From NCBI GenBank assembly GCA_963666735.1, contig OY762926.1:406734-470733 (forward strand): 64,000 nucleotides of DNA, in the 5' to 3' direction. The notes beneath the pieces were generated by a model that had not been told where the DNA came from, ran no database searches, and saw only the letters and a list, made by a program, of their open reading frames with translations. The translations under genes were made by a program, and so were the position numbers. Below, in pieces: positions 1 to 64,000 of this stretch. Source of the stretch: Gemmatimonadota bacterium. Its GTDB lineage: Bacteria; Gemmatimonadota; Gemmatimonadetes; Palauibacterales; Palauibacteraceae. How positions within the stretch are numbered: position 1 is the first letter of the stretch; each line of letters begins with the position of its first letter.

Positions 1-918
1 CGCGTCGTTTCCGAGAACCTGACCGTGAGGAACAAACCCATCTATACGAGTCACCCGCCGGCACCTGATCCTGTAGCGAAACAAGATGACGAGACAAACT
101 TCCTGCTGCGTATGGCCAAGACCGGCGATCAGAGGAAATACGGGCACCGCGTGATGGTGAGACCGGATCAGCCCGCGCTCACACAGATTCGAGAACACAA
201 GAAGGTGGTGCGGCCGCACAAGGATTATGCGCAGCAGGTCATCGAGACGTTGGCGAACATGCGGTTCCTCGATCTCCTCCCCGATAGAATGCGTCGACCG
301 GCATTCCCTGGGCAGAGCACCTTAGGGGACAGAGGCGAGAACCTGCCCACGGTGCTCAAGGAGATCTGTGAGGACCCTTCTCGCCGCAGTGCCCTGGTGT
401 CATGGATCCGAGAACTGACCCCAATGGATGTAGAGGATCTCAAATTCGTCAGCGACCCGACGACGGGATTGATCCAACTCGTATTCCGTGAGACGGATGG
501 AAGCGATATCTCAGCCTATTCCGCTTCTGATGGGACGCTCCGGTTCCTCGCTGTACTGGCGGCTCTTCTGGCGAAGAATCCTGTGGGTCTGCATGTATTC
601 GAAGAGATCGATAACGGCATTCACCCGTCGCGCCTGCGGTTGCTACTCGATCTGATCGAAAGTCAGACCAAGAAGGGGCGGACGCAGGTTGTAACCACAA
701 CTCACTCCCCAGGCCTCCTCTCGATGGTTGGCGACGAGACCTTCGACAGCACGGGTGTGGTCGTCCGGCGACCGCATGCGAACGATAGTGTCATTGCCTC
801 GGTGGCAAACCTTCCCGACGCCAAAAACCTGAGAGGATCCACGGGCCTCGGCAGCCTGCTCGAGTCGAACTGGCTGGAGGATGCCGTGATCTTTATGCTC
901 CCGGACGACGGCACTTGA
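1..918 (+). CDS. AAA_21/ABC-type ATPase, C-terminal part (5' end lies outside window); OLD/Gabija-family-like ATPase component
   Basis: Reading frame is open back to window position 1 (first in-window start GTG at 25). Walker B/D-loop-like 'LHVFEEIDNGIHP' and H-loop-like 'VVTTTHSPGLL' present; no Walker A in window, so the N-terminus is upstream. A TOPRIM-like gene follows 10 bp downstream. Confidence 0.7.
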   Translation, partial: RVVSENLTVRNKPIYTSHPPAPDPVAKQDDETNFLLRMAKTGDQRKYGHRVMVRPDQPALTQIREHKKVVRPHKDYAQQVIETLANMRFLDLLPDRMRRPAFPGQSTLGDRGENLPTVLKEICEDPSRRSALVSWIRELTPMDVEDLKFVSDPTTGLIQLVFRETDGSDISAYSASDGTLRFLAVLAALLAKNPVGLHVFEEIDNGIHPSRLRLLLDLIESQTKKGRTQVVTTTHSPGLLSMVGDETFDSTGVVVRRPHANDSVIASVANLPDAKNLRGSTGLGSLLESNWLEDAVIFMLPDDGT

Positions 919-928
919 GGATCCTGAA

Positions 929-1510
929 TTGAACGTGCTCATCATCCCGGAGGACTTTCGCAACGATCAGTACATCCTGCGGCCGCTCTTCCAACGGCTC
1001 TTTCGGCGTCTCGGAAAGCCAACTGCGAGGATCCGAGTTTGTCAGAATCCGCGATTGGGAGGAGTCGATCAGGCTCTGAGAGTCGAGCGCCTTGCCGCGA
1101 TCGTCGAGCAGTATCGCGGGATGACCGACCTATTCATTCTCTGCGTTGATCGCGATGGGCAGGTTGGCCGACGGAGTCGACTCGACAGCATCGAACGGCA
1201 GTTGGCCGGTCCGCCCGTATTCCTGGCCGAGAATGCCTGGGAGGAGCTGGAGACCTGGCTTCTGGCCGGCGTGCAGCTTCCAGCCGGTTGGCATTGGTCG
1301 CAGGTCCGAGCCGAAGTACACGTCAAGGAGGCGTACTTCGAAAGGCTCGCACGGCGCCGGGGTCTGGAGGACCATCCGGGAGGAGGACGCAAGCCACTCG
1401 GGGAGGAAGCGGCGCGGAGCGTGGAAGGTATTCGGACGAAGTGCCAGGAGGACTTCGACGCGTTGGCCCGACGGATTGAGGACTGGCTGGCTCTACCAAT
1501 AGGGACGTGA
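929..1510 (+). CDS. DUF4276-like / TOPRIM-like small protein, partner of the upstream ATPase
   Basis: TTG start 8 nt after a GAGGA. 'NVLIIPEDFRND' (conserved Glu) and 'FILCVDRDGQ' (DxD) fit the TOPRIM acidic signature; tightly linked to the AAA_21 ATPase (10-bp gap), and its stop overlaps the next gene start. Confidence 0.55.
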   Translation: MNVLIIPEDFRNDQYILRPLFQRLFRRLGKPTARIRVCQNPRLGGVDQALRVERLAAIVEQYRGMTDLFILCVDRDGQVGRRSRLDSIERQLAGPPVFLAENAWEELETWLLAGVQLPAGWHWSQVRAEVHVKEAYFERLARRRGLEDHPGGGRKPLGEEAARSVEGIRTKCQEDFDALARRIEDWLALPIGT

Positions 1511-2787
1511 CTGACATCCATCTTAGGGACCGCGACCTCGCCCTACTGCAAGGAGATGCGGGGGAGGGCACGCGGCTCGCGATGTCGATCCTCGCGCGCA
1601 TGGCCGATGTGGCCGGGGCGCGGGAACTGCTCGACATCACGGCGGCGCACATCGATTCGTCGCTCTACCAGGGACCGGCGACGCTCGAATTCGCGGAGCG
1701 TCTGGCCGAGGGCGGCGCACGGGTCCGGGTCCCGACGACGCTCAACGTGTCGGGCGTGGACGAACACGGATGGCGCGAGTGGGACGTATCCGAATCCTGG
1801 GCGGAACCGGCGCGCCGCCAGATGGAGGCGTACGAGGCGATGGGTTGCGAGCCCACCTGGACGTGCGCGCCGTATCAGACACAGCCGCGCCCGGGGGTCG
1901 GGGAGCAGGTGGCGTGGGGCGAGTCGAGCGCGATCGTGTTCGCGAACTCGGTGCTGGGCGCGCGCACCGAGCGCTACCCGGACCTGCTGGACATCTGTTG
2001 CGCGGTCACGGGCCGGGCCCCGGCCGCGGGGCTCCACCTGACCGGGAATCGAGCGGGGCAGGTGCTCGTCGATCTATCGGGCGTCCCGCGGCGGCTCGCC
2101 GAGGAGCCGGCGCTGTACCCGGTGCTGGGACACTGGACCGGGTTGCGCGTGGAGGGGCGGATCCCGGTGCTCGACGGACTTCGGGCCCGGCCGGGAGAGG
2201 ACGACCTGAAGGCGCTGGGCGCCGCCATGGCCTCCTCCGGCGCCGTAGGCCTGTTCCACTGGGTCAGCCTCACGCCGGAGGCGCCGGACCTGGACGCGGC
2301 GTTTCAGGGGAGGGGACCGGCGACTCGGCTGCGTCCGGGGCCCGCGGCGCTGCGAGCGGCGCGGGATGAACTCGGCTCGGGGCTGTCCGACGCGGACGGG
2401 CTCGACCTCGTCGTGCTGGGGAGCCCGCACTTCTCACTGTCGGAATTCGCGGGTCTAGCCCGGCTCGTGGAAGGGCGGCGGCGTCACCCGGGCGTTCGCG
2501 TGCTCATCACGACGGGCCGCGCGGTACGCGCGCTGGCGCGGGAGGCCGGGTACCTCGACGCGATTGAACGGTTCGGAGGCGAACTGACCGTGGACACCTG
2601 CATCCTGACGACGCCCATGCTGCCCGAGAGCATCCGGCGACTCATGACCAACTCCGCCAAGTACGCCTGGTACACCCCCGGCTTGCTCGATCGCGCCGTC
2701 GCCTTCGGGAGCCTGGCAGACTGTGTGGATTCTGCCGTCGCCGGGCGCGTCACGCGGGACGACGGCGCATGGACCGCCGAACCGTGA
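1507..2787 (+). CDS. Aconitase X (AcnX) large/catalytic subunit, DUF521 family (cis-3-hydroxy-L-proline dehydratase-like, type IIa)
   Basis: 426 aa; GTG start overlapping the upstream stop; family-typical segments 'HIDSSLYQGPATLEFAERLAEGGARVRVPTTLNVSG' and 'CAPYQ'. Followed by a DUF126 small subunit. Confidence 0.7.
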   Translation: MTDIHLRDRDLALLQGDAGEGTRLAMSILARMADVAGARELLDITAAHIDSSLYQGPATLEFAERLAEGGARVRVPTTLNVSGVDEHGWREWDVSESWAEPARRQMEAYEAMGCEPTWTCAPYQTQPRPGVGEQVAWGESSAIVFANSVLGARTERYPDLLDICCAVTGRAPAAGLHLTGNRAGQVLVDLSGVPRRLAEEPALYPVLGHWTGLRVEGRIPVLDGLRARPGEDDLKALGAAMASSGAVGLFHWVSLTPEAPDLDAAFQGRGPATRLRPGPAALRAARDELGSGLSDADGLDLVVLGSPHFSLSEFAGLARLVEGRRRHPGVRVLITTGRAVRALAREAGYLDAIERFGGELTVDTCILTTPMLPESIRRLMTNSAKYAWYTPGLLDRAVAFGSLADCVDSAVAGRVTRDDGAWTAEP

Positions 2788-3224
2788 GTGATCGACGGGC
2801 CGCATCGGGTTCCGGTCCGCTGGCCGGCCGAGCGCTCGTCCCGGGTGCCGCGGAAGGCGCCGTCCTCTACTCCTCCGAGCCGCTCAGCTTCTGGGGCGGC
2901 TACGACGCCGAGACCGGGGAGATCATCGACCGGCGCCATCCGCTGGTCGGCCGGATCGGGGCCGGCCGCATCCTGGCCATCCCGGCGACCCGCGGGTCCA
3001 GCACGACGACCGCCGTCCTCCTCGAAGCCATCCGCCGCGGCACGGCCCCGGCGGCGTTTCTGACCCGCGGCCCCGACACCTTCCTCGCGCTCGCCGCCAT
3101 AGTCGCCGCCCAGCTCTACGCCCGGTCTCCGCCGGTCGTCGCACTCTCCTCTGCAGACTTCGAGAAGGTAGAGGAGATCCATCGCGCCCGCGTCGACTCC
3201 GCAGGCGCGATTATACCCATCTAA
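2769..3224 (+). CDS. Aconitase X small/swivel subunit, DUF126 family
   Basis: 151 aa; 'GRALVPGAAEGAVLYSSEPLSFWGGYDAETGEIID', typical of the AcnX small subunit. Alternative GTG start at 2784 overlaps the large-subunit stop (GTGA). Confidence 0.7.
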   Translation: MDRRTVSDRRAASGSGPLAGRALVPGAAEGAVLYSSEPLSFWGGYDAETGEIIDRRHPLVGRIGAGRILAIPATRGSSTTTAVLLEAIRRGTAPAAFLTRGPDTFLALAAIVAAQLYARSPPVVALSSADFEKVEEIHRARVDSAGAIIPI

Positions 3225-3238
3225 ATCTAAACCGGAAT

Positions 3239-4711
3239 TCAGCGCCGGTAGTCGAGCGGCGGCGGGCGGTCGCCCAGCAGCGCCTCGTATGCGAAGTTCA
3301 AGCCGCGCCGCTCCGTCAGTTCCTCCCACGCCGAGGCGATCACGTTCGGCGACTGGAAGAGTTCGATCGTGGTCAGCGCAAGCGTCTTGGCCGCGACCAT
3401 CATCCCCTTCGTGCCGATGTCCGTGCCGCCGGCCGCGACCGCCTGCCAGCTGTGCGCGGAAGTGCCCGGCACCCACGTGGCCGTCCCGAGACCTGCGGTC
3501 GGCACGACCCAGCTGATGTCGCCCACGTCGGTCGACCCGCCGCCGACGCCCTCGACGCCGAACTCGACGATCTCGCTCTCTGATCCCAGCGGCCGCGAAG
3601 GGCCGCCCTCGAAGGTGGCCTGGATCTGCCGGGCGAAGGCGCGTTCCGCCTCCGTGTACTCCACGCCGCCCACCTTGCGCAGATTCGCGTCCATCACCTT
3701 GCCGAGGGCGACGTTGGGCACGAGGTCGTACAGCCCGTGGATGACCTCGTACTCCATCTCCGTCCCCGTCCCGAGCGCCGCACCCTCGGCCGCCCGCGCC
3801 ACGCGTTCGAACAGCTCCAGCACCGTCGGGGCGTAGGGGTGCCGTACGTAGTAATAGACCTCGGCGAAGTCCGGCACGACGTTGGGGGCGAACCCGCCCT
3901 GCGTGATGACGTAGTGGATGCGCGTCTCCTGCGGGACGTGTTCGCGCATGAGGTTCACCATGTGGTTCATCGCCTCCACCCCGTCGAGGGCGCTACGCCC
4001 CCGGTCCGGCGCCCCCGCGGCGTGCGCGGAGTAGCCGCTGAAGCGGAACTTCGCCGACTTGTTGGCGAGCGAGCGTCCGGCCTGTGCGCTGTTCCGCGAA
4101 CTCGGGTGCCAGTGCAGCGCCACGTCCACATCGTCGAACAGGCCGTCGCGCACCATGTACACCTTGCCCGCGCCGCCCTCCTCGGCCGGCGTGCCGTAGA
4201 GCCGGATCGTCCCCTCATGGCCCGACTCGTCGAGCCACTCCTTGACCGCGATGGCCGCCGCCACGGAGCCGGTGCCGAACAGGTGGTGGCCGCACGCGTG
4301 ACCCGCGCCCCCCTCGATGATGGGCGAGCGCTCCGGCACCGCATCCTGCGAGATGCCCGGCAGGGCGTCGTATTCCGCCAGGATCCCGATGATCGGCCCT
4401 CCGGAACCGTAGCTCGCCACGAAGGCGGTGGGCATCCCCGCAACCCCGGATTCGACGGAGAACCCGGCCGCCTCGAGTTCGCCCTTCAGCAACTCGGAAC
4501 TCTGCTCCTCCTGGTAGCCGACCTCGGCCCACTCCCAGATCTGCCGCGCGACGCCCGCGTAGTGGTCGCGACGCGCCTCAATGCCCGCGATCTGCGCGTC
4601 CTGAGCCGCCGCCACGAGGGGCAGCGGGAATACGGCCACGAAGGCGCCGACGAGGAGCCGGCGGCCGAGGAGCTTCCTGTTCGCGACGGGACTTCCGGCT
4701 GACATGGACAT
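3239..4711 (-). CDS. M20D-family amidohydrolase (AbgB / hippurate hydrolase-like), secreted
   Basis: Start trimmed to M136 of the 625-aa track ORF ('MSMSAGSPVANRKLLGRRLLVGAFVAVFPLPLVAAAQ' signal peptide). 'GHACGHH' metal-binding motif; 'GTPAEEGGAGK'. The upstream 135 codons are Arg/Pro-rich GC artefact. Confidence 0.75.
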   Translation of the reverse strand: MSMSAGSPVANRKLLGRRLLVGAFVAVFPLPLVAAAQDAQIAGIEARRDHYAGVARQIWEWAEVGYQEEQSSELLKGELEAAGFSVESGVAGMPTAFVASYGSGGPIIGILAEYDALPGISQDAVPERSPIIEGGAGHACGHHLFGTGSVAAAIAVKEWLDESGHEGTIRLYGTPAEEGGAGKVYMVRDGLFDDVDVALHWHPSSRNSAQAGRSLANKSAKFRFSGYSAHAAGAPDRGRSALDGVEAMNHMVNLMREHVPQETRIHYVITQGGFAPNVVPDFAEVYYYVRHPYAPTVLELFERVARAAEGAALGTGTEMEYEVIHGLYDLVPNVALGKVMDANLRKVGGVEYTEAERAFARQIQATFEGGPSRPLGSESEIVEFGVEGVGGGSTDVGDISWVVPTAGLGTATWVPGTSAHSWQAVAAGGTDIGTKGMMVAAKTLALTTIELFQSPNVIASAWEELTERRGLNFAYEALLGDRPPPLDYRR

Positions 4712-4826
4712 GCTTCTGGAACTCCTCGAAGGGGGACGGATAGAACGGTCTGGAGAAGCTGGCCCGGCGAAGCGCGTCTGGCTAGCCTTGCTCGCCATTT
4801 CTCGTACCGGTCGCGGAGGGTTGGGG

Positions 4827-5699
4827 GTGGAGAAAACGAAGTTTCCGGGGGTTCTGTGCGTACTGGCCGCGGCCCTCACGGCCGTGCCCGCGGAATCCTT
4901 GCAGGAAGCACGGGAAGAAACGGACCCGAGTTGGGAGTACAACGCCGAGTTGAGCCTGCTCTTCACGTCGGGCAACTCGACCGTTCGCACCTTCGGAATC
5001 GGCGGAGGAGCCCGGCGTGAGTGGGCAGGCGGTGAGCTGTCCCTGCGCGCGGGCGGCCTTCGGACCGAGTCCGGCACGACCCGGCGCATCGCCGTCGGCA
5101 CGGCGGAAGACTTCACGGTGAGGAGCGAGTCCGATCCCGAGCCGACGGCCGAGAACTACTTCGCGCGGGGCGAGTTCGAGCGTTCGTTCTCGGACCATGT
5201 CCACCTTACGATGGGCGCCGGCTGGGAGCGGAACACCTTCGCGGGGTACGAGAGCAAGCTCTCCCTGGTCGGCGGCATCGGAAACGTGTGGATCGACAAC
5301 GAGAGGACCCGGCTCAAGAGCGACTACGGGTTGACCCTCACCGCCCAGAACGACGTCATCGAGGATCCCGGCAAGAGCTCGACGTTCGGCGGAGTCCGCG
5401 TCTCCACCAGCTTTCGGCGCCAATTGACGGAGACGGCCAACCTCGAGAGCACGCTGACGCTGGACGAGAACCTCACGGATGCCGCGGACCTCCGCGCCGA
5501 TCTCGCCAACTCCCTGGCGGTCGACATCAACAGCTCCCTGGCCGTGAAGACGGGCCTCCGCCTCGTGTGGGACAACGCGCCGGCCCTCACGCGGGCGCCG
5601 CTGGAGGAGCCCGGAGGGATCTCGGCCGGTGAGACGGTTCTCGTCCCGCGCCACAAGCTGGACTCCACGCTGACGATCGCGCTCGTCGCCAACTTCTGA
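4827..5699 (+). CDS. DUF481-family outer-membrane beta-barrel protein (YdiY-like)
   Basis: GTG start after a GGAGG; signal peptide 'KFPGVLCVLAAALTAVPAES'; alternating amphipathic beta-strand pattern ending '...LTIALVANF' (C-terminal aromatic residue). Confidence 0.55.
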   Translation: MEKTKFPGVLCVLAAALTAVPAESLQEAREETDPSWEYNAELSLLFTSGNSTVRTFGIGGGARREWAGGELSLRAGGLRTESGTTRRIAVGTAEDFTVRSESDPEPTAENYFARGEFERSFSDHVHLTMGAGWERNTFAGYESKLSLVGGIGNVWIDNERTRLKSDYGLTLTAQNDVIEDPGKSSTFGGVRVSTSFRRQLTETANLESTLTLDENLTDAADLRADLANSLAVDINSSLAVKTGLRLVWDNAPALTRAPLEEPGGISAGETVLVPRHKLDSTLTIALVANF

Positions 5700-6302
5700 C
5701 CCCGCGAGCGGCCCGTCCCGCGCCCGGAACCGGGGCGCTCCAGCCCGGGACGGGAAGCTCCGCGAGCCCCTCGGTGACTCGCTGGCCTGCGGTCATGCCT
5801 CCGACGATGAAGGCTCGGTCGCCCGCCAGTGCGATGCCGCGGTGGTCCATCGTGGACGTGCCCGGCGCCTCGGCCGCGATCCAGCTCTCGGTCGCGACAC
5901 CGAAGGCGAACGCACCCGCCCAGGGCTCGGCCGTCCGTCCGTCGTATCCGATCCCGTCTCCCGCGATGCCTCCCGCGTATCCGAAGACGGGCGGACCCGG
6001 GATCGGCGTCGCCTGCTCCCAGGCGTTCCGCTCCGGATCGTAGATCTGGACGGCGGCCACGTTGTCCGAGTCGTGCCAGCCCGAGACGAGGTAGATCAGC
6101 GAGTCGCGCCACACGCCCGAGACGGCGTCGTCCACGGGTAGGGGCATGGGAGCGGCGGCGGGGCATCCGGGCCGGAATCCCCGCTGTTCCCGGGCGTCCC
6201 GCACCCGGTGCCCGCGAGCGCCGCCCCCAGGCTGAAGGCGCGAAGCCCGGCACGCACGGGGATCGGCGCCCCGTGCGGCAGGACCGGCCTCACGGCCTGC
6301 AT
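5587..6302 (-). pseudogene. Kelch-repeat (galactose-oxidase-like beta-propeller) lipoprotein remnant, frameshifted/truncated
   Basis: Frame ending at 6096 encodes a lipoprotein-like signal 'LAGTGCGT'. The overlapping frame 6204..5587 encodes about 2-3 Kelch blades ('LIYLVSGWHD...VQIYDPERNAWEQATPIPGP', 'DRAFIVGGM') and then Arg/Ala-rich nonsense. Too short for a full propeller. Confidence 0.3.
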
Positions 6303-6314
6303 GTCATCCGCATG

Positions 6315-7055
6315 TCAGAAGAACCCGAGCTGGTCCGGGGGCGTGTCGCCGGCAGCGGGGCGCTCCCGCCAGCCCGCTGCCTCCCGGATCGGGGCGCTCC
6401 GCGGCTTCGCGCAGGCCGCATCGTCCGCGGCCACGCGGTTGACCCGGCGGCTGACCGCGAACACCTCCAGCGTCTCCGCGTCGAACGGCTGCAGCGGCGC
6501 CATGGTGCGCTCCGAGATGTCGAGATCGAGCCACATCTGCGCGCCCTCGCCCTCGAGGATGACCGGCATGCGGCCGTGCAGCGGTTCGAGCAACTCGTTC
6601 GCGTCCGTCGTGACGATCGTGCAGGAGGGGATCGGGCCGTTCGGTCCCGGCCACACGTCCCACAGGCCCGCGAGCGCCATCGGCTCCCGGTCCCGCCGCC
6701 GGATGAGGTACGGCTGCCTCAGGCCGCCCTCCTTCCGCCACTCGTAGAAGCCGTCGGAAAGGACAGCGCAGCGCCGGTCGATGAGGAGGTCGCGAAATGC
6801 CCGCCGGGTCTCGAGCGACTCGGAGCGGGCGTTGATCATGAGCGGGAGCGAAGCGGGGTCCTCCGCCCAGTGCGGGATCAGTCCCCAGCGCAGCAAGACG
6901 AGTTCGCGCCCCGCCTCTCCTCGCCGCAGCGCGATGACATCGTCGGTGGGCGCCACGTTGAACCGAGCCCCCCGGTCGCCGAGTCGCGACGGGTCGGCCT
7001 CGAAGAGTTCGGCCAGGTCCGGAACCGGGGTCCGAAGGCTGAATCGTCCGCACAT
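6315..7055 (-). CDS. yedK: SOS-response-associated peptidase (SRAP/YedK/HMCES family, DUF159); abasic-site DNA-protein crosslink protein
   Basis: Start trimmed to 'MCGRFSL' (catalytic Cys2 directly after Met1). Family-typical 'FNVAPTD', 'RWGLIP.W'. Confidence 0.8.
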   Translation of the reverse strand: MCGRFSLRTPVPDLAELFEADPSRLGDRGARFNVAPTDDVIALRRGEAGRELVLLRWGLIPHWAEDPASLPLMINARSESLETRRAFRDLLIDRRCAVLSDGFYEWRKEGGLRQPYLIRRRDREPMALAGLWDVWPGPNGPIPSCTIVTTDANELLEPLHGRMPVILEGEGAQMWLDLDISERTMAPLQPFDAETLEVFAVSRRVNRVAADDAACAKPRSAPIREAAGWRERPAAGDTPPDQLGFF

Positions 7056-7184
7056 GCCGCCAAGGTAACGCGCGGCACAGCCGGCGGCCCCGTTGCGGGT
7101 CCCGGCGCGCGCGCCGACAATCCTCCGGCCCGGTGACCGAGCCGGGCCTTGTTCCCCGAACCGCAAACCAGCCACTCGAAGGGC

Positions 7185-8048
7185 ATGGATCAGATGAAGA
7201 TCGCACTCGTCCAGCAGTCAGCCGGACCCGACCGCACCCACAACCTCGAGCGGGCGCTCGACGCGATGGGGCGCGCCGCGTCGGAGGGTGCCGGTCTCGT
7301 CGCGTTCCCCGAACTTGCGATCGACCGCTTCTTCCCGCAGCGGCCGGACGACCCCGGCGCCGCGGAGATCGCGGAGCCGATCCCCGGCCCCACCTGCGAC
7401 CGAATCGCCGCCCGCGCCGGCGAACTCGGACTCGTCACCGTGTTCAACCAGTACGAACTCGGGCCCGACGGGGGATGCTACGACAGCACACCCGTCTTCG
7501 ACGCGAACGGCTCGCTGCTCGGCGTGACGCGCATGATGCACATCACCGAGTACGCGTGCTTCCACGAGCAGCACTACTACGCGAAGGGCGACACGGACGC
7601 GCTCGTCTACGACACCGCCGTGGGACGGGTGGGCGTCGCGATCTGCTACGACCGCCACTATCCGGAGTACATGCGGCGGCTGGGGGAACAGGGGGCGCAG
7701 CTCGTCGTCATCCCGCAGGCCGGGGCGGTCGGAGAGTGGCCCGAAGGGTTGTTCGAAGCCGAGTTGCGCGTGGCGGCCTTCCAGAACGGCTACTTCGCCG
7801 CGCTGGCCAACCGGGTCGGCGCGGAGCCCCGCCTCACGTTTGCCGGAGAGTCCTTCGCCGTCGATCCCGAGGGCGTCGTCCTTGCACGGGCGCCGGAAGG
7901 GGAAGAGACGATTCTCTACGCCGACGTGGACCTCTCGCGGTGCGCGGCCTCCACCGCGCGGCGGCTGTTCTGGCGCGACCGGCGCCCGGACGTGTATGCA
8001 CGGTGGACAGAGCGCCTCGCCACGGCGTCGGCCGTGCCCGGCCGCTGA
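7185..8048 (+). CDS. Carbon-nitrogen hydrolase (nitrilase superfamily) protein
   Basis: 'MDQMKIALVQQ' start; 'AFPEL' (catalytic Glu), 'VAICYD' (catalytic Cys) motifs. Confidence 0.75.
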   Translation: MDQMKIALVQQSAGPDRTHNLERALDAMGRAASEGAGLVAFPELAIDRFFPQRPDDPGAAEIAEPIPGPTCDRIAARAGELGLVTVFNQYELGPDGGCYDSTPVFDANGSLLGVTRMMHITEYACFHEQHYYAKGDTDALVYDTAVGRVGVAICYDRHYPEYMRRLGEQGAQLVVIPQAGAVGEWPEGLFEAELRVAAFQNGYFAALANRVGAEPRLTFAGESFAVDPEGVVLARAPEGEETILYADVDLSRCAASTARRLFWRDRRPDVYARWTERLATASAVPGR

Positions 8049-8077
8049 CTCAGGCCGTCCGCCGCCGGCTCCCGCTC

Positions 8078-8941
8078 GTGGAACTCCTCATCATCGTGGC
8101 CGTCCTCGTCGGCCTCATGGCCGTCGTTCGGCTCTTCATGCCCCGGATCGTCCCCTTCTTCGTCTTCTATCCGGAAACGCTCGAACCGCACGAGACCCAC
8201 CCGCGGTACTGGGGATTCCCGCAGGCCACCGAGGTGCGCATCCCGACGGAGGACGCCGTCGAACTGCACGCGTGGTGGTTTCCCGCGAACCCGCCGGAAT
8301 CCAGGCGCGGGACCGCGATCTACTTCCACGGAAACGCCGGGCACCTGGGAGATCGCGGGGCGGTGGCCGCGGCGCTCTCGAACCTCGGACTCGACATCCT
8401 CCTGCCCGACTATCGAGGCTACGGAGCGAGCGGGGGGAAGCCCTCGGAGGAGGGACTCTACGCGGACGCGAGAGCCGCATACCGCTGGCTGGTGGACCGG
8501 CGGGGCGCCGATCCGGAGCGGCTCCTTCCCCTGGGGAACTCTCTCGGAAGCTCCGTGGCGGCGGAACTGGCGGTCACCCGCCCGGTGGCCGGCGTCGTTC
8601 TTCTCGGGCCGTTCACGGATACCCCGGCGATCGCCCGGCACCGCCTGTCCTGGCTCCCCGACTGGTACCTGGACTGGCTGCACAACCGCTTCGACACGCT
8701 GGACCGGGCGCCCCGCATCGAGGTGCCGACGTTCGTCGCCGCCGGCGAGGAGGACCAGGTCATTCCACCCGGACAGAGCCGCGAGGTCTTCGAGGCGCTG
8801 CGGGGACCGCGCCGCTGGCTCGAGATTCCGGGGGCGGGGCACAACGACATCTTCTCGCACGAGTTGCTGTGGCGAGAATTGCACCGCTTCACCCGGGACA
8901 TACTGGTTGGTGAGCCGCCCGAACGGCGACCGGAGCCCTGA
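8078..8941 (+). CDS. Alpha/beta hydrolase (S9/BAAT-like) with N-terminal TM anchor
   Basis: GTG start; TM 'LLIIVAVLVGLMAVV'; nucleophile elbow 'GNSLGS'; His in 'GAGHND'. Its stop (8939-8941) lies immediately next to the IS1182 left end. Confidence 0.7.
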   Translation: MELLIIVAVLVGLMAVVRLFMPRIVPFFVFYPETLEPHETHPRYWGFPQATEVRIPTEDAVELHAWWFPANPPESRRGTAIYFHGNAGHLGDRGAVAAALSNLGLDILLPDYRGYGASGGKPSEEGLYADARAAYRWLVDRRGADPERLLPLGNSLGSSVAAELAVTRPVAGVVLLGPFTDTPAIARHRLSWLPDWYLDWLHNRFDTLDRAPRIEVPTFVAAGEEDQVIPPGQSREVFEALRGPRRWLEIPGAGHNDIFSHELLWRELHRFTRDILVGEPPERRPEP

Positions 8942-8947
8942 ACCGTC

Positions 8948-10604
8948 CGCTAGGAGCCTGCGCCGTAGAAACCGATGGTGCGGCGCGTTTCGGGTGGTTA
9001 TGGTGATGGCGTGCTGTGACGGGTTCAAGTTCGGCGCGGGGAGTTGGCGATGAGTGCGAGGTCTCTACCGTACGATCCGGAGAGGATGCGGACGAGGTTC
9101 CGCCCGTACGATCCGGACCAGCGGTTGCTGCTGCCGCAGGATCTTCGCGAGTGGGTGCCGGCGGGGCATCTGGCGCACCACGTGAGCGATCTGGTGGACG
9201 CGCTGGACCTGTCGGCGTTCTACGCGCGGTACGAGGGGGACGGACGCCGTCGGAGCCCGTACGATCCGCGGATGATGGTGAAGGTTCTGCTGTACGGTTA
9301 CGCGACGGGGGTGTTCTCGTCTCGGAAGCTGGCGCGGAAGCTGGAGGAGGACGTGCCGCTCAGGATGCTGGCGGCGGGGAACTTTCCGGCGCACCGGACG
9401 CTGTGCGAGTTCCGGAAGAAGAACCTGAGGGCGTTCGGTGCGTTGTTCGCCGAGGCGGTGCTTCTGGCGCGGGAGCTGGGTCTGGCGGGGCTGGGCCGGG
9501 TGGCGGTGGACGGGACGAAGGTTCGGGCGAACGCGAGCAAGCGGAAGGCGATGAGCTACGGGCGGATGGGTCCGGAGGAGGCGCGCCTGGAGGCGGAGAT
9601 CGCGGAGTTGCTGGCGCGTGCGGAGGCGGCCGACGCGGAGGAGGACGAGCGGCACGGGGAGGACGTTCGGGGCGACGAGCTGCCGGAGGAGCTGAAGCGG
9701 CGGGAGGACCGGCTGGCGGCGATCCGGGCGGCGCGGGCTCGTCTGGAGGCGGAGGCGCGGGAGCGCGACGACGCGCGGGGCCGGGAGCCGGAGTGGGACC
9801 GCAACCCGAAGGGGGGGTCGCCGTACAAGCTGGCCTACGGGGAGCCGGAGGCGGACTCGCAGACGAACTTCACGGATCCGGAGAGCCGGATCATGCGGAC
9901 GAGCACGGAGGGCTACCAGCAGTGCTACAACGCGCAGGCGGTGGTCGACGGCGAGAGCCAGCTGGTGCTGGGGGCGGAGGTGACCGACAACGCGAGCGAC
10001 CAGGGGCAGCTGGTGGAGCGGGTGGACGAGGTGTCCGGGCGGTTGGGGGAGACGCCGGGCGAGGTGCTGGCCGACGCGGGCTACTCGAACGAGGAGGATC
10101 TGGCGGCTCTGGATGCGCGGGGGATCGACGGCTACGTGGCGCTGGGCCGGGAGGGCAAGGGGGCCGGCAAGCCCGACCCGAAGAAGCTCCCGGCGACGGC
10201 GCGCATGGCGAAGAAGCTGGAGACTCCCCAAGGCCGGGCGGTGTATGCCAAGCGCAAGTGGATCGCCGAAGCGCCCATCGGGTGGGTCAAGGAGGCGATG
10301 GGGTTCAGGAGGTTCAGCCTCAGGGGCTTGGAGAACGTGCGCGGCGAGTGGGATCTGGTGTGTCTGGCGCTCAACGCGCGGCGCCTCCACGTCCTTCGGG
10401 CCGCGTGAGGGGCGAAATCTTCGCGCCGGAGGGCCTCCGGGGCCCGAAACGCGGCCGGATCCACCCGGAAACGGCGCCGGCGCGGCGGCTTCGCCCGCGC
10501 GACGGCGGCTCCCGCCGACAACCGGCGCCCCTCAGCCTCCGGGCGGCCGCGCTTCCCGGGATCCGCCGCCCTTCGCGACCGTTCTACCGCGCAAGCTCCT
10601 AGGG
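8948..10604 (+). mobile_element. IS1182-family insertion sequence (~1.66 kb) with 16-bp imperfect terminal inverted repeats
   Basis: IR-L 8948-8963 'cgctaggagcctgcgc' versus the reverse complement of IR-R 10589-10604 'ccctaggagcttgcgc' (14/16 match), bracketing a single DDE transposase ORF. Confidence 0.65.
9050..10408 (+). CDS. IS1182-family (IS4/IS5 superfamily) DDE transposase
   Basis: 'MSARSLPYDPERMRTRFRPYDPDQRLLLPQDLREWVP...' N-terminus typical of IS1182 transposases; 'VDGTKVRANAS', 'DAGYSNEEDL', 'NARRL' DDE-region motifs. Confidence 0.85.
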   Translation: MSARSLPYDPERMRTRFRPYDPDQRLLLPQDLREWVPAGHLAHHVSDLVDALDLSAFYARYEGDGRRRSPYDPRMMVKVLLYGYATGVFSSRKLARKLEEDVPLRMLAAGNFPAHRTLCEFRKKNLRAFGALFAEAVLLARELGLAGLGRVAVDGTKVRANASKRKAMSYGRMGPEEARLEAEIAELLARAEAADAEEDERHGEDVRGDELPEELKRREDRLAAIRAARARLEAEARERDDARGREPEWDRNPKGGSPYKLAYGEPEADSQTNFTDPESRIMRTSTEGYQQCYNAQAVVDGESQLVLGAEVTDNASDQGQLVERVDEVSGRLGETPGEVLADAGYSNEEDLAALDARGIDGYVALGREGKGAGKPDPKKLPATARMAKKLETPQGRAVYAKRKWIAEAPIGWVKEAMGFRRFSLRGLENVRGEWDLVCLALNARRLHVLRAA

Positions 10605-10919
10605 TCGAACGAGCGCCGCGCCGCTCGCCTCGGCCGCCTCGCGGAGTCGGCGGTCAAGAGAGGCGAGGGGCAGCGAGCGGCGCAGGGAGGTTTCGACGTA
10701 GGCGGCGTCGTACACGGACAGCCGGTGCCTTCTGGCAAGGTCGAGGATGAGGCGGTCGTCGTGAGCCTCGTAGGCCCGCGTGCGCTCATTCTCTTCCACG
10801 GGCACCAATCGGGCGATGGGACGGCCGTGCCTCGTGATCGTCACGCTCTCTCCCTCCATCACGCGTCGCAACAACCGGGGCAGGTGGGTCTTGGCTTCGT
10901 AAGCACCGACGCTGTCCAT
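10599..10919 (-). CDS. Chimeric toxin-antitoxin remnant: Phd/YefM antitoxin N-terminus fused in-frame to the C-terminal third of a PIN (VapC) toxin
   Basis: aa 1-50 'MDSVGAYEAKTHLPRLLRRVMEGESVTITRHGRPIARLVPVEE' is Phd-like. aa ~55-105 'YDAAYVETSLRRSLPLASLDRRLREAAEASGAAL' matches a VapC C-terminus. No PIN N-terminal acidic residues. The stop codon and last codons lie in the IS1182 IR-R. Confidence 0.5.
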   Translation of the reverse strand: MDSVGAYEAKTHLPRLLRRVMEGESVTITRHGRPIARLVPVEENERTRAYEAHDDRLILDLARRHRLSVYDAAYVETSLRRSLPLASLDRRLREAAEASGAALVRP

Positions 10920-11018
10920 CGAACTCTCTCGCAGCAAATCATTCAGACCAGATGATACAACCAGTCTAATTCTAAGCTGGGGATCACCTGTTGCAAAGCG
11001 CGCAATGCCGTCTCGACC

Positions 11019-11711
11019 TCAGGCCGGGGACAGGAGCCACGCTGCTGCTGCTGCGAGGTCGGGCGCGACGTGCACCGGGTCGGCATCGTCCGGCCGGGGT
11101 TCGCCCTTGCGGTTGACCCACAGCACGGGAACCCTGAGCGATGTCGCGGGCGCCACGTCGTGGAAGAGGCTCTGCGCCACGTGCAGCCAGCGGTCGAAGC
11201 CGGCGGCCCACTCCCGCCCCCGCTCGAAGTGCGGGGCGGCCGGCTTGTAGCTGCGAAGCCTCTGCGCGGTGCCGAGACGGCCGAACTCGACCTCGAAGTG
11301 CTTCAGCGTCGCCGCGAGCAGGTCATCGTCGATGTTCGAGAGGATGCCGAGCGTGACGCCCGCCGCGGCGAGGCGTGAGAGCGCCGGATTCGTGTCGGGA
11401 AAGGGCTGCCAGGAAGGGATGCTGGCGGGGACGCCGGCCGCAGCCTCCTCCGACGTATCCCACCCGTTCGTGCGCGCGACTTCCACCGAGGTCTCGGTAA
11501 GCAACTGCCGGTAGGGGCGGTACTCGCTCGTCTTCAGGCGGTTCTGTGCCGCGTGGAATTCGCCCAGAAGCGCCTCGTCCTCGACCGCGGCCGCCTCGGT
11601 ATACGCGGCCCGGAGCGCCGCGAGAATCTCGCCCTCCCAGTCGATCAGCGTGCCGTAACAGTCGAACGTGAGAAGGGTGCCCCGGCCCGCCGTCCCCTCG
11701 AAACTCTGCAT
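11019..11711 (-). CDS. HAD-superfamily hydrolase (haloacid dehalogenase type II-like)
   Basis: Start trimmed to 'MQSFEGTAGRGTLLTFDCYGTLIDWE' (DxYGTL motif I). 'LSNID' and 'KP' (motif III) present. The upstream 92 codons are a GC-rich extension. Confidence 0.7.
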   Translation of the reverse strand: MQSFEGTAGRGTLLTFDCYGTLIDWEGEILAALRAAYTEAAAVEDEALLGEFHAAQNRLKTSEYRPYRQLLTETSVEVARTNGWDTSEEAAAGVPASIPSWQPFPDTNPALSRLAAAGVTLGILSNIDDDLLAATLKHFEVEFGRLGTAQRLRSYKPAAPHFERGREWAAGFDRWLHVAQSLFHDVAPATSLRVPVLWVNRKGEPRPDDADPVHVAPDLAAAAAWLLSPA

Positions 11712-11730
11712 GTTCTCCCTCGAAACTGCT

Positions 11731-12768
11731 ATGTTCCCGCTTATGTCGGCCGGCGAGATCTTATCGGGCGTGGCGGGGGGTGGCCACCGGAGACCCAGCG
11801 GGGCTTCGCCGCGTCCCGCCAACCCCTTCGCGGGAGGTGGTCTCGACCGCGCGACCCACCTGCGCGCCGATTCCCGGTGGATCTCCGGCCGGGTGTCCGA
11901 TCCGTCCTCCCGCGTCGTCCCCGTGTGGCGCTCGCGCAGCCTCGTATGCCAAAGGGCGGGGGAAATCGGGGCGGAAGCGGACGGCATGTGCTACGACCCC
12001 GTACTCCTCCCGCCCGCAGCGGCGGCCTCCGTTTCGGAATCGCCGAAGGATTGGATCTTTCTCGGGCTCGACAGCGGGCCGGACGCGGGTCGCGCACTGT
12101 TCGCCGCAGACGTATTCGGAGAACGGGCGGAGGGGAATCCCCCTTCCGGCGGCCCGTTCGACGGGGCGGGGGAGTTCCTCGATCTACGCGGCGTGGGAGC
12201 CATGCTGGGGCAGCGCGAGGGCTCCCTCCTGGCGTACGCTCGCGCGCTCCTCACCTGGAGTCGCGGGCACCGCTTCTGCGGAGCCTGCGGATCCCCGGCC
12301 CGGCCCGGCCAGGGAGGTCATGTGCGGCGGTGCTCGAGCGAAGCGTGCGGAACCGAGAATTTCCCCCGCACGGACCCGGCCATCATCGTCCTCGTGACCG
12401 ATGGCGATCGCTGCCTGCTCGGGCGGAAGGACATCTGGCCGGAGGGTGTCTACTCCACGCTGGCCGGATTCGTGGAGCCGGGAGAGAGCCTCTCCGAAGC
12501 GGTGGTGCGCGAGGTGCGCGAGGAATCCGGGATCGAGGTGGGCGCCGTGCGCTATCGATCGTCGCAGCCCTGGCCCTTCCCGGCGTCGCTGATGCTCGGC
12601 TTTCGAGCCGAGCGTACGGGGGGCGAACTCAGCGTGGCGCGGCAGGAACTCGCCGACGCGCGCTGGTTCGAGCGTACCGATTTCGCTCGCCGCCGCGAGA
12701 CCGGCCTCCGGCTCCCGGGCCGCGTCTCGATTTCGCGCCGCCTGATCGAGGACTGGCTCGCCGGATAG
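11731..12768 (+). CDS. nudC: NAD+ diphosphatase NudC (Nudix hydrolase with zinc ribbon)
   Basis: 'CGACGSPARP...RRCSSEACGTENFPR' zinc ribbon; Nudix box 'GFVEPGESLSEAVVREVREESGI'; divergent from the HAD gene. Confidence 0.75.
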   Translation: MFPLMSAGEILSGVAGGGHRRPSGASPRPANPFAGGGLDRATHLRADSRWISGRVSDPSSRVVPVWRSRSLVCQRAGEIGAEADGMCYDPVLLPPAAAASVSESPKDWIFLGLDSGPDAGRALFAADVFGERAEGNPPSGGPFDGAGEFLDLRGVGAMLGQREGSLLAYARALLTWSRGHRFCGACGSPARPGQGGHVRRCSSEACGTENFPRTDPAIIVLVTDGDRCLLGRKDIWPEGVYSTLAGFVEPGESLSEAVVREVREESGIEVGAVRYRSSQPWPFPASLMLGFRAERTGGELSVARQELADARWFERTDFARRRETGLRLPGRVSISRRLIEDWLAG

Positions 12769-12796
12769 CGGCTGAACCGACGCGGTAGGAGGTTGG

Positions 12797-14068
12797 ATGC
12801 GACAGAGCGCGGGATGCCTCATCCTCTCGGCCCTGGTCCTCGCAGGGTTCGGGTGCCGGGACGCAGTTCGGGAGCGGGACGGCCTTGATTCCGGGGCGGA
12901 TACCCCGGCCACTTCGACGCTCGATTCCGCAGGGGCGGCGATCGTCCGGATCGCCGGCCTTCAAGAGTTGGCTCTGCCGGGACTGAGCAGACGGCCGCTC
13001 TACTCCACCTTGGAAGAGGTCGATCTCCACCAGGTGGCGGGCGCTGTGTTCCTTCCGGATTCGTCGCTCGCCATCGCGAACAGGGGGTCGTCTCAGGTCC
13101 TTCTCCTCGATCCACTGGGAAGCATTCTGGAACGGGCAGGCCGCGAGGGAGAGGGGCCGGGAGAGTATGTCGACATCGCGTGGATCGGAGTCGGCGCGGA
13201 CGGCATGCTTGCCGTGTTCGACCGTCGCCTGCGGCGCTTCACCTTCCTGGACGCGCGGGGAAGCGTGACCGGAATCCGGCGTATCGACGTGACCGAGGCT
13301 CTTGTCCCGCTGGCCGGCCTCGCGAGCGGAGAGTTTCTCGCGGTGGTCGAGACGCGCCCTTTCCGTCCCTTGGGGTTCCAGCGAGGCCCACTCTTTCTTG
13401 TCGTCGTTGACCAGGCGGGCGCGGTAGTGGACACGCTGGGGCGGTGGGCCGGCAAGGAGCGCTACGTAACGCCCGACCGGATGATCGGGGTCGGGTTCGC
13501 CGCCACGGCGCTCTATGCGGGACGCGGCCCCTATTCGGTACTCGCCACGACGGACTCGCTCGACGTTGCCCTGTACGAAGCAGCGACACCGCTGACGCGG
13601 ATCCGCGGCAGCCATTCGCCCCGCCCGGTCACGTCCCGGGAAAAGGAGGCCTGGACCGAACTCGTTCTCGACCTCTACCCGGAATCGGTGCGCCCGGCTC
13701 AGCGACGAACGCTGGAGCAGTCGAGGGTGCGGGACACCTATCCAGCCTTCGGCGCGCTGAGGGTGTCCGCCGATGGGGCGATTTGGCTCGGAGCCTACAC
13801 CGGACTCGACGATGCGGAGCGCAGCTGGACGGTCCTTCGGCGCGATGGGGTCCCGCTCGGTCGCCTCGGGCTTCCCGTTTACCGTCCGGAGCTACTGAAG
13901 GTCCGAGAGAGCGGCATCACCGGCTGGGCTCCGGTCGAGCTTGAGACGACGATCCCCAGCGCCAGCCACGAGCTGCTCGACGTGGCCGCGGACCGCATCG
14001 CCGTCCTCCGCACGAGCGAGCTCGGTGAAGAGTTCATCGAGGTGTACGAGGTCGAGTTGCCGCGATAG
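12797..14068 (+). CDS. Hypothetical lipoprotein (beta-propeller-like?)
   Basis: AGGAGG RBS; lipobox 'LVLAGFGC'. 423 aa with no recognisable motifs. Confidence 0.55.
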   Translation: MRQSAGCLILSALVLAGFGCRDAVRERDGLDSGADTPATSTLDSAGAAIVRIAGLQELALPGLSRRPLYSTLEEVDLHQVAGAVFLPDSSLAIANRGSSQVLLLDPLGSILERAGREGEGPGEYVDIAWIGVGADGMLAVFDRRLRRFTFLDARGSVTGIRRIDVTEALVPLAGLASGEFLAVVETRPFRPLGFQRGPLFLVVVDQAGAVVDTLGRWAGKERYVTPDRMIGVGFAATALYAGRGPYSVLATTDSLDVALYEAATPLTRIRGSHSPRPVTSREKEAWTELVLDLYPESVRPAQRRTLEQSRVRDTYPAFGALRVSADGAIWLGAYTGLDDAERSWTVLRRDGVPLGRLGLPVYRPELLKVRESGITGWAPVELETTIPSASHELLDVAADRIAVLRTSELGEEFIEVYEVELPR

Positions 14069-14183
14069 CGGGGGCGCGGGCCGGACGCGCTACCGGACCG
14101 TGGGGCCGGGTCTTCAACGTGCCCGCCGGAACGTTCCGGATCTCAAGTTTTTCGAATCATCCGAATCAGGAGCTCCACGCCGC

Positions 14184-14609
14184 ATGACGAACGACTCGAC
14201 CTTGCCCGCCCCGATCGAACGGACGATCGAACTCGACGCCTCGCCCGCCCGCGTGTGGGTGGCGCTCGCCGACCCCGATGGGCTGGCCTCGTGGTTCCCG
14301 GACCGGGTGGAGGGACTCGCGCCGGAAGAGGGGGCGACGGGCTGGCTGGTGTGGGACCAACACGGGCGGTACGCGATCGCCGTCGAGTGGATGGAGGCGG
14401 GGCGGCGACTCGTGTGGCGCTGGGCCCGGAAGCCGGAGACCCCGCTCGAGGGCGGCTACAACACGACGGTGGAGTGGACGCTCAGCGAACGCGCGGGCGG
14501 CGGGACGATCCTGCGCCTGGTCGAGAGCGGCTTCCGGACCGAGAGCGACCGCCAGGACAACGTCGGCGGCTGGGAGCACGAACTCGGCGAACTCGCCGAC
14601 CACCTATGA
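14184..14609 (+). CDS. SRPBCC-family protein (AHSA1 / polyketide-cyclase-like fold)
   Basis: AGGAG RBS, start 'MTNDSTLPAPIERTIELDASPARVWVALADPDGLASWF' (typical SRPBCC N-terminus). The upstream 81 codons are an artefact. Confidence 0.65.
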   Translation: MTNDSTLPAPIERTIELDASPARVWVALADPDGLASWFPDRVEGLAPEEGATGWLVWDQHGRYAIAVEWMEAGRRLVWRWARKPETPLEGGYNTTVEWTLSERAGGGTILRLVESGFRTESDRQDNVGGWEHELGELADHL

Positions 14610-15752
14610 CTTCGGGATGTCCTTGCCGGGATCCACGAAGGGCCGGGGCACGACCGTCGCATCGCGTTCTCCGTCGGGCGTCGTCACGCTGAGGCGCGTG
14701 CCCATCTCGCCGGAGGCGGCGGGCACGAGGGCGTAGCCGATGTTCCGCCCGAGACGCGGCGAGTGGACGGCGGAAGTGACGAAGCCGATCTCCTCTCCGT
14801 CCCGGCGCACCGGCCAGCGGTCCATGTTCAGATCGAGCGGGGCGCCCGATATCTCGATTCCGGCCAGGAGCCGCCGCGGCCCCTCCTCGGCGATCCGGGC
14901 CAGCGCGTCGCGGCCGATGAAGTCGCCCGCCTGGTCGAAATCGACCTGCCAGCCGAGCCCGACCTCCCAGGGGTTCGTGTCCAGCGTCATGTCGATGCCG
15001 TAGTTGAGGATGCCGGCTTCGATGCGGCGGATGTCCGACGGACCGGTGGGTGAGATGCCCAGGTCGTGTCCCGCCTCCATCACCCGGTCCCAGAGTTCGA
15101 CCCCCCGGCTCCCGTCCCTGAGGTAGATCTCGTAGCCGACCTCGCCGCTCCACCCCGTGCGGGTCACGACCACGGGGATGCCGTCCACGTCCGTTTCGAG
15201 GAACCAGTAGTAGCGGAGCCTGAGGACGTCCTCCCCGAACAGCCGGCGCACGACCTCCTTCGACTTCGGGCCCTGCACCTGAATCGGCGACACATCCGGC
15301 TCGCAGATCTCGACATCGAGGCCGGCGTTGAGCGCGATGCCCTTCGCGTACAGCAGCACGTCGCTGTCCGCGAGCGCGAGCCAGAAATGGTTCTCGGCCA
15401 GGCGCAGCAGCACGGGGTCGTTCACGATGCCGCCGTCCTCGGCGCCGATGATCACGTATTTGCCCTGCCCGACGGCGCACTTCGACAGGTCCCTGGGCGT
15501 GAGCAGGTTCGTGAACTCGAAGGCGTCCGGCCCCGTGATCTCCACCTGCCGCTCGACGCTCACGTCCCACACCGTGACGCCGGTAAGGAGCTTCTCGTAC
15601 TCCGCGTGCAGGTCGTCGTAGCGGGTGGGGAGAAACATGTGGTTGTAGACCGTGTAGCTCCGGCATCCGTCGCGGAGGGTGGCCTCGAAGTAGGGCGAGC
15701 GGCGGAGCCGGGCCCCGCGCTGGATCAAGGCCATGTCGAAGGTCTCGGTCAT
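14604..15752 (-). CDS. Aminomethyltransferase (GcvT) family protein, DmdA-like (candidate dimethylsulfoniopropionate demethylase)
   Basis: 382 aa; 'RRSPYFEAT', 'VYNHMFLP', 'VWDVSVERQVEITG', 'NDPVLLRL...FWLALADSDVLLYAKG' resemble the DmdA clade more than canonical GcvT (from memory; unverified). Confidence 0.6.
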   Translation of the reverse strand: MTETFDMALIQRGARLRRSPYFEATLRDGCRSYTVYNHMFLPTRYDDLHAEYEKLLTGVTVWDVSVERQVEITGPDAFEFTNLLTPRDLSKCAVGQGKYVIIGAEDGGIVNDPVLLRLAENHFWLALADSDVLLYAKGIALNAGLDVEICEPDVSPIQVQGPKSKEVVRRLFGEDVLRLRYYWFLETDVDGIPVVVTRTGWSGEVGYEIYLRDGSRGVELWDRVMEAGHDLGISPTGPSDIRRIEAGILNYGIDMTLDTNPWEVGLGWQVDFDQAGDFIGRDALARIAEEGPRRLLAGIEISGAPLDLNMDRWPVRRDGEEIGFVTSAVHSPRLGRNIGYALVPAASGEMGTRLSVTTPDGERDATVVPRPFVDPGKDIPKS

Positions 15753-15957
15753 GAGGTTCCTCTCCGGTCTACAGGTTGGGTGTCACGGGACGGAATCGGT
15801 CCCGGCGAATGCCGCAGCGTAACGCCGCAGCGCAAGGTGCGCGGATCATATGCGCCGACCCGAACGGACGGCCAGTCCATGGGCTCTTGCTCGCGAACGA
15901 CGCAGCCTGTACCCGGAAGTGATGGGTAGGCCAGCTCTTGCCGTCGGGACACAAGAA

Positions 15958-16815
15958 ATGAATCCTCGCACGAACAACCTTGCCGGCGTGGACAACGTCA
16001 TCCCCCGTCCGGGGATGCTGGCCACCGTGCGGAAACGACGCGGCACAGTGACGTCGGTATCTCCGTTCGACGGCGAGACGGGACGGCTACACCTCGTTCA
16101 TCTCGAATACCGCGACGGCGGCTCACCGTCCGACGAGCGTCTGCTGTGGGAACTCGAGCCACGCAAGACCCTCCTTGAGCCGACCGCATTGCCGGACGCT
16201 TCCCGCTCCGATCCCATGCCTCCGGCCGATTTCGACGCTCTGCTACGGGCCGCGCGATGGACCGCGCTGTCGCCGTACCTGGGCCTTGACGGCAACGGTC
16301 GCGAGGAGGGCAAAGGGATAGGAGCTTTCCTTGCCCAGAACGGCGGCGAAGGCTGGTTGCTTCCCGAAACCCTTCGCTTGGCCGATTACGGACTGGGCCA
16401 TGACGACCGCGCTCAGCACCATCAGCCCGTCGCCAGCCGTCTCGGTCCACGATTCTGCGATTGGCAGCTCGCCCAGAGCGCCGAGGAGGATCGACGAGAG
16501 TGCCACCTGCATGCGCGCAACCTTCTGGGCCGGGTCGAGTACGTTCAGCTTCTCGGCCGGTTGGTCGGGCACCGCAGACGGCACGGACAGGGGCACCACG
16601 ATCTCCTCTTCAACGGGTTTACGCACGACTTGATCGGCGACACTTCGTCGATCGATGGCAAGGAGTTCGGCTACTCCGAGGCGGACCAGATTTTCGAGGA
16701 AGAAGGAGCGGCTCGGCGCGTCGCCGAAGCGGGTCCGGGCTACTCGACCGCGCCCTTCCGCAGGCCGGGTCAGACCGAGATGTTCCCAAGGTCTCAGACC
16801 GAGCCTCCCCTGTAG
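15958..16815 (+). CDS. Hypothetical protein (beta-rich N-terminal segment 'ATVRKRRGTVTSVSPFDGETGRLHLVHLEYRDG' faintly reminiscent of Tudor-like N-termini of RapA/SNF2-type proteins)
   Basis: Start 'MNPRTNN'; codon third-position GC is high throughout. Its stop is 11 nt upstream of the AlbA_2 gene (16827), which has its own RBS: an operon-like arrangement. Competing antisense ORF 16243-16626 not excluded. Confidence 0.4.
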   Translation: MNPRTNNLAGVDNVIPRPGMLATVRKRRGTVTSVSPFDGETGRLHLVHLEYRDGGSPSDERLLWELEPRKTLLEPTALPDASRSDPMPPADFDALLRAARWTALSPYLGLDGNGREEGKGIGAFLAQNGGEGWLLPETLRLADYGLGHDDRAQHHQPVASRLGPRFCDWQLAQSAEEDRRECHLHARNLLGRVEYVQLLGRLVGHRRRHGQGHHDLLFNGFTHDLIGDTSSIDGKEFGYSEADQIFEEEGAARRVAEAGPGYSTAPFRRPGQTEMFPRSQTEPPL

Positions 16816-16826
16816 AAGGCAGGACC

Positions 16827-18032
16827 ATGTTCGACACGCCCGACCAGATTTTGCGTCAGCTGAGAGCCGGAGAGGACAGCCGCGCCGAGTTCAAAGAACT
16901 CCGTTTCGGCGAACGAGGTGTGATCTCCCCGAACACGGAGGATTTGGCCGGGGAGATGGTGTCGTTCGCCAACGCGGAGGGCGGGACGATCTTCCTTGGC
17001 GTGGATGACGACGGGGACATCGTCGGCGTGCCTCGGGAGAAGTCGCAGCTCGTGGAGCAATGGGTGCTCAACGTCGCAACCCAGAACTGCGATCCGCCCC
17101 TCCGGCCGGAAGTCAGGCGGGAGGCCCTTCCGGTGCCGGGGGAGAACGGCCTGTCCATCATCCTAGTGACCGTTCCGCAGGGACTGTTTGCCCACTGTAC
17201 TGCCGGCGGCCGCTACTACGTCCGCCTCGGGTCGACCAAACGCCGTCTCACTCCCCCGGAGCTGGCCCGCCTGTTTCAGGAACGGGGCCGGGGGTATGTC
17301 TTCGACGAGCAGCAGGTCTTCTCCGGCGCGGTGGAGAATCTGGACTGGAACCGGTTGGAGGCGTTCTTCGGCCGCTCGCCGAGGATCCCATGGCTCGACC
17401 TCCTCCGGAATACGCGGGTGACCATCTGCGACCAAGGCGGCGTGGATCGGCCTACCGTTGCCGGGTTGCTCGCATTCTCGTCGGATCCGGCCGGTCTGTT
17501 GCCATCCGCGTACGTCGAGGCGGCCTGCTACGGCGGAACCCGCCTCTCATCGGATGATCTGGTGCATGCCGAGCGTCTCGCCGGTCCGGTCTCCGACCAG
17601 ATCGACGCAGGTATCGCCTTCGTCATGCACTTCATGAGCGCCGGACGTACGGCCGAGGGCATGGACGTGTACGACATCGATGTGGTAGACGAGGCCATCG
17701 TCAACGCCGTGGCCCACCGGGACTACTCCGTTTCGGGCTCGAAGATCCGCCTGTTCCTGTACGCCGACCGCTTGGAACTGTACAGCCCCGGCAAGCTGCC
17801 CAACGGACTGACGATCGAGGAGATGCCTTACCGCACCTTCACGCGCAACCAGCTTCTGGTCAGCTTTCTATCGAAGATGCGCAGCAAGCGCACCGGCCAG
17901 GTCTTCCTTGAGTCCCGAGGGGAAGGCGTGCGGAAGATCTTGGAGGACGGCGAGGCCCACGCAGGCCGCCGCCCGGAATACGAGCTGTTCGGAAACGAGC
18001 TCCGCCTGACCATTTGGGCGCTGAGGCGGTAG
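16827..18032 (+). CDS. Schlafen-like AlbA_2 (divergent AAA / AAA_4) + HATPase_c_4 (RecG-C-terminal-like) domain protein
   Basis: Trimmed to 'MFDTPDQILRQL' after RBS GAAGGCAGGA. 'AEFKELRFGE...VSFANAEGGTIFLGVDDDGDIVGV' (AlbA_2); 'DEAIVNAVAHRDYS...YADRLELYSPGKLPNGLTIEEM...RNQLLVSFLSKM' (HATPase_c_4). Confidence 0.7.
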   Translation: MFDTPDQILRQLRAGEDSRAEFKELRFGERGVISPNTEDLAGEMVSFANAEGGTIFLGVDDDGDIVGVPREKSQLVEQWVLNVATQNCDPPLRPEVRREALPVPGENGLSIILVTVPQGLFAHCTAGGRYYVRLGSTKRRLTPPELARLFQERGRGYVFDEQQVFSGAVENLDWNRLEAFFGRSPRIPWLDLLRNTRVTICDQGGVDRPTVAGLLAFSSDPAGLLPSAYVEAACYGGTRLSSDDLVHAERLAGPVSDQIDAGIAFVMHFMSAGRTAEGMDVYDIDVVDEAIVNAVAHRDYSVSGSKIRLFLYADRLELYSPGKLPNGLTIEEMPYRTFTRNQLLVSFLSKMRSKRTGQVFLESRGEGVRKILEDGEAHAGRRPEYELFGNELRLTIWALRR

Positions 18033-18192
18033 CCGTGGGCACGGCCGCCGTCAAGGCGAGAACGGTCACCGTTTGCGAAGGTCGACGCCGCAGCCGAGGC
18101 AGGGTCGGGGAAACGGGGTTTCGCGTGACGCTGAGATGTGGACGGGACGATTCCAGATCACCGGTTAGTATGATATGACAATCGGAGGCACG

Positions 18193-18645
18193 ATGGCGTT
18201 ACCGCAAATCAGCAAAGCCATCCGCAACGAGTTTCGAGAGGTTCTTAGCGGCCATTTTGTTCTGCGAGATATCAGCGACATCGTCACGGCTGCCGGTTTC
18301 TCGGATGACGTCACTTGGGAGGCGTGGGGCAATCGTCGCAAACTCGCTGAAGATTATTTCGCAACCCTGAACCTGGCGAGGCAACGCGATATCGCCATGC
18401 TATTGGCGGCCGTCAATAAAACAGCCGTTCGGTTAACGGCAGACGGTATCCCTGAGGGCATTAGCGATCTCATCCGACTGATGAGGGAGAATGGCTACAG
18501 CTACGAGGATGGTACCTTCACGGCAGTGCAGCAGCAGAAGGCGGTAACGGAGGAGCTAATGATGTGGTCATTGTCTACCTACAATTTCATTTGCTACGGT
18601 AGTCCCGATGCTCTCGTGTTTCGAGATGGAGTTGCCCCGCTTTGA
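18193..18645 (+). CDS. Hypothetical small protein in ~50% GC segment (probably horizontally acquired)
   Basis: GGAGGC RBS; 150 aa, no recognisable motifs. GC is about 20 points below the flanks. Its TGA stop coincides with the putative left end of the IS3 element. Confidence 0.5.
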   Translation: MALPQISKAIRNEFREVLSGHFVLRDISDIVTAAGFSDDVTWEAWGNRRKLAEDYFATLNLARQRDIAMLLAAVNKTAVRLTADGIPEGISDLIRLMRENGYSYEDGTFTAVQQQKAVTEELMMWSLSTYNFICYGSPDALVFRDGVAPL

Positions 18646-18684
18646 CGGACACCTATCCATTGGGGTCAAGCAAGGAGGTGTTCC

Positions 18685-18999
18685 ATGGCGGGCCGGAAGG
18701 GGCGGTATCCATCCGAGTACAGGGAGCGGCTGGTGGAACTGGTGAGGGGCGGGCGTAGTGCCGCGTCACTCGCCCGGAAGTTCGAGCCGTCGGAGCAGAC
18801 GATCCGGAACTGGGTCCGGCAGGCGGATGTGGACGAGGGGTTCCGTAGCGACGGGCTGACAACGGAGGCGCGCAGCGAGCTGCGGCGCCTGGAGCGGGAG
18901 AACAAGCGGCTCAGGATGGAGCGCGACATCCTAAAAAAAGCCGCGGCCTGGTTCGCGAGGGAGAGCGGATCGATCCCCGGCGGGGGTATGCGTTCATGA
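18685..18999 (+). CDS. IS3-family transposase OrfA (HTH/leucine zipper)
   Basis: 'GRYPSEYRERLVELVRGGRSAASLARKFEPSEQTIRNWVRQ' HTH; 'LRRLERENKRLRMERDILKKAAAWF' zipper plus frameshift window. Confidence 0.85.
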   Translation: MAGRKGRYPSEYRERLVELVRGGRSAASLARKFEPSEQTIRNWVRQADVDEGFRSDGLTTEARSELRRLERENKRLRMERDILKKAAAWFARESGSIPGGGMRS

Positions 19000-19844
19000 G
19001 GGCGCACCGGGCCGAGTTCCCGCTTCGGGCCATGTGCCGGGTGCTGGGTCTCTCCCCCAGCGGCTACTACGACTGGTTGAGGCGTCCTCCCTCGGACCGC
19101 GCGCGTCGGGACGCGGAACTGGAGGCGCGGATCGCGAAGATATGGACCGGCAGCGGCGAGACGTACGGCCGTCCGCGGATCCACGCGGCGCTCAGGGCCG
19201 AGGGCGAGCGGGTGGGGCAGAAGCGCGTGGGGCGGCTGATGAGGGGGCTGGAGATCGAGGGCGCGACCAGGCGGCGCTTCAAGACGGCGACGACGAAGAG
19301 GGATGCCGAGGCCCGCCCCGCGCCGGACCTGGTGGACCGTGACTTCTCGGCCTCGGGGCCCGACGAGCTGTGGGTGGCCGACATCACCTACGTCCCCACG
19401 TGGGCTGGCTGGCTGTATCTGGCCGTCGTGCTCGACGTCTGGAGCCGCCGCGTCGTCGGCTGGGCCATGGCGACGCACATGCGGACCGAGCTCGTCGAGA
19501 CCGCGCTGGCGATGGCTCTCGCAAGGCGTCGTCCCGAGGGTCGTGTCGTGCATCATTCCGACAGGGGCTCGCAGTACACCTCGCTCGCCTTCGGGGAGCG
19601 CTGCCGCGAGTCGGGCATCGCCCAGTCCATGGGCTCGGCGGGCGATGCGTACGACAACGCCATGTGCGAGAGCTTCTTCGCCACCCTCGAGTGCGAGCTG
19701 ATCTGGAAGCGCTCGTTCCGCACGGCGGACGAGGCGCGACGGGAGGTCTTCGGCTTCATCGAGGGCTTCTACAACACCCGGCGGCTGCACTCGGCACTCG
19801 GCTACGAGTCGCCGGCCGACTACGAGAGCAACCATGCGGCCTGA
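18996..19844 (+). CDS. IS3-family transposase OrfB (integrase-core DDE), translated via -1 frameshift from orfA
   Basis: 'LWVADITYVPTWAGWLYLAVVLDVWSRRVVGW' (D), 'HSDRGSQYTS' (D), 'GDAYDNAMCESFFATLECE' (E) rve-domain motifs. Confidence 0.85.
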   Translation: MRAHRAEFPLRAMCRVLGLSPSGYYDWLRRPPSDRARRDAELEARIAKIWTGSGETYGRPRIHAALRAEGERVGQKRVGRLMRGLEIEGATRRRFKTATTKRDAEARPAPDLVDRDFSASGPDELWVADITYVPTWAGWLYLAVVLDVWSRRVVGWAMATHMRTELVETALAMALARRRPEGRVVHHSDRGSQYTSLAFGERCRESGIAQSMGSAGDAYDNAMCESFFATLECELIWKRSFRTADEARREVFGFIEGFYNTRRLHSALGYESPADYESNHAA

Positions 19845-19942
19845 GGCGCACCCGCGGCGCACACCGACATCCTCTCCCGAGCGCCTGAGGGAGGCTGAAA
19901 GGAGAAGAACCGGAGGCGATCAACCACAGAAACTAACCGTCC

Positions 19943-20791
19943 GTGAAAGCGGGACAGCTCCAAGATCATACGGGTTCCAGTACATTCTCGAGGGGTCGGT
20001 TGTTCGAGTACACGAGTGAGGTGCTGAAGCTCCGGTATGAGACGGACGTGTCTTCGCTCGCCAAGCTGCCTGCTCTTATTGTCGCGGAGGCTATGCCTGA
20101 CGGGAAACCCGAGACACCCGCTTTCCTTGCACAGATTGGCGATGTCCACATTGGCGGTGACGATGTCCGGTTCCGGTTTCGACGGATCGAGACGGAGCAG
20201 TTCAGTTCTGAGGAGATATTTGAATCACGACGGTTCGACACAGGACGCTGGGAGCACTCACGGACGCACTGGGCGGTCAAGGAAGGCGATGTGCTTGAGG
20301 GGCTCTTCCTTTTTTTCGCTGATCGCGCGAGCGCGCAAGAAGCGCTGTTCCCGAGTATTGCAAAACCACGATTTGTTCGCCTCGACGATTGGCCTGCACC
20401 GGTCTTGGGACACGTCGCCGTCATGATGCCGTTCGATCGTGAGTATGACGTCGTCTATGACCGGATTCGGAAGGCTTGCGACATCCACAAACTTGACGCC
20501 GTACGAGTTGACGACATCTATGGGCCCAGTAGCATCATCGACGATGTTTTCAAACTCATTGTGCAAAGCAGATTTGTGATCAGTGATCTGACTAACAAGA
20601 ACCCAAATGTCTTATACGAAACTGGTATCGCCCACGCACGCAACAGCGAAGTCATAATGATCGTGCAGAGTGATGCGGATATACCGTTTGATCTCCGGCA
20701 TATTAGGTATATCAAATATCTCCCCAATGATGAAGGATATAGTCAACTCGAAACGGATCTGGTGAAAGCGATCGCTGCGATTGTTGAATGA
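19943..20791 (+). CDS. Hypothetical protein with C-terminal SLOG/TIR-like Rossmann domain (nucleoside 2-deoxyribosyltransferase-like); possible defence effector, N-terminus possibly truncated by IS3
   Basis: ~50% GC. C-terminal 'VAVMMPFDREYDVVYDRIRKACDIHKLDAVRVDD...IVQSRFVISDLTNKNPNVLYETGIAHARNSEVIMIV' fits the Nuc_deoxyrib_tr/SLOG pattern (D..GTafE.GyA.a.gK.vi). GTG start lies inside the putative IS3 right end. Confidence 0.5.
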   Translation: MKAGQLQDHTGSSTFSRGRLFEYTSEVLKLRYETDVSSLAKLPALIVAEAMPDGKPETPAFLAQIGDVHIGGDDVRFRFRRIETEQFSSEEIFESRRFDTGRWEHSRTHWAVKEGDVLEGLFLFFADRASAQEALFPSIAKPRFVRLDDWPAPVLGHVAVMMPFDREYDVVYDRIRKACDIHKLDAVRVDDIYGPSSIIDDVFKLIVQSRFVISDLTNKNPNVLYETGIAHARNSEVIMIVQSDADIPFDLRHIRYIKYLPNDEGYSQLETDLVKAIAAIVE

Positions 20792-20883
20792 TTGCAGTGG
20801 AGGCATCGCAGAACCGGAGGTGGCGCGGGGATACTGTGGCGGTCGAGGAGGACCGGAAGACGAGGCGGTCGTTGTGGGTGGAG

Positions 20884-22401
20884 TTACGATATGGATGGCG
20901 AGGGTTGAGTCGTGCCGCCAGGCATGCGCAGCCGCTTGCCCTCGCTTTCGGCCTCGTCGGGATCCAGGAAGGCATGGCACGCTTCCAGCTCCCGTTCCGT
21001 CTCTCGAAGCGAGGTCCAGGCGACGGCAAGGGTCCACCGCTGGGCGTAGCTGAGCATGTCGATCAAAGGCTGGGGCCGGCGGTCGGTTCGGGACAGCGCA
21101 GGGAGTGCGGCGAGGTAGTTGTTTCGGTACGCGGTCGGGATGATGATTCGCTCCTCACCGGCTGCCACGAGCTCCGCATTCATCATCACGCGCGCGACGC
21201 GTCCGTTTCCGTCCGCGAAGGGATGCACCTCGGCCACGAGGAACATCATGTAGACCGCCCGGGCAAGAGGCGACTCGAGGCTGCGATACAGAGAGAAGCC
21301 TCGCTCCAGCGTCCCTGATACCAGATCGGGGAGGACGAAGTGGGTGCCGCCGGCCTTGTTCGCAGCGTCCTTGAACTCGCCGGGGCGCATTTCGGGACGC
21401 CCTGCCATGATACGCCGGTGGCGGCTTCGCAGGAGACTCGTAAGCTCCGCTGGATCCCTCGGTGTGCGCGTCATCTCCTGTGGATCGGAGACCAAACGCC
21501 ACGTTCCGATCACATCGCGAGCATCTGCGGGTCTGCGCTGTGGAATCTCGCCGTCGAAAACGATTCGCACGGCCTCGTCGACCAGGAACTCGGTGCCCTC
21601 GACGAAGTTCGAGAAGTATGCCTCGAAGAACGCCAGCGTGGCGCGGCCCTGCCCATCCCGGTGCGGTGCGGATCGTACGGTCGGAGGATGGTCGCGGAGC
21701 GCCCGATGCAGCTTGTGAAACAATTCCATGCGGTCGGGATCGTAGGCGTTCGCCCGGCTGCGGGCCCGCGCAAGCGGTGAATCGAGTTCACTGCGGCGGG
21801 TGCCGAGGAGAGTGCCGATGAGAGCGTCGAGGCGGGCCGCCTCCGTCTCCAGACCGAGTTCGGCGGCCACGGCGCGGGCCTCGTCCCGCAGCTGCTTGAC
21901 GGCCGGTTCGCCGGAGTGACGGATAAGGCGATCGAGTGCTTCCTCAATCTGAGCCTGGGGGAGCGTGCGTGGCACCCGGCCGCCCCGGGTCCGAGACGGG
22001 CGCAGGTTCTGCAGGTAGGCCCGGGTCCTCGAGCTGAGGTATAGTCCTTCGGCGAAGGGCATATCGGATGTGATCGGTCCGGAACCGCGTCTCGGACGGA
22101 GTACGATGCCCGGCAACTCGATGGTCCTGCCGCGCTCGCTGACGAGGCATACGGAGCCATCGGACGCGGGGGCCGCCTCGAAGGCCGTGCGGTCGGCGAC
22201 CAGGGCACCTGGAAAATACCCGGCGACGATCATCCACAGGTTGCGTTTCACGATCTCCCTGGGCGCATCCTCCAGGTTCTTCGTGTAGAGGCGGGACGCG
22301 AGCTTGCGCAGCGTCCCGGCCTTCACGGCCCGCGACACTTCACCGCTGATCGCCGTATGCGACACGAAGGCTTCGGGCAGTTCGTCCAGCGTGCGGTTCA
22401 T
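20884..22401 (-). CDS. Fic/Doc-family protein (Fido domain), long form
   Basis: Start trimmed to 'MNRTLDELPEAF'. Canonical Fic motif 'HPFADGNGRVARV'. About 505 aa with a long N-terminal region. Confidence 0.8.
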   Translation of the reverse strand: MNRTLDELPEAFVSHTAISGEVSRAVKAGTLRKLASRLYTKNLEDAPREIVKRNLWMIVAGYFPGALVADRTAFEAAPASDGSVCLVSERGRTIELPGIVLRPRRGSGPITSDMPFAEGLYLSSRTRAYLQNLRPSRTRGGRVPRTLPQAQIEEALDRLIRHSGEPAVKQLRDEARAVAAELGLETEAARLDALIGTLLGTRRSELDSPLARARSRANAYDPDRMELFHKLHRALRDHPPTVRSAPHRDGQGRATLAFFEAYFSNFVEGTEFLVDEAVRIVFDGEIPQRRPADARDVIGTWRLVSDPQEMTRTPRDPAELTSLLRSRHRRIMAGRPEMRPGEFKDAANKAGGTHFVLPDLVSGTLERGFSLYRSLESPLARAVYMMFLVAEVHPFADGNGRVARVMMNAELVAAGEERIIIPTAYRNNYLAALPALSRTDRRPQPLIDMLSYAQRWTLAVAWTSLRETERELEACHAFLDPDEAESEGKRLRMPGGTTQPSPSIS

Positions 22402-22445
22402 CGAATTTTTCCGAGGATAACGATAAGAGAATCGCGCAAAACGCA

Positions 22446-22484
22446 AATTATCTTAACATAAGGAGCCCGAAATGCGAAAAAAGT
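22446..22484 (+). repeat. 39-bp low-GC direct repeat copy 1 (left flank of the 22629-24650 cassette; Fic promoter region)
   Basis: 'AATTATCTTAACATAAGGAGCCCGAAATGCGAAAAAAGT' versus copy 2 at 24711-24749, 35/39 identical. Sits in a ~40% GC stretch within a ~70% GC genome. Confidence 0.75.
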
Positions 22485-22628
22485 GCACTTATCGTTTTCC
22501 GGGAAGCTGATCCTGCGTCGCCCCTCGACCGAACACCGCACCCGAGCGAGCCCGGCCGGCGACGGTTTCACACGCCGGGAAGCGTTTCGTAGGCTGCGGG
22601 CAATCGACAACTCAACCGTCTGGCTTCC

Positions 22629-24650
22629 ATGGCCCTGAATCCCGTCGCCTACATCGAGAAGGTTGCGAAGAGTTTCCTCCGCTACCAGCTCACGGCCTAC
22701 CCCTTCTCCGACCCTCACCTCCTGGAGCAGATGCGGGAACTGCTGTCGCTGGACCACACCCGTGCCTCCCCGCTTCTCAGGGAGACCTCTGTCGGCGCGT
22801 CATCGTCGCTTGCGGGTGAGACGCTTCAAGCCATGGCGGTGTGCGATGTCGACCTAAGCCACACATCCCATATCTCCGACGACGAGGAACTGCACTTCCA
22901 GCTGGGTGTTGCGGTGTACGGCCTCGAACTCGGACAGCACAGTGGCGGGCGGGCGTACGGCTGGGGGGAGAGGTCGCTCCTCATGCGGCGAGGCGTACGC
23001 ATGCGCCTCGTCAACGTCGGTGCTTCGGAGCCGATCAGGGCAAGAGACAGCTTCGGCTATCCCGTCTGTACGATCTGCGGCCAGAGCGTGTCGCCGCTGT
23101 CATCTCAACGGCAACGTCAGAGCTTCCGCGAATCGCACCGTGATCGTTGCGGACGTGAGCCGAGGCGGGTCGGGTTCTACGCCGATATCGCGGCCGACGC
23201 GTTGTCGCTGCGCGAGTGCGTCAATGCTACCCAGGCCTACAGCGTTCTCGAGGCGTTGCGGATCGGCGCGACCCGTATCCTCGACATGCACATGGAGGAT
23301 CTGCAGATCCTCGTCATTGGCGAGATCGGACGCGACGAGGTGTTGGGTCTCCTATGGGATCCGATGCCCGGAGGGTCCGGGCTGCTCGACCGCCTGTGCG
23401 AGCGCTTCGCGGAGATCGTAGCTGTCGCCCGCGAGGTCGTAGAGGGGTGCCCGAGCGTCTGCGGGTCGTCGTGTATCGATTGTCTGCAGACCTTCCGCAA
23501 CGCGTACTACCACTCCAGCCTGGATCGGAGGGCCGCTCTGGACGCGCTCGGGGAGTGGGGAGAGCAACTCGCGTTCCGGCACGATGTCCCGCCGCGGCAA
23601 CCTGCATCCACGCCCGCCGATGATGCGGTGCCCGTCAATCTGGCCGAGAGGAAGCTGCGCCATCTCCTCCTCCGGGCGGGATTCGGGGAGGGCACGCGCG
23701 GAGAACAGATCCGGCTCGACAGCGCCCTTGGCACGACTACGCCCGACGTCATCTACCGCGACGATGATGACGATTTCTGCAAGGGCGTATGCATCTACCT
23801 CGACGGAATGAGCGCGCATCTGCACGGCAGCCCCGAGACCGCCGCGAGGGATCGGGAAATTCGCCACTGGCTACGGGGCAGCGGCTACGAAGTCCTGGAG
23901 ATTCCAGCCAACGAACTCGACGACGAGGGCGCCATGACGGGCCATTTCCGTCGCCTCGCGAACTATCTGGGCCAACCCAATCGCGGGCGAGATCTTTCCG
24001 ACGACCGGAGTTGGTTCGCGGATCCCGATCCAGCGGGGAAAACAGACGATCCAGCGGACAGCCCGCGCTTGCGCCTGGTTACCCCCACTCCCGAGAGTCG
24101 CTACCAAACATGCGTCCCGCTGGTGCCGCTGCGGGCGGCGGCGGGAGCCTTCGGCGATCCGAACGAGACACTTGACGAGTGGGACCGGGACTGGGTAGCC
24201 GCCGACACGGTTCGTCGGCTCCGGGACGGAATGTTCGTGGCTCGCGTGACCGGCCGCTCGATGGAGCCGCGTATTCCCGATGGTTCGTATTGCCTCTTCG
24301 CAAGTCCTGTAACCGGCTCGCGCCAAGGGCGCACGGTGCTGGTGATCATGCGGGACGATGTGGACCCGGAGACGGGCGCCCGGTTCACCATGAAGCGATA
24401 CCGAAGCAAGAAGATGGAAGATGAGCATGGCTGGCGACACGCCAAGATCAGCCTGGAGCCAACCAACCCGGATTTCGACCCCATCATCCTCAGAGTGGAT
24501 GACGAGGCGGCGGTGGGTGTCGTGGCGGAACTCGTTGAAGTCCTCGGTCGCGACCCCCCCGAGCCGCGATTGGGTACGGCCCCGGAGCTGATCCGACGGA
24601 TGGGGGATGACTTCGACGAGCCGCTCCCGGATTTCTCGGAGCATCAGTGA
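22629..24650 (+). CDS. Multidomain protein: DUF1998-like (DrmB/MrfB-type) N-terminal zinc module + Vsr/DUF559-like endonuclease fold + C-terminal LexA-type S24 autopeptidase
   Basis: 673 aa. N-terminus 'NPVAYIEKVAKSFLRYQLTAYPF'. Cys cluster C147/C150 ('YPVCTICGQ') and 'CPSVCGSSCIDC' (aa 274-285). aa 373-445 'DVIYRDDDDDF...VCIYLDGMSAHLHG...DREIRHWLRGSGYEVLEI'. aa 495-640 aligns to LexA/UmuD/CI: 'PLVPLRAAAGAFGDP' (Ala505-Gly506), 'GRSMEP' (Ser544), 'MKRY' (Lys589). No helicase or ATPase motifs. Confidence 0.65.
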   Translation: MALNPVAYIEKVAKSFLRYQLTAYPFSDPHLLEQMRELLSLDHTRASPLLRETSVGASSSLAGETLQAMAVCDVDLSHTSHISDDEELHFQLGVAVYGLELGQHSGGRAYGWGERSLLMRRGVRMRLVNVGASEPIRARDSFGYPVCTICGQSVSPLSSQRQRQSFRESHRDRCGREPRRVGFYADIAADALSLRECVNATQAYSVLEALRIGATRILDMHMEDLQILVIGEIGRDEVLGLLWDPMPGGSGLLDRLCERFAEIVAVAREVVEGCPSVCGSSCIDCLQTFRNAYYHSSLDRRAALDALGEWGEQLAFRHDVPPRQPASTPADDAVPVNLAERKLRHLLLRAGFGEGTRGEQIRLDSALGTTTPDVIYRDDDDDFCKGVCIYLDGMSAHLHGSPETAARDREIRHWLRGSGYEVLEIPANELDDEGAMTGHFRRLANYLGQPNRGRDLSDDRSWFADPDPAGKTDDPADSPRLRLVTPTPESRYQTCVPLVPLRAAAGAFGDPNETLDEWDRDWVAADTVRRLRDGMFVARVTGRSMEPRIPDGSYCLFASPVTGSRQGRTVLVIMRDDVDPETGARFTMKRYRSKKMEDEHGWRHAKISLEPTNPDFDPIILRVDDEAAVGVVAELVEVLGRDPPEPRLGTAPELIRRMGDDFDEPLPDFSEHQ

Positions 24651-24710
24651 GCGAACATCAAGAACCGAGATTATTCGAACGGTAAGGGTTCCGCAGGACT
24701 CGAAAATGAG

Positions 24711-24749
24711 AATTATCTCAACATAAGAAGCCCTAAACGCGAAAAAAGT
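24711..24749 (+). repeat. 39-bp low-GC direct repeat copy 2 (right flank of cassette)
   Basis: 'AATTATCTCAACATAAGAAGCCCTAAACGCGAAAAAAGT'; lies between the converging 3' ends of genes 22629-24650 and 24799-25407. Confidence 0.75.
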
Positions 24750-24798
24750 AGCTTTAGCCTGTGGCGTGACGTCAACTCCGGATTGGAATCAGGGGCTT

Positions 24799-25407
24799 CT
24801 ACCCGCCGTCCATGACTTGGGCCCACTGGCCGGGGATGCTGTTCCACTTCTCGGGCGCCGTAGCCTTGACGATCGGGGAGGGGTGAGGGGATTCCACCAG
24901 ACGCAGATCCCCTGCTTGGTCCGCCACCTTCGCCTTCGCCTTGGCGGCATTCCGGCCGACGAACACGACTGAGTCGAGCCGCGGCAAGAGTCGGATAAGC
25001 TGTGCGACGCGCTCGATCCCCGCGTTGAGTTCCATATTGGTAACCTTCAGGGTGCCGTTCCACCACGGGATCACATTCCAGAGTACGGCCTCGTAACGCG
25101 GCACCCCCGCGTCGCGCATGAACCGGAAGGTCGCCTCCGCCGTGGGGTCGTTGTTGTCCCGGCTAATGAAGCCGGATCCGCCTTCGTCGGGGCTCGTCTT
25201 GGGTCCGGGCTTCTCGAACAGGAAGAGAACCCGTGCGGCAGTGCCTCCGTCCAACGGGTCGAAGCAGGGGACAAACGTCGCCGGCTTCTCGGCCCGCAAC
25301 TCCCTTGTGAAGTCGGTCAGCGGCCGAACGTGCGGCAGGTCGAGAAGGCCTTGCCGGCGCTTACACTCCTCGGGGTTGCCGAGCGTCCGCGGCGTCGTCG
25401 GGTGCAA
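24799..25407 (-). CDS. Uracil-DNA glycosylase superfamily protein (UDG-like, unclassified family)
   Basis: 'LFLFEKPGPKTSPDEGGSGF' (motif-A-like E.PG) and C-terminal 'ESPHPSPIV' (HPSP motif-B-like). TTG start 18 nt after the aminotransferase stop, suggesting co-transcription. Confidence 0.5.
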   Translation of the reverse strand: MHPTTPRTLGNPEECKRRQGLLDLPHVRPLTDFTRELRAEKPATFVPCFDPLDGGTAARVLFLFEKPGPKTSPDEGGSGFISRDNNDPTAEATFRFMRDAGVPRYEAVLWNVIPWWNGTLKVTNMELNAGIERVAQLIRLLPRLDSVVFVGRNAAKAKAKVADQAGDLRLVESPHPSPIVKATAPEKWNSIPGQWAQVMDGG

Positions 25408-25425
25408 GCTCGCCTGTCCGATCGT

Positions 25426-26730
25426 TCAGGCGGGAATGCCGTGCTTCACCGCGTGGGTCATCGCGTCCACGAAGCGGTCCAGTTCCTCGATCGTCGTGTA
25501 GGTGGATGGGGAGATGCGAAGCCCCGTGAACTCGGCGTGGTTGATGCCGACCGTGAAGATCCGGTGCTTGTTCCACAGCCAGTTGCGGAGCGCGCTCGTG
25601 TCGATGCCCTCGACCTGGACGTTCGCGATCCCGCACGCGAAGCCCGGCTTGAGGCTCGTGTTGAGCCGCACGCGGTCGTACTCCAGGAGCTGGTCCGCCC
25701 AGTAGTTCCGGAGGTGGACGAGGCGGGCTTCCTTGCGCTCGCCGCCGACCAGCTGGTGGAAGGTGAGCGCCTCGCCGATGGCGAGGAAGTTGGCCTCGGG
25801 GTGCGTGCCGATCGCCTCGAACTTCCGGATGTCGTCGTCGCTGCTCTCGGCGGCGGCCTGCAGCGGCCAGACCTCCGGGATCTTCTCCCGCCTCACGTAG
25901 AGGAGGCCCGTACCGACTGGGGCGTGAAGCCACTTGTGCAGGCTCACCGCGTAGTTGTCACAGTTGAGATCGGAGAAGGTAAAGTCATGGTGCGCCATGG
26001 AATGTGCGCCATCGACGATGACCGGGATGTCGTAGCCGCGCGCCATCTCCACGACTTCGCGCACGGGGAGGATCTGCCCTGTGATGTTGATCATGTGGCA
26101 CATGAGGATGAGCCGCGTGCGGTCGGTGATCTGCTCCTCGAACAGGCGCACGATCTCGGCCGGATCCTCGGCGGGAATCGGGATCTTGAACTGCTTGAGG
26201 ACGATCCCCTCGCGCCGCTCGCGCTGCTTGAAGGTCGTGATCATGCGCCCGTAATCCTGCGTCGTCGTCACCACTTCGTCGCCGCGCTCGAGGTCGTATC
26301 CGTTCTGGAGGATCTGGAGACCCTCCGACGCGTTGCGCGTGATCGCGACCTCCTCCGGGTCCACGTCCCACTGGCGGGCGAGCCGGGCGCGGACGCCCTC
26401 CCGCTGCGGCTCCAGGATCTGCCACCCGTTGTAGACCGGGATCTGGTTCGCGAAGTCGAGATCCCGCTTCATTGCCTCGAGCACGTGGGCGGGCGTCGGG
26501 CTCACGCCCCCGTTGTTGAGGTTGACGAGGGAACGGTCGGTGGTGAACGCCTTCTGTATCTCGAGCCAGAATTCCTCGTCGCGCGCGATCTCCCCGGGGG
26601 AGCCGGGGGTGCGGGACAAGTCACGGGCCGCCGCCATGGCGGTGTTCCACTTCGTGGGCACGGCGGTCATGACTCCGGCTGCTGCGGCGGAGCCCCCGAG
26701 GCGGGCGAGGAATCGTCGTCGGGTGGGCAT
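25426..26730 (-). CDS. Class V aminotransferase-fold PLP enzyme (isopenicillin-N-epimerase / cysteine-desulfurase-like) with twin-arginine (TAT) signal
   Basis: Start trimmed to 'MPTRRRFLARLGGSAAAAGVMTAV' (RRxFL TAT motif). 'VIVDGAHSMAHHD...SLHKWL' PLP-lysine region typical of class V. Confidence 0.7.
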   Translation of the reverse strand: MPTRRRFLARLGGSAAAAGVMTAVPTKWNTAMAAARDLSRTPGSPGEIARDEEFWLEIQKAFTTDRSLVNLNNGGVSPTPAHVLEAMKRDLDFANQIPVYNGWQILEPQREGVRARLARQWDVDPEEVAITRNASEGLQILQNGYDLERGDEVVTTTQDYGRMITTFKQRERREGIVLKQFKIPIPAEDPAEIVRLFEEQITDRTRLILMCHMINITGQILPVREVVEMARGYDIPVIVDGAHSMAHHDFTFSDLNCDNYAVSLHKWLHAPVGTGLLYVRREKIPEVWPLQAAAESSDDDIRKFEAIGTHPEANFLAIGEALTFHQLVGGERKEARLVHLRNYWADQLLEYDRVRLNTSLKPGFACGIANVQVEGIDTSALRNWLWNKHRIFTVGINHAEFTGLRISPSTYTTIEELDRFVDAMTHAVKHGIPA

Positions 26731-26832
26731 GCGGCCTCCTGGCTGGTTCGATACCGGTCCGTCTACTGCCAAATAGACCGTTTTCGAAGCCGCGAGCAAG
26801 TCTGGCGCCCGCTGCCTCCTGGGTGCGACAGG

Positions 26833-27414
26833 TCAGCCCGTTGCCGTGATCATGGCCAGGATCGGTTCGATCGCGGCCTCCGCCAGTTCCTCGAGTTCGC
26901 GGGCCGTGCGGTTCTGGATCGGGTGCGGGATCCAGACGATGGCGGGCTCGAAGCCGAGCGAGCGCGACTGGCTGCGCGCGGCCTGCTCGAACTCGGTCGT
27001 GACGACGAAGCAGCCGGGGATCCCACGTTCATCGAGGTCTCTGAGGTCGTGCAGACCGCACGACGTGCAGGACCCTCAATCGGCTAATGCCTGCACCACC
27101 ACGTCGGCTTCCGTGGCGATCCTCTGCAGCAACTCGGTCGGCGCCCGCCGCGCGTTGGTCGGCTTGTCGGTGCGGATCGTCTCGACGCCGAGCGCGTCCA
27201 GGCGCGTCTTCACGTGGTCGAGGAACTCGTCGCTGCGCAGCTTGCCAATCCCCTGCAGCGCCACCACTCGACCCTCCAGCGACGGGGGCGGCGCACGCCG
27301 CGGACGCATCTCCGGGGCGAGTTCGGAGGTGGGATCGTGAAGGATCGTCGTTGGGGTGGCGGGGGTCGCCGGAGTCGCGGGGGCCGCCGGAGTCGCCGGG
27401 GTCGGAGCCGTCAT
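26833..27414 (-). CDS. UGSC-family selenoprotein (in-frame UGA = Sec at 27078..27076), 193 aa
   Basis: ATG (27414..27412) overlaps the upstream stop (ATGA). Translation reads '...EADVVVQALAD-U-GSCTSCGLHDLRDLDERGIPGCFVVTTEFEQ...ILAMITATG*'. The TGA sits in a 'U-G-S-C' motif; a further 80 sense codons follow before the stop at 26835..26833; SECIS-like hairpin 11 nt downstream. The track ORF 27076-28578 is an artefact stopping at the Sec codon. Confidence 0.7.
27046..27064 (-). other. SECIS-like hairpin (bacterial selenocysteine insertion element) downstream of in-frame UGA
   Basis: mRNA 5'-GUCGUGC-GGUCU-GCACGAC-3': perfect 7-bp stem, GGUCU apical loop (resembles the fdhF SECIS loop, from memory), begins 11 nt after the UGA. 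Confidence 0.6.
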
Positions 27415-28862
27415 GTCTCGATCTCTCTGGTGATGGGGTGTGAGTGCCGCCAGGCGCGGCCGCCGGGCCAGCCGGCCAGGATCGCGGAGTACAGCCCGGC
27501 CGCGCCGCCGGCCCGGGCGAGGAGCAGTCCGCCGGGCGGGAACTTGGGCACCTGGCGGCGCGTCTCCGAGTCCGGCACGCCTTCGGCCAGGCCTCCCGCG
27601 CCGCGCGCGACCTTGCTCAACGGCCGCGTCGTCGCCTCCAGCAGCGCTTCGGTGATCCGCGCCCGGCACCAGCCGGCTTCCCGGTAGATGGCGTGGTGCT
27701 CGGGCGAGAGGAGCAGCACGGCGTGCGCCCACTCGCAGATCTTCGGGTGGCAGACGGCCAGCAGGCACGCGGCGAGCGACGCGGTCAGTTCTTCGGGCGT
27801 TCGGGAGCGCTGGTCCATGATCCCCTGCACGCCCTCGCCCTGGAAGAGGGTGACGGCGCTGGCCCCGCGCGGGATGCCGCGTGACACGGAGAGCGGCTCC
27901 CACTCCTCGTCCGATTCGTCCTCCGCGAAACAGAACGTGTACTTGCTGGGCGCCCCGAAGGTCGAGCGGTCGATCTCGCCCGGGCGTCCGCCGCCGACGT
28001 TGCGCACGATGAGGTTGAGCGCCCGTCCGATGGTCGCGTTGGCACGGTTCCCCTGCCCGAGGACGTTGAGCCCCGAGTTCATCCCGATGCGGCGCGCGAT
28101 GGGACCGTTCACGATGGCGAGGGGCGCCGTGAAGCAGGTGCTGCACAGGATCCCGTGCAGCGTGAAGTCGGGGTCGAGCGCCGCCTCGAGCGCCGCGAGC
28201 ACGACCGGCATGTACTCCGGCTTGCACCCCGCGAGCACGGCGTTGATCGCCACTTTCTCCACGGTGCACTCGGCGTAGTCCGGCGGTACCGCGCCCACGA
28301 CATCGTCGGGAGCCCGGGACGTGCCCGTGAGCATGCGCAGAGTCCGCTCCGGCGTCGGCGGGACGACGGGCAGCCCGTCCGTCCACCCGCGCTCGAAGCA
28401 CGCTTCCGCGGCGTCCGCGTGCGGATCCAGAGCCACCTGCCTCGCCGCGAGGCCCGTTTCGCCGAAACGCGCGCGCAGTCGCTCCGCGGCGCCGGGTTCG
28501 ACGGACCGGGAGCCGCAGCCCGGCTGGAACTCGGGCAGTTCCGCGCCCAGATCCGGAGTTGACGTCAGGTCGCGCCATTTCGCCCGGTTCCAGCCCACCG
28601 CGCGCCCCGTCTCATTTCCACCATCGAAGCGCACGAGCGTGGGGACCGTCTCGATCCCGAGCCGGAACGAGTGCTCGAGTTGCGTGTCGTCGACGACGCC
28701 GGAAAGCGCGGCGGGGAAGTCCGGGTCGTCCTGGCTCAAGATGGCGAGACCGTCGCGGCCATCGGCGAGCCGCCCCAGTACGGGTTCGACGAGTTGGCAG
28801 GTGGGGCAGTCCCGCTTGACGACGACCACGAGACCGTCCGCCGGGAGCGGAGCGTGTTCCAT
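27411..28862 (-). CDS. Thioredoxin-like (CPTC) N-terminal domain protein with large uncharacterised C-terminal domain; first gene of the UGSC-selenoprotein operon
   Basis: 483 aa; N-terminal 'VVVVKRDCPTCQLVEPVL' thioredoxin-fold CxxC; its stop overlaps the selenoprotein start. Confidence 0.6.
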   Translation of the reverse strand: MEHAPLPADGLVVVVKRDCPTCQLVEPVLGRLADGRDGLAILSQDDPDFPAALSGVVDDTQLEHSFRLGIETVPTLVRFDGGNETGRAVGWNRAKWRDLTSTPDLGAELPEFQPGCGSRSVEPGAAERLRARFGETGLAARQVALDPHADAAEACFERGWTDGLPVVPPTPERTLRMLTGTSRAPDDVVGAVPPDYAECTVEKVAINAVLAGCKPEYMPVVLAALEAALDPDFTLHGILCSTCFTAPLAIVNGPIARRIGMNSGLNVLGQGNRANATIGRALNLIVRNVGGGRPGEIDRSTFGAPSKYTFCFAEDESDEEWEPLSVSRGIPRGASAVTLFQGEGVQGIMDQRSRTPEELTASLAACLLAVCHPKICEWAHAVLLLSPEHHAIYREAGWCRARITEALLEATTRPLSKVARGAGGLAEGVPDSETRRQVPKFPPGGLLLARAGGAAGLYSAILAGWPGGRAWRHSHPITREIET

Positions 28863-28991
28863 GTCCCAACCGTAACCCGCCCGTCCCGTCCGTCCAAGCC
28901 GGCCCCCGCGCTCCGATGGATGGCGGGGGGCGCGCGTTCATGCGAATCGTGACGCTTGACAATTCAGTGACCAGTCATCAAATCTGGTCAT

Positions 28992-29231
28992 ATGGAGACG
29001 ATCAACGCTTCCGATTTCAAGGCCAGGTGTCTCGCGATCCTTGACCGGGTGCGCGATACGGGTGAACGGGTCGTCATCCTGAAACGCGGCCGGCCGGTCG
29101 CGGAACTCGTGCCGCCGAGCCATTCCGTCTCCGAGTTCCCGCAGGAGGAGTTGAAGGGGACCGTTACCGTCCACGCCGACATCGTCGGACCGGCGATTCC
29201 CGAGGAGCACTGGGAGAGCCTCCGGAAGTGA
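28992..29231 (+). CDS. Phd/YefM-family type II antitoxin
   Basis: 79 aa; 'METINASDFKARCLAILDRVRDTGERVVILKRGRPVAELVP'. Confidence 0.8.
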   Translation: METINASDFKARCLAILDRVRDTGERVVILKRGRPVAELVPPSHSVSEFPQEELKGTVTVHADIVGPAIPEEHWESLRK

Positions 29232-29626
29232 CGCCGATGCTCGACACGCACATTCTGATCTGGTGGTTCGAGCAGGCGGGTCGCCTCTCCGCGGCCCAAC
29301 GGGAGATCATCGAAGCGGCGGACGGCAACCCTCCCCTGATCCTCTCCGACATCTCGCTCCTGGAAATCGCGACGCTGTGCGGTCTCGGCCGGATCCGGCT
29401 GTCGATCCCGCTGCGCGACTGGCTGGAGAAGGCCGTGGCCCCTCCGCTGGTGCGGCGACAGGGGATCTCTCCGGCCATCGCTTCGGAGATCGCGGCCCTG
29501 CCGGATTCGTTCCACCGGGATCCCGCGGACCGGACGATCGTCGCGACGGCCAGGGCCCTGGGCGCAACCCTTCTGACTCAGGATCGCCGCATCATCGAGT
29601 CCGGATTGGTCCAAGCCATCGGATAG
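29228..29626 (+). CDS. vapC: PIN-domain toxin VapC
   Basis: GTG start overlapping the antitoxin stop (GTGA); 'LDTHILIW', 'DISLLEIA', 'DPADRTIVATARALGATLLTQDRRI' PIN acidic-residue pattern. Confidence 0.8.
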   Translation: MTPMLDTHILIWWFEQAGRLSAAQREIIEAADGNPPLILSDISLLEIATLCGLGRIRLSIPLRDWLEKAVAPPLVRRQGISPAIASEIAALPDSFHRDPADRTIVATARALGATLLTQDRRIIESGLVQAIG

Positions 29627-29723
29627 CGTCCGCCGGTCCGCGCAGCCGTTGACCGCGCGCGGGACTGAACGGACATTCACGGCTGCGTGTTGTGAAGGGG
29701 TGCGCGGGGACATGTTCCCCCGC

Positions 29724-29768
29724 GATGGACCCAATGATGGACCCACGATGGACCAATGATGGACCCAC
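29724..29768 (+). repeat. 4x tandem 11-12-bp repeat (GATGGACC(C)A(A/C)(T)) preceded by a GGGGA-N5-TCCCC palindrome; putative operator array upstream of the amidohydrolase operon
   Basis: Units at 29724-35, 29736-46, 29747-57, 29758-68; the palindrome 'gcggggacatgttcccccgc' lies at about 29704-29723. Located 20-85 bp upstream of ATG 29788. Confidence 0.6.
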
Positions 29769-29787
29769 TCGGAAGGATGTACCTCTC

Positions 29788-31509
29788 ATGAACCGAACCG
29801 CACTCGCGCGCCGGCTGGCGGGCGGGGTGGTCCCGGGCCTGCTCCTCGCGTCGCTGTCCGGCCTCGCCGCTCCCGCGGCCGCCGACGCGCAGTACATGCC
29901 GAGCCAGACCCCGGTGCCTCCCCCGTTCTTCGCGCTCCGGAACGCGCGCATCGTGACCGGCACGGGAGCCGTGATCGAGAACGGCACCGTCGTCATCGCC
30001 AACGGCCTCATCGAAGCCGTCGGGGCCGACGTCGACATCCCCGGCGAGGCCTGGGTCATCGACGTTACGGATCTCACCGTTTACCCCGGCCTCTTCGACG
30101 GCCTGTCGCAGGTGGGACTGGAGACGGAGGGCGGGGATGGGCCCGGCGCCGGTGGAGGCGCGGGCGGGAATCCCTTCGCCTTCCTCGTGGCGCAGGGGAA
30201 CCAGCCTCGCACGGTGAGTCCCGAGGATCGCCCGGCGACGAACTCCTGGTTTAACGCCGCGGACATGTTGAACTCCGATGCGGACGCGATCGAGACATGG
30301 CGCAGCGGCGGGTTCACGAACGCGCTCGTGGCGCCCGACGACGGGATCGTCACGGGACAGGGCGTCGTGGTAAACCTCGCGGGCGACGAGCAGGAGATGG
30401 TCGTGAAGGCGCCCGCCGCTCTTCGGGTAACGATGAGTGGCGCCGGCGGATTCAGGAGCTTCCCGGGTTCGCTCATGGGCGTCATCTCCTACATCCGGCA
30501 GCTCTATCTCGACGCGGAGCATGCCCGGCAGTACGAGGCGAGCTACATGGCGAACCCGAGCGGGCAGCCGCGTCCGGCCTATGACCGCGCGCTCGGCCCG
30601 GTTCAGGATGCGATCGCGGGCGGCTGGCCCACGGTCATGCCGGCGAACGAGGTGCGGCAGATCCGGCGGGCGATCAAGCTCGGGCGCGACACCGGCGCGC
30701 GGCCGGTCCTGCAGGGCGCGCACGAGGCGTATGAGCTGGCCGGCGAGATCGCGGCCGCGGGCGTCCCGGTGCTCGTCAACGTGGACTGGCCCGAGCGAAA
30801 CCGCGATGCGGACCCGGAAGCCGAGGAGTCGCTTTCGTCGCTGAAGCGCCGCGCCTACGCGCCGACGACGCCGGCCCGGCTCGAGGAGGCCGGGGCGGAA
30901 TGGGCCTTCTACAGCGGCTCGGCGAACAGCCCCCGCGCCATGATGGACAACGTGCGGACGGCGATCGAGAACGGGCTCTCGGAGGAGGCGGCGCTGGAAG
31001 CGCTCACCGCCGCCCCGGCGCGGATCTACGGCGTGGACGCGATGCTGGGCTCCGTCGAGGCGGGGAAGATCGCGAACCTCGTCGTCGCGGACGGCCCGCT
31101 GTTCGACGAGGACACCGACATTCGGATGGTGTTCGTCGATGGCCACAAGTTCGAGGAGGAGGCGCTCGAGCCGAGGCCGACCGAACCGCCGGCCGTCGAC
31201 ATGAACGGCACCTGGCTCCTCTCCCTGAACAACGATTCGCAGGAGGCGACGGCTGAACTCGAGGTGTCGGAGGACGGCACGATCTCCGGAACGATCCAGG
31301 GCGAGCGCGGCGAGCAGCAGATCACGGACGGCTGGGTGAGCGGCAACGAGTTCAGCATCACGGCCTCCGCCACGATGGGACCGGGCATGGAAGTGGAGAT
31401 CGTCTATACCGGCACGGTCGAGGGCGATTCGATCGAGGGGAACGCTTCCTTCGGCGGCATGCGCAACATGGACTTCACGGGCGCGAGGCCCGGGGGAGGT
31501 GTCCGATGA
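29788..31509 (+). CDS. Amidohydrolase-family metallohydrolase (COG1228-like), secreted, with extra C-terminal beta domain
   Basis: Signal peptide 'MNRTALARRLAGGVVPGLLLASLSGLAAPAAADA'; 'VYPGLFDG' metal-binding region; C-terminal 'NGTWLLSLNNDSQEATAELEVSEDGTISGTIQ'. Confidence 0.7.
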   Translation: MNRTALARRLAGGVVPGLLLASLSGLAAPAAADAQYMPSQTPVPPPFFALRNARIVTGTGAVIENGTVVIANGLIEAVGADVDIPGEAWVIDVTDLTVYPGLFDGLSQVGLETEGGDGPGAGGGAGGNPFAFLVAQGNQPRTVSPEDRPATNSWFNAADMLNSDADAIETWRSGGFTNALVAPDDGIVTGQGVVVNLAGDEQEMVVKAPAALRVTMSGAGGFRSFPGSLMGVISYIRQLYLDAEHARQYEASYMANPSGQPRPAYDRALGPVQDAIAGGWPTVMPANEVRQIRRAIKLGRDTGARPVLQGAHEAYELAGEIAAAGVPVLVNVDWPERNRDADPEAEESLSSLKRRAYAPTTPARLEEAGAEWAFYSGSANSPRAMMDNVRTAIENGLSEEAALEALTAAPARIYGVDAMLGSVEAGKIANLVVADGPLFDEDTDIRMVFVDGHKFEEEALEPRPTEPPAVDMNGTWLLSLNNDSQEATAELEVSEDGTISGTIQGERGEQQITDGWVSGNEFSITASATMGPGMEVEIVYTGTVEGDSIEGNASFGGMRNMDFTGARPGGGVR

Positions 31510-32930
31510 GACAGGCCATGCGACAGGCCATGAGACACGGTACGAGGCGGGTGGGGGCTGGCTGGCTGGCGCTCGCGGTCGCGCTCGGGATTCCGGGCGG
31601 GGTCGCCGCGCAGGACCAGCCGATCCTGATCCGCGGCGCGACGATCCTCACCGCGGCGGAAGCCGGCCGGATCGAGGACGGCGCCGTCCTGTTCCAGAAC
31701 GGGCGTATCGTCGCGGTCGGCCCGGCCTCCGAAGTCGAGGCCCCCGCCGATGCGCTGGTGATCGACGGCACGGGCAAGTTCGTCACGCCCGGAATCGTCG
31801 ACGCGCACTCCCACATCGCGGCGGACGCGATCAACGAGGGGGCGGTCTCCGTCTCCTCCATGGTCTCGATCCACGACGTGATCGACCCGACGGACATCGC
31901 GATCTACCGCGAGGTGGCGGGCGGCACGACGACGTCGCACGTGATGCACGGGAGCGCGAACCCGATCGGCGGCAACAACGCCGTCATCAAGCACCGCTGG
32001 GGCGCGGACGCGCAGGGGCTCCTGTTCCAGGGCGCGCCGCCGACGATCAAGTTCGCGCTCGGTGAGAACCCGAAGCGGGCCGGCAGTCCCACCCTCCCGG
32101 GCCAGGAGGCGCGCTATCCCGCCTCCCGCATGGGAGTGATGGACGTCATCCGGCAGGCCTTCATCGAGGCCACCGGGTACAAGGCCGAGTGGGACGCCTA
32201 TCGTACCCGGGTGGCGGACGGCGACAGGAACGCGATTCCGCCGCGCCGCAACCTGACCATGGATCCGCTGGTCGAGGTCCTCGAAGGCACGCGCTACGTG
32301 CACGCGCACAGCTACCGCGCGGACGAGATCCTGCAACTCATGAGGGCGGCCGAGGAGTTCGACTTCCGCATCCACGTGTTCCAGCATGTGCTGGAGGGCT
32401 ACCGGGTCGCCGACGAGATGGCGGAGCACGGAGCCCACGCCTCCACCTTCTCGGACTGGTGGGCCTACAAGATGGAGGCCTACGAGGCGATCCCCTACAA
32501 CGCGGCCATCATGACCCGGCGCGGCGTCAACGTCTCCATCAACTCCGACAGCGGAGAAGAAGGACGGCACCTCAATCAGGAAGCCGCCAAGACGATGAAG
32601 TGGGGCGGCCTGAGCGAGGCCGAGGCACTTGCCACCGTCACGATCAACCCGGCGATCCAGCTTATGATCGACGACCGGGTGGGGTCGCTGGAAGCGGGGA
32701 AGGACGCGGACATCGTCCTGTGGGAGAACTATCCGCTCTCCTCCTACGCGAAGGTTCGGACGACGTATATCGAAGGCGAGGTCATGTTCGATATCGACGC
32801 CGACATGGCGATGCGAGCCGAAATCGAGGCGGAGAAGGCGGAACTTAGAGAGATGCTCGGCGAGGCGGACGATTCCGAGGATTCAGAGGACGAGCGGGAT
32901 CCGGGCAGGCGGTCGGGAGGTGGACGATGA
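31506..32930 (+). CDS. Amidohydrolase-family metallohydrolase (paralogue 2), secreted
   Basis: ATGA overlap with the upstream gene; signal peptide; 'TPGIVDAHSHIA' (HxH), 'HAHSYRADE', 'VNVSINSDSG' motifs. Confidence 0.75.
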   Translation: MRQAMRQAMRHGTRRVGAGWLALAVALGIPGGVAAQDQPILIRGATILTAAEAGRIEDGAVLFQNGRIVAVGPASEVEAPADALVIDGTGKFVTPGIVDAHSHIAADAINEGAVSVSSMVSIHDVIDPTDIAIYREVAGGTTTSHVMHGSANPIGGNNAVIKHRWGADAQGLLFQGAPPTIKFALGENPKRAGSPTLPGQEARYPASRMGVMDVIRQAFIEATGYKAEWDAYRTRVADGDRNAIPPRRNLTMDPLVEVLEGTRYVHAHSYRADEILQLMRAAEEFDFRIHVFQHVLEGYRVADEMAEHGAHASTFSDWWAYKMEAYEAIPYNAAIMTRRGVNVSINSDSGEEGRHLNQEAAKTMKWGGLSEAEALATVTINPAIQLMIDDRVGSLEAGKDADIVLWENYPLSSYAKVRTTYIEGEVMFDIDADMAMRAEIEAEKAELREMLGEADDSEDSEDERDPGRRSGGGR

Positions 32931-32995
32931 TGCGCGGGTCCGGGAACATCCTCGGGAACACCCTTCGTAACACTACGAACGACAGGATCGACACC

Positions 32996-34351
32996 ATGGT
33001 GAAGTCGATAGCCGCGATAGCGGCAGTCTTCGGGACGGCCGGATTCGCCGTGCCCGCTCAGGCCGCCGCGCAGGAGGGCGGGACGTTCGCGGTGCAGGGG
33101 GCCACGATCCACACGGTGGCCGACGGCGTCATCGAGAACGGGACGATCGTGCTCAGGGACGGCCGCATCATCGCGGTCGGAAGCGATGTCGAGATCCCGG
33201 CGGACGCCGAGATCATCGACGGGGAAGGGAAGCACGTCTTTCCCGGCATGATCGACGCCTTCAGCTCTTTGGGCCTCACGGAGGTCGGCGCCGTCGCGGT
33301 GACGAACGACGCGAGCGAACTGGGCCGCTGGAACCCGCATCTCAACGCCCACACGGCGATCCACCCCGCCAGCGAACACATTCCCGTCGCGCGCGCGAAC
33401 GGGATCACGCATACGATGGCCGCGCCCGGCGGAGGCGGCCGTTTCGGCGGCGGCGGAGGCTCGGGCATTCAGGGCCAGGCCACGCTCATCCATCTCGACG
33501 GCTGGACCGTGGAGGAGATGGAGATCGAGAAGACGGCGGCGATGGTCCTCGGCTGGCCCACGCTTTCCGCCGGCGGAGGCCGCTTCGGCGGCTTCGGCGG
33601 CGGCGGAGGCGGTCGGTCGTTCCGTCAGGCGCAGGAGCGTTTCGACGAGCAGGTCGCGGAGATGGACGAGTGGTTCGTCGCCGCGCAGCACTACAGGCAG
33701 GCGGTGGAGTCCGGTTCGAACCGCGTGCCGCGCAACATCCAGCTCGAGCACCTGTCGCGCGTCCTCGACCGGGGGATGAAGGTCATCGTGCGGGCGAACG
33801 GCTGGCGCGAGATCGAGTCGGCGATCGAGTTCGCGGAGAAGTGGAACCTGGACCTCGTCATCGCGGGCGGGACCGGCGCGCGCGAGATCGCGGGCACGCT
33901 GGCCGAGAAGAACATCCCGGTCATCCTGGGCCCGGTGCAGCGGCTGCCGCAGGGCGAGGACACCGCGTACGACGATCCGAACACGCTGCCCGGCGTGCTG
34001 CACGACGCGGGGGTCGAGATCGCCTTCGCGACCTTCAACTCCGCCGACTCGCGGACGCTGCCCTACGAGGCGGCGAACTCCGTGTCGTGGGGGCTCACGA
34101 AGGATGCGGCACTGGAGGCGGTGACGCTGGCGCCCGCGCGGGTGCTGGGGGTCGACGACCGGCTGGGGTCGCTCGAGGTTGGCAAGGTCGGCAACCTGAT
34201 CGTGACCGATGGCGATCCGCTCGAGATCACGACCGAGATCGAGTGGGTGTTCATCAAGGGCGTGCCGTCCGACCTGGACAACAAGCACCGCAGTCTGTGG
34301 GAGAAGTACGACAACCGCCCCGCGCGGCGGGTGACCACGACGACGACCTGA
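32996..34351 (+). CDS. Amidohydrolase-family protein (paralogue 3), secreted, Gly-rich loops
   Basis: 'MVKSIAAIAAVFGTAGFAVPAQA' signal; 'FPGMIDAFSS'; 'GGGGRFGGGGGSG' loops. Alternative start 32927. Confidence 0.65.
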   Translation: MVKSIAAIAAVFGTAGFAVPAQAAAQEGGTFAVQGATIHTVADGVIENGTIVLRDGRIIAVGSDVEIPADAEIIDGEGKHVFPGMIDAFSSLGLTEVGAVAVTNDASELGRWNPHLNAHTAIHPASEHIPVARANGITHTMAAPGGGGRFGGGGGSGIQGQATLIHLDGWTVEEMEIEKTAAMVLGWPTLSAGGGRFGGFGGGGGGRSFRQAQERFDEQVAEMDEWFVAAQHYRQAVESGSNRVPRNIQLEHLSRVLDRGMKVIVRANGWREIESAIEFAEKWNLDLVIAGGTGAREIAGTLAEKNIPVILGPVQRLPQGEDTAYDDPNTLPGVLHDAGVEIAFATFNSADSRTLPYEAANSVSWGLTKDAALEAVTLAPARVLGVDDRLGSLEVGKVGNLIVTDGDPLEITTEIEWVFIKGVPSDLDNKHRSLWEKYDNRPARRVTTTTT

Positions 34352-34387
34352 CGGCCGGAGCCGGACTGCGGGCGCGACGCCGCGCGG

Positions 34388-34738
34388 TTAGTCGTCGGTC
34401 TCGGGGCGGCGCCGCTTCTTCTTCGTGAGGGAGCGGCGCCGTTTCTGTTCCAGCCGCTTCTCGCGGGCGGCCCGCGTCGGCTTCGTCGCGCGGCGCGGCG
34501 GGGGGGTGTAGTCGCGCTCCCTGAGGGCCGCCCGCAGACGCTCGAGCGCGCGGGCCCGGTTGCGGTGCTGGCTCCGGGATTCGCGCGCGGTCGCCACGAT
34601 GCCCGTGGGACGGTGCGTGAGCCGGACGGCCGACTCGGTCTTGTTCTGGTGCTGGCCGCCCGGACCGCCGGCCCTGAACGTCTCGACGGAACACTCGGCG
34701 AGCAGTTCCTCGTCGCTGCGTGACTCCGCGCTACTCAC
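34388..34738 (-). CDS. arfB: Alternative ribosome-rescue factor ArfB (peptidyl-tRNA hydrolase, GGQ)
   Basis: GTG start 5 nt after GGGAGG; '[22 protein letters not shown]' GGQ motif; basic C-terminal tail '[19 protein letters not shown]'. N-terminal spacing matches E. coli ArfB. Confidence 0.75.
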
Positions 34739-34823
34739 GGTTTCCTCCCATCGGATCGCAGGCCGGTCCCCGCCGTCCCGGGGTACCGACACGAAGACCG
34801 GTCCATCACCGTAACTTGTCCAC

Positions 34824-35405
34824 ATGAACGAGTCGACGCACAACTTCGAGACACAGCGGGAGACACGGCGGGACCTGGAGCGGGAGACGGCGGATCCGGC
34901 GGCCGTCGCCATTGCGGACGGAGTCCGTCACGGCCTGGACCCGCGGTCGATCCCGCTGAAGCGGGTCGTCGGCCGCATCGTCACGGCGTGCGTCTCCCTC
35001 CCGCTGGCGGCGGGCGTCGCCGTGGCGTGGGCTGCGGGCGGGCCGCCACCGGGCGTCGTGGCGGCCATCGTGAGCGGCTGGGTCGTCATCACCGGCGGGC
35101 TCGGCTGGTGGCTGCACCGCTGGGCGGTCCTCCATTACCGCTACGCCTCGTACACCGTCAACGAGGAGGACATCGAAATCCGGAGCGGGGTCGTGTGGCG
35201 GAAGGCGATCAGCGTACCGCGCTCCCGTGTCCAGCACACCGACGTGTCGCAGGGACCGCTCGAGCGTCGCTACGGCCTCGGCACGCTGGGCATCTATACC
35301 GCGGGAACCGACTACGCCAAGGTCTCCATCGACGGACTCGAGCATGAAACGGCGCTCCGAATCCGGGATCATCTCCTGCCGCCCGCGGGGGCCGATGCCG
35401 TCTGA
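34824..35405 (+). CDS. bPH_2 (YdbS-like) membrane protein
   Basis: Two TM helices then a PH-like '[57 protein letters not shown]'. Confidence 0.65.
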
Positions 35406-37032
35406 GCCGACCGGGCTCGATCGGGCCACCGAGCCTTCGGAGGCGTCCGATTCCTCCCGGGCGACCGAGCACCGGCTTCACCCGCTGTCGATCGGTTTCT
35501 CGCTCGCGGGCCAGGTCCGGCGTGCGATCCTCCCTCTGATCGTCGGGGGCGCGTCGGCCAACTTCCTCGGCGGCGTGGAGATGCGTTTCGTCCTCCTCAT
35601 CGGACTCATCCCGCTCGTCGTGGGGTCCGTCGTTCGCTACCTGACCTTCCGGTATCGGTACGAGGAGGCGGAACTCGTGATTCGGAGCGGGCTTCTGTTT
35701 CGGCGCGAGCGGCACGTCCCCTACACCCGGATCCAGAACCTCGACGCGGTGCGGGGCGTCTTCCATCGCGTGCTGGGGGTCGTCGAGGTCCGGCTGCAAA
35801 CCGGCGGGGGGCAGGAACCCGAGGCGACGCTGACCGTACTGCCGCTGCCGGCCCTGGAAGCGTTGCGACAGCGAGTCCGCGAGGGAAAGCGGGAGGCGGC
35901 CGGGGAGATGACGGCCGCCGAGGAGGGGACGGCTGAGGAAGCGGCCACCGCCAGATCCCACGAGCCGCCGGTGGACCGCACCTCGGCCAGAGCGGCGGGG
36001 GGTCGCACCCTGCTGCATCTTCCCGCGCGCGAACTCCTGCTCCACGGCCTGCTCCAGAACCGCGGCATGGTGCTGATCGCGGCCGCCTTCGGCATTGCGT
36101 GGGAAACCGGGCTCTTCGAACGGGCCTCCGACTGGGTCGCCGGGGAGCAGTCGTGGATCGGCCCCGCGGTCGAGGGCGCGGCCGCGGACGTGGTGGCAGC
36201 CGGCATTCTGGCCACCGTGGCCGCCGTGGGAGCGCTGGTCGCCGCCTTCGTGATCCTTGCGCGGGTGCTTTCCATCGCCTGGACGCTCGTACGCCTCCAC
36301 GACTACCGCGTCGTGCGGTCCGAGGAGGGGCTGCGCGCCACATTCGGCATGCTGACGCAGGTCGCCGCCACCATCCCGCTGCGCCGCGTTCAGACGGTGA
36401 CGATCCACGAGGGACTGCTCCAGCGCTGGGCGGGCCGCGTCGCGGTCGGCGTCCAGACCGCCGGAGGCAGCGGCGGGCAGCCAGGCAACGCGGATCCGCA
36501 CCGGCACCGACTCGCGCCGATCCTGCGGCGGGAACGCCTGCGCGACTTCCTCCGGGAAGTGATCCCCGAACTGGACGCCCCCGAGGTCCGTTGGGAGCCC
36601 GTGTCTCCGCTCGCGTTCCGGCGCGTGGTGCGGGGAACGTGCTTCGTCGCCACGCTCGCGTCGGTTCCGCTCTACCTCACCCTCGGCGCCTGGGGCGTGG
36701 CCTTCCACGCCGCCTTTCTGGCCTGGGCCGTGTTCTACGCGCGGCGGTACGTTGACAGTCTCGGGTGGGCACTGAAGGACGACATGATCTGGTTCCGAAG
36801 CGGCTGGCTGTGGCGCCGCACGACGATCGCCCGCTACACCCGCATCCAGGTCGTGGCGCTGCGCGCGTCGCCGCTCGACCGCTGGCGCGACCTGGCGCGG
36901 CTCCGCGTGGACACCGCGGGCGCGGGCGCCGCCACCCACAAGGTAGACATCCCCTACCTGCCCGTGGCCACCGCCCGGGATCTGCGGAGGCACCTCGCCG
37001 CCGAAGCCGCTCGCACCGCCTTCCGCTGGTGA
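35395..37032 (+). CDS. YdbT-like membrane protein with repeated bPH_2 domains
   Basis: Start overlaps the ydbS-like stop; three repeats of the 'Y.Y..a.L...sG...R.e..VPy.RIQ' pattern. Confidence 0.65.
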   Translation: MPSEPTGLDRATEPSEASDSSRATEHRLHPLSIGFSLAGQVRRAILPLIVGGASANFLGGVEMRFVLLIGLIPLVVGSVVRYLTFRYRYEEAELVIRSGLLFRRERHVPYTRIQNLDAVRGVFHRVLGVVEVRLQTGGGQEPEATLTVLPLPALEALRQRVREGKREAAGEMTAAEEGTAEEAATARSHEPPVDRTSARAAGGRTLLHLPARELLLHGLLQNRGMVLIAAAFGIAWETGLFERASDWVAGEQSWIGPAVEGAAADVVAAGILATVAAVGALVAAFVILARVLSIAWTLVRLHDYRVVRSEEGLRATFGMLTQVAATIPLRRVQTVTIHEGLLQRWAGRVAVGVQTAGGSGGQPGNADPHRHRLAPILRRERLRDFLREVIPELDAPEVRWEPVSPLAFRRVVRGTCFVATLASVPLYLTLGAWGVAFHAAFLAWAVFYARRYVDSLGWALKDDMIWFRSGWLWRRTTIARYTRIQVVALRASPLDRWRDLARLRVDTAGAGAATHKVDIPYLPVATARDLRRHLAAEAARTAFRW

Positions 37033-37195
37033 GCATCTCGCTCAGGCGCCGGCCAACGTTGTCCGCAGATCCGTGGTGGCGTACGGTGCGCATCCGAATC
37101 ATGGAGGGCTTGTGGCGAGTAGAGACACGCATGAGCAGACGCTTGGGGGTGCCGGGGTGTGGAAGGAACCGCTCCGCGCGCAGCGTGCGAGTGGC

Positions 37196-37621
37196 ATGAA
37201 CGCAGTCGGCGAACCCCCCAGGTGGCGGTACAGGTATCGCAACTTCACGGGCGCGTTCACCCTGTTTCGCGAGGCGGCGGGCAGGGAACCGGGGTCGTTG
37301 AACGACCTGGAGCGCGAAGGGTTGGTCCAGCGCTTCGAGTACACGTTCGAGTTGGCGTGGAAGACCCTGAAGGATCTGCTCGAACACGACGGCGTCCAGT
37401 TGGCGACCGTCACGCCGCGCCATGTGATTCGCGAGGCGTTCGCGGCCGGGATGATCGATGACGGCCAGGGCTGGCTCGACATGCTGACGGATCGAAACGC
37501 GATGGCGCACGAATACGATCGCGCCGCCTTCGAGACCGTCGCGGCCCGAATCCACGGGCAGTATCTGCACCTCATCGAGACGGTGTGGATGCAACTGGGG
37601 GAGCGGGAGACGGACTCGTGA
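37196..37621 (+). CDS. HepT-like / HI0074-family nucleotidyltransferase substrate-binding protein (HEPN toxin of a type VII TA pair)
   Basis: Trimmed to 'MNAVGEPPRW'; R-x4-H-x-Y HEPN motif in 'TDRNAMAHEY'. Confidence 0.65.
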   Translation: MNAVGEPPRWRYRYRNFTGAFTLFREAAGREPGSLNDLEREGLVQRFEYTFELAWKTLKDLLEHDGVQLATVTPRHVIREAFAAGMIDDGQGWLDMLTDRNAMAHEYDRAAFETVAARIHGQYLHLIETVWMQLGERETDS

Positions 37622-37950
37622 TGGCTCCGCCGCCGATCTCGGCTCGCGCCGTCCTCGACGACGGCTTGCTGGGGAAGCTGACACGGGTCTTCGCGACCTA
37701 TCCCGATCTTGAGTCCGTCACGCTCTTCGGCTCGCGCGCCACGGGAACGGCCACTCCCCGGTCGGACATCGACCTCGCCACGAGGGGCATCCGCGATCGC
37801 CGCACCCTGGGCCGGCTCATTCTCGACCTCGAGGATCTCGACGTGCCGCAGAAAGTCGACGCAAAGGCCCTCGAGAACATCCGATACGCCCCCCTTGTCC
37901 GGCACATCGAGACGGTGGGCGTCGTGATCTACCGACGCCCGACCCCCTGA
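37621..37950 (+). CDS. Minimal nucleotidyltransferase (MNT/MntA-like antitoxin)
   Basis: Start overlaps the upstream stop by 1 nt (TGATG); 'LFGSRATGTATPRSDIDL' (GS...DxD NTase motif). Confidence 0.7.
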   Translation: MAPPPISARAVLDDGLLGKLTRVFATYPDLESVTLFGSRATGTATPRSDIDLATRGIRDRRTLGRLILDLEDLDVPQKVDAKALENIRYAPLVRHIETVGVVIYRRPTP

Positions 37951-37978
37951 GCCGAGTCCCGCCAGGGCGGCGGCCCGG

Positions 37979-39925
37979 TCAGGGGCTGCTGATCTCCTCG
38001 CGGAGGGCCTCGACGCGCCAGGAGAACTCCTCGTCCAGCTTCAGCGCGGTGCCGATCTTCACGAACTGGATGTAGCCCTCCCGGTCGACGAACCACGTGG
38101 TCGGCCAGGCGCTCACGCCGGCGCGCTCCACGTAGTTGTCGTCCACCAGCACCGTGAAGTCGAAGTCGTTCTTCGCCAGGTACTCCTCGATCCCCTCGCG
38201 GCTCCCGTTACGGTTCTCATAGAGTGCTTCGAGCGCCGTCTCGTTGGGGTTCTCGCCCCGGCTCGCGCCGAATCCCGCGATGTAGGAGTCCTCGGCCCGG
38301 TCCAGCCACGCCGTAGCCGCCTCCACGTCTCCTCCTTCCTCCGCTTCGGCGGCCAACTGCTCGTATACCTGACCCGCGTGGTACCTCGCGTCGCGGTTGC
38401 GATCGGCGAGCGCCAGCGCCCGCTCGAGCACATGTCGTCCGTCCTCCGCGCGGCCGGCCTTGAAGTAAGCCCACCCGATCACGTCGTAGACGCCGCTCAG
38501 GTAGGATCGAAGGGCCTGGTCGAACTCGCCTTCCGTGTCGTAGAAACGGCGGGTCTCCATCACGCGCTCCAGCATGATCGGCATGCCATTGCGGACCATA
38601 TCCGCCGCTTCGAGCGCGTATGGCGTGTGGTCGATCATCGCGAGCGGAGCGTCCCCGTAGGTGATGTGGGGATTGAGGCGTTCGTACTTCACGAGCCCCC
38701 GGATCGCCTCGGCCAACTCTTCCGCCGGGACGGGGTCCATCGCCTGGAGCGCCGAGTAGAGATCGAGATAGATGCCGCCATTGAAACGGTCGCTGTAGAG
38801 CGGTCGCTCCAGGTAGCGGTACGCCGCATCGCGAACCACAGGGAGTTCAGCGCGATACTCCGGCGAGTCGTCGCCGTGCGCTTCCCACATCTCCTGTCGC
38901 TGCCTGCTTGCTCTCCGGGTCTCCTCCAGGTAGACGAGCATCGCGTGATAGCCGCCCGGATCGTTCTGGACGATTCGGGCCTCGAGTTCGGCGGCGCGCT
39001 CCTCGTTTTCCATCTGCCGGTACATGGAAGCCATGGTCTGCAGGCCTTCGACGGTCTCGGGGCTCGCTGCGCGGTATGCCGCCATGCTCGCTTCGACCGC
39101 CGCCTGCCGCTCCTCCCCGGGAAGGAGGTCGGACATCCACAGACCGCGCCAGTGCTGGCTCCGCACTTCCCCCGACCCCGGCGCGAGTTCGAGGGCCGCT
39201 TCCATGAGCGGCGTCCACTCGTCCATGCGGCGGGCCTGATAGGCCTCGTTGGCGAGCCTCGTGTACCCCAGAACGTGGTCCGGGAACTTCTCGTTGAGCA
39301 CGGCCCATGTCGCCCGGCTGGAATCCGCCCACGCGGGGTCGTCCATTTCATAGCGGGCCTGGGACTCCAGTTCGGCCCGCATGCGGAGCATCTCCGGCCA
39401 GCCGCGGGTCTCCTCGTCCAGCCCTCCGAGGAACTTCCACGCCGCCTGGAAATCGTCGCGCCGCAGCGCGTTCAGGTAGAGGAACGCGAACTCGGGCTGC
39501 GACGACGCCTCCCACGCCTCGAGGGCCATCTCGTGGGCGGGTCCGGCCTCGTTGTCGACGAGGTGCGCGTACGCCCTGGCGTAGATGCCCCACGGATTCC
39601 CGGGGTCGTCCGCCAGAACCGCGTCGGCTTGCTCGTGGATCTCCTTCGACAGCCCCCAGCCCACGAGCTGGTAGGCGTAAAGGCCTCGGAGTTCCGCGTC
39701 GTCCGGAGCGCGGACGACCCACGCTTCCCCGAACAGTTTTCCGGCCTCGAAGGTGCGCAGCCGCGCGTGGTCCCGAAGTTGGGCCTTCGCGGCTTCCAGT
39801 TCCTCCGCGATGTAGTCGGGCGGCGTGGCGCCGTCCCCGCAGGCTCCAAGCAACGCGCTCGCGGACACAACCAGCGGAAGAATAGGTCCGACCTTCGAGC
39901 CGGGACGGCGGGAACGCGTCGACAT
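37979..39925 (-). CDS. TPR-like helical-repeat lipoprotein with C-terminal redox-inactive thioredoxin-like (TlpA-like) fold
   Basis: Trimmed to 'MSTRSRRPGSKVGPILPLVVSASALLGACGDG' (lipobox). C-terminal 'FDFTVLVDDNYVERAGVSAWPTTWFVDREGYIQF' is TlpA/ResA-like, but there is no CxxC upstream. Confidence 0.55.
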   Translation of the reverse strand: MSTRSRRPGSKVGPILPLVVSASALLGACGDGATPPDYIAEELEAAKAQLRDHARLRTFEAGKLFGEAWVVRAPDDAELRGLYAYQLVGWGLSKEIHEQADAVLADDPGNPWGIYARAYAHLVDNEAGPAHEMALEAWEASSQPEFAFLYLNALRRDDFQAAWKFLGGLDEETRGWPEMLRMRAELESQARYEMDDPAWADSSRATWAVLNEKFPDHVLGYTRLANEAYQARRMDEWTPLMEAALELAPGSGEVRSQHWRGLWMSDLLPGEERQAAVEASMAAYRAASPETVEGLQTMASMYRQMENEERAAELEARIVQNDPGGYHAMLVYLEETRRASRQRQEMWEAHGDDSPEYRAELPVVRDAAYRYLERPLYSDRFNGGIYLDLYSALQAMDPVPAEELAEAIRGLVKYERLNPHITYGDAPLAMIDHTPYALEAADMVRNGMPIMLERVMETRRFYDTEGEFDQALRSYLSGVYDVIGWAYFKAGRAEDGRHVLERALALADRNRDARYHAGQVYEQLAAEAEEGGDVEAATAWLDRAEDSYIAGFGASRGENPNETALEALYENRNGSREGIEEYLAKNDFDFTVLVDDNYVERAGVSAWPTTWFVDREGYIQFVKIGTALKLDEEFSWRVEALREEISSP

Positions 39926-40097
39926 CGCACACCTCCGGGGCGGGGACAGCCCGAGCCTCGCGCGGCCCGGCCTCTCAACCTGTACAGACGTCGACATCAC
40001 CAAAAGGGTTTTCCGCACACCGGCGCCCGATCCGATATCACGTGAACCCGCGGCCCGCCGTTGAGATCCCGTTGAGCCGGAGCCGGACATCCATCGT

Positions 40098-41666
40098 ATG
40101 TTGCCTGCGATGATCGAGCCCCGCGCCCCCGACCCCGGATCCGTCCTGCGCGACGTCTTCGGCTACGACGAGTTCCGGCCGGGACAGGCGCACATCATCG
40201 ATTCCGTCCTGGCGGGACGCGACTGCATCGGCGTCATGCCCACCGGCGCGGGGAAGTCCCTCACGTTCCAGATCCCCGCGCGCCTCATGCCGGGAACCGT
40301 GCTCGTCCTCTCCCCGCTCATCAGCCTGATGAAGGATCAGGTCGATGCGCTCCGCGACGTCGGATTCCGGGCCACGGCGATCAACTCCTCGCTCGCCCCC
40401 GACGAGCGCCGGCGCCGGCTGCGGGGATTCGAGCGCGGGGACTACGAACTCGTCTACCTGGCTCCGGAAGCCCTGGGCCCGCACATGCGGGAACGCCTGC
40501 GTTACGCGCCGCTCTCCTTGATCGTCGTCGATGAGGCGCACTGCATTTCGCAATGGGGACACGACTTTCGTCCTTCCTACCGGGCGCTTCAGGGACTGCG
40601 CGACGAGATTCGCGACGAAGGCGCGGGAGGGAACGGACTGCCGATTCTCGCGCTCACCGCGACCGCCACGCGAAGGGTCGCTGCCGACATCGTTCGACAG
40701 TTGGGCATGACGAAGCCCGAGGGATACAAGGGTTCCTTCTTTCGCTCGAACCTCCGTGTCGTCTGCCGAAAGAAGGGGGAGGGGAATACGCGGGCCGAGA
40801 TTCTCGGGCTCATCCGCCGCCACCGGGGCGAGAGCGGGATCGTCTACTGTCTGTCGCGAAAGTCCGTGGAGCAGATGGCCGAGTTCCTGCGGCGGGAGGG
40901 CGTCGATGCCGTCCCGTACCACGCGGGACTCGACGACGACGCGCGGGCCGAGCATCAGGACGCGTTCGCCCGCGACGAGGTCGACGTGGTCGTGGCGACG
41001 ATCGCGTTCGGGATGGGGATCGACAAATCGAACGTGCGCTTCGTCATCCACCGGGACATGCCGTCGGACATCGAATCGTGGTACCAGGAGATCGGACGGG
41101 CGGGGCGGGACGGGCTCCCCAGCGACTGCGTGCTCTTCTACTCGTGGGCGGACGTAAAGGTGCGCGAGCGATTCCTCGCCGAAATCGACGATCCGACCGT
41201 GCGCGAGGCGAAACGCCGGGCGGCCGTCGACCTCTTCCGGCTCGCGGATCGGGACGCGTGCCGCCATCGCGGGCTGCTCGCCTACTTCGGGGAGGACTTC
41301 GAGGGGTGCGGCGAATCGTGCGACGTGTGCACGGGACTCGGCGTGACGGACCTCGTGGACGTGCTTCCCGTCCTCAGGCGGAAGGCGCGCGCGGCGGGCT
41401 CCCGGCGGCGGATCGAGGCGGCCGGGATCGACCGGTCGCCGTCGGACCCCACCTTCCAGCACCTCCGCACCCTGCGGAAGCAACTGGCGGACGCGCGCGG
41501 AGTCCCCGCCTACATCGTGTTCAGCGACCAGGTGCTGTGGGATCTGATCGACATGCGCCCCGCCTCGCCCGAGGAGATGCTGCGGGTGCCCGGCATCGGC
41601 CCCGCCAAGCTCCAGCAATACGGCGAGATCTTCCTGGACGCGCTGCGCGAAGCGCGCGACGGCTGA
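40098..41666 (+). CDS. recQ: ATP-dependent DNA helicase RecQ
   Basis: 'GVMPTGAGKSLTFQIPA' (motif I), 'DEAHCISQWGHDFRPSY' (motif II), 'TATAT', Zn-binding Cys cluster 'CRHRGLLAYFGEDFEGCGESCDVC', C-terminal HRDC-like. Confidence 0.9.
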   Translation: MLPAMIEPRAPDPGSVLRDVFGYDEFRPGQAHIIDSVLAGRDCIGVMPTGAGKSLTFQIPARLMPGTVLVLSPLISLMKDQVDALRDVGFRATAINSSLAPDERRRRLRGFERGDYELVYLAPEALGPHMRERLRYAPLSLIVVDEAHCISQWGHDFRPSYRALQGLRDEIRDEGAGGNGLPILALTATATRRVAADIVRQLGMTKPEGYKGSFFRSNLRVVCRKKGEGNTRAEILGLIRRHRGESGIVYCLSRKSVEQMAEFLRREGVDAVPYHAGLDDDARAEHQDAFARDEVDVVVATIAFGMGIDKSNVRFVIHRDMPSDIESWYQEIGRAGRDGLPSDCVLFYSWADVKVRERFLAEIDDPTVREAKRRAAVDLFRLADRDACRHRGLLAYFGEDFEGCGESCDVCTGLGVTDLVDVLPVLRRKARAAGSRRRIEAAGIDRSPSDPTFQHLRTLRKQLADARGVPAYIVFSDQVLWDLIDMRPASPEEMLRVPGIGPAKLQQYGEIFLDALREARDG

Positions 41667-41759
41667 ATTCACGATTTCGTCCAGATGACGCCGCCGCCGC
41701 AGCGCGACTCCGATCCGGCGAACTCGGCCGGCAACTGGGAGAGGCCTCGATACACCTCG

Positions 41760-42068
41760 ATGCTTCTGAAGACTGCGCTCTCCGCGGTCGTTCTGCACGG
41801 GGTCTTCACGGTCGGAATTCCGGCGCTAATCCTTCGGCACACGGGCGCAATCTCGCTGCTCGCCGTAGATGTCGGGCGGTTCCGCTGGCTCGGTGCGCCA
41901 CCGGGAGCCTTCGGTGTTTACCTCTATCTCTGGTCGGTCGTGCGTTTGCTGCGGAAGCGTACATTGGCGGTCCCCTGCAAGGCTCCAAGCGTGCTCATGA
42001 CGGACGGTCGGTACGCGCATGCCCGCCCGCGAGTGCGGCGGGACTCGCGATCCGGCCGCTCCGGGTAG
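41760..42068 (+). CDS. Small membrane protein, ICMT/PEMT-like fragment (possibly truncated)
   Basis: TM helices; 'LMTDGRYAHAR' resembles the 'L.T.G.Y...RHP' motif, but the family C-terminal motif is absent. Confidence 0.3.
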   Translation: MLLKTALSAVVLHGVFTVGIPALILRHTGAISLLAVDVGRFRWLGAPPGAFGVYLYLWSVVRLLRKRTLAVPCKAPSVLMTDGRYAHARPRVRRDSRSGRSG

Positions 42069-42076
42069 CGCCGCCG

Positions 42077-42910
42077 ATGCCGAAGGTCTTTTTTCACGTG
42101 GGGGCGGGACGGGCGGCCTCGCGCTGGCTGCAGGAACGCGTGTTTCCGCGTTTCCGAGGCGTGCGTTACATCCCGCGCACCCGGTTTCGGCAGAGCGCGA
42201 AGGTCGTGCGGCGGGGCGGAGATCTTCCCGTTCTCGTGTCCCGACAACTCGGATACCGCGAGTTGACGCCCGCCGTGCAGTGGTTCGCGCGCGTGGCGCC
42301 GGCGGCTCGGCCGATCCTGATCCTGCGCCGTCACGATGAGTGGCTTCGGTCGGTGTATCTCCGGGAGATCAAGGAATTGCGGTACGTCCCGTTCGAGGCC
42401 TTCATCGACTTCGAGCGCGACGAAGGCGTCCGGCCCCGGTCCTCGGCCCTCTTCCGCGAGCGCATACGGGTGCTCGAGGCTCATTTCGAGCATCGGCCCC
42501 TCGTCCTCTTCTTCGACCGGCTCGTCGAGGATCCGCGGGGGTTCGTTCGCACCATCGCGGACTATGTGGGCGCGGGCTACGAGGAGGCGGAGATCTCGTT
42601 CCGCCCGTCGAACCGTTCGTATCGCGAGCGGCAGTACCGGTTCCTGCGAGAAGTGGGTCGACGCTGGCCCGTGAAGCCGCGGGAAGAGCCCGCGGCCGCA
42701 GCCCTCCGCTGGCTCCGCGTGCGGTCTCGCCGTCTCGCCTGGCACGCCGGCGTCGCGCTCGGCCGCGTCGCACCGGAGCGGATCCTGAGTTCCGACCCGC
42801 TTCTCACGGAGGAACAACTCGCGCGCCCGCGTGCCTTCTACGAAGCGGACTGGCAGGCCTGCGTGGACTACGCCCGCCGACACAACCCGGGACTCGTGGC
42901 GGCGGATTGA
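42077..42910 (+). CDS. Sulfotransferase-family protein (putative)
   Basis: Real start 'MPKVFFHVGAGRAAS' inside the long artefactual 785-aa frame; 'LRRHDEWLRSVY' resembles the 3'-PAPS-binding R.P.d...S motif. Confidence 0.45.
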   Translation: MPKVFFHVGAGRAASRWLQERVFPRFRGVRYIPRTRFRQSAKVVRRGGDLPVLVSRQLGYRELTPAVQWFARVAPAARPILILRRHDEWLRSVYLREIKELRYVPFEAFIDFERDEGVRPRSSALFRERIRVLEAHFEHRPLVLFFDRLVEDPRGFVRTIADYVGAGYEEAEISFRPSNRSYRERQYRFLREVGRRWPVKPREEPAAAALRWLRVRSRRLAWHAGVALGRVAPERILSSDPLLTEEQLARPRAFYEADWQACVDYARRHNPGLVAAD

Positions 42911-43027
42911 CCGGACGCCGAAGACGGCGGCGGACTCGCCGCATCCGAGCGCGCCCCACAGATTTCCGCCCCTGTGATCCGTTGCTGACGACTTTCCGGA
43001 GGACGCATGCCCCGACCACGGTTCGTT

Positions 43028-43456
43028 ATGCCCCGCGTTGCCCCAGCCCTGCTGGCCCTCGGGTGGCTGGCGACCGGCCCGATACCCGCCGCCGCGCAGG
43101 AGCGCTTTCCCGACCCTCCTCCGGAACACGGTCTGTATTCGGATGCGGTGCGGGTGGGGGATCTCGTCTTTCTCGCGGGCGTCGTGAACCGCGATCCCGA
43201 TCCCGCCACCCAGTTCCGCAACACCTTCCGCCGGATCGGCCAGATTCTCGAGGATGCCGGGTCGAGCCTCGAGCGAGTGATCGACATCACGACCTATCAC
43301 CTCGACATGCACGTCCACATCGATGCCTTCATCGAGGTCAAGGACGAGTTCCTGCCCGAGCTCCCGTCATGGACGGCCGTGGGGGTGGCGGAACTGTACA
43401 GCCCCGGCGTGCTGATAGAGGTCAAGGTGATTGCCGCGGTGGATGACGATGGCTGA
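43028..43456 (+). CDS. RidA/YjgF/L-PSP family protein, secreted
   Basis: Signal 'MPRVAPALLALGWLATGPIPAAAQ'; 'TTYHLDM...AVGVAEL..PGVLIEV' family C-terminus. Confidence 0.7.
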   Translation: MPRVAPALLALGWLATGPIPAAAQERFPDPPPEHGLYSDAVRVGDLVFLAGVVNRDPDPATQFRNTFRRIGQILEDAGSSLERVIDITTYHLDMHVHIDAFIEVKDEFLPELPSWTAVGVAELYSPGVLIEVKVIAAVDDDG

Positions 43457-45455
43457 CCGCCGGCCCGTGGTTGCGCCTCGCGTCCGCTGGCTCGTGCTCT
43501 GCCTGGGGCTTGGCCTCGGGTCCACGCTCCCGGGCTGCGGCAGAGATGAAGCCGACAGCCGTGCCGCCGAGGGGGCGGAACCGGCAGCCGTGTACGCGGG
43601 CGACGACTGGCCGGTGTACGGCGGCGATCCGGGGGGTCTCAAGTATTCCTCCCTCACGGATATCGACCGCTCGAACGTGGCCGAACTCGAGGCAGCCTGG
43701 GTCTGGGAGACGGGAGAAGAGCCGATTCCCGACGCGGCGAGCCCCATCCAGGGCGAGCGCGTGGCGCCGGGAGCCTTCGAGGCGACACCGATCGTCATCA
43801 ACGACACCATGTGGCTCTCGACTCCCTACAGCCGCGTCGTCGCCCTGGACGCGGAGACGGGAGAGGAGTTCTGGAGCTACGACCCCAAGGCGTGGGAGTG
43901 GGGGAACCTCCACCGCGGCTGCCGCTTCTGTCACCGCGGCATCGCGCAGTGGAGCAACGGAAACGAGCGGCGGATATTTCTCAACTCGCGCTGGCGGCTG
44001 ATTGCGCTCGACGCCGGCACCGGGGCACCGATTCCCCAGTTCGGGGATGGAGGCGAGGTCGACCTGACGGAAGGACTCGCTTGGGATGCGAACCGGCTGC
44101 ACATCTCCAACACGTCGCCCGCCGTCGTGTACGACGACATCGTGATCGTGGGCAGCGGCGTTCCGGACAACCGGATCTACCGCAACAACCCGCCCGGCGA
44201 CGTGCAGGCGTTCGACGCGCGCACCGGCGAACTGCTCTGGACCTTCCACACTATCCCCAAGGAGGGCGAGTTCGGGGTCGAGACGTGGGAGGACGAGTCG
44301 TGGTCCTACACCGGCTCGGCGAACGTGTGGGCGCCGTTCTCGCTCGACCCCGAGCGGGGACTCCTCTACCTGCCCGTCTCCACGCCGAACAACGATTTCT
44401 ACGGCGGGCACCGGCGGGGGCAGAACCTGTTCGCGGAGTCGCTCGTGTGCCTCGATGCGCGGACGGGCGAGCGCGTGTGGCACTTCCAGACCGTACACCA
44501 CGGGCTGTGGGACTATGACCTGCCCGCGCCGCCCGGTCTTGTGACGATCGAGGTCGGCGGGCGCGAGATCGACGCGGTCGTGGCGGTGGGGAAGACGGCC
44601 TTCACGTACGTGCTGGACCGCGAGACCGGCGAGCCGGTGTGGCCCGTCGAGGAGCGCGCGGTGCCGGAGAGCACGGTTCCCGGCGAGGTGCCGTGGCCGA
44701 CCCAGCCGTTCCCGACGCGGCCCGCCCCGTTCTCCCGGCAGGGGATCACGGAAGATGACCTCATCGACTTCACGCCCGAACTGAGGGCGGAGGCGCTGGA
44801 AGTCTTCCACCGTCACCGGACCGGGCCGATCTTCACCCCACCCTCCGTCGACGGGACGATCATGATGCCGGGCCTCATCGGCGGGGCGGGGTGGGGCGGC
44901 GCGGCCATCGACCCCGAAAGCGGCCATATGTTCGTGAAGGCGTACGACGATCCCTTCCTCGCGCGCGTCGCCGAGGTGGAGCCGGGGTCCGGGGACGCCG
45001 ATTATCTGCCGAACTTCGCGAGCAGCCTCTCGGTGGCCGGCAGTCTTCCGATCCTCAAGCCGCCGTACGGAACGATCACGGCGATCGATCTCAACACGGG
45101 AGACCACCTGTGGCAGCGTCCGTTCGGGGATGACTCCGCGATCCGGGCCCATCCGGCGTTGGCGGGACTCGACCTCCCGCCCATGGGGGGCACGCCGCAG
45201 AGCCACGGCACGACATCGGGGCCGCTGGCGACGGCGGGCGGTGTCGTGTTCCTCGCGGGTGGAACGCCGTGGCTGGAGGCGATGGACGTGAGCGACGGCG
45301 AGACGTTGTGGCGAGGGGGCCTGGCCGGGGGGTTGGGGCGCGGCAATCCGATGACCTATCGCACCCGGTCCGGGCGGCAGTTCGTTGTCGTCGCCACCTC
45401 CGCCGACGGACAAGTCGACTCGAAGCTGCAGGCGTTCGCCCTGCCGACCCGATGA
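43443..45455 (+). CDS. PQQ-dependent dehydrogenase (quinoprotein, 8-bladed propeller) lipoprotein
   Basis: Lipobox 'LPGCG'; 'DWPVYGGDPGGLKYSSL', repeated W-motifs, 'VVALDAETGEEFW'. Confidence 0.75.
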   Translation: MTMADRRPVVAPRVRWLVLCLGLGLGSTLPGCGRDEADSRAAEGAEPAAVYAGDDWPVYGGDPGGLKYSSLTDIDRSNVAELEAAWVWETGEEPIPDAASPIQGERVAPGAFEATPIVINDTMWLSTPYSRVVALDAETGEEFWSYDPKAWEWGNLHRGCRFCHRGIAQWSNGNERRIFLNSRWRLIALDAGTGAPIPQFGDGGEVDLTEGLAWDANRLHISNTSPAVVYDDIVIVGSGVPDNRIYRNNPPGDVQAFDARTGELLWTFHTIPKEGEFGVETWEDESWSYTGSANVWAPFSLDPERGLLYLPVSTPNNDFYGGHRRGQNLFAESLVCLDARTGERVWHFQTVHHGLWDYDLPAPPGLVTIEVGGREIDAVVAVGKTAFTYVLDRETGEPVWPVEERAVPESTVPGEVPWPTQPFPTRPAPFSRQGITEDDLIDFTPELRAEALEVFHRHRTGPIFTPPSVDGTIMMPGLIGGAGWGGAAIDPESGHMFVKAYDDPFLARVAEVEPGSGDADYLPNFASSLSVAGSLPILKPPYGTITAIDLNTGDHLWQRPFGDDSAIRAHPALAGLDLPPMGGTPQSHGTTSGPLATAGGVVFLAGGTPWLEAMDVSDGETLWRGGLAGGLGRGNPMTYRTRSGRQFVVVATSADGQVDSKLQAFALPTR

Positions 45456-46612
45456 GCGCGCACCCGTGGGGCGGAGCCGCCCGCGCCGCGGTGCTGGCCA
45501 TCGCCGTTGCTCCTCTGGTCGCGACCTTGGCGCCCGCCCGCGGTTTGAGCGGGTCGCAGGAGCGAACATTCCGGCCGCTCCGACCCCTCGGCGCCGCAAC
45601 GCACCTCACGGCGTCCGTCCACTTGGGCGATGTGGACGGCGACGGCGCGCTCGACATCGTGGTGGCCAACGGACGGCACTGGCCCGAGCAGAACCGGATC
45701 TTCCTCAACGACGGGCGTGGCGGCTTCGCGCTGGCCCGGCCACTGGGGGACGAGGAGGACGGTACCTACGCGGCCCCGCTGGCGGATTTCGACGGGGACG
45801 GCGACCTCGACATCGCCACGGGGAACGACCGGACCCGGAACCTCATCTTCTTCAACGACGGCGCCGGCCACTTCGAGCGGGGCCCGATCTTCGGCGCTCC
45901 GAGCTCGACGCGCAGCCTCACGCTCGCGGACCTGGACGGGGACGGGCACACGGACATCCTCGTGGTCAATCGAGGTCGCCGGAACTTCATCTTCCGGGGA
46001 GATGGGAAGGGTGCGTTCGACGAGGGAACGCCGTTCGGGGCAGGGGACGATTCCACGATCGATGTCGCCGCGGCGGACCTGGACGGGGACGGAGACCTCG
46101 ATCTCGTGCTCGCGAACCGCGACGGAGGGGCGAACGCGATCCACTGGAACGACGGGGGAGCGTTAGACCGGCAAACGCCGTACGGCACAGGCGCCGACGA
46201 GACGCGAGGCGTGGCCGTGGGGGATGTGAGCGGCGATGGCCTGCCCGACATCGTCGTGGCCAACATCGGCGAGGCGAACGCCGTGTACCCCGGCGCCGGG
46301 GGCGGCTCCTTCGCTCGAGGGCATCCGTTCGGGCGCGAAGGCGACCAGAGCTTCGCGGTTCGCCTCGCCGATCTGGACCTCGATGGAGATCTCGACATCG
46401 TCGTCGCCAACGCCGGCGCGCAGAACGCCGTCTACTTCAACCGGGGCGGGGAACTCGAGGAGTTCCGCTTCGGCTGCGGCGACTGCGCCACCTACGGGAT
46501 CGCGGTCGGCGACCTGAACGGCGACGGCTTCCCGGACATCGTCACGGCGAACTCCGGAGCGCCGAACGGGGTCTTCGCCAACGTCCCCGCCGGAACAGGC
46601 GGTCCCCGCTAG
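45452..46612 (+). CDS. FG-GAP/VCBS-repeat beta-propeller protein, secreted
   Basis: ATGA overlap with upstream; 7 repeats of 'GDVDGDGALDIVVAN...N.IF.NDG.G.F'. Confidence 0.75.
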   Translation: MSAHPWGGAARAAVLAIAVAPLVATLAPARGLSGSQERTFRPLRPLGAATHLTASVHLGDVDGDGALDIVVANGRHWPEQNRIFLNDGRGGFALARPLGDEEDGTYAAPLADFDGDGDLDIATGNDRTRNLIFFNDGAGHFERGPIFGAPSSTRSLTLADLDGDGHTDILVVNRGRRNFIFRGDGKGAFDEGTPFGAGDDSTIDVAAADLDGDGDLDLVLANRDGGANAIHWNDGGALDRQTPYGTGADETRGVAVGDVSGDGLPDIVVANIGEANAVYPGAGGGSFARGHPFGREGDQSFAVRLADLDLDGDLDIVVANAGAQNAVYFNRGGELEEFRFGCGDCATYGIAVGDLNGDGFPDIVTANSGAPNGVFANVPAGTGGPR

Positions 46613-46678
46613 CTGCCGGTCGCGTTACAGCTTGCCATCCCTCTTCCCGCCGGGCATTTTGATCTGACATTCTCGAAT

Positions 46679-46697
46679 GAGAATGATTCTCATTATC
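46679..46697 (+). promoter_or_regulatory. Fur-box-like 19-bp palindrome (putative metalloregulator operator)
   Basis: 'GAGAATGATTCTCATTATC' matches the Fur consensus GATAATGATAATCATTATC at 16/19 positions. Embedded in overlapping palindromes ATTCTC-GAAT-GAGAAT-G-ATTCTC (46669-46697), 27 bp upstream of ATG 46724. Confidence 0.55.
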
Positions 46698-46723
46698 ACT
46701 CTCGATGGACAAGATGGAGACCG

Positions 46724-47705
46724 ATGCCGAACGGATCACGGGCGCCCCTCGCCGCCCTGGGATTGCTCTGGATGTTGAGCGGGTGTGCGTCCGCACGTGG
46801 ACCGCAGTCCGCCGTCGAACCGGCCTCCCGCCCGGGGCGCGCCGGAGTTGCGCCCGAATCGGGGCTTCGGCCCGGGATCCTCGTCATGGCGCACGGGGGT
46901 GGGGCGGAGTGGAACGGACGGGTCGAGGACGCCCTGCGGCCGCTCCGCGACCGGGTCCCCGTATCCCTGGCGCTGGGGATGGCCGACGATGCAGTCCGCG
47001 CTCGACGCCCTGGCGGACCGGGGCGTGAGCACGGTGGCGGTCGTGAGGCTGTTCGTTTCCGGGGCGTCGTTCCTGCATCCGGCGGAGTTCCTGCTCGGCC
47101 TTCGCTCCGACCCGCCGGAGCGCGCGATGGTGGGGCATCGGATGGTGAGCGGGGCGGAACTCGATCCACTCGCGAGTAGCGGCCGGATCCTGTTGGAGCG
47201 GGATGGACTGGGAGGATCCGGCCAGGCGGCTCGCATCCTGGTCGACAGGGCCGCGACCGCCGGAGTACCCGCCGCCGAGAGCGGCGTGCTGCTGCTCGCC
47301 CATGGCATGGGGGATGAAGGCGAGGATCGACAGGTGCTCCGCTCCATGGAGGATGCGGCGCGGGCCCTGCGGGCCGGCGGCTACGCGGAAGTCCACGTCG
47401 GCACGCTGAGAGAAGACTGGGCCGGCGCGAGGGAAGCGGCGGAGGAGCGGATCAGGTCGCTGGTCGCCGGCATGGGAGGGCGTCACCGGCACGTCCTCGT
47501 GATCCCGTACCGCCTGTCCGGTTTCGACCCCTGCGCCGACGTGCTGGAAGGTCTCGAGTACGTCCCCACGGAAGGCTTCCTGCCGCATCCCCTGATCACC
47601 GACTGGATCGCGGAACGGGCGACGGCGCGTTTCTGCGCCACCGGTCTCGTCTCACCGCTCGGATCCTGTGCGGTCTCCGCGGGCGGCCCCGGTCAGCCGC
47701 AGTAG
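46724..47705 (+). pseudogene. CbiX/SirB-like chelatase-family lipoprotein, interrupted by a 1-nt frameshift near 46985 (or sequencing error)
   Basis: Frame A '...LLWMLSGCASA...GILVMAHGGGAEWNGRVEDALRPLRDRVPVSLALGMAD' switches to frame B 'PTMQSALDALADRGVSTVAVVRLFVSGASFLHPAEF...VLLLAHGMGDEGEDR...' (second chelatase half). Both halves fit the CbiX pattern; neither frame alone makes a full-length protein. Confidence 0.45.
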
Positions 47706-48865
47706 TCGGCCGCCGCCTCGGCGAGGATCTCGGCCAGTCTCGCGCACGACTCGAGGTCCACCCACTCCACGTCGGCGTGCGCGCCCGCGCCATGCGGGCC
47801 GAAAACGACGCTGTCGACGCCTGCGGCCTGTGTCAGTGCGGAGTCCATCCAGGGGGCATCTCCGATGACCTCCGGGTTCCGGCCGAGGACGGCGCGGGCG
47901 GCGCGCGATACGCAGGCCGCGATAGGTGCCTCCGGCGTCGTCTCGAAGGGCTCGCGGTGGAAGAAGGTCGACCAGGCGACCTCGAGCGACGGGTCCTCCG
48001 CCCGGAGATCCTCGAGCATGGCCGCGATCTCGTCTTCAATGGACTCGCGGGTCTCGGGCGGCACGGTGCGCCGCTCGACCCGAAGCGTACAGCGCGCGGA
48101 GTAGGTGCTGATCCCGCTTCCGCCCCCCAGCAGCGCTGCGTGCATCGAGGGGGGACCGAGGAGGGGGTGGCCCGGCCGGGACCGGAGGTCCTCGATCAAC
48201 GTCTCCAGCCGGTGCAGGACGCGTCCCATTCTCAGGTTCGCGTCCACGCCTTCCCGGTACCGGCTCCCGTGGGCCGCCCGACCGCGGGTCGTGATCTCGA
48301 TCCACGTGAACCCGCGATGGGCCACGCACAGATCCAGCGACGTGGGCTCGGTGACGATCGCGGCGTCGAAGGCGAGGTCCCCGCGTGCGCGCCGTTCGAG
48401 CAGATCCGCGGTGCCCAGGCTCGCGTATTCCTCGTCGGCGACCGCGGCCACGAGGACATCCCCGGCCAGGCGCGTGCCCGATCCGCCGAGGAGCCGGGCG
48501 GCCTCGATGCAGGCGGCGAGCGCCCCCTTCATGTCGTAGGCCCCCCGTCCGTAGAGCCGCCCGTCCCGGATGCTCGGCGAAAACGGCGCCTCCATGCCCT
48601 CCACGCCCACCGTGTCATAGTGGGCGTTCAGCATCAGCGCCGGCCCGTCCCCCGCGCCCGCGAGGCGCCCGACGACGCTCGGCCGGCCCGCCTCGGGCTC
48701 GTACCGCGCCACGTCCAGGCCCGCCTCGCGCATGTGCCTCGACGTCAGGCGGGCAATCTCCGTTTCACCCGGCGCCCCTTCCACGAGGGTCGGGTTCACC
48801 GAGTCGATGGCGACGAGATCCGCGAGGATGGTCGCGAGGCGCAGAGGATCGGCGGAGAAGCTCAT
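47693..48865 (-). CDS. M20A-family deacylase (ArgE/DapE-like)
   Basis: Trimmed to 'MSFSADPLRLATILADLVAIDS'; 'LMLNAHYDTVGV', 'GRGAYDMKGALAA' motifs. Confidence 0.75.
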   Translation of the reverse strand: MSFSADPLRLATILADLVAIDSVNPTLVEGAPGETEIARLTSRHMREAGLDVARYEPEAGRPSVVGRLAGAGDGPALMLNAHYDTVGVEGMEAPFSPSIRDGRLYGRGAYDMKGALAACIEAARLLGGSGTRLAGDVLVAAVADEEYASLGTADLLERRARGDLAFDAAIVTEPTSLDLCVAHRGFTWIEITTRGRAAHGSRYREGVDANLRMGRVLHRLETLIEDLRSRPGHPLLGPPSMHAALLGGGSGISTYSARCTLRVERRTVPPETRESIEDEIAAMLEDLRAEDPSLEVAWSTFFHREPFETTPEAPIAACVSRAARAVLGRNPEVIGDAPWMDSALTQAAGVDSVVFGPHGAGAHADVEWVDLESCARLAEILAEAAADYCG

Positions 48866-48927
48866 CCCGCAAAATGTCCTGCCGAGAGGTCGGGACAAGT
48901 GCCAGGACACGTGCAGCGCGCCTCGCC

Positions 48928-49212
48928 TCAGGGGCTCGGGAGGCGCTTGATCTCCCTTCGGCCGGCCGCCACGCCGGTACCGACCCCGATCCCGAACAGA
49001 ACGGCCGTCAGGGGAGTCACGAATGGCAGGATCGCGGCCAGCAATCCAACACCCCAGCCCGCGAGCCCGGCCACGAGCGGGACACCGCGCCGGTGAACGC
49101 CGTCCACGAAGCGCAGCCTTCCGCGCACGAACCGCTTCATCGTTATGTAGCCGCCGACCGAACCGGCGCCGGCGATGGCGACCCAGAGAAAATTCCCGAT
49201 GAACTCGAGCAT
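48928..49212 (-). CDS. Small hypothetical membrane protein
   Basis: Trimmed to 'MLEFIGNFLWVAIAGAGSVGGY...' with 3 predicted TM segments; the upstream part of the track ORF is an artefact. Confidence 0.4.
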   Translation of the reverse strand: MLEFIGNFLWVAIAGAGSVGGYITMKRFVRGRLRFVDGVHRRGVPLVAGLAGWGVGLLAAILPFVTPLTAVLFGIGVGTGVAAGRREIKRLPSP

Positions 49213-49330
49213 GTAACACCTCCCGCACAGCCTGTACGCCCTCCATCCCGGGGCGGTTTCAGCAGCCTGGCCGCCTTGTACTATGTTGCCGACGTTCGAA
49301 CCCAGCCACGGAGATGGAGATGAACGCAAA

Positions 49331-49753
49331 ATGAACACGGACGGAATCCAGGTCCGGTGGGACGGCGGGCTCAAGTTCAGCGCCGGCCGAGCCGGCCACG
49401 AGACGCGAATCGACGGAGACGAGGGCGTCGCCCCCAGCCCGGTCGCCCTGATGGTGGAATCCGTCGCCGCCTGTGCCGCGATCGACGTCGTCGTCATCCT
49501 GCAGAAGGGACGCCAGGCACTCACCGGGCTCTCGGTCCGGGCGAGAGCCCGCAGGGCGGAGGCCGCGCCGCGCTACGTGAAGGGTCTCCGGTTCGACTTT
49601 CATGTTTCCGGCAACGTGGACGAAGCCAAGGCTCGGCGGGCCGTCATGCTCTCGTTCGAGCGCTACTGCTCGGTCTACCATTCGCTCCGGCAGGACATGG
49701 AGCTCGAATGGACGCTGACCCTCGACGGCGAGTCCGACGGCGGGCAGGATTGA
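49331..49753 (+). CDS. OsmC/Ohr-family peroxiredoxin-like protein
   Basis: 'MNTDGIQVRW...'; paired Cys 'SVAACAAIDVV' and 'ERYCSVYHSL', typical of OsmC. Confidence 0.65.
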   Translation: MNTDGIQVRWDGGLKFSAGRAGHETRIDGDEGVAPSPVALMVESVAACAAIDVVVILQKGRQALTGLSVRARARRAEAAPRYVKGLRFDFHVSGNVDEAKARRAVMLSFERYCSVYHSLRQDMELEWTLTLDGESDGGQD

Positions 49754-50587
49754 CTATTCGAAGGGGTCGGGAAGTTCCCCGGCCCAGTCCAGGAAGCCCG
49801 GCCCGTCCGGCGTCCAGACCACGATCGCGCCGCAGGTCGAACCCGTACGCATGAACTCCATCGGCGTCTCGACGTCCCGCCTGTAGACTTCGACCGCGCC
49901 GAGAACGTCCCTCTCGAGATCGTCGAACTGCATCCCCGCCTGGTACATCCCGTCCAGGTAGAGCGCCGGTGGACACCGGAGCCGAGCGCCCTCGCCGAGG
50001 AAGATCTCCGCTCTCCCGTACTCGATGCGGCCCACGGAGACGTTCGGCAGGCCGCGCAGGAGGTCGCTGGGAAGACGCGGGTTCCGGTTGATGATGTCCC
50101 GCGGAGTGAAGAAGGTCCCGAACCCCTTTTCCAGGCGCTCCACGAAGCCGGCCAGGTTCCGCGCGCGCCGGGTCTGCCGCACCTCGACCGTGAGATCCGC
50201 AATGCGAATGACCGTGCGCGACAGGGTGAGCGTGACGCGGGTCGTCTGGTCCGGCGCGAGGTCGATGAGCGTGTGGCCGGCCTCATAGCCGATGAACCGC
50301 ACCTCGATCGAGTCCCTGCCGGCCCACGTCCGAGGGATGCGGAAGTTGCCTTCGGCGTCCGTGGTCGCCCCGTACCCGGATCCCATGAGGATGACGATGG
50401 CGCCCTCGACCGGGAGTCCGGTCGAAGCGCTGGCGACATGGCCGACCAGTTCCGCCGTGCGGCGGTCCTCCGTCTCCTGCTCCTCCTGCGCCAGAGTCGA
50501 ACCCGGCGAACCCGCCAGCACGGCTCCCGCGAGGAGGGTCAGCGCCGCCAAGCGGGCGCATCGACTTCCCGACTCCAATGCACTCAT
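49754..50587 (-). CDS. Carboxypeptidase-regulatory-like domain protein (CarbopepD_reg_2), secreted
   Basis: Signal 'LAALTLLAGAVLAGSPGSTLAQ'; 'GHVASASTGLPVEGAIVILMGSGYGATTDAEGNFRIP' domain. Confidence 0.6.
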   Translation of the reverse strand: MSALESGSRCARLAALTLLAGAVLAGSPGSTLAQEEQETEDRRTAELVGHVASASTGLPVEGAIVILMGSGYGATTDAEGNFRIPRTWAGRDSIEVRFIGYEAGHTLIDLAPDQTTRVTLTLSRTVIRIADLTVEVRQTRRARNLAGFVERLEKGFGTFFTPRDIINRNPRLPSDLLRGLPNVSVGRIEYGRAEIFLGEGARLRCPPALYLDGMYQAGMQFDDLERDVLGAVEVYRRDVETPMEFMRTGSTCGAIVVWTPDGPGFLDWAGELPDPFE

Positions 50588-50653
50588 GTGGCCCCCTGGC
50601 CGAGTCCGGCTCTCCCTTGGATTAACGCTTTCTGCCGCCCGAAAGATACGGCT

Positions 50654-51205
50654 TCATCGCCTCGTCATCGACAGGACGGTCGGGTCCCCGCCTCCGCTGC
50701 CATGAATGGTGACGAGCAATTCGTCGCCTGCGGGGCTTTCGTACGTGAACCACCAGGGCGCGTTCGGCGGCGGCGCCTCCGCCGTGCTCCGGAAGGTGGC
50801 CTGCCGGCCTTCCAGGGCCGTGAGACGGTATTCGAGTCGCGTCTCCTCCCAGGGCACCCACCCTCGCGAGACGTGCTTGAACCGATAGTAAATTTCGCCA
50901 TCGTCGTCCTGCTCGAGGAGCAGAAGTTCGTACATGACCGCGAGATCGTCGCGGACGAGGCGGAAGGAGCCGGACATCGAGCGCCCCGCGGGGCTGAACC
51001 ACGCCTCCTCGATCTGTCCTCCGAAGGCGTCCCCGCCCCAGTGGCCGGCGATCCATGCCAGATCGGCGAGATCGATGGCCCGCGTGGGCGCGGCCGTCAC
51101 CGCCCCGCCCGCCGGATCCGCGTCCTGACCCATCGCGCCCCCGGCGCCCGCCAGGTGGGTGACGGCGGAGAGTGCGATGGCGATCGCGGCCGCGCGGCCG
51201 CGCAT
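50654..51205 (-). CDS. Hypothetical secreted protein (DUF6265-like?)
   Basis: Trimmed to 'MRGRAAAIAIALSAVTHLAGAGGAMG'; 'AWIAGHWGGDAFGGQIEEAWF...EIYYRFKHV'. Start uncertain (alternative 51262). Confidence 0.45.
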   Translation of the reverse strand: MRGRAAAIAIALSAVTHLAGAGGAMGQDADPAGGAVTAAPTRAIDLADLAWIAGHWGGDAFGGQIEEAWFSPAGRSMSGSFRLVRDDLAVMYELLLLEQDDDGEIYYRFKHVSRGWVPWEETRLEYRLTALEGRQATFRSTAEAPPPNAPWWFTYESPAGDELLVTIHGSGGGDPTVLSMTRR

Positions 51206-51260
51206 GGCCGGCGCCCGGGAGGTTTGAGAAACCGCGGATCGCGCCGCATCTTCGCACGCC

Positions 51261-51617
51261 ATGAAAGCGGTCCTGAAGGTCCTCGTCTCGATCATCGTCT
51301 GCCTCCTCGCCGGCCTTGCGGGGCTGGCGCTCGTGTTCAGAGACCTGTCTGTCGGGCCCGGTCCCGGGCTCATCGCGCTCGGGGGTCTCCTGTATTTCTC
51401 CGCAGGCTTCGGCCTCGGGCGGTGGCACCGCGGCGCGCGTCCCCTCCTCTGGGGCCTGGCGCCGGGCTGGAGTCTCGCCCTGCTGGGCGTCATCGGCATC
51501 TGGGTGACCGTGACGGATCCTCCGTCCGGCCACTGGGGCCTGGCGCTTCTCTTCCTGCTCGGCCCGGCCGTCGCGGGCTCGGCGGGCGCCGTGCTCGCCG
51601 CGAGGATTGATACCTGA
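51261..51617 (+). CDS. Hypothetical small membrane protein
   Basis: 4 hydrophobic segments; divergent from 50654-51205; no homolog recognised. Confidence 0.35.
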   Translation: MKAVLKVLVSIIVCLLAGLAGLALVFRDLSVGPGPGLIALGGLLYFSAGFGLGRWHRGARPLLWGLAPGWSLALLGVIGIWVTVTDPPSGHWGLALLFLLGPAVAGSAGAVLAARIDT

Positions 51618-51680
51618 GAGCTGAGCAACCGCCCATTTCCCTTCACCGACCATTACGGGAACCACAGACGCTCGGCATCG

Positions 51681-53930
51681 TTACATCAGGCCGTCGGAGT
51701 ATAGGTGGAGCCGCCAGAGGCTGCCGCCGCGGACGGCGCGTGCGATGTCGATGCGAAACAGGCCGTCCATGAGCGACACGCCGACCCCCACGCTCGACCG
51801 CCACCCCTCGGTACCGAAGGCGTCCACCGGTCCCGCCCAGCCCGCGTCCCAGAACCCCGTGATTCGGATCGGGCTGCCCCCGACATCGTACGCCGGATCG
51901 CCGATCCGGAATCCGCGCCCCAGTTCGAGCCGGCCGAACCAGAAGCTCCCGCCTCCGGTCGACACCGGATCGAAGGCACGCAACGTGTACGATCCGCCGA
52001 GGTGGAAGTGGCGCTGCGGAGGCGGTTTCCCGAACACCCTCCCGACCCCGCCCTCCAACGCCAGGGACCACCGGCTCACGGGGAGTTGCAGCGCCGCCGA
52101 GACCGCGGCGCGCCCGTAGAGATCGAAGTCGCCCGCCGCAGCCTCCCCCCAAACGGACCCGCTCAGGACCGGCGTGCCCGGATCCACCGAGGAAAAGGCG
52201 CGCAGGCGGCCCGAGATGCCCGCGATGTCGCCGCGCGCGGCCACGATGTTGTCGGAGAAAACCGCGTCGCCGAAGAGGTTCGGGAGCGAGGCATCGCTCT
52301 GCTTCGGTGCGTTCCGGTGGCGCTCCGCGAAGAGCGTACCCTCCACCCGGGTCCTCCTCCCCTGGCGGCTCGCCGCGATCTCGAAGCCGGTCTCACGGAA
52401 GTAGAGGCCTTCGTCATACCCCGCGATCAGGCTGTTGAAGGAGTTGCCGAAGGAGAGCGGGCGGCCCCAGTCCCCGAGGTCCGCGAGGCGCCGGTAGGCC
52501 GTGACCCCGAAACCGCCTCTGGCCGTCTGGCGCCGCCACCCGGCCTCGATGCCCGGCTCCCACTCCGGGATGCCGACCCGCGGCGTGACCGAGAACTCCG
52601 ATGTGACCCCCGTGGGCACGGCGAACCGGGCGCTGACCGAGATCCCTTCGACCCGATTGTAGCGGAGCCGGCGCAGGCCCGGAGCGATGTCCAGTCGGGG
52701 ACCCAGGCCCGCTGCGGCGGGGATGCGCAACGAGGACAGCCGATCCTTCAGGTCGTCGAGTTCCGCGGCCGCGAAGGCGTCGACCGTGGCGGAGAAGAGC
52801 GGTTCGGGCAGCTCCGGGGATGAGGGGAGCTCCTCGACGGGCGGTACGATAACCATGATGCGGCGAGCTTCGGCGGGGAGCGAGTCCGCCTCCGCCGTCA
52901 GCGGGTCGTCGCGGATGCCCTCGATCCGCCCCTCCTCTCCCTCGCTCGCCTCGGTCCCACCCGCCTCGGTGTCGACCGTCTCGTCGACCCACCGCGTCCA
53001 TCCGTCCGGCACGTCCTCTCCGGGATCGAGCGTTGGTTCCCGATCCACCAGGTAGTCCTCGAATGTCCATTCATAGCGCACGGGCATGCTCGCGAGATCC
53101 GCCATCGAGGCGACCGCATCGAAGGCCATGCGATTGGGGAGCCACCAGCGCAGTTCCTGGAGTCCGTAGTCGATCGTGATGAAGTCGACCCTCGCGCGGA
53201 TCGGCTTCACGAATTCGGGCACTTCGTCCGCATCCTCCGGTTCTTCGCGTTCGAAGTCGTATTCGATCGCGGGACGGTAGGCGGCGCGCGTGAGGACGCC
53301 TTCGTCGGCGTCGAACCAGAACGAGCCCGCGATGCGGTCGAAACGGGCCTCCCGCGGCTCGACGATCGCCTCGATCAGCGTCACTTCCCGGTTGTCCCCC
53401 TGGAAGCGAAGGCGCAGCGTATCGCCGGAGCGGTAGCGGTAGTGATACGCTGCGGTATCCGCCAAAGGGTGCAGGGCCCAGTCCTCGCCGATCGCCACAT
53501 GCTCGCTGGCCGGATCGATGATGTCGAAGTCGAAGTCGAACGCATCGTCGTCGCGCAGGTCGTCTTCGAACTCGACTCCCAGGCCGACGATGGGCACCCC
53601 GCGGCGGACTCCCAGCCAGCGGACGATGTGTTCGCCCTCCGCGGTCCAGCGCAGGCGCGCGGCGCGTTCCTGGTGGAACATCGCCCGCTCGCGTCGCAGG
53701 ACGGCGCCGCCCAGTCCGGCGTAGATGCGTTCGCGGAAGGTGGCCTCGAAGCTCGTCAGCCCCTCGGCCCGAGCCCTGCGCTGCTCCAGGGCGCGCTCGA
53801 TCAGCCCCGCGATCCCGTCATCCGCGTAGGCGTCGGCCGGAATCGGCCGCGAGACGGCGTCGGGCGGATCCTGGAGGGCGCGCGCGTCGAATGCGGCGCC
53901 CGCGACGGCCCCCATCCACGCGGCCAGCAT
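51681..53930 (-). CDS. Large secreted hypothetical protein (~750 aa) with probable C-terminal outer-membrane beta-barrel region
   Basis: Trimmed to 'MLAAWMGAVAGAAFDARALQ' signal. Acidic central region; C-terminal alternating-hydrophobic strands. The upstream 458 codons of the 1207-aa track ORF are antisense to real genes and spurious. Confidence 0.45.
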   Translation of the reverse strand: MLAAWMGAVAGAAFDARALQDPPDAVSRPIPADAYADDGIAGLIERALEQRRARAEGLTSFEATFRERIYAGLGGAVLRRERAMFHQERAARLRWTAEGEHIVRWLGVRRGVPIVGLGVEFEDDLRDDDAFDFDFDIIDPASEHVAIGEDWALHPLADTAAYHYRYRSGDTLRLRFQGDNREVTLIEAIVEPREARFDRIAGSFWFDADEGVLTRAAYRPAIEYDFEREEPEDADEVPEFVKPIRARVDFITIDYGLQELRWWLPNRMAFDAVASMADLASMPVRYEWTFEDYLVDREPTLDPGEDVPDGWTRWVDETVDTEAGGTEASEGEEGRIEGIRDDPLTAEADSLPAEARRIMVIVPPVEELPSSPELPEPLFSATVDAFAAAELDDLKDRLSSLRIPAAAGLGPRLDIAPGLRRLRYNRVEGISVSARFAVPTGVTSEFSVTPRVGIPEWEPGIEAGWRRQTARGGFGVTAYRRLADLGDWGRPLSFGNSFNSLIAGYDEGLYFRETGFEIAASRQGRRTRVEGTLFAERHRNAPKQSDASLPNLFGDAVFSDNIVAARGDIAGISGRLRAFSSVDPGTPVLSGSVWGEAAAGDFDLYGRAAVSAALQLPVSRWSLALEGGVGRVFGKPPPQRHFHLGGSYTLRAFDPVSTGGGSFWFGRLELGRGFRIGDPAYDVGGSPIRITGFWDAGWAGPVDAFGTEGWRSSVGVGVSLMDGLFRIDIARAVRGGSLWRLHLYSDGLM

Positions 53931-54077
53931 GAGGGCGCGCGCGGCAGCAAGCGTTCGGTCCAAAAGTACTCTCCGGTCTGGAGCTGACTCCCCGGCGTCG
54001 ACGCGCGGGGCCTGCAGCCGATGGCGAGACGCGGCCGCCCGGGCGGGTGACACATCCCGACAGGAGCCGCTACGTCT

Positions 54078-54767
54078 ATGTTCGGTAGACGTTTCAACCT
54101 TCGTCCGCGTCACCCGGGAGGAAAGCGAGTGGGGCTGTACTCCGAACACATCTTCCCGCGCCTCATGGAGAGCGGGCTCGGGGGCGGCGTGCATCGCAGG
54201 TACCGGCGCCGGGTGCTCTCCCGCGCACGGGGGAACGTACTCGAGGTCGGCTTCGGCACCGGCCTCAATCTCGAATGCTACCCGACATCGGTTCACCGCG
54301 TCACCGGAATCGACCCCGCAGCCGTGCTCGAACGCCGCGTGCGCGCTCGCGTCGCCCGGGCTCCCTTCCCCGTCGAGCGCGTGATCCACGATGCCGCCGA
54401 CCGACTCCCTTTTCCGGACGCGCATTTCGACACGGCGACGAGCACCTGGACGCTGTGTTCGATCGCACGGGTCCGGGAGGCCCTCCTGGAACTGAGGCGT
54501 GCGCTGAAGCCTTCCGGCGAACTCCTCTTCCTCGAGCACGGACGGAACGAGAAAGGCTGGGTTTCGCGCCTGCAGGACACCTTGAACCCGCTCCAGAACT
54601 TCGTGGCCTGCGGCTGCAACGTTAACCGGAAGATCGACGCCGAGATCGAGCGCGGCGGATTCCGGATCATCGAACTCGACCGCTTCACGATGCCCGGGGT
54701 GCCCCGGGTGCTGGGCTCCGTCTACCTTGGCGTGGCCAGGCCGCACAACGGTAGACGACTCGCGTGA
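54078..54767 (+). CDS. Class I SAM-dependent methyltransferase (Methyltransf_11-like)
   Basis: 'VLEVGFGTGLN' motif I; 'LKPSGELLFLEH' motif post-II. Confidence 0.7.
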   Translation: MFGRRFNLRPRHPGGKRVGLYSEHIFPRLMESGLGGGVHRRYRRRVLSRARGNVLEVGFGTGLNLECYPTSVHRVTGIDPAAVLERRVRARVARAPFPVERVIHDAADRLPFPDAHFDTATSTWTLCSIARVREALLELRRALKPSGELLFLEHGRNEKGWVSRLQDTLNPLQNFVACGCNVNRKIDAEIERGGFRIIELDRFTMPGVPRVLGSVYLGVARPHNGRRLA

Positions 54768-54912
54768 GGCTCGCGGCGCTGGCCGGGCCCGCCCGCCGGC
54801 CGCCGGACGTTTGCGCGGCGGCTGACTTGGCCACAGAGTAGCGTCCGCCGCAACCGACGATGACGCCCGGCGCCCGGCGCGCCGGCGATCCCCATAACAG
54901 GCGTCCCGATAC

Positions 54913-55686
54913 ATGGCACGAGGTCGCAAGGCAAGAGACAGCAAGGAAGAGGCGGACGAAGCCGCGGGAAGCAAGCGGGAACGTTCCCCATCTCCACCGG
55001 CGTTCAGCGCCGCGTGGTTCCGCGACTGGATGCGTACTCTTGCCGTCGCGGCCCTCATCTTCGTTTTCTTCCGGACGTTTCTACTCGCGACGTTCGTGAT
55101 CACCTCGGGGTCGATGGAGGAGACCCTCCTCGTCGGCGATTTCCTGCTCGTGAACAAGACGTCGCTCGGTGCGCCGATCCCGTTTACGAATGCCCGCGTG
55201 CCGGGATACGCCGAGCCGGAGTACGGGGACATCATCGTGTTCAGGGCGGACCATTCTCCGGGGCTGGATATCGTCAAGCGTACCGTGGGCCTGCCCGGCG
55301 ACACCCTCCGAATGGAGGGAGGCGTCCTCTACCGAAACGGCGCCGCGGTCGACGAACCCTACATCCGGCGCAATCCGCGCCAGCCGGATGACGGGGACCC
55401 CCGGATGCGGTGGCAACTGGAGCACCTGGTTCCCGATCCGGAGCGAGGCGAGTACGAACCCACGCGGGACAGCTGGGGGCCCCTCGCGATTCCGCCGGAA
55501 CGCTACTTCATGCTGGGGGACAACCGGGACGAGAGCCTCGATTCACGGTTCTGGGGCTTCGTCGAGCGCGGGAAGATGCGGGGCAGACCCTTATTCATCT
55601 ACTTCTCGTACGATCGGGAGGCGCTAAAGCCGGTAAAGTTCCTCACGGCGATGAGGCCGGGAAGGATCGGACCCTCGCCGGACTAG
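54913..55686 (+). CDS. lepB: Signal peptidase I
   Basis: TM anchor; 'SGSMEETL' (catalytic Ser), 'IVKRTVGLPGD' (Lys), 'GDNRDESLDSRFWGFV'. Confidence 0.85.
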   Translation: MARGRKARDSKEEADEAAGSKRERSPSPPAFSAAWFRDWMRTLAVAALIFVFFRTFLLATFVITSGSMEETLLVGDFLLVNKTSLGAPIPFTNARVPGYAEPEYGDIIVFRADHSPGLDIVKRTVGLPGDTLRMEGGVLYRNGAAVDEPYIRRNPRQPDDGDPRMRWQLEHLVPDPERGEYEPTRDSWGPLAIPPERYFMLGDNRDESLDSRFWGFVERGKMRGRPLFIYFSYDREALKPVKFLTAMRPGRIGPSPD

Positions 55687-55954
55687 CGCGGTGTCGCGGA
55701 GATCCGCGAGTCACGGAGGGTGACGTCGTCAGAGCTTCTTGAGCAGCTTCCGAATGACGATCACGGCGACGGCGATGGCGATCTTTTTCATGAGGTTTCC
55801 TCTCCCGCGCATGGCATACGCTGCAAGGTGGCGCGTCCACGCTCCGTCGAACAGTACGGGCCGCTCCCGGGTCGAGGTTTCGGGCGCTCTGGCCCGCGAC
55901 CGACCGTCGGGCAACGTTGAACGGATGATTCAGGTTCGCAGTCCAGGAGGTGTC

Positions 55955-57460
55955 ATGCGCGTGACCCGGGCGGTCGCCTTGGCGGCGATTCTCTCCTGTG
56001 CGGCGTGTGATGCGCCGTCCACCGGCGAGGCGGTGGCGGCCGATCATTCCCATGCCGGCGGCGGCGTCGTGACGCACTGGACCGAGTCGCTCGAACTCTT
56101 CGTCGAGTACCCTCCGCACGTCCGGGGGGTCGCGAGCGATCCGTGGGCCATCCACCTCACCTGGCTGGCGGACTGGAAACCGGTGCGGGAGGGGCGCCTC
56201 GTGCTCCTGCTGCGCGGACCCGGCGGCGCCCGCGAAGAGATCGTACTGCCGGCCCCGGCGAGCCCGGGGGTCTACGGCGCGAGCCCGACCCTCACGGAAA
56301 CCGGGACCTGGCGGGCGGACCTGACTCTCACGGCCCGCGGCGCGGACCATGCGATTCCGGTGGGACAGTTGCGGGTGTACGAAAGCGAGGATGCGCTGCC
56401 ACACGACGTGGAGCAGCCGCTTCCGGGGTTGATCGCGCTCCCGAAGGAAGAGCAGTGGGCGATGCCGTTCGAGGTGACGGTCGCGGAGATGCGCCGGATT
56501 CCGAACTCGATCCCGGTGACCGGGGAACTCGCGGCCCCCGCGCGCGGCCTCGCCTACGTCTCGACACCGGTGGAAGGCCTCGTGCTCGTCCAAGGGCCAT
56601 CGCCCGCACCCGGCGAGGTCGTGCGGGAGGGAGAGACATTGGCCTTGATCGCCCCGACGAGCCTCGACGATTCGTACGCACGCATGCGCGCGGACGTGGA
56701 GGAGGCCGGGCGCGAGGCGGACCGGATGGAGCGCCTATTCGCAGCCGGGGCTATTGCGGAGAGCCGCCTCGAGGGGGCGCGGCATGACCTCGACGTGGCA
56801 CGGGCGGCCTTCGAGGTGGTGGGCGGCGTTCAACCCGGCGAGGAGGGCGCCGGTCCCGACCCGCACGTCTACCGGCTTCGGAGTCCGATCGGGGGAGTGA
56901 TCGCCGACCGCCGGGTGGCCCCCGGCGAGCACGTCGCCACCGGGACGCATGCGTTCACGGTCGTGCGCCCCGATACGCTGTGGTTCGTCGCGCGGGTTCC
57001 GGCGCGCTACGCGGAAGCGGCGAGCGAAGTGCGTGGCACATGGTTCACCGTTGAAGGCACGACCCACACGCACGCCGCCGATCGCGTGGTATCGGTGGGG
57101 AGCATCATCGATGCCGGGAGCCGTACGCTGCCGGTCCGGTTCGCGGTCGCGAACGCGGGCGGAGAACTCAAGGTGGGGATGCTGGCCGAGGGACATCTGC
57201 TGCTCGGTGAACCACTGGAAGGCGTGGCCGTCCCGGCGCCGGCGATCCTGGACGAGGACGGGCTCTCCGTCGTCTACGTCAAGGTTGGCGGCGAAGCGTT
57301 TCAACGGCGAGTCGTGGAGACCGGCCCCTCCGACGGGTTGTGGACCATCGTTCACTCCGGCGTGGCGAGCGGGGAACAGGTGGTCGCCGTCGGCGCCTAT
57401 CAGGTGAGGCTGGCCTCCCTCGGCGACGTGGAGGTCTCGGACCACGGGCACCCGCACTGA
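55955..57460 (+). CDS. Efflux RND periplasmic adaptor (membrane fusion protein), CusB/CzcB-like
   Basis: AGGAGG RBS 5 nt upstream; lipobox 'LSCAAC'; beta-barrel/lipoyl motifs; directly precedes the HME-RND pump gene. Confidence 0.75.
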   Translation: MRVTRAVALAAILSCAACDAPSTGEAVAADHSHAGGGVVTHWTESLELFVEYPPHVRGVASDPWAIHLTWLADWKPVREGRLVLLLRGPGGAREEIVLPAPASPGVYGASPTLTETGTWRADLTLTARGADHAIPVGQLRVYESEDALPHDVEQPLPGLIALPKEEQWAMPFEVTVAEMRRIPNSIPVTGELAAPARGLAYVSTPVEGLVLVQGPSPAPGEVVREGETLALIAPTSLDDSYARMRADVEEAGREADRMERLFAAGAIAESRLEGARHDLDVARAAFEVVGGVQPGEEGAGPDPHVYRLRSPIGGVIADRRVAPGEHVATGTHAFTVVRPDTLWFVARVPARYAEAASEVRGTWFTVEGTTHTHAADRVVSVGSIIDAGSRTLPVRFAVANAGGELKVGMLAEGHLLLGEPLEGVAVPAPAILDEDGLSVVYVKVGGEAFQRRVVETGPSDGLWTIVHSGVASGEQVVAVGAYQVRLASLGDVEVSDHGHPH

Positions 57461-57470
57461 GGACCCCGGG

Positions 57471-60400
57471 ATGAGCGTTCCCGGACCCTCAGGAGACCGG
57501 CCGGGCCTCCTGCACGGACTGTTGGACCGGCTCGTCCATGCCTCGCTGGAGAACCGCTTTCTCGCCGTGGCCGCCGGGATCCTTCTCCTGGGGGGCGGGG
57601 GATGGGTGGGGGCCACGCTGCCCGTCGACGTCTTTCCCGACCTCACCGCTCCCACGGTGACGGTGCTCAGCGACGCTCACGGGTTGGCCCCGGAAGAGGT
57701 CGAGAGTCTCGTCACCTTCCCGATCGAAACAGCGGTGAACGGCGCGGCCGGCGTGCGCCGGGTCCGGTCGAGTTCGGCTCAGGGGATCAGCATCGTCTGG
57801 GTGGATTTCGACTGGGGGACGGACATCCTCCGCGCCCGGCAGGTCGTGAACGAGCGGCTTCAACTCGCCGCGGCCCAACTGCCCGACGACGTGAGCGCGC
57901 CTGTCCTCGCGCCCGTGAGTTCGATCATGGGGGAGATCCTGCTCGTCGGCATGACCGCGCCCGCCCCGCGACTCATGGAGGCGCGGACGGCCGCCGACTG
58001 GACCGTCCGGCGAAGATTGCTTGCCGTGCCCGGGGTGTCGCAGGTGGTCTCGATCGGCGGTCAGGTGCGCCAGTACCAGATCCTGATCCACCCCGAGCGC
58101 CTGCTCGCATACGGCGTCGGGCTCGACCAGGTGCTGGAGGCGGCGGCGGGGTCGAACCGGAACGCGTCCGGAGGCGTCTATCGTTCGGGCGGGCGCGAGA
58201 TCCTGATCCGCGGCATCGGCCGCGCGCGCGACCTCGAGGAGATCGGCCTGACCGTCGTCGCCGTCAGGGAGGAAGTACCGGTCCTCATCGAGGACCTGGC
58301 CGAAGTACGAATCGGTCCGCGCGTCCGGCTCGGGACCGCTTCCGTGAACGCGGAGCCCGCGGTCGTCCTATCGATCCAGAAACAGCCCGGTGCCAACACG
58401 CTGGAGCTGACGGAGCGGATCGACGCCGAACTGAACGAGATCGAGGCGGAACTTCCGACGGGCGTGGCCTTCGAGAGGGCCGTGTTCCGACAGGCCGATT
58501 TCATATCGCTCGCCGTGGAAAACGTGATCGACGCCCTGCGCGACGGCGCGTTGCTCGTCATCGCGGTGCTCCTGCTTTTTCTGTGGAACCTCAGGACGAC
58601 GGCGATTTCCGTGCTCGCGATCCCGCTCTCGCTGGCCCTGGCCGTCATCGTGCTGCGGCTCCTCGGGGGCACGATCAACACGATGACGCTAGGCGGCATG
58701 GCCATCGCGATCGGCGCGCTGGTCGATGACGCGATCATCGTGGTCGAGAACGTGCACCGCCGCCTGCGCGAAGACCGCCGCCGCCCGCCGGAGCGCCGGC
58801 GACGGCCGCTGACGCTCGTCCGGGATGCGGCCCGGGAGATCCGGAACCCGATCCTGAGCGCGACCCTCATCATCTCCATCGTCTTCGTCCCGCTCTTCTT
58901 CCTGTCCGGCGTGGAAGGGCGCATGCTCCGGCCGCTGGGACTGGCCTACATCGTGAGCATCCTCTCATCACTGCTCGTCGCCGTCACGGTCACGCCGGCC
59001 CTCTGCCACATGCTCATGCCGGGAGATCGCGCGATCTCCCGCCCGCGCGAGCCGTGGCTGATGCGTGGGCTCGAACGGGCGTACGGGCGCGTCCTCGACG
59101 GGGCGCTTCGGCGTTCCGGGGCCGTGCTTGGCGGAGCGGCGCTCCTGCTTCTCGGCACTCTGGCTCTCGTGCCCTCGCTGGGACGCGGATTCCTGCCCGA
59201 GTTCCAGGAGGGGACGCTGACCATCTCCGTCGTGAGTCTGCCCGGGACGTCGTTGGTGGAGTCCGACGCGATCGGGGCCCGCGTGGAGCGCCAACTCCTG
59301 GCCCACCCCGCCGTCGTCTCCACCTCGCGGCGGACCGGCCGGGCCGAACTGGACGAGCACGCCCAGGGCGCGAACGCCTCCGAGGTCGACGCGCGGCTGG
59401 ACCTTTCGGAGCACGGCATCGAGGAGGTCATGGCCGCGCTCCGCGACGACCTGGCGGGGCTCCCCGGGACGAACGTCACGATCGGGCAGCCGATCGGCCA
59501 CCGGATCGATCACATGCTCTCGGGCACGCGGGCGGCCATCGCGGCCAACCTGTTCGGGCCCGATCTCCGGCAACTGCGGGACATCGCCGCGGAGATCGAG
59601 ACCGTGGCGGGGACGGTGGAGGGTCTGGTGGATGTATCCGTAGAGAGGCAGGCGGACATCCCCCAGCTTCAGATCCGCGCCGACCGCCGCGCGATGGCCC
59701 GTCACGGCGTCACGCCGGCGGCGATGGCGGTGGCCGTGGATGTCGCGTTTCAGGGGGAGGAGGTGTCGCTCATCCGGGAAGGGGACCGCGCCTTCGACCT
59801 CGTGGTTCGCTACGCCGACGAACACCGAACGGATCCCGAGGCGATCGGCGGCACGCTGATGACGACGCCGGCGGGCGCTACCGTGCCGCTGTCGCAACTC
59901 GCTTCGATCGTGCCGTCTTTGGGCCCGAACGCGATCAGCCGCGAGAACGTGCAACGGAAGATCGTCGTGAGCGCGAACGTTGCGGGGCGCGACGTGGGCG
60001 GAGCCGCGGAGGAGCTAGAGGAGCGGGTCGCCGCGGAGGTCCAACTGCCGCCGGGCTACTACGTCCGGTACGGGGGGCAGTTCGAGAGCGGGCGGGAGGC
60101 GACGCGGCGCATCACGCTGCTCTCGCTGTTCTCGATCGCCGCCATCTTCCTCATCATGTTCCGAGCTTTCGGGAGCGCCCGGATCGCGGCCCTTCTCATG
60201 GTGAACCTGCCCCTGGCGCTGGCGGGAGGCGTGCTCGCGGTGCTGCTCATCGGCGGCACCGTGAACATCGCGACGCTGGTCGGGTTCATCACGCTGTTCG
60301 GCATCGCGGTGCGCAACGGGATCCTTCTCGTGAGCCGCTATCAGGATCTGCGGGCGGCGGGCGCCGAGCTCGGCCCGAGCATCCGGCGCGGCTCCCTGGA

Positions 60401-60650
60401 ACGTCTCAGCCCCATCCTGATGACGGCGCTCACGGCGGGCCTCGCGCTCGTCCCGCTCGCGCTCGGCATCGGGGAACCGGGCAAGGAGATTCAGGCCCCG
60501 CTCGCCGTCGTCGTGCTCGGAGGGCTCCTGACGTCCACCGCGCTCAACATGGTCGTCGTTCCGGCTCTCTTCCTGCGCTTCGCCGGGCCCCTCAGCGGAA
60601 GCGGCCGAGGGAGAACGGGGACAGGTCCCGGGACGGCGGCTCGTCCGTGA
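57471..60650 (+). CDS. Heavy-metal efflux RND permease, CusA/CzcA family
   Basis: 1059 aa; 'LENRFLAVAAGILLLGGGGWVGATLPVDVFPDLTAPTVTVLSDAHGLAPEEVESLVTFPIE' HME-family N-terminus; 12-TM topology. Confidence 0.85.
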   Translation: MSVPGPSGDRPGLLHGLLDRLVHASLENRFLAVAAGILLLGGGGWVGATLPVDVFPDLTAPTVTVLSDAHGLAPEEVESLVTFPIETAVNGAAGVRRVRSSSAQGISIVWVDFDWGTDILRARQVVNERLQLAAAQLPDDVSAPVLAPVSSIMGEILLVGMTAPAPRLMEARTAADWTVRRRLLAVPGVSQVVSIGGQVRQYQILIHPERLLAYGVGLDQVLEAAAGSNRNASGGVYRSGGREILIRGIGRARDLEEIGLTVVAVREEVPVLIEDLAEVRIGPRVRLGTASVNAEPAVVLSIQKQPGANTLELTERIDAELNEIEAELPTGVAFERAVFRQADFISLAVENVIDALRDGALLVIAVLLLFLWNLRTTAISVLAIPLSLALAVIVLRLLGGTINTMTLGGMAIAIGALVDDAIIVVENVHRRLREDRRRPPERRRRPLTLVRDAAREIRNPILSATLIISIVFVPLFFLSGVEGRMLRPLGLAYIVSILSSLLVAVTVTPALCHMLMPGDRAISRPREPWLMRGLERAYGRVLDGALRRSGAVLGGAALLLLGTLALVPSLGRGFLPEFQEGTLTISVVSLPGTSLVESDAIGARVERQLLAHPAVVSTSRRTGRAELDEHAQGANASEVDARLDLSEHGIEEVMAALRDDLAGLPGTNVTIGQPIGHRIDHMLSGTRAAIAANLFGPDLRQLRDIAAEIETVAGTVEGLVDVSVERQADIPQLQIRADRRAMARHGVTPAAMAVAVDVAFQGEEVSLIREGDRAFDLVVRYADEHRTDPEAIGGTLMTTPAGATVPLSQLASIVPSLGPNAISRENVQRKIVVSANVAGRDVGGAAEELEERVAAEVQLPPGYYVRYGGQFESGREATRRITLLSLFSIAAIFLIMFRAFGSARIAALLMVNLPLALAGGVLAVLLIGGTVNIATLVGFITLFGIAVRNGILLVSRYQDLRAAGAELGPSIRRGSLERLSPILMTALTAGLALVPLALGIGEPGKEIQAPLAVVVLGGLLTSTALNMVVVPALFLRFAGPLSGSGRGRTGTGPGTAARP

Positions 60651-61710
60651 GAAGGTCCGCCATGAGTCCGCCGAGGACCGGCAGAAACTTGAACGCGTGA
60701 CCCGAGCCCCCCGCGAAGATGGCGATGCGGGAATGGTCGGGGTGGCGGTCCAGAATGAAGTCCTCGTCGGGCGTGTTCGTGTAGAGGCAGACGGACGCGT
60801 GGGTGAGGGGGCCCGCCACGCCCGGCGCGTGCCGCGCGAACAGCCTCCGCAGTGCCTCCGCCCCGGCGTCGCCCGCCTCGCGGTCGACCCGCTCGATATC
60901 GGTTCCGCGTCCCGCCTGGAAGTGCATCCCCGCCTTGAGGCCTCGCGCCGTCGGGGGGAAGCCGTACCAGGTGCCCTCCCGTTCGAGTTCCCACACCCAG
61001 GCGGGACCCTCCGCCAGCGCGCCCGCATGCTCCCCGGCAGGTTCGAACCAGTACTGCACCGTGCGCTCCACTTCGAGCGGGAGGGCCAGCCCGGGAAGCA
61101 ATTGCGGCGTCCAGGCTCCCGCCGCGATTGCTAGCCGCCGCGCCGCGTATTCCCCTCGTTCGGTCCGGATCCGGACGCCCGAGGCCGACGCGGACCACTC
61201 GATCGCGGGCTCGTCGAAGCGCAGGTCCGCGCCCTCCGCCGCCTCCAGCGTCGCTTCGAGACAGGCCTCCAGCGAGAGAATCGCGGCGCCCGGTTCGTAG
61301 ATGGCGACGGTCCCCGGATCCGGCCGAAGCCAGGGGAAGCGCTCGGCGACCTCCTCCGCGGAGAGAAAGAGGTCGTCGGTGTCCGGCTGCGCGACGCCGC
61401 GCAGCGGGCTCCCCGCGAACACGCGGCCATCCGGCGGCCCCATCATGAGGGCGCCCGCAGTCCGCACCAGGCTCCTGCCGGACGTGCGTTCGAGGTGCGC
61501 CCAGCTCCGGTGGGCATCGCGAACCAGCGGCACGTAGGGAGAACCCCGATACCAGGCCTCGCGGATCATCCGCGTGTCGCTGTGGGCCGATCCCATCGTG
61601 TGCGGGGGCGCGTAGCGGTCGAATCCCACCACCGCATGTCCGCGCCGGACCAATTCGGCCGCAGTCGCGCTTCCGATGGCTCCGAGCCCGATGACGGCGA
61701 AGTCGTGCAT
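60592..61710 (-). CDS. FAD-dependent amine oxidase, monomeric sarcosine oxidase / N-methyltryptophan oxidase-like
   Basis: Trimmed to 'MHDFAVIGLGAIGSATAAELVRRGHAVVGFDRY' (GxGxxG); C-terminal 'GGSGHAFKF'. The 3' end overlaps the convergent RND gene by ~59 bp. Confidence 0.7.
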   Translation of the reverse strand: MHDFAVIGLGAIGSATAAELVRRGHAVVGFDRYAPPHTMGSAHSDTRMIREAWYRGSPYVPLVRDAHRSWAHLERTSGRSLVRTAGALMMGPPDGRVFAGSPLRGVAQPDTDDLFLSAEEVAERFPWLRPDPGTVAIYEPGAAILSLEACLEATLEAAEGADLRFDEPAIEWSASASGVRIRTERGEYAARRLAIAAGAWTPQLLPGLALPLEVERTVQYWFEPAGEHAGALAEGPAWVWELEREGTWYGFPPTARGLKAGMHFQAGRGTDIERVDREAGDAGAEALRRLFARHAPGVAGPLTHASVCLYTNTPDEDFILDRHPDHSRIAIFAGGSGHAFKFLPVLGGLMADLLTDEPPSRDLSPFSLGRFR

Positions 61711-61726
61711 GGCGAGGCGGACCGGC

Positions 61727-63520
61727 TCAGTTTCCGATTCTGGGGAAAACGAGCTGCTGATCCGCCTCCACCACCGACACGGCCCCCGCGATGCCCTCCG
61801 CGATTTCGAACACGAGCTGCACGGCCGAACCGTGCAGCAGGAAAGTCGTCGGGGACTGGGGGAGCAGCGGAAACGCGTCCTCGCCCGTGCGGGCGGCCAT
61901 GAGAACGCCATCCTCGAGCGTGACGGTCAGGGTCGTGGCCGGGTCGACCCGGTACTCGCCCGCCAGAGAGGACAGATCCCCGGGCTCCACGCGCACGACG
62001 GGGAGCCGCAGCGCCGGATCGGGTTCGACGCCCAGATCGGACAGGCGCTCAAGAAGGCGGGGCATGCCGGGGTTGTATGTCAGCGCGTCCCGGATGTGGG
62101 CGGACGCCGCTTCCGGGGCCCCGACTTCCTCGTGAAGTTCGGACAGCGCGAAGCGGACGAGAGGGGTCTCGGGCGTTCCGGCCGCGTAGGCCTCGAGGAT
62201 CGCAATGGCCGTATCCGGGTCGTCCTCCCGGAAATGGCCCGCGAACCGCAGGATCTGGCCGGAGGAGTAGTCGTATTCCTCCGGTCGCGTCCGCCGCCAG
62301 TTGTCGTACCTCGACATCGCCGCCTCGACCCCGCCCGCCTGGACGATCGGCAGCAGCCGCTCCGCGATCGACGGTTTCGGCCGCACGGCTTCGGCGCCCC
62401 ACAGCACATTCGTCAGACCCTGCACGAGCGGTCCCAGGTCGGAGGATGTGTTGTCCAGCAGCACGATGAGGCGTCCGTGGTCCGGGAAGACGCGCAGGTG
62501 GGAGGAGAAGCCGAAGATCCCTCCCGAGTGTTCGATCGCGCGCACGCCGAGGTCGCGCTCGATATCCCGCCTCCGCACGCCCACGCCGTACCCGTACGAC
62601 CCGGATTCGAGGCCCGGGGTCGTCATCCGCGCCAGCGTCTCCGTATCCCGGAACAGGTTCCCTTCAACGAAGAGGCCCGTGGCCCAGCGAGCGAGGTCGC
62701 CGACGGTGGAGTACAGCATGCCGGCGGAGTAGGGCACGGACGGGTCGATGAGACGCGCCGGCCGATAGCCGACGAGATCGCGGGTGTGTCCGCGTGCGTG
62801 GCCCTCCGGCGGCCAAAGCCCGTAATCGTATCCGGTATCGCGCAGTTCCAGCGGGTCGAGCACGTACGTGCGGAGCGCTTCGTCGTAGCTCAAGCCGGTG
62901 ACCCGTTCCGCGATCCAGCCGAGGAGCACGTAGCCCGAGTTCGAATACTCGAAGTCGGTCCCCGGTTCGAACGAAGGCGGATCTTCCCACGTGAGGGCGA
63001 TGATCTCGTCCGGCGAGAACGGGGTCGCGGCCTCCCACTCCATGAACCCCGGCATGTTCGTGTAGCTCGGCAGCCCCGATGTGTGGGTGAGCAGGTGGTG
63101 GAGCGTGATTCGTTCCGCGTATTCCGGCGGATATTCCTCGATATGGCGGCCCACGGGATCCTCGACCCGCAGCAGTCCCTCCTCCTCGAGTCTGAGGATC
63201 AGCGCGGCCGTGAACTGCTTCGTCAGCGAGGCGATGCGGAACCGCGTGCTCAGGGCATTGGCGCCCCCTGCCGTGAAGTCGGATTGGCCGAACGCTCCCT
63301 CGAACAGGACCTCGCCGTCATCGACGATCAGGGCCGCGCCGTTGAAGAGTCCCAGATCATGGAAGGACCGGAGGTAGCCTTCCGCGCGGCCGGCACGCGA
63401 CTGCGCCTCGACGGCGGACGCGAGCCCGAAGGCGAGCACCGCGGCAAGACCGTACTTCCAGGCGGATTTTCTGTGCCGATACAAGCGGGATCCTTCCGTA
63501 GAGCGGCAAGGAGCCGGCAA
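61727..63520 (-). CDS. Serine hydrolase, beta-lactamase/PBP-like (class C fold) with C-terminal extension
   Basis: Signal peptide; 'IASLTKQF' (SxxK), 'YSNSGY' (YxN), 'HSGG'. Confidence 0.75.
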   Translation of the reverse strand: MPAPCRSTEGSRLYRHRKSAWKYGLAAVLAFGLASAVEAQSRAGRAEGYLRSFHDLGLFNGAALIVDDGEVLFEGAFGQSDFTAGGANALSTRFRIASLTKQFTAALILRLEEEGLLRVEDPVGRHIEEYPPEYAERITLHHLLTHTSGLPSYTNMPGFMEWEAATPFSPDEIIALTWEDPPSFEPGTDFEYSNSGYVLLGWIAERVTGLSYDEALRTYVLDPLELRDTGYDYGLWPPEGHARGHTRDLVGYRPARLIDPSVPYSAGMLYSTVGDLARWATGLFVEGNLFRDTETLARMTTPGLESGSYGYGVGVRRRDIERDLGVRAIEHSGGIFGFSSHLRVFPDHGRLIVLLDNTSSDLGPLVQGLTNVLWGAEAVRPKPSIAERLLPIVQAGGVEAAMSRYDNWRRTRPEEYDYSSGQILRFAGHFREDDPDTAIAILEAYAAGTPETPLVRFALSELHEEVGAPEAASAHIRDALTYNPGMPRLLERLSDLGVEPDPALRLPVVRVEPGDLSSLAGEYRVDPATTLTVTLEDGVLMAARTGEDAFPLLPQSPTTFLLHGSAVQLVFEIAEGIAGAVSVVEADQQLVFPRIGN

Positions 63521-63568
63521 GGAGCCGGAAAGCTCGCGTCCCCCGAACGAAAGAGATAGGATCGCATC

Positions 63569-64000
63569 ATGCGCTCGAACTCAAGTCGGCAGCGGTCCCG
63601 GATCCTGGAACTGGAGGAGGCTGCGCGGCCGCTCGACCCCGACGCGGGCGAGCGCGACCGCCTCATGGCCGAAGTACACGCCTACGCGCAGGGGTTCCTG
63701 AGCGGGCTTCCCGAACGACCCGCCTACCGGCAGGACAAGTCGGCCGTCGCGAAGATCCGGGAACTCGGCGTCGGGAGCGACGCGCGGTCCGTGGAGCGGT
63801 CCATCGAGCGGCTCATCGAGCGGATCGATGAATCCGTCGTGGGGGCGGGACTCGTGCCCTCCCACGGCGGGCACCTCGGGTACATCCCCGGCGGCGGCAT
63901 CTACGCCTCTTCGCTCGCCGACTACCTCGCGGCCGTCACGAACGAATACGCCGGCGTGCGCTTTACGGGCCCCGGCGCCGTCGAGATGGAGAACGTCGTG
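63569..64000 (+). CDS. PLP-dependent decarboxylase-family protein (group II-like), 3' end outside window
   Basis: Not in ORF track (no stop in window). 'HGGHLGYIPGGGIYASSLADYLAAVTNEYAGV...GPGAVEME' resembles the N-terminal region of group II decarboxylases. Confidence 0.45.
   Translation, partial: MRSNSSRQRSRILELEEAARPLDPDAGERDRLMAEVHAYAQGFLSGLPERPAYRQDKSAVAKIRELGVGSDARSVERSIERLIERIDESVVGAGLVPSHGGHLGYIPGGGIYASSLADYLAAVTNEYAGVRFTGPGAVEMENVV

What the first reader, a model, noticed from the sequence alone, without database searches (positions are those of the whole stretch)
18100..20791. ~50% GC two-gene cassette split by an IS3 insertion; downstream gene has a SLOG/TIR-like effector-type domain
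GC drops from ~70% to ~50% at ~18120-18645 (150-aa unknown protein) and again at 19947-20791 (282-aa protein). The intervening IS3 element has its own, higher GC content. The stop codon of the first gene coincides with the putative IS3 left end, and the GTG start of the second lies inside the putative right end.

This fits an ancestral horizontally acquired bicistron (small partner + effector) bisected by IS3, possibly inactivating or N-terminally truncating the effector. The effector C-terminus fits the nucleoside-2-deoxyribosyltransferase/SLOG Rossmann pattern ('NPNVLYETGIAHARNSEV') seen in nucleotide-processing defence or conflict systems.
Basis: partly seen in the sequence, partly recalled or inferred. 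Interest (0 to 1): 0.6.

Follow-up and report, generated by a model that had tools for sequence, protein, structure and literature searches.

The report
One defence-type gene split by IS3
The two low-GC "genes" are the two halves of one 419-residue gene of an uncharacterised defence-island family (unknown sensor-like domain plus a TIR/deoxyribosyltransferase-like enzyme domain), cut in two by an IS3-family insertion, so this copy is a recently broken gene in a decaying defence island.

Summary
Both low-GC ORFs (GC 0.53 and 0.52, window 0.68) flank an intact IS3-family element. I map the IS to 18627..19962 (1336 bp, TG…CA inverted repeats, 3-bp duplication AGA).

The "ancestral bicistron" reading does not hold. 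Removing the IS and one AGA copy joins the ORFs in frame into a single gene (18193..18626 + 19966..20791, 419 aa). A sister genome (Candidatus Palauibacter sp.) has the same locus without the IS and an intact 419-aa protein at 97% identity. About 20 further full-length homologues run straight across the junction.

The protein has three predicted domains:
- an N-terminal helical domain, found only in Gemmatimonadota long forms;
- a β-rich middle domain absent from Pfam, with only a weak PUA-like fold signal;

In remote relatives the middle domain sits in front of mostly NAD+-targeting effectors (Cap12-TIR, TIR_2, FRG). The family lives in defence islands, next to type I R-M, BREX-like and AlbA_2 genes. 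The most likely function is a one-protein abortive-infection sensor–effector, inactivated here. Homology to the m6dAMP-sensing PUA domain of Metis was tested and not found.

The parts
18193..18626 (+). 5' part of the disrupted gene: codons 1-144 plus 2 nt. It encodes the N-terminal helical domain and the first ~22 residues of the conserved middle domain. The likely start is ATG 18193, with SD GGAGG at 18184-18188; the ORF finder's upstream ATG is 18175.
   Evidence: P0001 starts at the equivalent MALPQ. The region is 93% identical to L001 8120-10431.
18624..18626 (.). Left copy of the 3-bp target-site duplication (AGA).
   Evidence: A single GGA sits at the empty site in L001.
18627..19962 (+). 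IS3-family insertion sequence, 1336 bp. IRL 18627-18650, IRR 19939-19962. orfA 18685..18999 and orfB 18996..19844, with orfB in the -1 frame. In-frame slippery heptamer A_AAA_AAA at 18933-18939.
   Evidence: Only one copy in the window. Absent from the syntenic locus L001.
19963..19965 (.). Right copy of the target-site duplication (AGA).
19966..20791 (+). 3' part of the disrupted gene, including the stop. It encodes the rest of the middle β-rich domain (to about residue 290) and the C-terminal TIR/DrHyd-like domain (about 295-425), with invariant H300, M304, M305, F307, D358, N363, N365, E369, G371, H374, D389, P391 and F392.
   Evidence: The region is 95% identical to L001 10433-13256.
16827..18032 (+). 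Upstream neighbour: AlbA_2 (Schlafen-like) / HATPase_c_4 protein, apparently intact. This is a recurrent neighbour of the family.
   Evidence: P0221 is a direct fusion of the middle domain to AlbA_2.
20884..22446 (-). Downstream neighbour: Fic-domain protein on the opposite strand, apparently intact. Part of the same island.

Best explanation
**What is shown.** Window 18193..20791 is one gene that an IS3-family element has interrupted at codon 145 of the 419-aa product. This is codon 151 in the 425-aa numbering used here.

**What is predicted.** The intact product is a three-domain protein:
- a helical N-domain;
- a β-rich middle domain that is a swappable N-terminal module in many conflict-system proteins;
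- a C-terminal Rossmannoid domain of the TIR/DrHyd (nucleoside 2-deoxyribosyltransferase, DNPH1) class with an invariant Glu369.

**What is inferred about function.** The intact protein is a single-polypeptide abortive-infection or defence effector. The N-terminal and middle domains would sense an infection cue and hold the enzyme in check. On activation, the C-domain would cleave an N-glycosidic bond, most likely of NAD+ and otherwise of a (deoxy)nucleotide, which stops growth of the infected cell.

**State in this genome.** The gene is dead. The 5' ORF ends at a stop inside the IS left repeat. The 3' ORF starts at a GTG inside the right repeat and lacks the first strand of the middle domain. 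The insertion is one of three lesions that have eroded this defence island.
For: **Single gene, shown**
- The two ORFs fuse in frame after IS excision.
- The empty site is present in the sister genome.
- About 20 full-length homologues at 59-97% identity, and hundreds of ~290-aa short forms, are continuous across the junction.

**IS identity**
-.

**Domains**
- The AF2 full model has pLDDT 80, with three well-predicted blocks.
- The middle-domain model has pLDDT 88 and pTM 0.84.

**C-domain class**
- Foldseek finds DNPH1, NDT and TIR domains.
- PADLOC finds a CBASS TIR effector at 2.6e-8.
- A profile against PDB aligns NVLYETG with NVVFEFG of the Cap12 TIR domain, weakly (E 0.26).
- Relatives with the same C-domain give sub-threshold Nuc_deoxyrib_tr hits, E 0.006-0.014.

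**Sensor-effector logic**
- The middle-domain profile finds 503 representative proteins.
- Among 116 remote relatives the partner domains are CAP12-PCTIR_TIR 18, TIR_2 13, FRG 6, Abi_C 5, TIR 4, Nuc_deoxyrib_tr 2, KAP_NTPase 2, kinases 2, and CHAT, SEFIR, ThsB_TIR and AlbA_2 1 each.
- About 28 more carry this same unannotated C-domain.
- PADLOC candidate-defence models PDC-S35, PDC-S15 and AbiJ match only the C-terminal effector parts of these relatives.

**Defence context**
- The gene sits directly after HsdS, with a 15-33-bp gap, in 4 loci.
- It is fused to HsdM in P0105.
- It lies next to AlbA_2/HATPase_c_4, PglZ, N6 methyltransferases and an integrase, and on an ICE.
- In the sister genome it lies between a DrmD/DrmMI-like pair and a DruE-like helicase.

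**Published model.** Anantharaman et al. 2013 (PMC3710099) proposed the same logic for N-terminal-domain-plus-toxin Abi proteins. Iyer et al. 2022 (PMC9503650) describe TIR/DrHyd NADase effectors.
Against: - No biochemical or phage-challenge data exist for any member of the family.
- The protein itself passes no Pfam, NCBIfam or PADLOC family threshold. The only hit is a 72-residue match to a TIR effector model.
- The best structural neighbours, DNPH1 and NDT, act on deoxynucleotides and not on NAD+, so the substrate is open.
- The middle domain has no confident structural or sequence relative, so 'sensor' rests on architecture alone.
- Defence-island residence is correlative, and I ran no background control for neighbour frequencies.
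- dN/dS against the sister copy is 0.25. Most of the divergence therefore predates inactivation, and this says nothing about function.
Confidence: 0.6

Rival explanations
1. One reading: an ancestral two-gene cassette (small partner or antitoxin plus effector) whose intergenic region received the IS.
For: Two separate ORFs are visible today. Many short-form homologues (~290 aa) lack the N-terminal 127 residues, so the N-domain is dispensable in other lineages.
Against: - The ORFs fuse in frame.
- All ~20 long-form homologues, and the syntenic sister locus, encode one polypeptide.
- The breakpoint is 22 residues inside the core shared with the short forms, not at the N-domain/core boundary.
- The stop of ORF1 and the start of ORF2 are IS sequence.
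Confidence: 0.02
2. A Metis-like danger sensor. The middle domain would be a PUA-like reader of a methylome-derived modified nucleotide, such as m6dAMP released when phage degrades host DNA. It would switch on the TIR/DrHyd-like NADase, using the m6A made by neighbouring R-M, BREX or DISARM methyltransferases.
For: - The best fold neighbours of the middle domain are PUA-like: YTH m6A readers (E 1.3e-3), Lon-N, SRA and cereblon, and ASCH-like proteins in BFVD.
- N6-adenine methyltransferases recur near the gene among 126 neighbour ORFs: N6_Mtase 4, Eco57I 3, N6_N4_Mtase 3, MmeI_Mtase 2.
- The gene sits directly after HsdS in 4 loci and is fused to HsdM in one.
- The PUA-Cal-HAD preprint (10.64898/2026.01.15.699771) reports a PUA-like family fused to DrHyd, TIR and HEPN and embedded in N6-MTase R-M operons.
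- Metis senses m6dAMP through a PUA-like domain (10.1101/2025.11.05.686725).
Against: - Direct test negative: none of 24 family members hits Pfam PF24405 (Pua-like), the MisA sensor domain.
- hhalign of the broad middle-domain profile against 63 MisA N-domains gives probability 0.2%, no better than an unrelated control at 1.25%.
- The MisA ligand residues (WWGWW...K) have no counterpart.
- Fold matches have TM about 0.4 only.
- No calcineurin, HAD, HNH or McrB partners appear among the top 150 relatives.
- Methyltransferase adjacency may simply reflect defence-island clustering.
Confidence: 0.15
3. The C-domain is a true deoxyribohydrolase/DNPH1-type enzyme. It would act on (modified) deoxynucleotides or on DNA bases, either depleting nucleotide pools or excising bases from phage DNA, and would not be an NADase.
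For: - The top 41 Foldseek PDB hits are DNPH1/Rcl or NDT. DNPH1 hydrolyses hmdUMP, according to the PDB entry titles.
- Relatives give weak Nuc_deoxyrib_tr hits.
- Anantharaman et al. 2013 proposed base excision for NDT domains fused to Abi N-terminal domains.
Against: - Sequence-level matches go to Cap12-type TIR effector models.
- The domains that replace it behind the same middle domain are mostly NAD+-directed: TIR, SEFIR and FRG.
- Fold similarity within the TIR/DrHyd/SLOG clade does not discriminate substrate.
Confidence: 0.2
4. The family is not defensive at all. It would be a mobile-element addiction or regulatory gene that merely travels with R-M and ICE cargo.
For: It occurs on an ICE next to T4SS/AlpA genes and next to an integrase. 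It always has lower GC than its host. No experimental data exist.
Against: The recurrent neighbours are defence genes. The effector repertoire of middle-domain relatives is the typical abortive-infection toxin set, and several match PADLOC defence candidates.
Confidence: 0.1

Closest known systems
Cap12 / Pycsar-type TIR effectors (Pfam PF10137 CAP12-PCTIR_TIR; TIR-SAVED, PDB 7un8)
   Same: Both are Rossmannoid C-terminal effector domains with a Glu in an hhh(F/Y)E.G motif after strand 3. A PADLOC CBASS TIR-effector model hits residues 327-398, and there is a weak profile match to 7un8. Eighteen remote relatives carry a true PF10137 domain behind the same middle domain.
   Different: The protein itself does not reach PF10137 or any TIR Pfam model. 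It has no SAVED or cyclic-nucleotide sensor and no CD-NTase or cyclase partner gene. The sensor is a different, undescribed domain.
DNPH1/Rcl and nucleoside 2-deoxyribosyltransferases (DrHyd superfamily)
   Same: These are the best structural neighbours of the C-domain: E 8e-5 to 2e-3, target-normalised TM 0.6-0.74 over ~130 residues. Relatives give sub-threshold PF05014 hits.
   Different: Identity is only 14-17% and the match is below Pfam thresholds. DNPH1 and NDT are stand-alone metabolic enzymes, whereas this domain is the C-terminal module of a multidomain island protein.
Metis (MisA/MisB), also called PUA-Cal-HAD: an m6dAMP-sensing defence system
   Same: The architecture logic is shared: an N-terminal β-barrel reader-like domain plus a C-terminal nucleotide/NAD+-degrading enzyme. 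Both associate with N6-adenine methyltransferases. The preprint mentions PUA-DrHyd and PUA-TIR fusions.
   Different: The sensor domain is not PF24405. The effector is not calcineurin-like. There is no HAD partner.
AbiJ-type 'N-terminal domain + toxin' abortive-infection proteins (Anantharaman et al. 2013, PMC3710099)
   Same: Both use a modular N-terminal domain swapped among HEPN, TIR, kinase and NDT effectors. The proposed model is that the N-terminal domain senses the phage and restrains the toxin. Four or five relatives carry AbiJ/Abi_C HEPN behind the middle domain.
   Different: The middle domain matches none of the Pfam AbiJ_NTD models. In P0243 AbiJ_NTD3 and the middle domain are separate, adjacent modules.
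PADLOC candidate single-gene systems PDC-S35 and PDC-S15
   Same: 17 and 6 remote relatives respectively match these models strongly, and they share the middle domain with the window protein.
   Different: The matches cover only the effector halves of those relatives. The window protein does not hit these models at all.

Membership tests
IS3 family insertion sequence | Two overlapping ORFs: orfA with an HTH domain and orfB with a DDE (rve) transposase domain in the -1 frame, with a slippery site | tested here: met
   HTH_Tnp_1 at 2.7e-12; rve at 4.7e-27, plus HTH_21 and rve_3. A_AAA_AAA at 18933-18939 is in the orfA frame, and orfB is in the -1 frame.
IS3 family insertion sequence | Imperfect terminal inverted repeats ending 5'-TG...CA-3', a short (3-5 bp) target duplication, and a length of about 1.2-1.5 kb | tested here: met
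   IRs match at 21 of 24 positions, with TG/CA termini, TSD AGA and a length of 1336 bp. The empty site in L001 confirms the ends.
Two-gene (partner + effector / toxin-antitoxin) cassette | Two independently conserved, separately translated genes | tested here: not met
   The ORFs fuse in frame. All long-form homologues and the syntenic locus encode one polypeptide.
TIR / DrHyd (TDS-clade Rossmannoid) effector domain | Three-layer α/β fold with a 5-stranded parallel sheet resembling TIR/NDT | tested here: met
   The AF2 model shows β-α repeats at 300-424. Foldseek finds DNPH1, NDT, MAL and TLR1 TIR domains, with target-normalised TM up to 0.74. This rests on a predicted structure only.
TIR / DrHyd (TDS-clade Rossmannoid) effector domain | Conserved catalytic Glu after strand 3 | tested here: met
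   E369 is invariant in 24 sequences within NPNVLYE.G.AH and aligns with the E of Cap12 FEFG. That this Glu is catalytic is background knowledge, not assayed here.
TIR / DrHyd (TDS-clade Rossmannoid) effector domain | Passes a curated family model (PF13676, PF01582, PF10137, PF05014, PF08937) | tested here: not met
   No such Pfam hit at E<=1 for the protein. Relatives reach only E 0.006-0.014 for PF05014.
TIR / DrHyd (TDS-clade Rossmannoid) effector domain | NAD+ or nucleotide N-glycosidase activity | not testable with these tools
   Needs biochemistry.
Metis / PUA-Cal-HAD (m6dAMP-sensing) | PF24405 'Pua-like' sensor domain | tested here: not met
   MisA (L088:3001-4650) hits PF24405 at 1.3e-42. 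None of the 24 family members hits it at E<=10. hhalign gives probability 0.2%, against a control of 1.25%.
Metis / PUA-Cal-HAD (m6dAMP-sensing) | Calcineurin-like effector and an adjacent HAD phosphatase | tested here: not met
   There is no Metallophos domain. The neighbours are AlbA_2 and Fic. HAD is not among the recurrent neighbour families listed.
Metis / PUA-Cal-HAD (m6dAMP-sensing) | Functional dependence on host N6-adenine methylation | tested here: inconclusive
   N6 methyltransferases are frequent neighbours and one HsdM fusion exists, but I ran no background control and there is no functional test.
PUA-like fold (YTH/EVE/ASCH/SRA/Lon-N) | Confident structural superposition on a PUA-like β-barrel | tested here: inconclusive
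PADLOC PDC-S35 / PDC-S15 candidates | Match to the PADLOC models | tested here: not met
   The only hit for the protein is PDLC00733. The PDC hits in relatives are to their different effector domains.

The most novel reading that the evidence does not exclude
The ~150-residue middle domain has the hallmark motif R..E(Y/H)T ... LP.L...E ... E..RTHWA.K..DL, has 503 representative proteins and is absent from Pfam. It could be a new ligand- or trigger-sensing module of bacterial immunity with a PUA-like fold. In this reading it reads a modified nucleotide produced from the host methylome, convergent with or very distantly related to the Metis sensor. It would then gate a whole set of NAD+-degrading effectors: a DrHyd-like domain, Cap12-TIR, TIR_2, FRG and SEFIR. 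That would explain its placement behind HsdS and HsdM and beside BREX- and DISARM-type adenine methyltransferases.
Probability: 0.15. Interest if true: 0.75.

Novelty: new variant of a known kind. Interest (0 to 1): 0.38.

Why it matters
**For this window.** The result is mostly a correction. The region should be annotated as one IS-disrupted pseudogene, not two genes. The surrounding ~10-kb island carries three independent lesions, which makes it a clean example of defence-island decay between two closely related Gemmatimonadota genomes.

**Beyond the window.** The intact family is uncharacterised. Its sensor-like middle domain is undescribed in Pfam and PADLOC, yet it sits in front of many known NAD+-targeting immune effectors. 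Intact homologues such as P0001 or the HsdS-adjacent short forms would be reasonable candidates for experimental testing as one-protein abortive-infection systems, and for identifying what the domain senses.

Tried and rejected
- **Bicistron or toxin-antitoxin reading.** Rejected by the in-frame fusion, the empty site and the full-length homologues.
- **Membership in the Metis/PUA-Cal sensor family.**
  - I recovered E. coli E308 MisA by using a primer sequence from the preprint's Table S6 as a DNA probe.
  - I confirmed that its N-domain is PF24405.
  - I collected 63 MisA homologues and ran hhalign against the middle-domain profile. The result was probability 0.2%, against 1.25% for an unrelated control (my first run was mistakenly in global mode).
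  - Rejected as homology; kept only as an analogy.
- **Profile searches of the whole protein and of the broad middle-domain alignment against PDB sequences.** These gave only a weak Cap12 hit and noise.
- **Pfam, NCBIfam and PADLOC on the protein, the middle domain and the N-domain.** Nothing passed a threshold.
- **Exact-sequence look-up of IS orfB, to find other copies and the source contig.** Not on record. IS ends therefore rest on the inverted repeats, the duplication and the empty-site comparison.
- **Truncated MisA N-terminal query in the word-indexed protein search.** It returned only 2 hits, so I used the full-length query instead.
- **Direction of nonsynonymous changes.** Seven of nine polarisable changes are on the window branch (my reading). 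This is suggestive of relaxed constraint, but the numbers are too small (one-sided p about 0.09) to claim.
Full report
**1. Observation**

The region behaves as described.
- GC is 0.533 for 18175..18626 and 0.523 for 19966..20791. It is 0.686 for the element between them and 0.683 for the window.
- The ORFs are 18175..18645 (156 aa, or 150 aa from ATG 18193, which has GGAGG 4 nt upstream) and 19943..20791 (282 aa).
- The element between them encodes an HTH_Tnp_1 orfA (18685..18999) and an rve-type orfB (18996..19844) in the -1 frame. An in-frame A_AAA_AAA slippery heptamer lies at 18933-18939.
- Related DNA on plasmids (65-68% identity) is annotated as IS3 family transposase.

**2. Exact anatomy of the insertion**

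- The longest inverted repeat in the region has arms at 18627-18650 and 19939-19962, matching at 21 of 24 positions, and it starts TG and ends CA.
- Immediately outside the arms lies a direct repeat AGA, at 18624-18626 and 19963-19965.
- The IS is therefore 18627..19962, 1336 bp. It is the only copy in the window.
- The TGA that ends ORF1 (18643-18645) and the GTG that starts ORF2 (19943) both lie inside the IS terminal repeats.

**3. One gene, not two**

- Deleting the IS and one AGA copy joins the two ORFs in frame, giving a 425-codon ORF from ATG 18175 or 419 codons from the better start at 18193.
- A search of 5.8 billion proteins with the fused sequence found P0001: 419 aa, 97% identity, 99% coverage, annotated as a hypothetical protein of Candidatus Palauibacter sp. 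It also found about 20 further proteins of 419-463 aa with 59-70% identity over 98-100% of the query.
- In the alignment the junction (…VFRD|HTGSS…) lies in continuous, conserved sequence.
- The P0001 locus (L001, on a 4.03-Mb contig) is syntenic with the window. L001 8120-10431 matches window 16313-18623 at 93%, and L001 10433-13256 matches window 19964-22792 at 95%.
- At the insertion point L001 reads GTGTTTCGGGACCATACGG, where the window reads GTGTTTCGAGA[IS]AGATCATACGG. This is an empty site, which proves both the IS ends and the single-gene origin.
- Hundreds of ~290-aa short forms start at M.WSLS.YNLICYG (residue 128 of the long form), which is 22 residues upstream of the breakpoint.
- The 3' ORF therefore cannot yield even a complete short form. 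It lacks the first β-strand and seven invariant or near-invariant residues.
- The bicistron interpretation is refuted. The gene is a pseudogene here.
- Against the sister copy, dS is 0.066, dN is 0.017 and dN/dS is 0.25. Together with the perfect duplication and the intact IS, this indicates a recent insertion.

**4. What the intact protein is**

No Pfam, NCBIfam or PADLOC family threshold is passed. The only hit is a 72-residue match (residues 327-398, E 2.6e-8) to a PADLOC CBASS 'Effector TIR' model.

AlphaFold2 on 24 sequences gives pLDDT 80 with three blocks:
- helical, residues 1-120;
- β-rich, residues 133-280;
- α/β, residues 295-425.

*C-domain.*
- Foldseek against PDB returns DNPH1/Rcl (E 8e-5, target-normalised TM 0.6-0.74), a nucleoside 2'-deoxyribosyltransferase, and the MAL and TLR1 TIR domains.
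- The family profile weakly matches the TIR domain of Cap12, aligning LtkrnpnvLYetG with LTKPRDNVVFEFG.
- E369 and its surroundings (D358, N363, N365, G371, H374, D389, P391, F392) are invariant.
- Relatives with the same C-domain give sub-threshold Nuc_deoxyrib_tr hits.
- The C-domain therefore belongs to the TIR/DrHyd branch of Rossmannoid nucleotide glycohydrolases (background: PMC9503650). Nothing points to SLOG specifically.

*Middle domain.*
- Modelled alone, it gives pLDDT 88 and pTM 0.84.
- Its best PDB neighbours are PUA-like barrels, but only weakly: YTHDF3 and YTHDF2 YTH domains, Lon N-domains, the SUVH6 SRA domain and cereblon (best E 1.3e-3, TM about 0.4).
- BFVD gives nothing significant.
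- A profile search of 1.84 billion representative proteins finds 503 relatives, 21 of them at E<=1e-30.
- In the remote relatives the domain is usually N-terminal and is followed by varied effectors. Of 116 scanned: CAP12-PCTIR_TIR 18, TIR_2 13, FRG 6, Abi_C 5, TIR 4, KAP_NTPase 2, kinases 2, Nuc_deoxyrib_tr 2, and CHAT, SEFIR, ThsB_TIR and AlbA_2 1 each. About 28 more carry the same unannotated C-domain as the window protein.
- PADLOC candidate systems PDC-S35, PDC-S15 and PDC-S66, and AbiJ, match these relatives only over their effector halves.
- The hallmark motif of the domain is R..E(Y/H)T … LP.L…E … E..RTHWA.K..DL.
- A module exchanged among toxin-type, mostly NAD+-directed enzymes is the signature of a sensor or regulatory domain. 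The same logic was proposed for AbiJ N-terminal domains (PMC3710099).

*N-domain.* It occurs only in Gemmatimonadota long forms and has no detectable relatives.

**5. Context**

- In the sister genome the gene order is as follows:
  - a DrmD-like SNF2 helicase (E 1e-186);
  - a DrmMI / type IIG N6-adenine methyltransferase-endonuclease;
  - its C-terminal piece;
  - an AlbA_2/HATPase_c_4 gene;
  - this gene;
  - a Fic gene on the opposite strand;
  - a 1998-aa DruE-like helicase with MZB and S24 domains.
- Elsewhere the short form:
  - follows HsdS by 15-33 bp in four type I R-M operons;
  - is fused to HsdM in P0105, with an AlbA_2 gene downstream;
  - sits next to AlbA_2 and PglZ in Vicinamibacterales;
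  - lies on an ICE;
  - lies beside an integrase.
- A Pfam census of 126 nearest-neighbour ORFs from 33 loci is led by SLFN_AlbA_2 (6), Methylase_S (5), HATPase_c_4 (5), N6_Mtase (4), then SWI2_SNF2, HSDR_N, ResIII, PglZ, Eco57I and N6_N4_Mtase (3 each).
- Family genes are always lower in GC than their flanks: 0.45-0.57 against 0.51-0.70.
- This is a mobile, defence-island gene.

**6. Mechanism**

*Shown.* One gene, IS-disrupted, with IS-supplied stop and start codons.

*Predicted.* The three-domain architecture and the TIR/DrHyd-like fold with an invariant Glu.

*Inferred.* A one-protein abortive-infection device in which the N-terminal and middle domains sense infection and release an N-glycosidase activity. 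The substrate is most likely NAD+, because the interchangeable effectors are mostly NADase families. A DNPH1-like action on deoxynucleotides is the main alternative.

**7. The Metis question**

- Two 2025-26 preprints show that a PUA-like domain senses m6dAMP released from methylated host DNA (Metis MisA, also called PUA-Cal-HAD). One of them reports PUA-like fusions to DrHyd, TIR and HEPN and placement in N6-methyltransferase R-M operons. That description resembles this family, so I tested it.
- I recovered E. coli E308 MisA with a primer sequence from the preprint's supplement. Its N-domain is Pfam PF24405 'Pua-like', E 1.3e-42.
- None of the 24 family members hits PF24405 even at E<=10.
- hhalign of the broad middle-domain profile against 63 MisA N-domains gives probability 0.2%, the same as an unrelated control at 1.25%.
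- Membership is not supported. A convergent or extremely distant relationship remains possible, and I give it about 0.15.

**8. Verdict**

It is half wrong: this is not a bicistron, and there is no viable truncated effector.
- The object in this window is a dead gene.
- The family behind it is an uncharacterised variant of the known 'sensor domain + TIR-like toxin' kind, with an undescribed sensor-like domain that may merit experimental follow-up.

Noticed in passing
window ~15850-16815 (junction at ~16310/16313): Relative to the sister genome, the window lacks 7.9 kb (L001 242-8119). The missing DNA encodes most of a DrmD-like SNF2 helicase, a DrmMI / type IIG N6-adenine methyltransferase-endonuclease and most of a 623-aa protein. 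A chimeric 321-aa ORF is left behind.
   Followed up: partly
window 22629-24650 (junction in 22777-22792): There is an in-frame 4032-bp (1344-codon) deletion inside the 1998-aa DruE-like DEAD/Helicase_C/MZB/S24 gene, apparently between short TCAGGG(A/G)G(A/C)CCT repeats. The 673-aa remnant keeps only the MZB and Peptidase_S24 parts.
   Followed up: partly
window ~15800-26000: The whole island has reduced GC (0.61-0.65, against about 0.70 outside). It has taken three independent lesions, two deletions and the IS, while the AlbA_2 and Fic genes remain full length. It looks like a defence island in decay. There is no tRNA or integrase in the window.
   Followed up: partly
window 16827-18032; loci L006, L015, L018, L020, L045, L005; protein P0221: AlbA_2 (Schlafen-like)/HATPase_c_4 genes sit directly next to family members in several lineages, on either side. 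One relative fuses the middle domain directly to AlbA_2. The functional link is unexplained.
   Followed up: partly
L004, L010, L011, L013 (gene starts 15-33 bp after HsdS); L005 (P0105): Short forms are the last gene of type I R-M operons in Binatia genomes. One metagenomic protein is an HsdM_N-N6_Mtase fusion to the family core.
   Followed up: partly
proteins P0143-P0267 (relatives of fused residues 128-290): The middle domain defines a sizeable family that neither Pfam nor PADLOC matched in my scans, with 503 representatives at 50% clustering. Its hallmark is E..RTHWA.K..DL, and it sits in front of TIR, FRG, HEPN, KAP NTPase, kinase and CHAT effectors.
   Followed up: yes
window 22250-22700 and 24500-24950: Two further short low-GC patches (0.55-0.57). 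The first is the divergent intergenic region between the Fic gene and the helicase remnant. The second lies at the 3' end of the helicase remnant. Not examined further.
   Followed up: no

Follow-up and report, generated by a model that had tools for sequence, protein, structure and literature searches.

The two similar 39-bp sequences that bracket a single gene in the window, meaning the whole 64,000-nt stretch of Gemmatimonadota DNA analysed here, are best explained as the best-conserved cores of the control regions of two paralogous Fic genes, one of which (Fic') would since have been deleted, and not as the scars of an insertion. Taken as a whole, with the Fic control regions, the deletion of Fic' and the proposal that the conserved boxes act as an operator, we give this explanation a probability of about 0.8. 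The 39-bp repeats themselves are ordinary, and the family-wide three-box element to which they belong may be undescribed.

The copies lie at 22446-22484 and 24711-24749 and are identical at 35 of 39 positions. These coordinates, the sequences and the identity, first given by a reading of the DNA made without database searches (the sequence-only reading), proved exact on re-checking, and its account of the surroundings also held: copy 1 begins 45 nt upstream of the Fic ATG (position 22401, minus strand), copy 2 lies between two converging gene ends (a plus-strand ORF stop at 24650 and the stop of a UDG-like gene at 24799), a single ORF (22629-24650) is found between them, and the spacers have a low GC content of 40% (first 100 nt beside Fic) and 47%, against 68% for the window. 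Each 39-mer has a GC content of 33%. Without gaps, the likeness found by the repeat search reaches 47 nt at 85% (22438-22484 versus 24703-24749); with gaps, the homology extends over about 100 nt at 62% overall, from the first of the boxes described below, just outside the 39-mer, to the Fic start-codon region. Beyond box 1, the flanks of the two copies are unrelated. At up to three mismatches, only these two copies of the 39-mer were detected within the 64 kb (expected 0, from 100 shuffles). A 23-nt core gave one matching stretch in each of two Palauibacter genomes among 185,579 species genomes scanned, and no match in scans of metagenome and viral collections. With two copies in 64 kb and a single stretch per genome in two Palauibacter genomes, a dispersed repeat of the REP or MITE type is not supported.

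Other features at the repeats were considered and set aside. A 12-codon ORF on the plus strand of copy 1, with AAGGAG-N6-ATG, is treated as chance rather than as a real gene, because the Shine-Dalgarno sequence reads AAGAAG in the related loci L001, L003 and L006 and the ATG reads ACG in copy 2. In the window, copy 1 has an inverted repeat on its two sides, AACGATAAG / CTTATCGTT, which was dropped as a feature, as it is not kept in L001 or L004; the pairs listed by the repeat search included no inverted repeat at either copy. No stem followed by a T-run, as expected of a terminator, is present at either copy, and the one match of the terminator scan (22432-22446, minus strand) is within chance expectation.

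Each 39-mer forms the core of a region of about 92-100 nt that contains three direct 20-nt boxes on the minus strand, with the consensus CTTAATGCCCGAAAATTCGC. Boxes 1 and 2 are 31 nt apart, boxes 2 and 3 are 41 nt apart, and the third box lies on, or just ahead of, the start codon. The features of the locus are as follows.

14604-15752 and 25426-26799: core genes flanking the island, GcvT and a class-V aminotransferase, respectively.
15888..25425, no strand: variable defence island, delimited by GC3 scan, Pfam, PADLOC and end-points relative to L009.
20884..22401, minus: Fic gene, 505 aa (Pfam Fic 1.6e-13; HPFxDGNGR motif; SNFVEG inhibitory motif).
22402..22493, minus: control region 5' to the intact Fic gene, complete, from PWM scans and alignments.
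22402-22421, minus: box 3 of this region, 11.9 bits, abutting the ATG.
22443-22462, minus: box 2 of this region, 13.0 bits.
22446..22484, minus: 39-mer copy 1, which on the minus strand comprises, within the Fic 5' region, the box 1 T-run, the spacer between boxes 1 and 2 and the greater part of box 2.
22474-22493, minus: box 1 of this region, degenerate (GATAAGTGCACTTTTTTCGC), PWM score below 5.
22629..24650, plus: bracketed ORF, a DruE-like DEAD/DEAH helicase with MZB and S24-peptidase domains, internally deleted.
24667..24758, minus: orphan three-box region attributed to the deleted Fic' paralogue, from PWM scans, the L004 remnant and the intact Fic' of L009.
24667-24686, minus: box of the orphan region, 10.6 bits.
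24708-24727, minus: box of the orphan region, 13.7 bits.
24711..24749, minus: 39-mer copy 2, core of the orphan Fic'-type control region.
24739-24758, minus: box of the orphan region, 8.6 bits.
24799..25407, minus: UDG-superfamily gene adjoining the orphan region, found in the relatives that have the helicase but not in L009.

The spacing in the orphan region is canonical (31 and 41 nt); in the copy 1 region, the 41-nt spacing is kept and box 1 is degenerate. That such regions belong to Fic genes in general is indicated by a survey of homologues. We fetched 80 metagenomic loci encoding Fic homologues with 46-76% amino acid identity, and the usable ones, together with L003, L004, L006 and the window, provided 64 unique upstream regions. 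Using a box PWM of 15.6 bits, at least one box was detected in 61 of these, at least two in 53 and at least three in 35, compared with none in 60 in-gene control segments; on the opposite strand, a single box match was found in 8 of the 64. The spacing had its modes at 31 nt (38 cases) and 41-42 nt (44 cases). Homologues thus keep, like operators of the CccR and AbiEi type, several boxes at set positions over the gene start. The Fic family is large, with more than 5,000 homologues found across phyla, often in defence islands. Across 53 Fic loci, no gene recurs as a conserved neighbour, and Fic is therefore the only constant protein encoded in cis. Exact-protein look-ups returned no record for the Fic and helicase products of the window, whose Fic gene has had its last 12 codons swapped by a window-specific rearrangement (breakpoint at 20921).

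The origin of copy 2 was traced in related loci. Both 39-mer copies are present in all helicase-bearing relatives (L001, L003 and L004). In L002, L006 and L007, one copy accompanies Fic in other genomic surroundings, and homology to the window stops 7 nt past the 39-mer. In L004, the 88 nt after copy 2 match the 5' region of the L009 Fic' gene (76%), and the next 141 nt match the last Fic' codons of L009 and a downstream vapC remnant (82%). By these alignments, the L004 remnant is an internally deleted Fic' gene with its 5' and 3' ends left. L009 shares the flanking core genes with the window (aminotransferase 97% and GcvT 96.6% at the amino acid level; 93-95% at the nucleotide level) and carries an intact Fic', with its three-box region, straight after the aminotransferase; it has no helicase, and its deletion has quite different end-points. 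The Fic' protein is about 76% identical to Fic, and the pair may stem either from an in-place duplication or from two independent acquisitions. The window retains none of the Fic' coding sequence.

These observations suggest that a second Fic gene, Fic', was once located immediately downstream of the UDG gene, with the same orientation as Fic, and that in the window lineage it was removed by a deletion that left its control region alone as copy 2, copy 1 being the region 5' to the intact Fic. The similar sequences on either side of the helicase would then reflect its place between two Fic genes and not an insertion with a duplication. The similarities among the copies are not entirely simple. 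Copies 1 and 2 agree at 35 of 39 positions, compared with 28 of 39 for copy 2 and the L009 Fic' region (hand count); this greater likeness fits strong local constraint or gene conversion, and the explanation is incomplete on this point. Downstream of the 39-mer, copy 2 of L004 is nearer to the L009 region than copy 1, if modestly (66% vs 57%), and copy 2 of the window is not nearer to it than copy 1. As this closeness is modest and confined to L004, the case for orthology of copy 2 with the Fic' region depends on the remnant in L004. A deletion hybrid of copies 2 and 1 was also considered for the lone copy of L006 and is not supported: the flank similarity gave p~0.04 before multiple-test correction, and the other pairs were null.

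The setting is a variable island whose GC3 is lower than that of the core genes, and which contains an AlbA_2/Schlafen ORF, an IS3 element, a TIR-like ORF, Fic, the deleted helicase, the orphan region and the UDG gene. The helicase has undergone an in-frame internal deletion of about 1,340 codons (~4 kb) with loss of its helicase core: the protein is 1,998 aa long in relatives, and in an alignment with that of L001, residues 1-51 correspond to 1-51 and residues ~52-644 to ~1390-1988. The junction (22777-22787) shows an 11-nt microhomology.

The sequence-only reading had proposed site-specific insertion with target duplication, or an att-like site of an integrase-less, mobilisable single-gene cassette. 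The arrangement does recall the attL and attR sites of genomic islands, since two similar direct repeats bracket accessory DNA, here one ORF, within a variable island, and the abrupt end of homology in L002 and L006, 7 nt after the repeat, could be read in the same way. However, the likeness is not confined to a junction: the repeats are internal to 100-nt three-box regions found ahead of Fic genes generally, the element recurring in 61 of the 64 upstream regions, and the flanks past box 1 are unrelated. Remains of Fic' follow copy 2 in L004, and the content between the copies has been altered by ordinary deletions, as illustrated by a vapC pseudogene in L004 and the 4-kb helicase deletion of the window. 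No empty site was found in the related loci, which have either both copies or a single copy in another context, and in L009 the interval has been lost at other break-points. Nor did the search for a cognate recombinase help the proposal: the interval holds only the deleted helicase, and among the island ORFs scanned there is no tyrosine or serine recombinase, the sole recombinase gene being the IS3 transposase (18685-19844), outside the repeats. We consider the insertion of a helicase cassette highly improbable. An integron cassette is not supported either, as inspection of the sequence revealed no GTTRRRY core and no long dyad symmetry at the repeats, and the island ORFs scanned contain no integron-integrase domain. 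We attach very little credence to the idea that the repeats are dif-like Xer sites at which XerC/D integrated the helicase as an IMEX-type element. On its minus strand, copy 1 contains TTATGTTAAGA, which resembles the XerD arm of dif in E. coli (TTATGTTAAAT) and agrees with the arm predicted for Gemmatimonas aurantiaca, TTATGTAAACT, at 8 of 11 positions. Against this, hand alignment showed no XerC arm (3-6 of 11 positions) and no ATAA/TTAT inner palindrome, and the matching bases are those of box 2 of the Fic region (CTTATGTTAAGATAATT), whose counterparts in other phyla are unlike dif. There is also no GC skew switch at the site within the 64-kb window, where skew is uninformative.

If the repeats are cores of Fic control regions, the boxes are most likely a DNA-level operator or promoter element, possibly bound by Fic itself. 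The operator would overlap the Fic promoter and translation start and would probably be bound cooperatively by a protein, most likely Fic acting through its N-terminal region, so that a toxin-like Fic enzyme would be under negative autoregulation. A strict sigma-70 scan returned no promoter in either control region, and the promoter position is therefore inferred only. By hand, a candidate TTCGCA-N17-TAAGAT with TGT can be picked out, at 8 matches of 12. The earlier suggestion that both copies are sites of one regulator comes near the view favoured here; copy 2 would now have no gene to regulate.

The same conservation might instead reflect a cis-regulatory RNA leader, in which box 2, for which box 1 competes, pairs with box 3 and so hides the start codon. 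In some homologues, such as L048, GAAAAUUCGG within box 2 is indeed perfectly complementary to CCGAAUUUUC within box 3. Many members, however, have three A-rich boxes that are incapable of mutual pairing, RNAalifold found no conserved pairs in 22 diverse sequences, and Rfam gave no match at E<=1 in 19000-28000. Moreover, many members have a -10-like hexamer between boxes 2 and 3, so that boxes 1 and 2 would stay untranscribed; we regard an RNA leader as very unlikely. A different role has been considered for copy 2, which may have been kept because it titrates the box-binding protein, as a decoy operator, or because it drives antisense RNA into the 3' end of the helicase gene. This reading is compatible with the origin of copy 2 proposed above. 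In copy 2 all three boxes survive, correctly spaced and scoring similarly to those of copy 1 with the PWM, and the region is kept in four genomes despite the loss of Fic'. On the other hand, between the window and L004, copy 2 has diverged more than copy 1 (8/39 vs 4/39, hand count), the box scores of copy 2 in L001 have decayed (5.7 bits), and the adjoining deletions vary by lineage. Such a pattern fits neutral decay, and retention as a decoy or antisense promoter seems unlikely.

The idea of an autoregulatory Fic protein has a precedent. CccR of Yersinia pseudotuberculosis is both a Fic toxin and a transcription factor, which represses its own promoter via two repeats separated by 26 bp (PMC9755527). 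It belongs to the class II Fic enzymes, its inhibitory motif is N-terminal, and a C-terminal HTH binds the two inverted 10-bp repeats; these boxes are about three helical turns apart near the -35/-10 elements and mediate negative autoregulation (PMC9755527). The window protein shares the enzyme class and the N-terminal position of the motif, and its gene is likewise preceded by repeated boxes at a comparable spacing. Unlike in CccR, there are three direct 20-nt boxes that reach the start codon, the candidate DNA-binding part is N-terminal, and the shared Fic core is the only sequence relation detected between the two proteins. A second parallel is AbiEi of a type IV toxin-antitoxin system, whose N-terminal wHTH reportedly binds repeated sites in its own promoter cooperatively; its operators are said to be inverted repeats and the toxin a separate nucleotidyltransferase. 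By comparison, the window boxes are direct, and the Fic domain is fused. The likeness consists of matches to the Pfam transcriptional-regulator wHTH family AbiEi_4, all below the Pfam threshold, in 7 of 36 diverse Fic family members (best E-value 5.5e-4), one of which (P0211) was localised near the N-terminus, at residues 26-45.

For the window protein, residues 1-105 had no supra-threshold match to any DNA-binding family, and a PDB profile search gave spurious matches only. This part is modelled with low confidence by AF2 (pLDDT < 50), and Foldseek with the Fic model, which is poor at the N-terminus, retrieved Fic folds only and no DNA-binding domain. A profile of the N-terminal domain retrieved 962 proteins at E<=0.001 from 1.84 billion representatives; the 150 best of these showed no link to a named family and resemble Fic family members or fragments, judging from their lengths and 8 Pfam-scanned examples. 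SoFic, a solitary Fic-domain protein found in defence islands, is a single-gene anti-phage defence (10.1101/2022.05.11.491447). The window Fic matches the PADLOC SoFic model at 1.6e-14 over the Fic core only (residues 254-415), but it scores 15 bits with the NCBIfam SoFic equivalog, for which the cut-off is 550, and is therefore not a SoFic orthologue.

With the insertion reading set aside, a false lead is removed, as there is no new mechanism of cassette mobilisation at these repeats. The by-product is a phylogenetically broad cis-element of three phased 20-nt boxes whose geometry with respect to the start codon is fixed; it accompanies a large Fic family for which literature searches found no studies. 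It offers a testable handle on the silencing of a potentially toxic AMPylase and an annotation marker for Fic gene remnants. In this sponge-associated Gemmatimonadota lineage (Candidatus Palauibacter), the locus appears as a decaying defence island in which one of two Fic genes would have been lost and the helicase gutted. More tentatively, and at somewhat less than even odds, the large family of solitary ~500-aa Fic proteins may have its own undescribed three-box operator, running into the start codon and bound by an N-terminal AbiEi-like domain. If so, the Fic gene would be a self-contained, self-repressing toxin or defence module that moves with its control region, and orphan operators such as copy 2 could serve as decoys.

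The two 39-mers are placed and matched (35/39 positions) as the sequence-only reading had them, and their ungapped similarity reaches 47 nt at 85% (repeat family D11). Each copy has a GC content of 33%, against 68% for the window, where we found no further copy with up to three mismatches allowed (shuffles: none expected). The minus-strand Fic gene has its ATG at 22401, with copy 1 starting 45 nt upstream of it, while copy 2 is flanked by two stop codons, those of the plus-strand ORF 22629-24650 and of the minus-strand UDG-superfamily gene. In a gapped alignment, the surroundings of both copies are homologous over ~100 nt, reaching the Fic start-codon position. Read on the minus strand, the 39-mer consists of the T-run of a first 20-nt box, a spacer and a second box. 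A 12-codon plus-strand ORF (22462-22500), with a perfect AAGGAG-N6-ATG inside copy 1, is probably due to chance, since its Shine-Dalgarno sequence and ATG are kept neither in relatives nor in copy 2.

Features around the repeats (window coordinates)
14604-15752: GcvT, core-like gene bordering the island
18685-19844: IS3 element, island content
19943-20791: low-GC ORF with a TIR-like match (1.4e-8), island content
20884-22401, minus: Fic gene (505 aa), island content
22402-22421 and 22443-22462, minus: boxes 3 and 2 of the Fic region, spacing 41 nt; box 1 degenerate
22446-22484, minus: copy 1
22629-24650, plus: bracketed ORF, island content
24667-24686, 24708-24727 and 24739-24758, minus: all three boxes of the orphan region, spacing 31 + 41 nt
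24711-24749, minus: copy 2
24799-25407, minus: UDG-superfamily gene, island content
25426-26799: class-V aminotransferase, core-like gene bordering the island
AlbA_2/Schlafen ORF: island content

The repeats are set in a defence island, which a GC3 scan delimits as a lower-GC3 gene island at 15.9-25.4 kb. Related genomes were searched with one genome per species and a 23-base motif core, which matched records of Candidatus Palauibacter (Gemmatimonadota) alone, two in all; further loci were gained via Fic homologue look-ups. Three loci (L001, L003 and L004) share the gene order UDG, copy 2, helicase, copy 1, Fic. Three others (L002, L006 and L007) carry Fic and one motif copy in another genomic neighbourhood, and their homology to the window stops 7 nt past the 39-mer. 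That of L001-L004 breaks off within the final 12 Fic codons (20884-20921). A CBASS operon under CapH/CapP control (patatin, cyclase, E2) comes after Fic in L003 and L004 and is replaced in the window from position 20921 onward; the replacement, leftwards to ~18100, holds the TIR-like ORF, the IS3 element and a 156-aa ORF. Elsewhere in the window, seven tandem ~147-nt coding repeats (45624-46576, GDxDGDGxxDIVVAN-like) within a large plus-strand ORF resemble FG-GAP/VCBS repeats, and similar 5' coding segments in three adjoining plus-strand genes at 29957-33221 (D3/D4, 63-72% identical) suggest tandem paralogues.

The Fic family is very large (more than 5,000 homologue matches) and well conserved, its proteins being about 494-506 aa long. 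In 80 metagenomic loci with Fic homologues 46-76% identical, the 100 nt upstream of Fic contain 2-4 direct boxes, with the consensus CTTAATGCCCGAAAATTCGC from an iterated weight matrix (15.6 bits). The final box abuts or overlaps the ATG. An L055 homologue (54% protein identity) has GTTTTTTCGCAAATCGGCCTTCTTAAGT where the window has CTTTTTTCGCATTTCGGGCTCCTTATGT. The boxes are conserved and in phase, and they are tied to the start of Fic; we found no description of this three-box element in the literature searched. A lone strong matrix match at 55623-55642 (plus strand, 13.9 bits, GCTAAAGCCGGTAAAGTTCC), ~80 nt upstream of an ORF start at 55724, may be due to chance, since no second box is close by.

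Box counts in the Fic family
64 unique upstream regions: at least one box in 61, at least two in 53, at least three in 35
Opposite strand of the same 64 regions: single match in 8
60 in-gene control segments: 0 boxes
Box-to-box spacing: 31 nt in 38 cases, 41-42 nt in 44 cases

Sequence comparison identifies copy 2 as the control region of a second Fic gene, Fic', because of the ~100-nt homology, the remnants in L004 and an intact Fic' in L009, a close relative lacking the helicase. In L004, the 88 nt after copy 2 match the 5' region of the L009 Fic gene (76%), and the next 141 nt match (82%) its last codons together with the vapC remnant that follows. The L009 aminotransferase and GcvT are 97% and 96.6% identical in protein to those of the window (DNA 93-95%), and Fic' (76% identical to the window Fic) with its own upstream region directly follows the aminotransferase. 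Behind Fic', only the 3' part of a vapC-like gene persists, fused to the GcvT upstream region. Fic' is nearly all deleted in L004 and wholly deleted in the window, where the loss begins just past the third box and extends up to the stop codon of the helicase. In L004, a frame-broken, putative PIN-domain (vapC-like) pseudogene (3343-3729), called by eye from the HHRDPFDRMLIAQA motif, separates the Fic' remnant from the helicase stop. In L009 (3884-4000), the UDG gene is missing, and 27 nt separate the aminotransferase stop from the Fic' control region; UDG may therefore belong to the island cargo and not to the core genes. We put the probability that the repeats originate as paralogous Fic control regions at roughly 0.8.

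An att site or target duplication around a mobilisable cassette, as originally proposed, does not agree with these comparisons: ordinary deletions, with end-points that vary, set the lineages apart, and neither an empty site nor a precise excision is seen in any of them. The repeats do bracket a single ORF (22629-24650), but its 673 aa retain the MZB and S24-peptidase domains and lack the helicase core. Its full-length counterparts in L001, L003 and L004 (1,992-2,019 aa; DEAD, Helicase_C, MZB and S24) are DruE-like (PADLOC 1e-100); the S24 LexA-like peptidase domain in the C-terminal part is an unusual fusion partner among helicases of the Druantia type. Residues 1-51 and ~52-644 of the window ORF correspond, at 94%, to L001 protein positions 1-51 and ~1390-1988, which gives an in-frame internal deletion of ~1,340 codons (~4 kb) with its junction at 22777-22787 and 11-nt microhomology. 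By this alignment, the 'single-gene cassette' is a gutted gene rather than a compact mobile unit. Xer/dif, attC, REP-like, terminator and RNA-leader readings, like the att one, each fail on defining features, the REP-like one on copy number in the 64-kb window and in the one-genome-per-species scan. The orphan region might conceivably keep a residual function, as a decoy or antisense promoter, but copy 2 is the more diverged between lineages (8/39 differences between the window and L004, against 4/39 for copy 1). The repeats are real but ordinary: a gene control region in two copies, one orphaned by gene decay in a defence island.

The fallback suggestion, that both copies are sites of one regulator, comes nearest to the evidence, the binding itself being putative. 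The boxes would act as DNA rather than RNA, given that RNAalifold found no conserved pairing over 22 diverse Fic upstream regions, that Rfam gave no match to the repeat region and that some family members have three A-rich boxes incapable of pairing. Spacings of 31 and 41-42 nt approximate three and four helical turns, which would suit cooperative binding along one helix face. Many members show a -10-like hexamer (TATAAT, TATGAT, TACACT; read from the alignment) after box 2, which would put box 2 over the -35/spacer and box 3 over the region of ribosome binding and translation start, a repressor layout. Because the flanking genes are unrelated across 53 loci, Fic is the sole protein constantly encoded in cis. 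Its conserved N-terminal ~135 residues match no assigned domain; AbiEi_4, a transcriptional-regulator domain, gave sub-threshold matches in 7 of 36 diverse members, the structure model is unreliable in this region and PDB searches added no information on it. The Fic toxin CccR provides a precedent for self-repression via repeated promoter boxes (PMC9755527); we consider the odds that Fic regulates itself to be roughly even. The three-box Fic element merits bench testing.

Follow-up and report, generated by a model that had tools for sequence, protein, structure and literature searches.

In the ARMADA Type I system (Bell et al., 2025; PMC12458937), ArmC is a YprA-family helicase that carries a C-terminal Vsr nuclease, and Walker A/B mutants of ArmC lose all protection. 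Related helicases occur in Druantia, where DruE of type III has PLD nucleases and DruE of types I and II has an inactivated Vsr domain. In DISARM, DrmB is naturally a separate gene beside DrmA, and a DUF1998 module comparable to that of DrmB is present in Bacillus subtilis MrfA/YprA. Self-cleaving peptidases of the S24 family (MEROPS S24), such as LexA, UmuD, and lambda CI, have as their cargo a DNA-binding repressor domain or the short UmuD arm. S24 peptidases cleave themselves at an Ala-Gly bond when bound by RecA-ssDNA filaments. The S24 domain dimerises in LexA and CI, and the new carboxyl end of the LexA N-terminal fragment makes it a ClpXP substrate.

In the window, by which the whole 64,000-nucleotide stretch analyzed here is meant, one ORF joins a DUF1998 module, a Vsr-fold domain, and a LexA-like S24 module. 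An earlier note proposed that its product is a native, helicase-less DrmB/MrfB-like effector acting on its own. Comparison with sister genomes does not bear this out: the ORF derives from an armC-type gene by a recent, lineage-specific deletion and very probably represents a remnant within a decayed defence island.

Domain Architecture of the 673-aa Protein

The ORF at 22629-24650 (+) begins with ATG and encodes 673 aa without interruption, in agreement with the earlier note. Its first 51 codons (22629-22781, +) are the kept helicase N-terminal region ahead of RecA1 and have the same start as the full-length relatives P0121, P0019, and L007. The N-terminal segment that had been singled out, MALNPVAYIEKVAKSFLRYQLTAYPF..., is indeed the true N-terminus of full-length YprA/DruE-type helicases, the gene starts of P0121, P0019, P0001, and L007 being alike. 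In the AF2 model, codons 1-51 have pLDDT values of 33-49, and values below 50 (residues 1-36 and 72-92) flank the deletion junction, the N-terminal ~95 residues as a whole being of low confidence.

The rest of the OB-CON-DUF1998 (MZB) canopy module, from which the initial OB-fold strands have been deleted, occupies 22908-23618 (+). The Pfam MZB profile (PF09369) aligns with aa 209-286 at E 6e-7 (30.5 bits vs a gathering cut-off of 24.2), and little or no variation is seen in the four cysteines of the zinc cluster (C274, C278, C282, and C285). Profile, cluster, and fold all agree with the DUF1998 zinc segment seen earlier in this region. The Vsr and S24 domains of the window ORF are missing from DrmB. 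Moreover, no natively separate OB-CON-DUF1998 gene beside a DrmA helicase gene is found here; unlike DrmB, the window ORF is helicase-less only through a recent deletion.

The Vsr-fold PD-(D/E)xK nuclease domain (23631-24008, +; aa ~335-460) shows the Vsr fold with the conserved acidic and histidine residues D373, D392, and H399. The Vsr-like reading thus stands on fold and conserved residues, although the Pfam Vsr and DUF559 profiles give no match in the window protein at E<=1. A PDB sequence-profile search with this protein returned YprA and a DruE-like chain (9tu7_Y, matching the MZB region), and neither LexA nor Vsr; the likeness to these two was obtained afterwards by fold comparison. Unlike Vsr, DUF559, and I-Bth0305I nucleases, this Vsr-fold domain sits inside a giant multidomain protein.

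The C-terminal tail (24561-24647, +; aa 645-673) weakly resembles a VapB antitoxin C-terminus (NCBIfam TA_VapB, E 0.0033). It is common to the window protein and the orthologue at locus L010, where a degenerate PIN/VapC remnant lies downstream of it, and is missing at locus L007. An exact look-up in public assemblies found no sequence identical to the window protein.

Full-Length Orthologues and the Deletion

The syntenic gene in a sister genome (Ca. Palauibacter, locus L007) encodes 1,998 aa with ~94% amino acid identity to the window copy, and the syntenic orthologue in a second sister genome (L010) encodes 2,019 aa with 89% identity. Both have a complete DEAD/Helicase_C core. Residues 1-51 of the window protein correspond to residues 1-51 of L007, and residues 52-644 to residues 1396-1988, at ~94% identity. 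The flanks are collinear on both sides (90-95% nucleotide identity to L007 and 83-90% to L010), and 4,032 bp are missing at one point. Synteny offsets from blastn, together with a three-way view of both L007 breakpoints, place the junction at 22777-22782 (+). The absent segment (1,344 codons, L007 aa 52-1395) is in frame and is bounded by two 6-bp TCAGGG microhomologies. Because it includes both RecA domains, as well as the first OB strands, no Pfam DEAD or Helicase_C domain is detected in the window ORF, which upholds the earlier observation that the protein lacks helicase motifs. No helicase gene was found adjoining the ORF. The YprA-family SF2 core (RecA1/RecA2, Walker A/B) that characterizes ArmC of ARMADA is held by L007, L010, P0121, and P0137, whereas the window copy, without residues 52-1395, lacks it. 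A single in-frame deletion therefore explains the window gene. The parent encodes a protein of ~2,000 aa; from its start to its end this has an N-terminal strand, RecA1, insertions, RecA2, the OB-CON-DUF1998 canopy, the Vsr nuclease, and the LexA-like S24 module.

Lineage-specific substitutions were counted after the columns of the first 50 residues, mis-aligned by MAFFT, had been removed by hand. The window lineage has ~13 non-synonymous vs ~35 synonymous changes, and the sister lineages have 16/28 and 27/69; there is no non-synonymous excess among the changes specific to the window lineage. As a separate observation, the 673 open codons, the in-frame deletion with the native start, and the intact Vsr and S24 residues speak against a dead relic.

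The full-length form is widespread. At 58 of 80 species-representative loci the full-length query (aa 1 to ~1968) is matched without a break, and 58 of the 70 assessable loci are intact. One intact copy belongs to an isolate with a complete genome, Syntrophus buswellii DM-2 (NZ_CP175563.1, locus L052), and P0121 and P0137 have DEAD, Helicase_C, MZB, and S24 domains together. Comparable deletions are found on long contigs of other assemblies (L001, L002, L006, L014, L015, and L080); the L080 deletion shifts the reading frame, and in L001 foreign DNA is present along with a stop codon. The idea that nearly all close relatives are 5'-truncated, or that a conserved short form exists, was considered and rejected, given these intact loci and breakpoints that all differ. 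Truncated proteins are over-represented among the protein-database matches because the query was the C-terminal part, which favours proteins that keep it. An in-frame bias of the deletions was likewise set aside as a signal of selection; it is an ascertainment effect, since only in-frame events leave one ORF holding both ends.

Relation to ARMADA and Decay of the Island

The full-length relatives form an ARMADA Type I-like operon, as assigned by domain architecture and neighbours rather than by phylogeny with published representatives such as WP_108720193.1 for ARMADA I and WP_000937974.1 for ARMADA II. As in ARMADA Type I, their partners are an SNF2 helicase resembling BrxHII/DrmD and a methyltransferase resembling PglX/DrmMI, in both described gene orders. 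The partner proteins score in PADLOC as DrmD (E 1e-192) and as REase_MTase_IIG/DrmMI. The methyltransferase is upstream in 27 loci, and the SNF2 helicase is present in 9, counts that are limited by the 10-kb flanks. The family described here differs from published ARMADA Type I ArmC by an additional ~170-aa LexA-like S24 module after the Vsr domain. Druantia DruE is the best PADLOC match (E 1e-18 on the DUF1998 region of the window protein; E 1e-108 to 1e-115 along the whole length of full-length proteins). However, PADLOC-DB 2.0 is older than ARMADA and holds no model of it, so that the DruE match reflects family-level similarity only. Unlike in Druantia, the PADLOC matches for the scanned neighbour proteins include no DruH, DruA-D, or DruMFG models, the partners being DrmD-like and DrmMI/IIG-like, and the Vsr residues, inactivated in DruE of types I and II, are conserved in the present family.

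On the other hand, all that the window itself holds of such a partner set is a fused stub at 15850-16815 (+), recognized by blastp/tblastn and PADLOC. In it the N-terminus (~aa 1-116) of a DrmD/BrxHII-like, ArmA-like helicase continues in frame into the final ~100-120 aa of a PglX/DrmMI-like, ArmB-like methyltransferase. Its two parts are 60-77% identical to the partner genes of related loci (blastp/tblastn); PADLOC assigns aa 45-141 to the DrmD/DrmA N-terminus and aa 154-230 to the REase_MTase_IIG C-terminus (E 2e-28). The junction is at ~16295-16299, where a second deletion joined the SNF2 gene stub to the methyltransferase gene tail. Between the two remnants, Pfam matches (OrfA HTH_Tnp_1, OrfB rve) and a gap in blastn synteny identify an IS3-family insertion (18627-19963, +). 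This element is missing at the syntenic L007 locus and breaks a 425-aa island gene that is intact there as ORF 2751-4028. The defence system of the window is thus decayed, with two multi-kilobase deletions and an IS3 insertion within 9 kb.

The surroundings largely match what was described before. GC content is 0.53-0.66 across ~15.5-25 kb (0.73 in one interval over the IS3 element) vs mostly 0.67-0.74 in the flanks, which corroborates the lower-GC island, and the Fic gene is present at 20884-22446 (-). Direct repeats are also present, but they are not 39 bp long and one-sided as was thought: a repeat search found 47-nt AT-rich copies, 85% identical, on both sides of the gene (22438-22484 and 24703-24749, both +). 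No such repeat arose in 100 shuffles, and the repeats bracket the full-length gene in L007 and L010 as well. Scans for tRNAs and for sigma-70 promoters and terminators around the gene yielded nothing informative.

The product of the window ORF would be incapable of DNA translocation or unwinding and would be without partners; most likely it is a relic without function in a defence island undergoing decay. Expression may nevertheless continue, given an open frame and the retention of the native start and upstream region. A residual or new function is possible, or the deletion may simply be very recent. A stronger version of this idea, namely that the protein is a genuine effector working without a helicase (DrmB-like, or a remnant with a new function) and that S24 autocleavage stimulated by RecA* releases or activates its Vsr nuclease, as a stand-alone toxin or defence triggered by SOS or phage, appears improbable. 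In its favour are an intact ORF that keeps the native start and the upstream region, the retention of D373, D392, and H399 along with the S24 dyad and cleavage site, lineage-specific substitutions that give no sign of relaxed constraint, and a defence-island position beside Fic and Schlafen-type genes. However, the junction occurs in the window genome only, among 268 proteins and 86 loci, and the syntenic sister genomes hold the full-length gene; the OB fold is cut behind a poorly modelled N-terminus, and the partner genes have been destroyed within the same island. Truncated relatives break at many different positions, and therefore there is no conserved short form, while Walker A/B mutations in ArmC abolish ARMADA protection (PMC12458937). 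An artefact, in which the true genome is full-length and the assembler collapsed or skipped 4 kb, is more improbable still: the closest relatives are MAGs and the window may be metagenome-derived too, but the 6 bp shared at the breakpoints are far below what repeat collapse needs, the junction is in frame, the same island was hit independently by another deletion and by an IS element, and similar deletions lie on the long contigs listed above.

The S24 Module

The part of the remnant that extends what is known of ArmC is the LexA-like S24 autopeptidase module (24111-24563, +; aa ~495-645). Its predicted scissile bond is A505-G506 (24141-24146), followed by Ser544 (24258-24260) and Lys589 (24393-24395). 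Pfam Peptidase_S24 (PF00717) matches aa 502-632 (E 2e-8, 34.2 bits vs a cut-off of 23.3), and it matches all of the 21 other carriers too. An hhalign comparison with E. coli LexA brings S544 and K589 into register with S119 and K156, respectively (probability 89%, E 2e-6). The module has the fold of the LexA C-terminal domain, and the Ala-Gly site is situated in a strand upstream of the core, in the motif VPLVPLRAAAGAF. Across loci, S544 is conserved in 86/86, K589 in 85/86, A504-A505 in 86/86, and G506 in 85/86. The assignment of an S24 domain with a Ser544/Lys589 dyad and an Ala505-Gly506 site, made in the earlier note, is therefore well founded. Hundreds of relatives have the same S24 fusion, which therefore does not stem from chimeric assembly.

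The loci with the C-terminal module number at least 86 and come from many phyla; the catalytic residues and the cleavage site hardly vary among them. It also occurs on Type ISP/Eco57I (ISP/IIG) methyltransferases and on HsdR-type and PLD-type enzymes. Methyltransferase-borne modules are 54-59% identical to that of the window, whereas some ArmC-borne ones are more distant (41-49%). No S24 module was found on the neighbouring ArmB or ArmA proteins, where it would hint at heterodimerisation. The cargo differs from that of LexA, UmuD, and CI: N-terminal of the predicted cleavage site there is a helicase-nuclease of ~1,800 aa in the present family, and other carriers have a methyltransferase or a restriction subunit there.

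Term searches of PMC12458937 and its supplements found no mention of the S24 module, and in openly readable papers no S24 or LexA-like domain was found on ARMADA, Druantia, restriction-modification, or other defence proteins. The predicted self-cleaving LexA-like domain at the C-terminus of the intact ArmC-type family is, as judged from sequence, previously unreported.

A Possible Proteolytic Switch

In the intact parent, the conserved sequence ...VPLxPLx(A/V)AA|G would be the site of S24 self-cleavage. If LexA, UmuD, and lambda CI are a guide, the trigger would be docking of S24 in the groove of the RecA-ssDNA filament. RecA-independent cleavage of some LexA-like proteins is also described (PMC7101444). 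Cleavage would separate the helicase-nuclease from S24, a dimerising domain in LexA and CI, and would expose an ...AAA or ...VAA carboxyl end of the ClpXP type, as in the LexA N-terminal fragment. At the level of sequence and fold the idea holds that S24 autoproteolysis could couple the family to RecA* and SOS. In the preferred reading, based on this analogy, S24 would be a safety switch that turns the enzyme off during host DNA damage and recombinational repair, a built-in restriction alleviation. It is almost equally likely that cleavage on RecA* filaments induced by phage activates the enzyme; which way the switch turns is a matter of pure inference.

More generally, the ~170-aa S24 module may be a portable and catalytically competent RecA*-sensing proteolytic switch that has repeatedly been added at the C-terminal end of immunity enzymes of the restriction type (ARMADA ArmC, Type ISP/IIG methyltransferase-nucleases, HsdR, and PLD nucleases). 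AA|G cleavage would free the dimerising domain and expose an ...AAA-COOH end of the ClpXP type, so that the enzyme would be shut down when host DNA is damaged, as a hard-wired restriction alleviation, or turned on when phage replicates; the copy in the window would then represent this class in a decayed state. This proposal is tentative and somewhat less likely than not.

What appeared to be a new helicase-less effector is a relic, left by deletion, of a system whose kind is known, and the locus illustrates how large defence operons decay. New with respect to the description of ARMADA and YprA proteins are the direct fusion of a LexA-type autopeptidase to a defence helicase-nuclease and the occurrence of the same module on several classes of restriction enzymes. 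Control of defence linked to SOS is known at the transcriptional level. The S24 fusions, as far as sequences can tell, suggest a RecA*/SOS-linked proteolytic switch on restriction-type immunity. If this is true, RecA*-responsive post-translational cleavage inside the effectors would be a separate layer of control, and would provide a concrete molecular handle on restriction alleviation and on self/non-self safety in DNA repair.

Origin of the window ORF

The ORF at 22629-24650 (+) runs for 673 codons without interruption and has two Pfam matches above gathering, MZB/DUF1998 (aa 209-286) and Peptidase_S24 (aa 502-632), both predicted in an earlier note made from sequence alone; aa 125-307 also match the C-terminal part of the DruE models (PADLOC, E 1e-18). 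The Ser544/Lys589 dyad named in that note is in register with Ser119/Lys156 of E. coli LexA in a profile comparison. As the note had stated for helicase motifs, no helicase domain was detected in the ORF by Pfam. The note took this for a native helicase-less architecture, a reading contradicted by the syntenic locus L007 of a sister genome, where the gene is full-length (1,998 aa) and includes aa 52-1395, which the window lacks.

Most homologues are longer than the window ORF and contain Helicase_C; relatives numbered 502 in a scan limited to one genome per species. The full-length representatives P0121 (1,969 aa) and P0137 (1,978 aa) both carry DEAD, Helicase_C, MZB and S24 domains and match DruE models over their whole length (PADLOC, E ~1e-110). 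In homologue comparison, aa 1-51 of the window ORF correspond to the extreme N-terminus of the full-length proteins and aa 52-644 to their final ~600 residues. The best relatives are in Ca. Palauibacter MAGs (Gemmatimonadota), at 94% (L007) and 89% (L010) amino acid identity. Collinearity between L007 and the window extends to both sides (90-95% nucleotide identity) and is broken twice: a 1,337-bp IS3-family element (HTH_Tnp_1 OrfA and rve OrfB, 18627-19963) is present only in the window, and 4,032 bp of L007, or 1,344 codons (aa 52-1395 of 1,998), are missing from it. TCAGGG occurs at both L007 breakpoints, and a single copy is left at window 22777-22782. Judged from these alignments, the window ORF arose by a simple in-frame deletion mediated by microhomology. 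It lost RecA1 and RecA2 with all their insertions, as well as the first OB-fold strands, which explains why the structure model of the window protein is poor at residues 1-36 and 72-92. Non-synonymous change is not in excess in the ORF; this, the open frame and the kept start fit a recent deletion.

The 5' breakpoints of three independent armC deletions (window 22777-22782, L001 ~9440 and L080 ~8861) lie within codons 47-59, directly after the conserved N-terminal region; this shared zone may reflect a hotspot or mere chance. In the decayed copy of L001 (9298-10000), between a 48-codon armC N-terminal stub and the 3' 1,156 armC codons lies a fragment similar to phage terminase small subunits, judged by eye from the sequence 'ERFVCEYLVDLNASAAYQRAGY...', implying foreign DNA at the deletion site.

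The last ~29 residues of the window ORF (24561-24647) look like the C-terminus of a VapB antitoxin (NCBIfam E 0.003). The same tail precedes a degenerate PIN/VapC remnant in L010 (11929-12320), and the L007 tail is different; the armC 3' end appears fused to a decayed vapBC module. Direct repeats had been noted near the gene as 39 bp long; they are AT-rich, 47 nt long (AAAAYG..AATTATCTYAACATAAGRAGCCC.AAAYGCGAAAAAAGT) and lie on both sides of the armC remnant (22438-22484 and 24703-24749). They bracket armC in all three Palauibacter genomes (5670 and 11913 in L007; 5697 and 12452 in L010), around intact and deleted copies alike. An insertion scar, an att-like site and a regulatory element are candidate origins.

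The parent operon and its decay

In related loci the gene adjoins a 1,650-1,760-aa methyltransferase (PADLOC REase_MTase_IIG/DrmMI) and a ~1,100-aa BrxHII-like SNF2 helicase (PADLOC DrmD, E 1e-192), encoded upstream or downstream of it. ARMADA consists of YprA-like ArmC with a C-terminal Vsr nuclease, BrxHII-like ArmA and PglX-like ArmB, and both gene orders are described for Type I (PMC12458937). The parent operon has the same components and the same two orders, and is ARMADA Type I-like, as assigned by architecture rather than by tree placement. Because protection is lost in ArmC Walker A/B mutants and all ARMADA genes tested are essential (PMC12458937), the window copy cannot provide ARMADA defence. 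Its Vsr-S24 part may retain residual activity. The domains, dyad and island of the earlier note stand, and its interpretation holds only in part; the window gene is a deletion relic.

The operon has suffered another in-frame deletion of several kilobases, marked by the ORF at 15850-16815 (+). This ORF has no Pfam match; homology to intact partner genes identifies it as a stub in which the N-terminal ~116 residues of an ArmA-like (DrmD/BrxHII-like) helicase (60-71% identity) are fused to the last ~100-120 residues of an ArmB-like (PglX/DrmMI-like) methyltransferase (71-77%). L007 keeps at least methyltransferase residues 1351-1733, up to where its locus sequence breaks off. A 425-aa gene (18175-18645 and 19943-20791) is interrupted by the IS3 element; its L007 orthologue is intact and weakly resembles a TIR effector model (PADLOC E 2e-8). 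Between the two ARMADA remnants lie a Schlafen AlbA_2 and HATPase_c_4 protein gene (16461-18032, +; PADLOC pAgo-associated model, E 2e-17) and the Fic gene (20884-22446, -; SoFic/PDC-S04 models, ~1e-15). The latter is the upstream neighbour of armC that the note had named, in an island that is indeed lower in GC than its flanks. As armB and armC are directly adjacent in other lineages, the Schlafen-Fic block seems to have been inserted into the operon.

Similar multi-deletion decay was found in L002 and L080. Among 80 genome loci, 58 are intact, 10 are cut at contig ends, nine have frameshifts, an insertion or a small deletion, and three have large deletions; armC-S24 is disrupted by such changes in ~12 of 70 assessable species-representative genomes. 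This suggests that the large gene decays often, some frameshifts possibly being long-read assembly errors.

The S24 module

The gene in the window is the relic of a system of known kind; its parent is a variant with something new, an ARMADA-type ArmC bearing a LexA-like S24 module. Over 86 loci from many phyla, S544, A504-A505 and Vsr D373, D392 and H399 are invariant, and K589 and G506 are each conserved in 85. The cleavage-site strand has the consensus VPL[VIM]PLx[AV]AAGxF[GS], similar to the LPLVGRVAAGEP motif of LexA. The S24 fold, catalytic dyad and scissile motif are conserved in the intact family.

LexA, UmuD and lambda CI self-cleave at Ala-Gly when docked in the RecA filament groove (PMC9926225). 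By analogy, RecA* would promote cleavage of intact ArmC-S24, which would part the S24 domain, a domain that dimerises in LexA and CI, from the helicase-nuclease and give ArmC a C-terminus of ...AAA or ...VAA; in the window protein, only a crippled ~505-aa fragment would be freed. The LexA N-terminal fragment is a ClpXP substrate through such an end, and alleviation of Type I restriction after DNA damage is ClpXP-dependent. For these reasons an off-switch that would spare the host chromosome during repair is slightly, and tentatively, favoured. The on-switch of the earlier note, in which RecA* on phage DNA would trigger ArmC-S24, is nearly as likely. Alternatively, the module could act without cleavage, by docking or dimerisation.

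ArmC-like proteins of ~1,800 aa without S24 outnumber those with it (50%-identity representatives), implying that S24 was added in a sub-branch. No S24 module was found on the neighbouring ArmA and ArmB proteins. The same module, with a preceding RxRxVxPxPxxRY(V)xCVPL stretch, ends 21 proteins of other kinds, among which are carriers of Type_ISP_C (nine), Eco57I (four), N6_Mtase (two), HSDR_N, SWI2_SNF2 and ResIII together (one), T1RH-like_C (one) and PLDc_2/RE_NgoFVII (one). Carriers P0204-P0263 and locus L087, with Type ISP/Eco57I-like methyltransferases, an HsdR-like protein, a T1RH-like_C protein and a nuclease of PLD/NgoFVII type among them, have modules 54-60% identical to that of the window, and P0251 and P0260 have a further ~200-aa domain beyond it. 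Some ArmC-borne modules share only 41-49% identity with the window's, against 54-59% for methyltransferase-borne ones, a sign of domain shuffling. The ARMADA paper and its supplements (PMC12458937) make no mention of an S24 domain, and a literature search, with most subscription journals outside its reach, found no paper on S24/LexA-like domains on ARMADA, Druantia or restriction enzymes. The S24 module behaves like a portable unit added to the C-termini of restriction-type enzymes, and as such is a lead worth pursuing.
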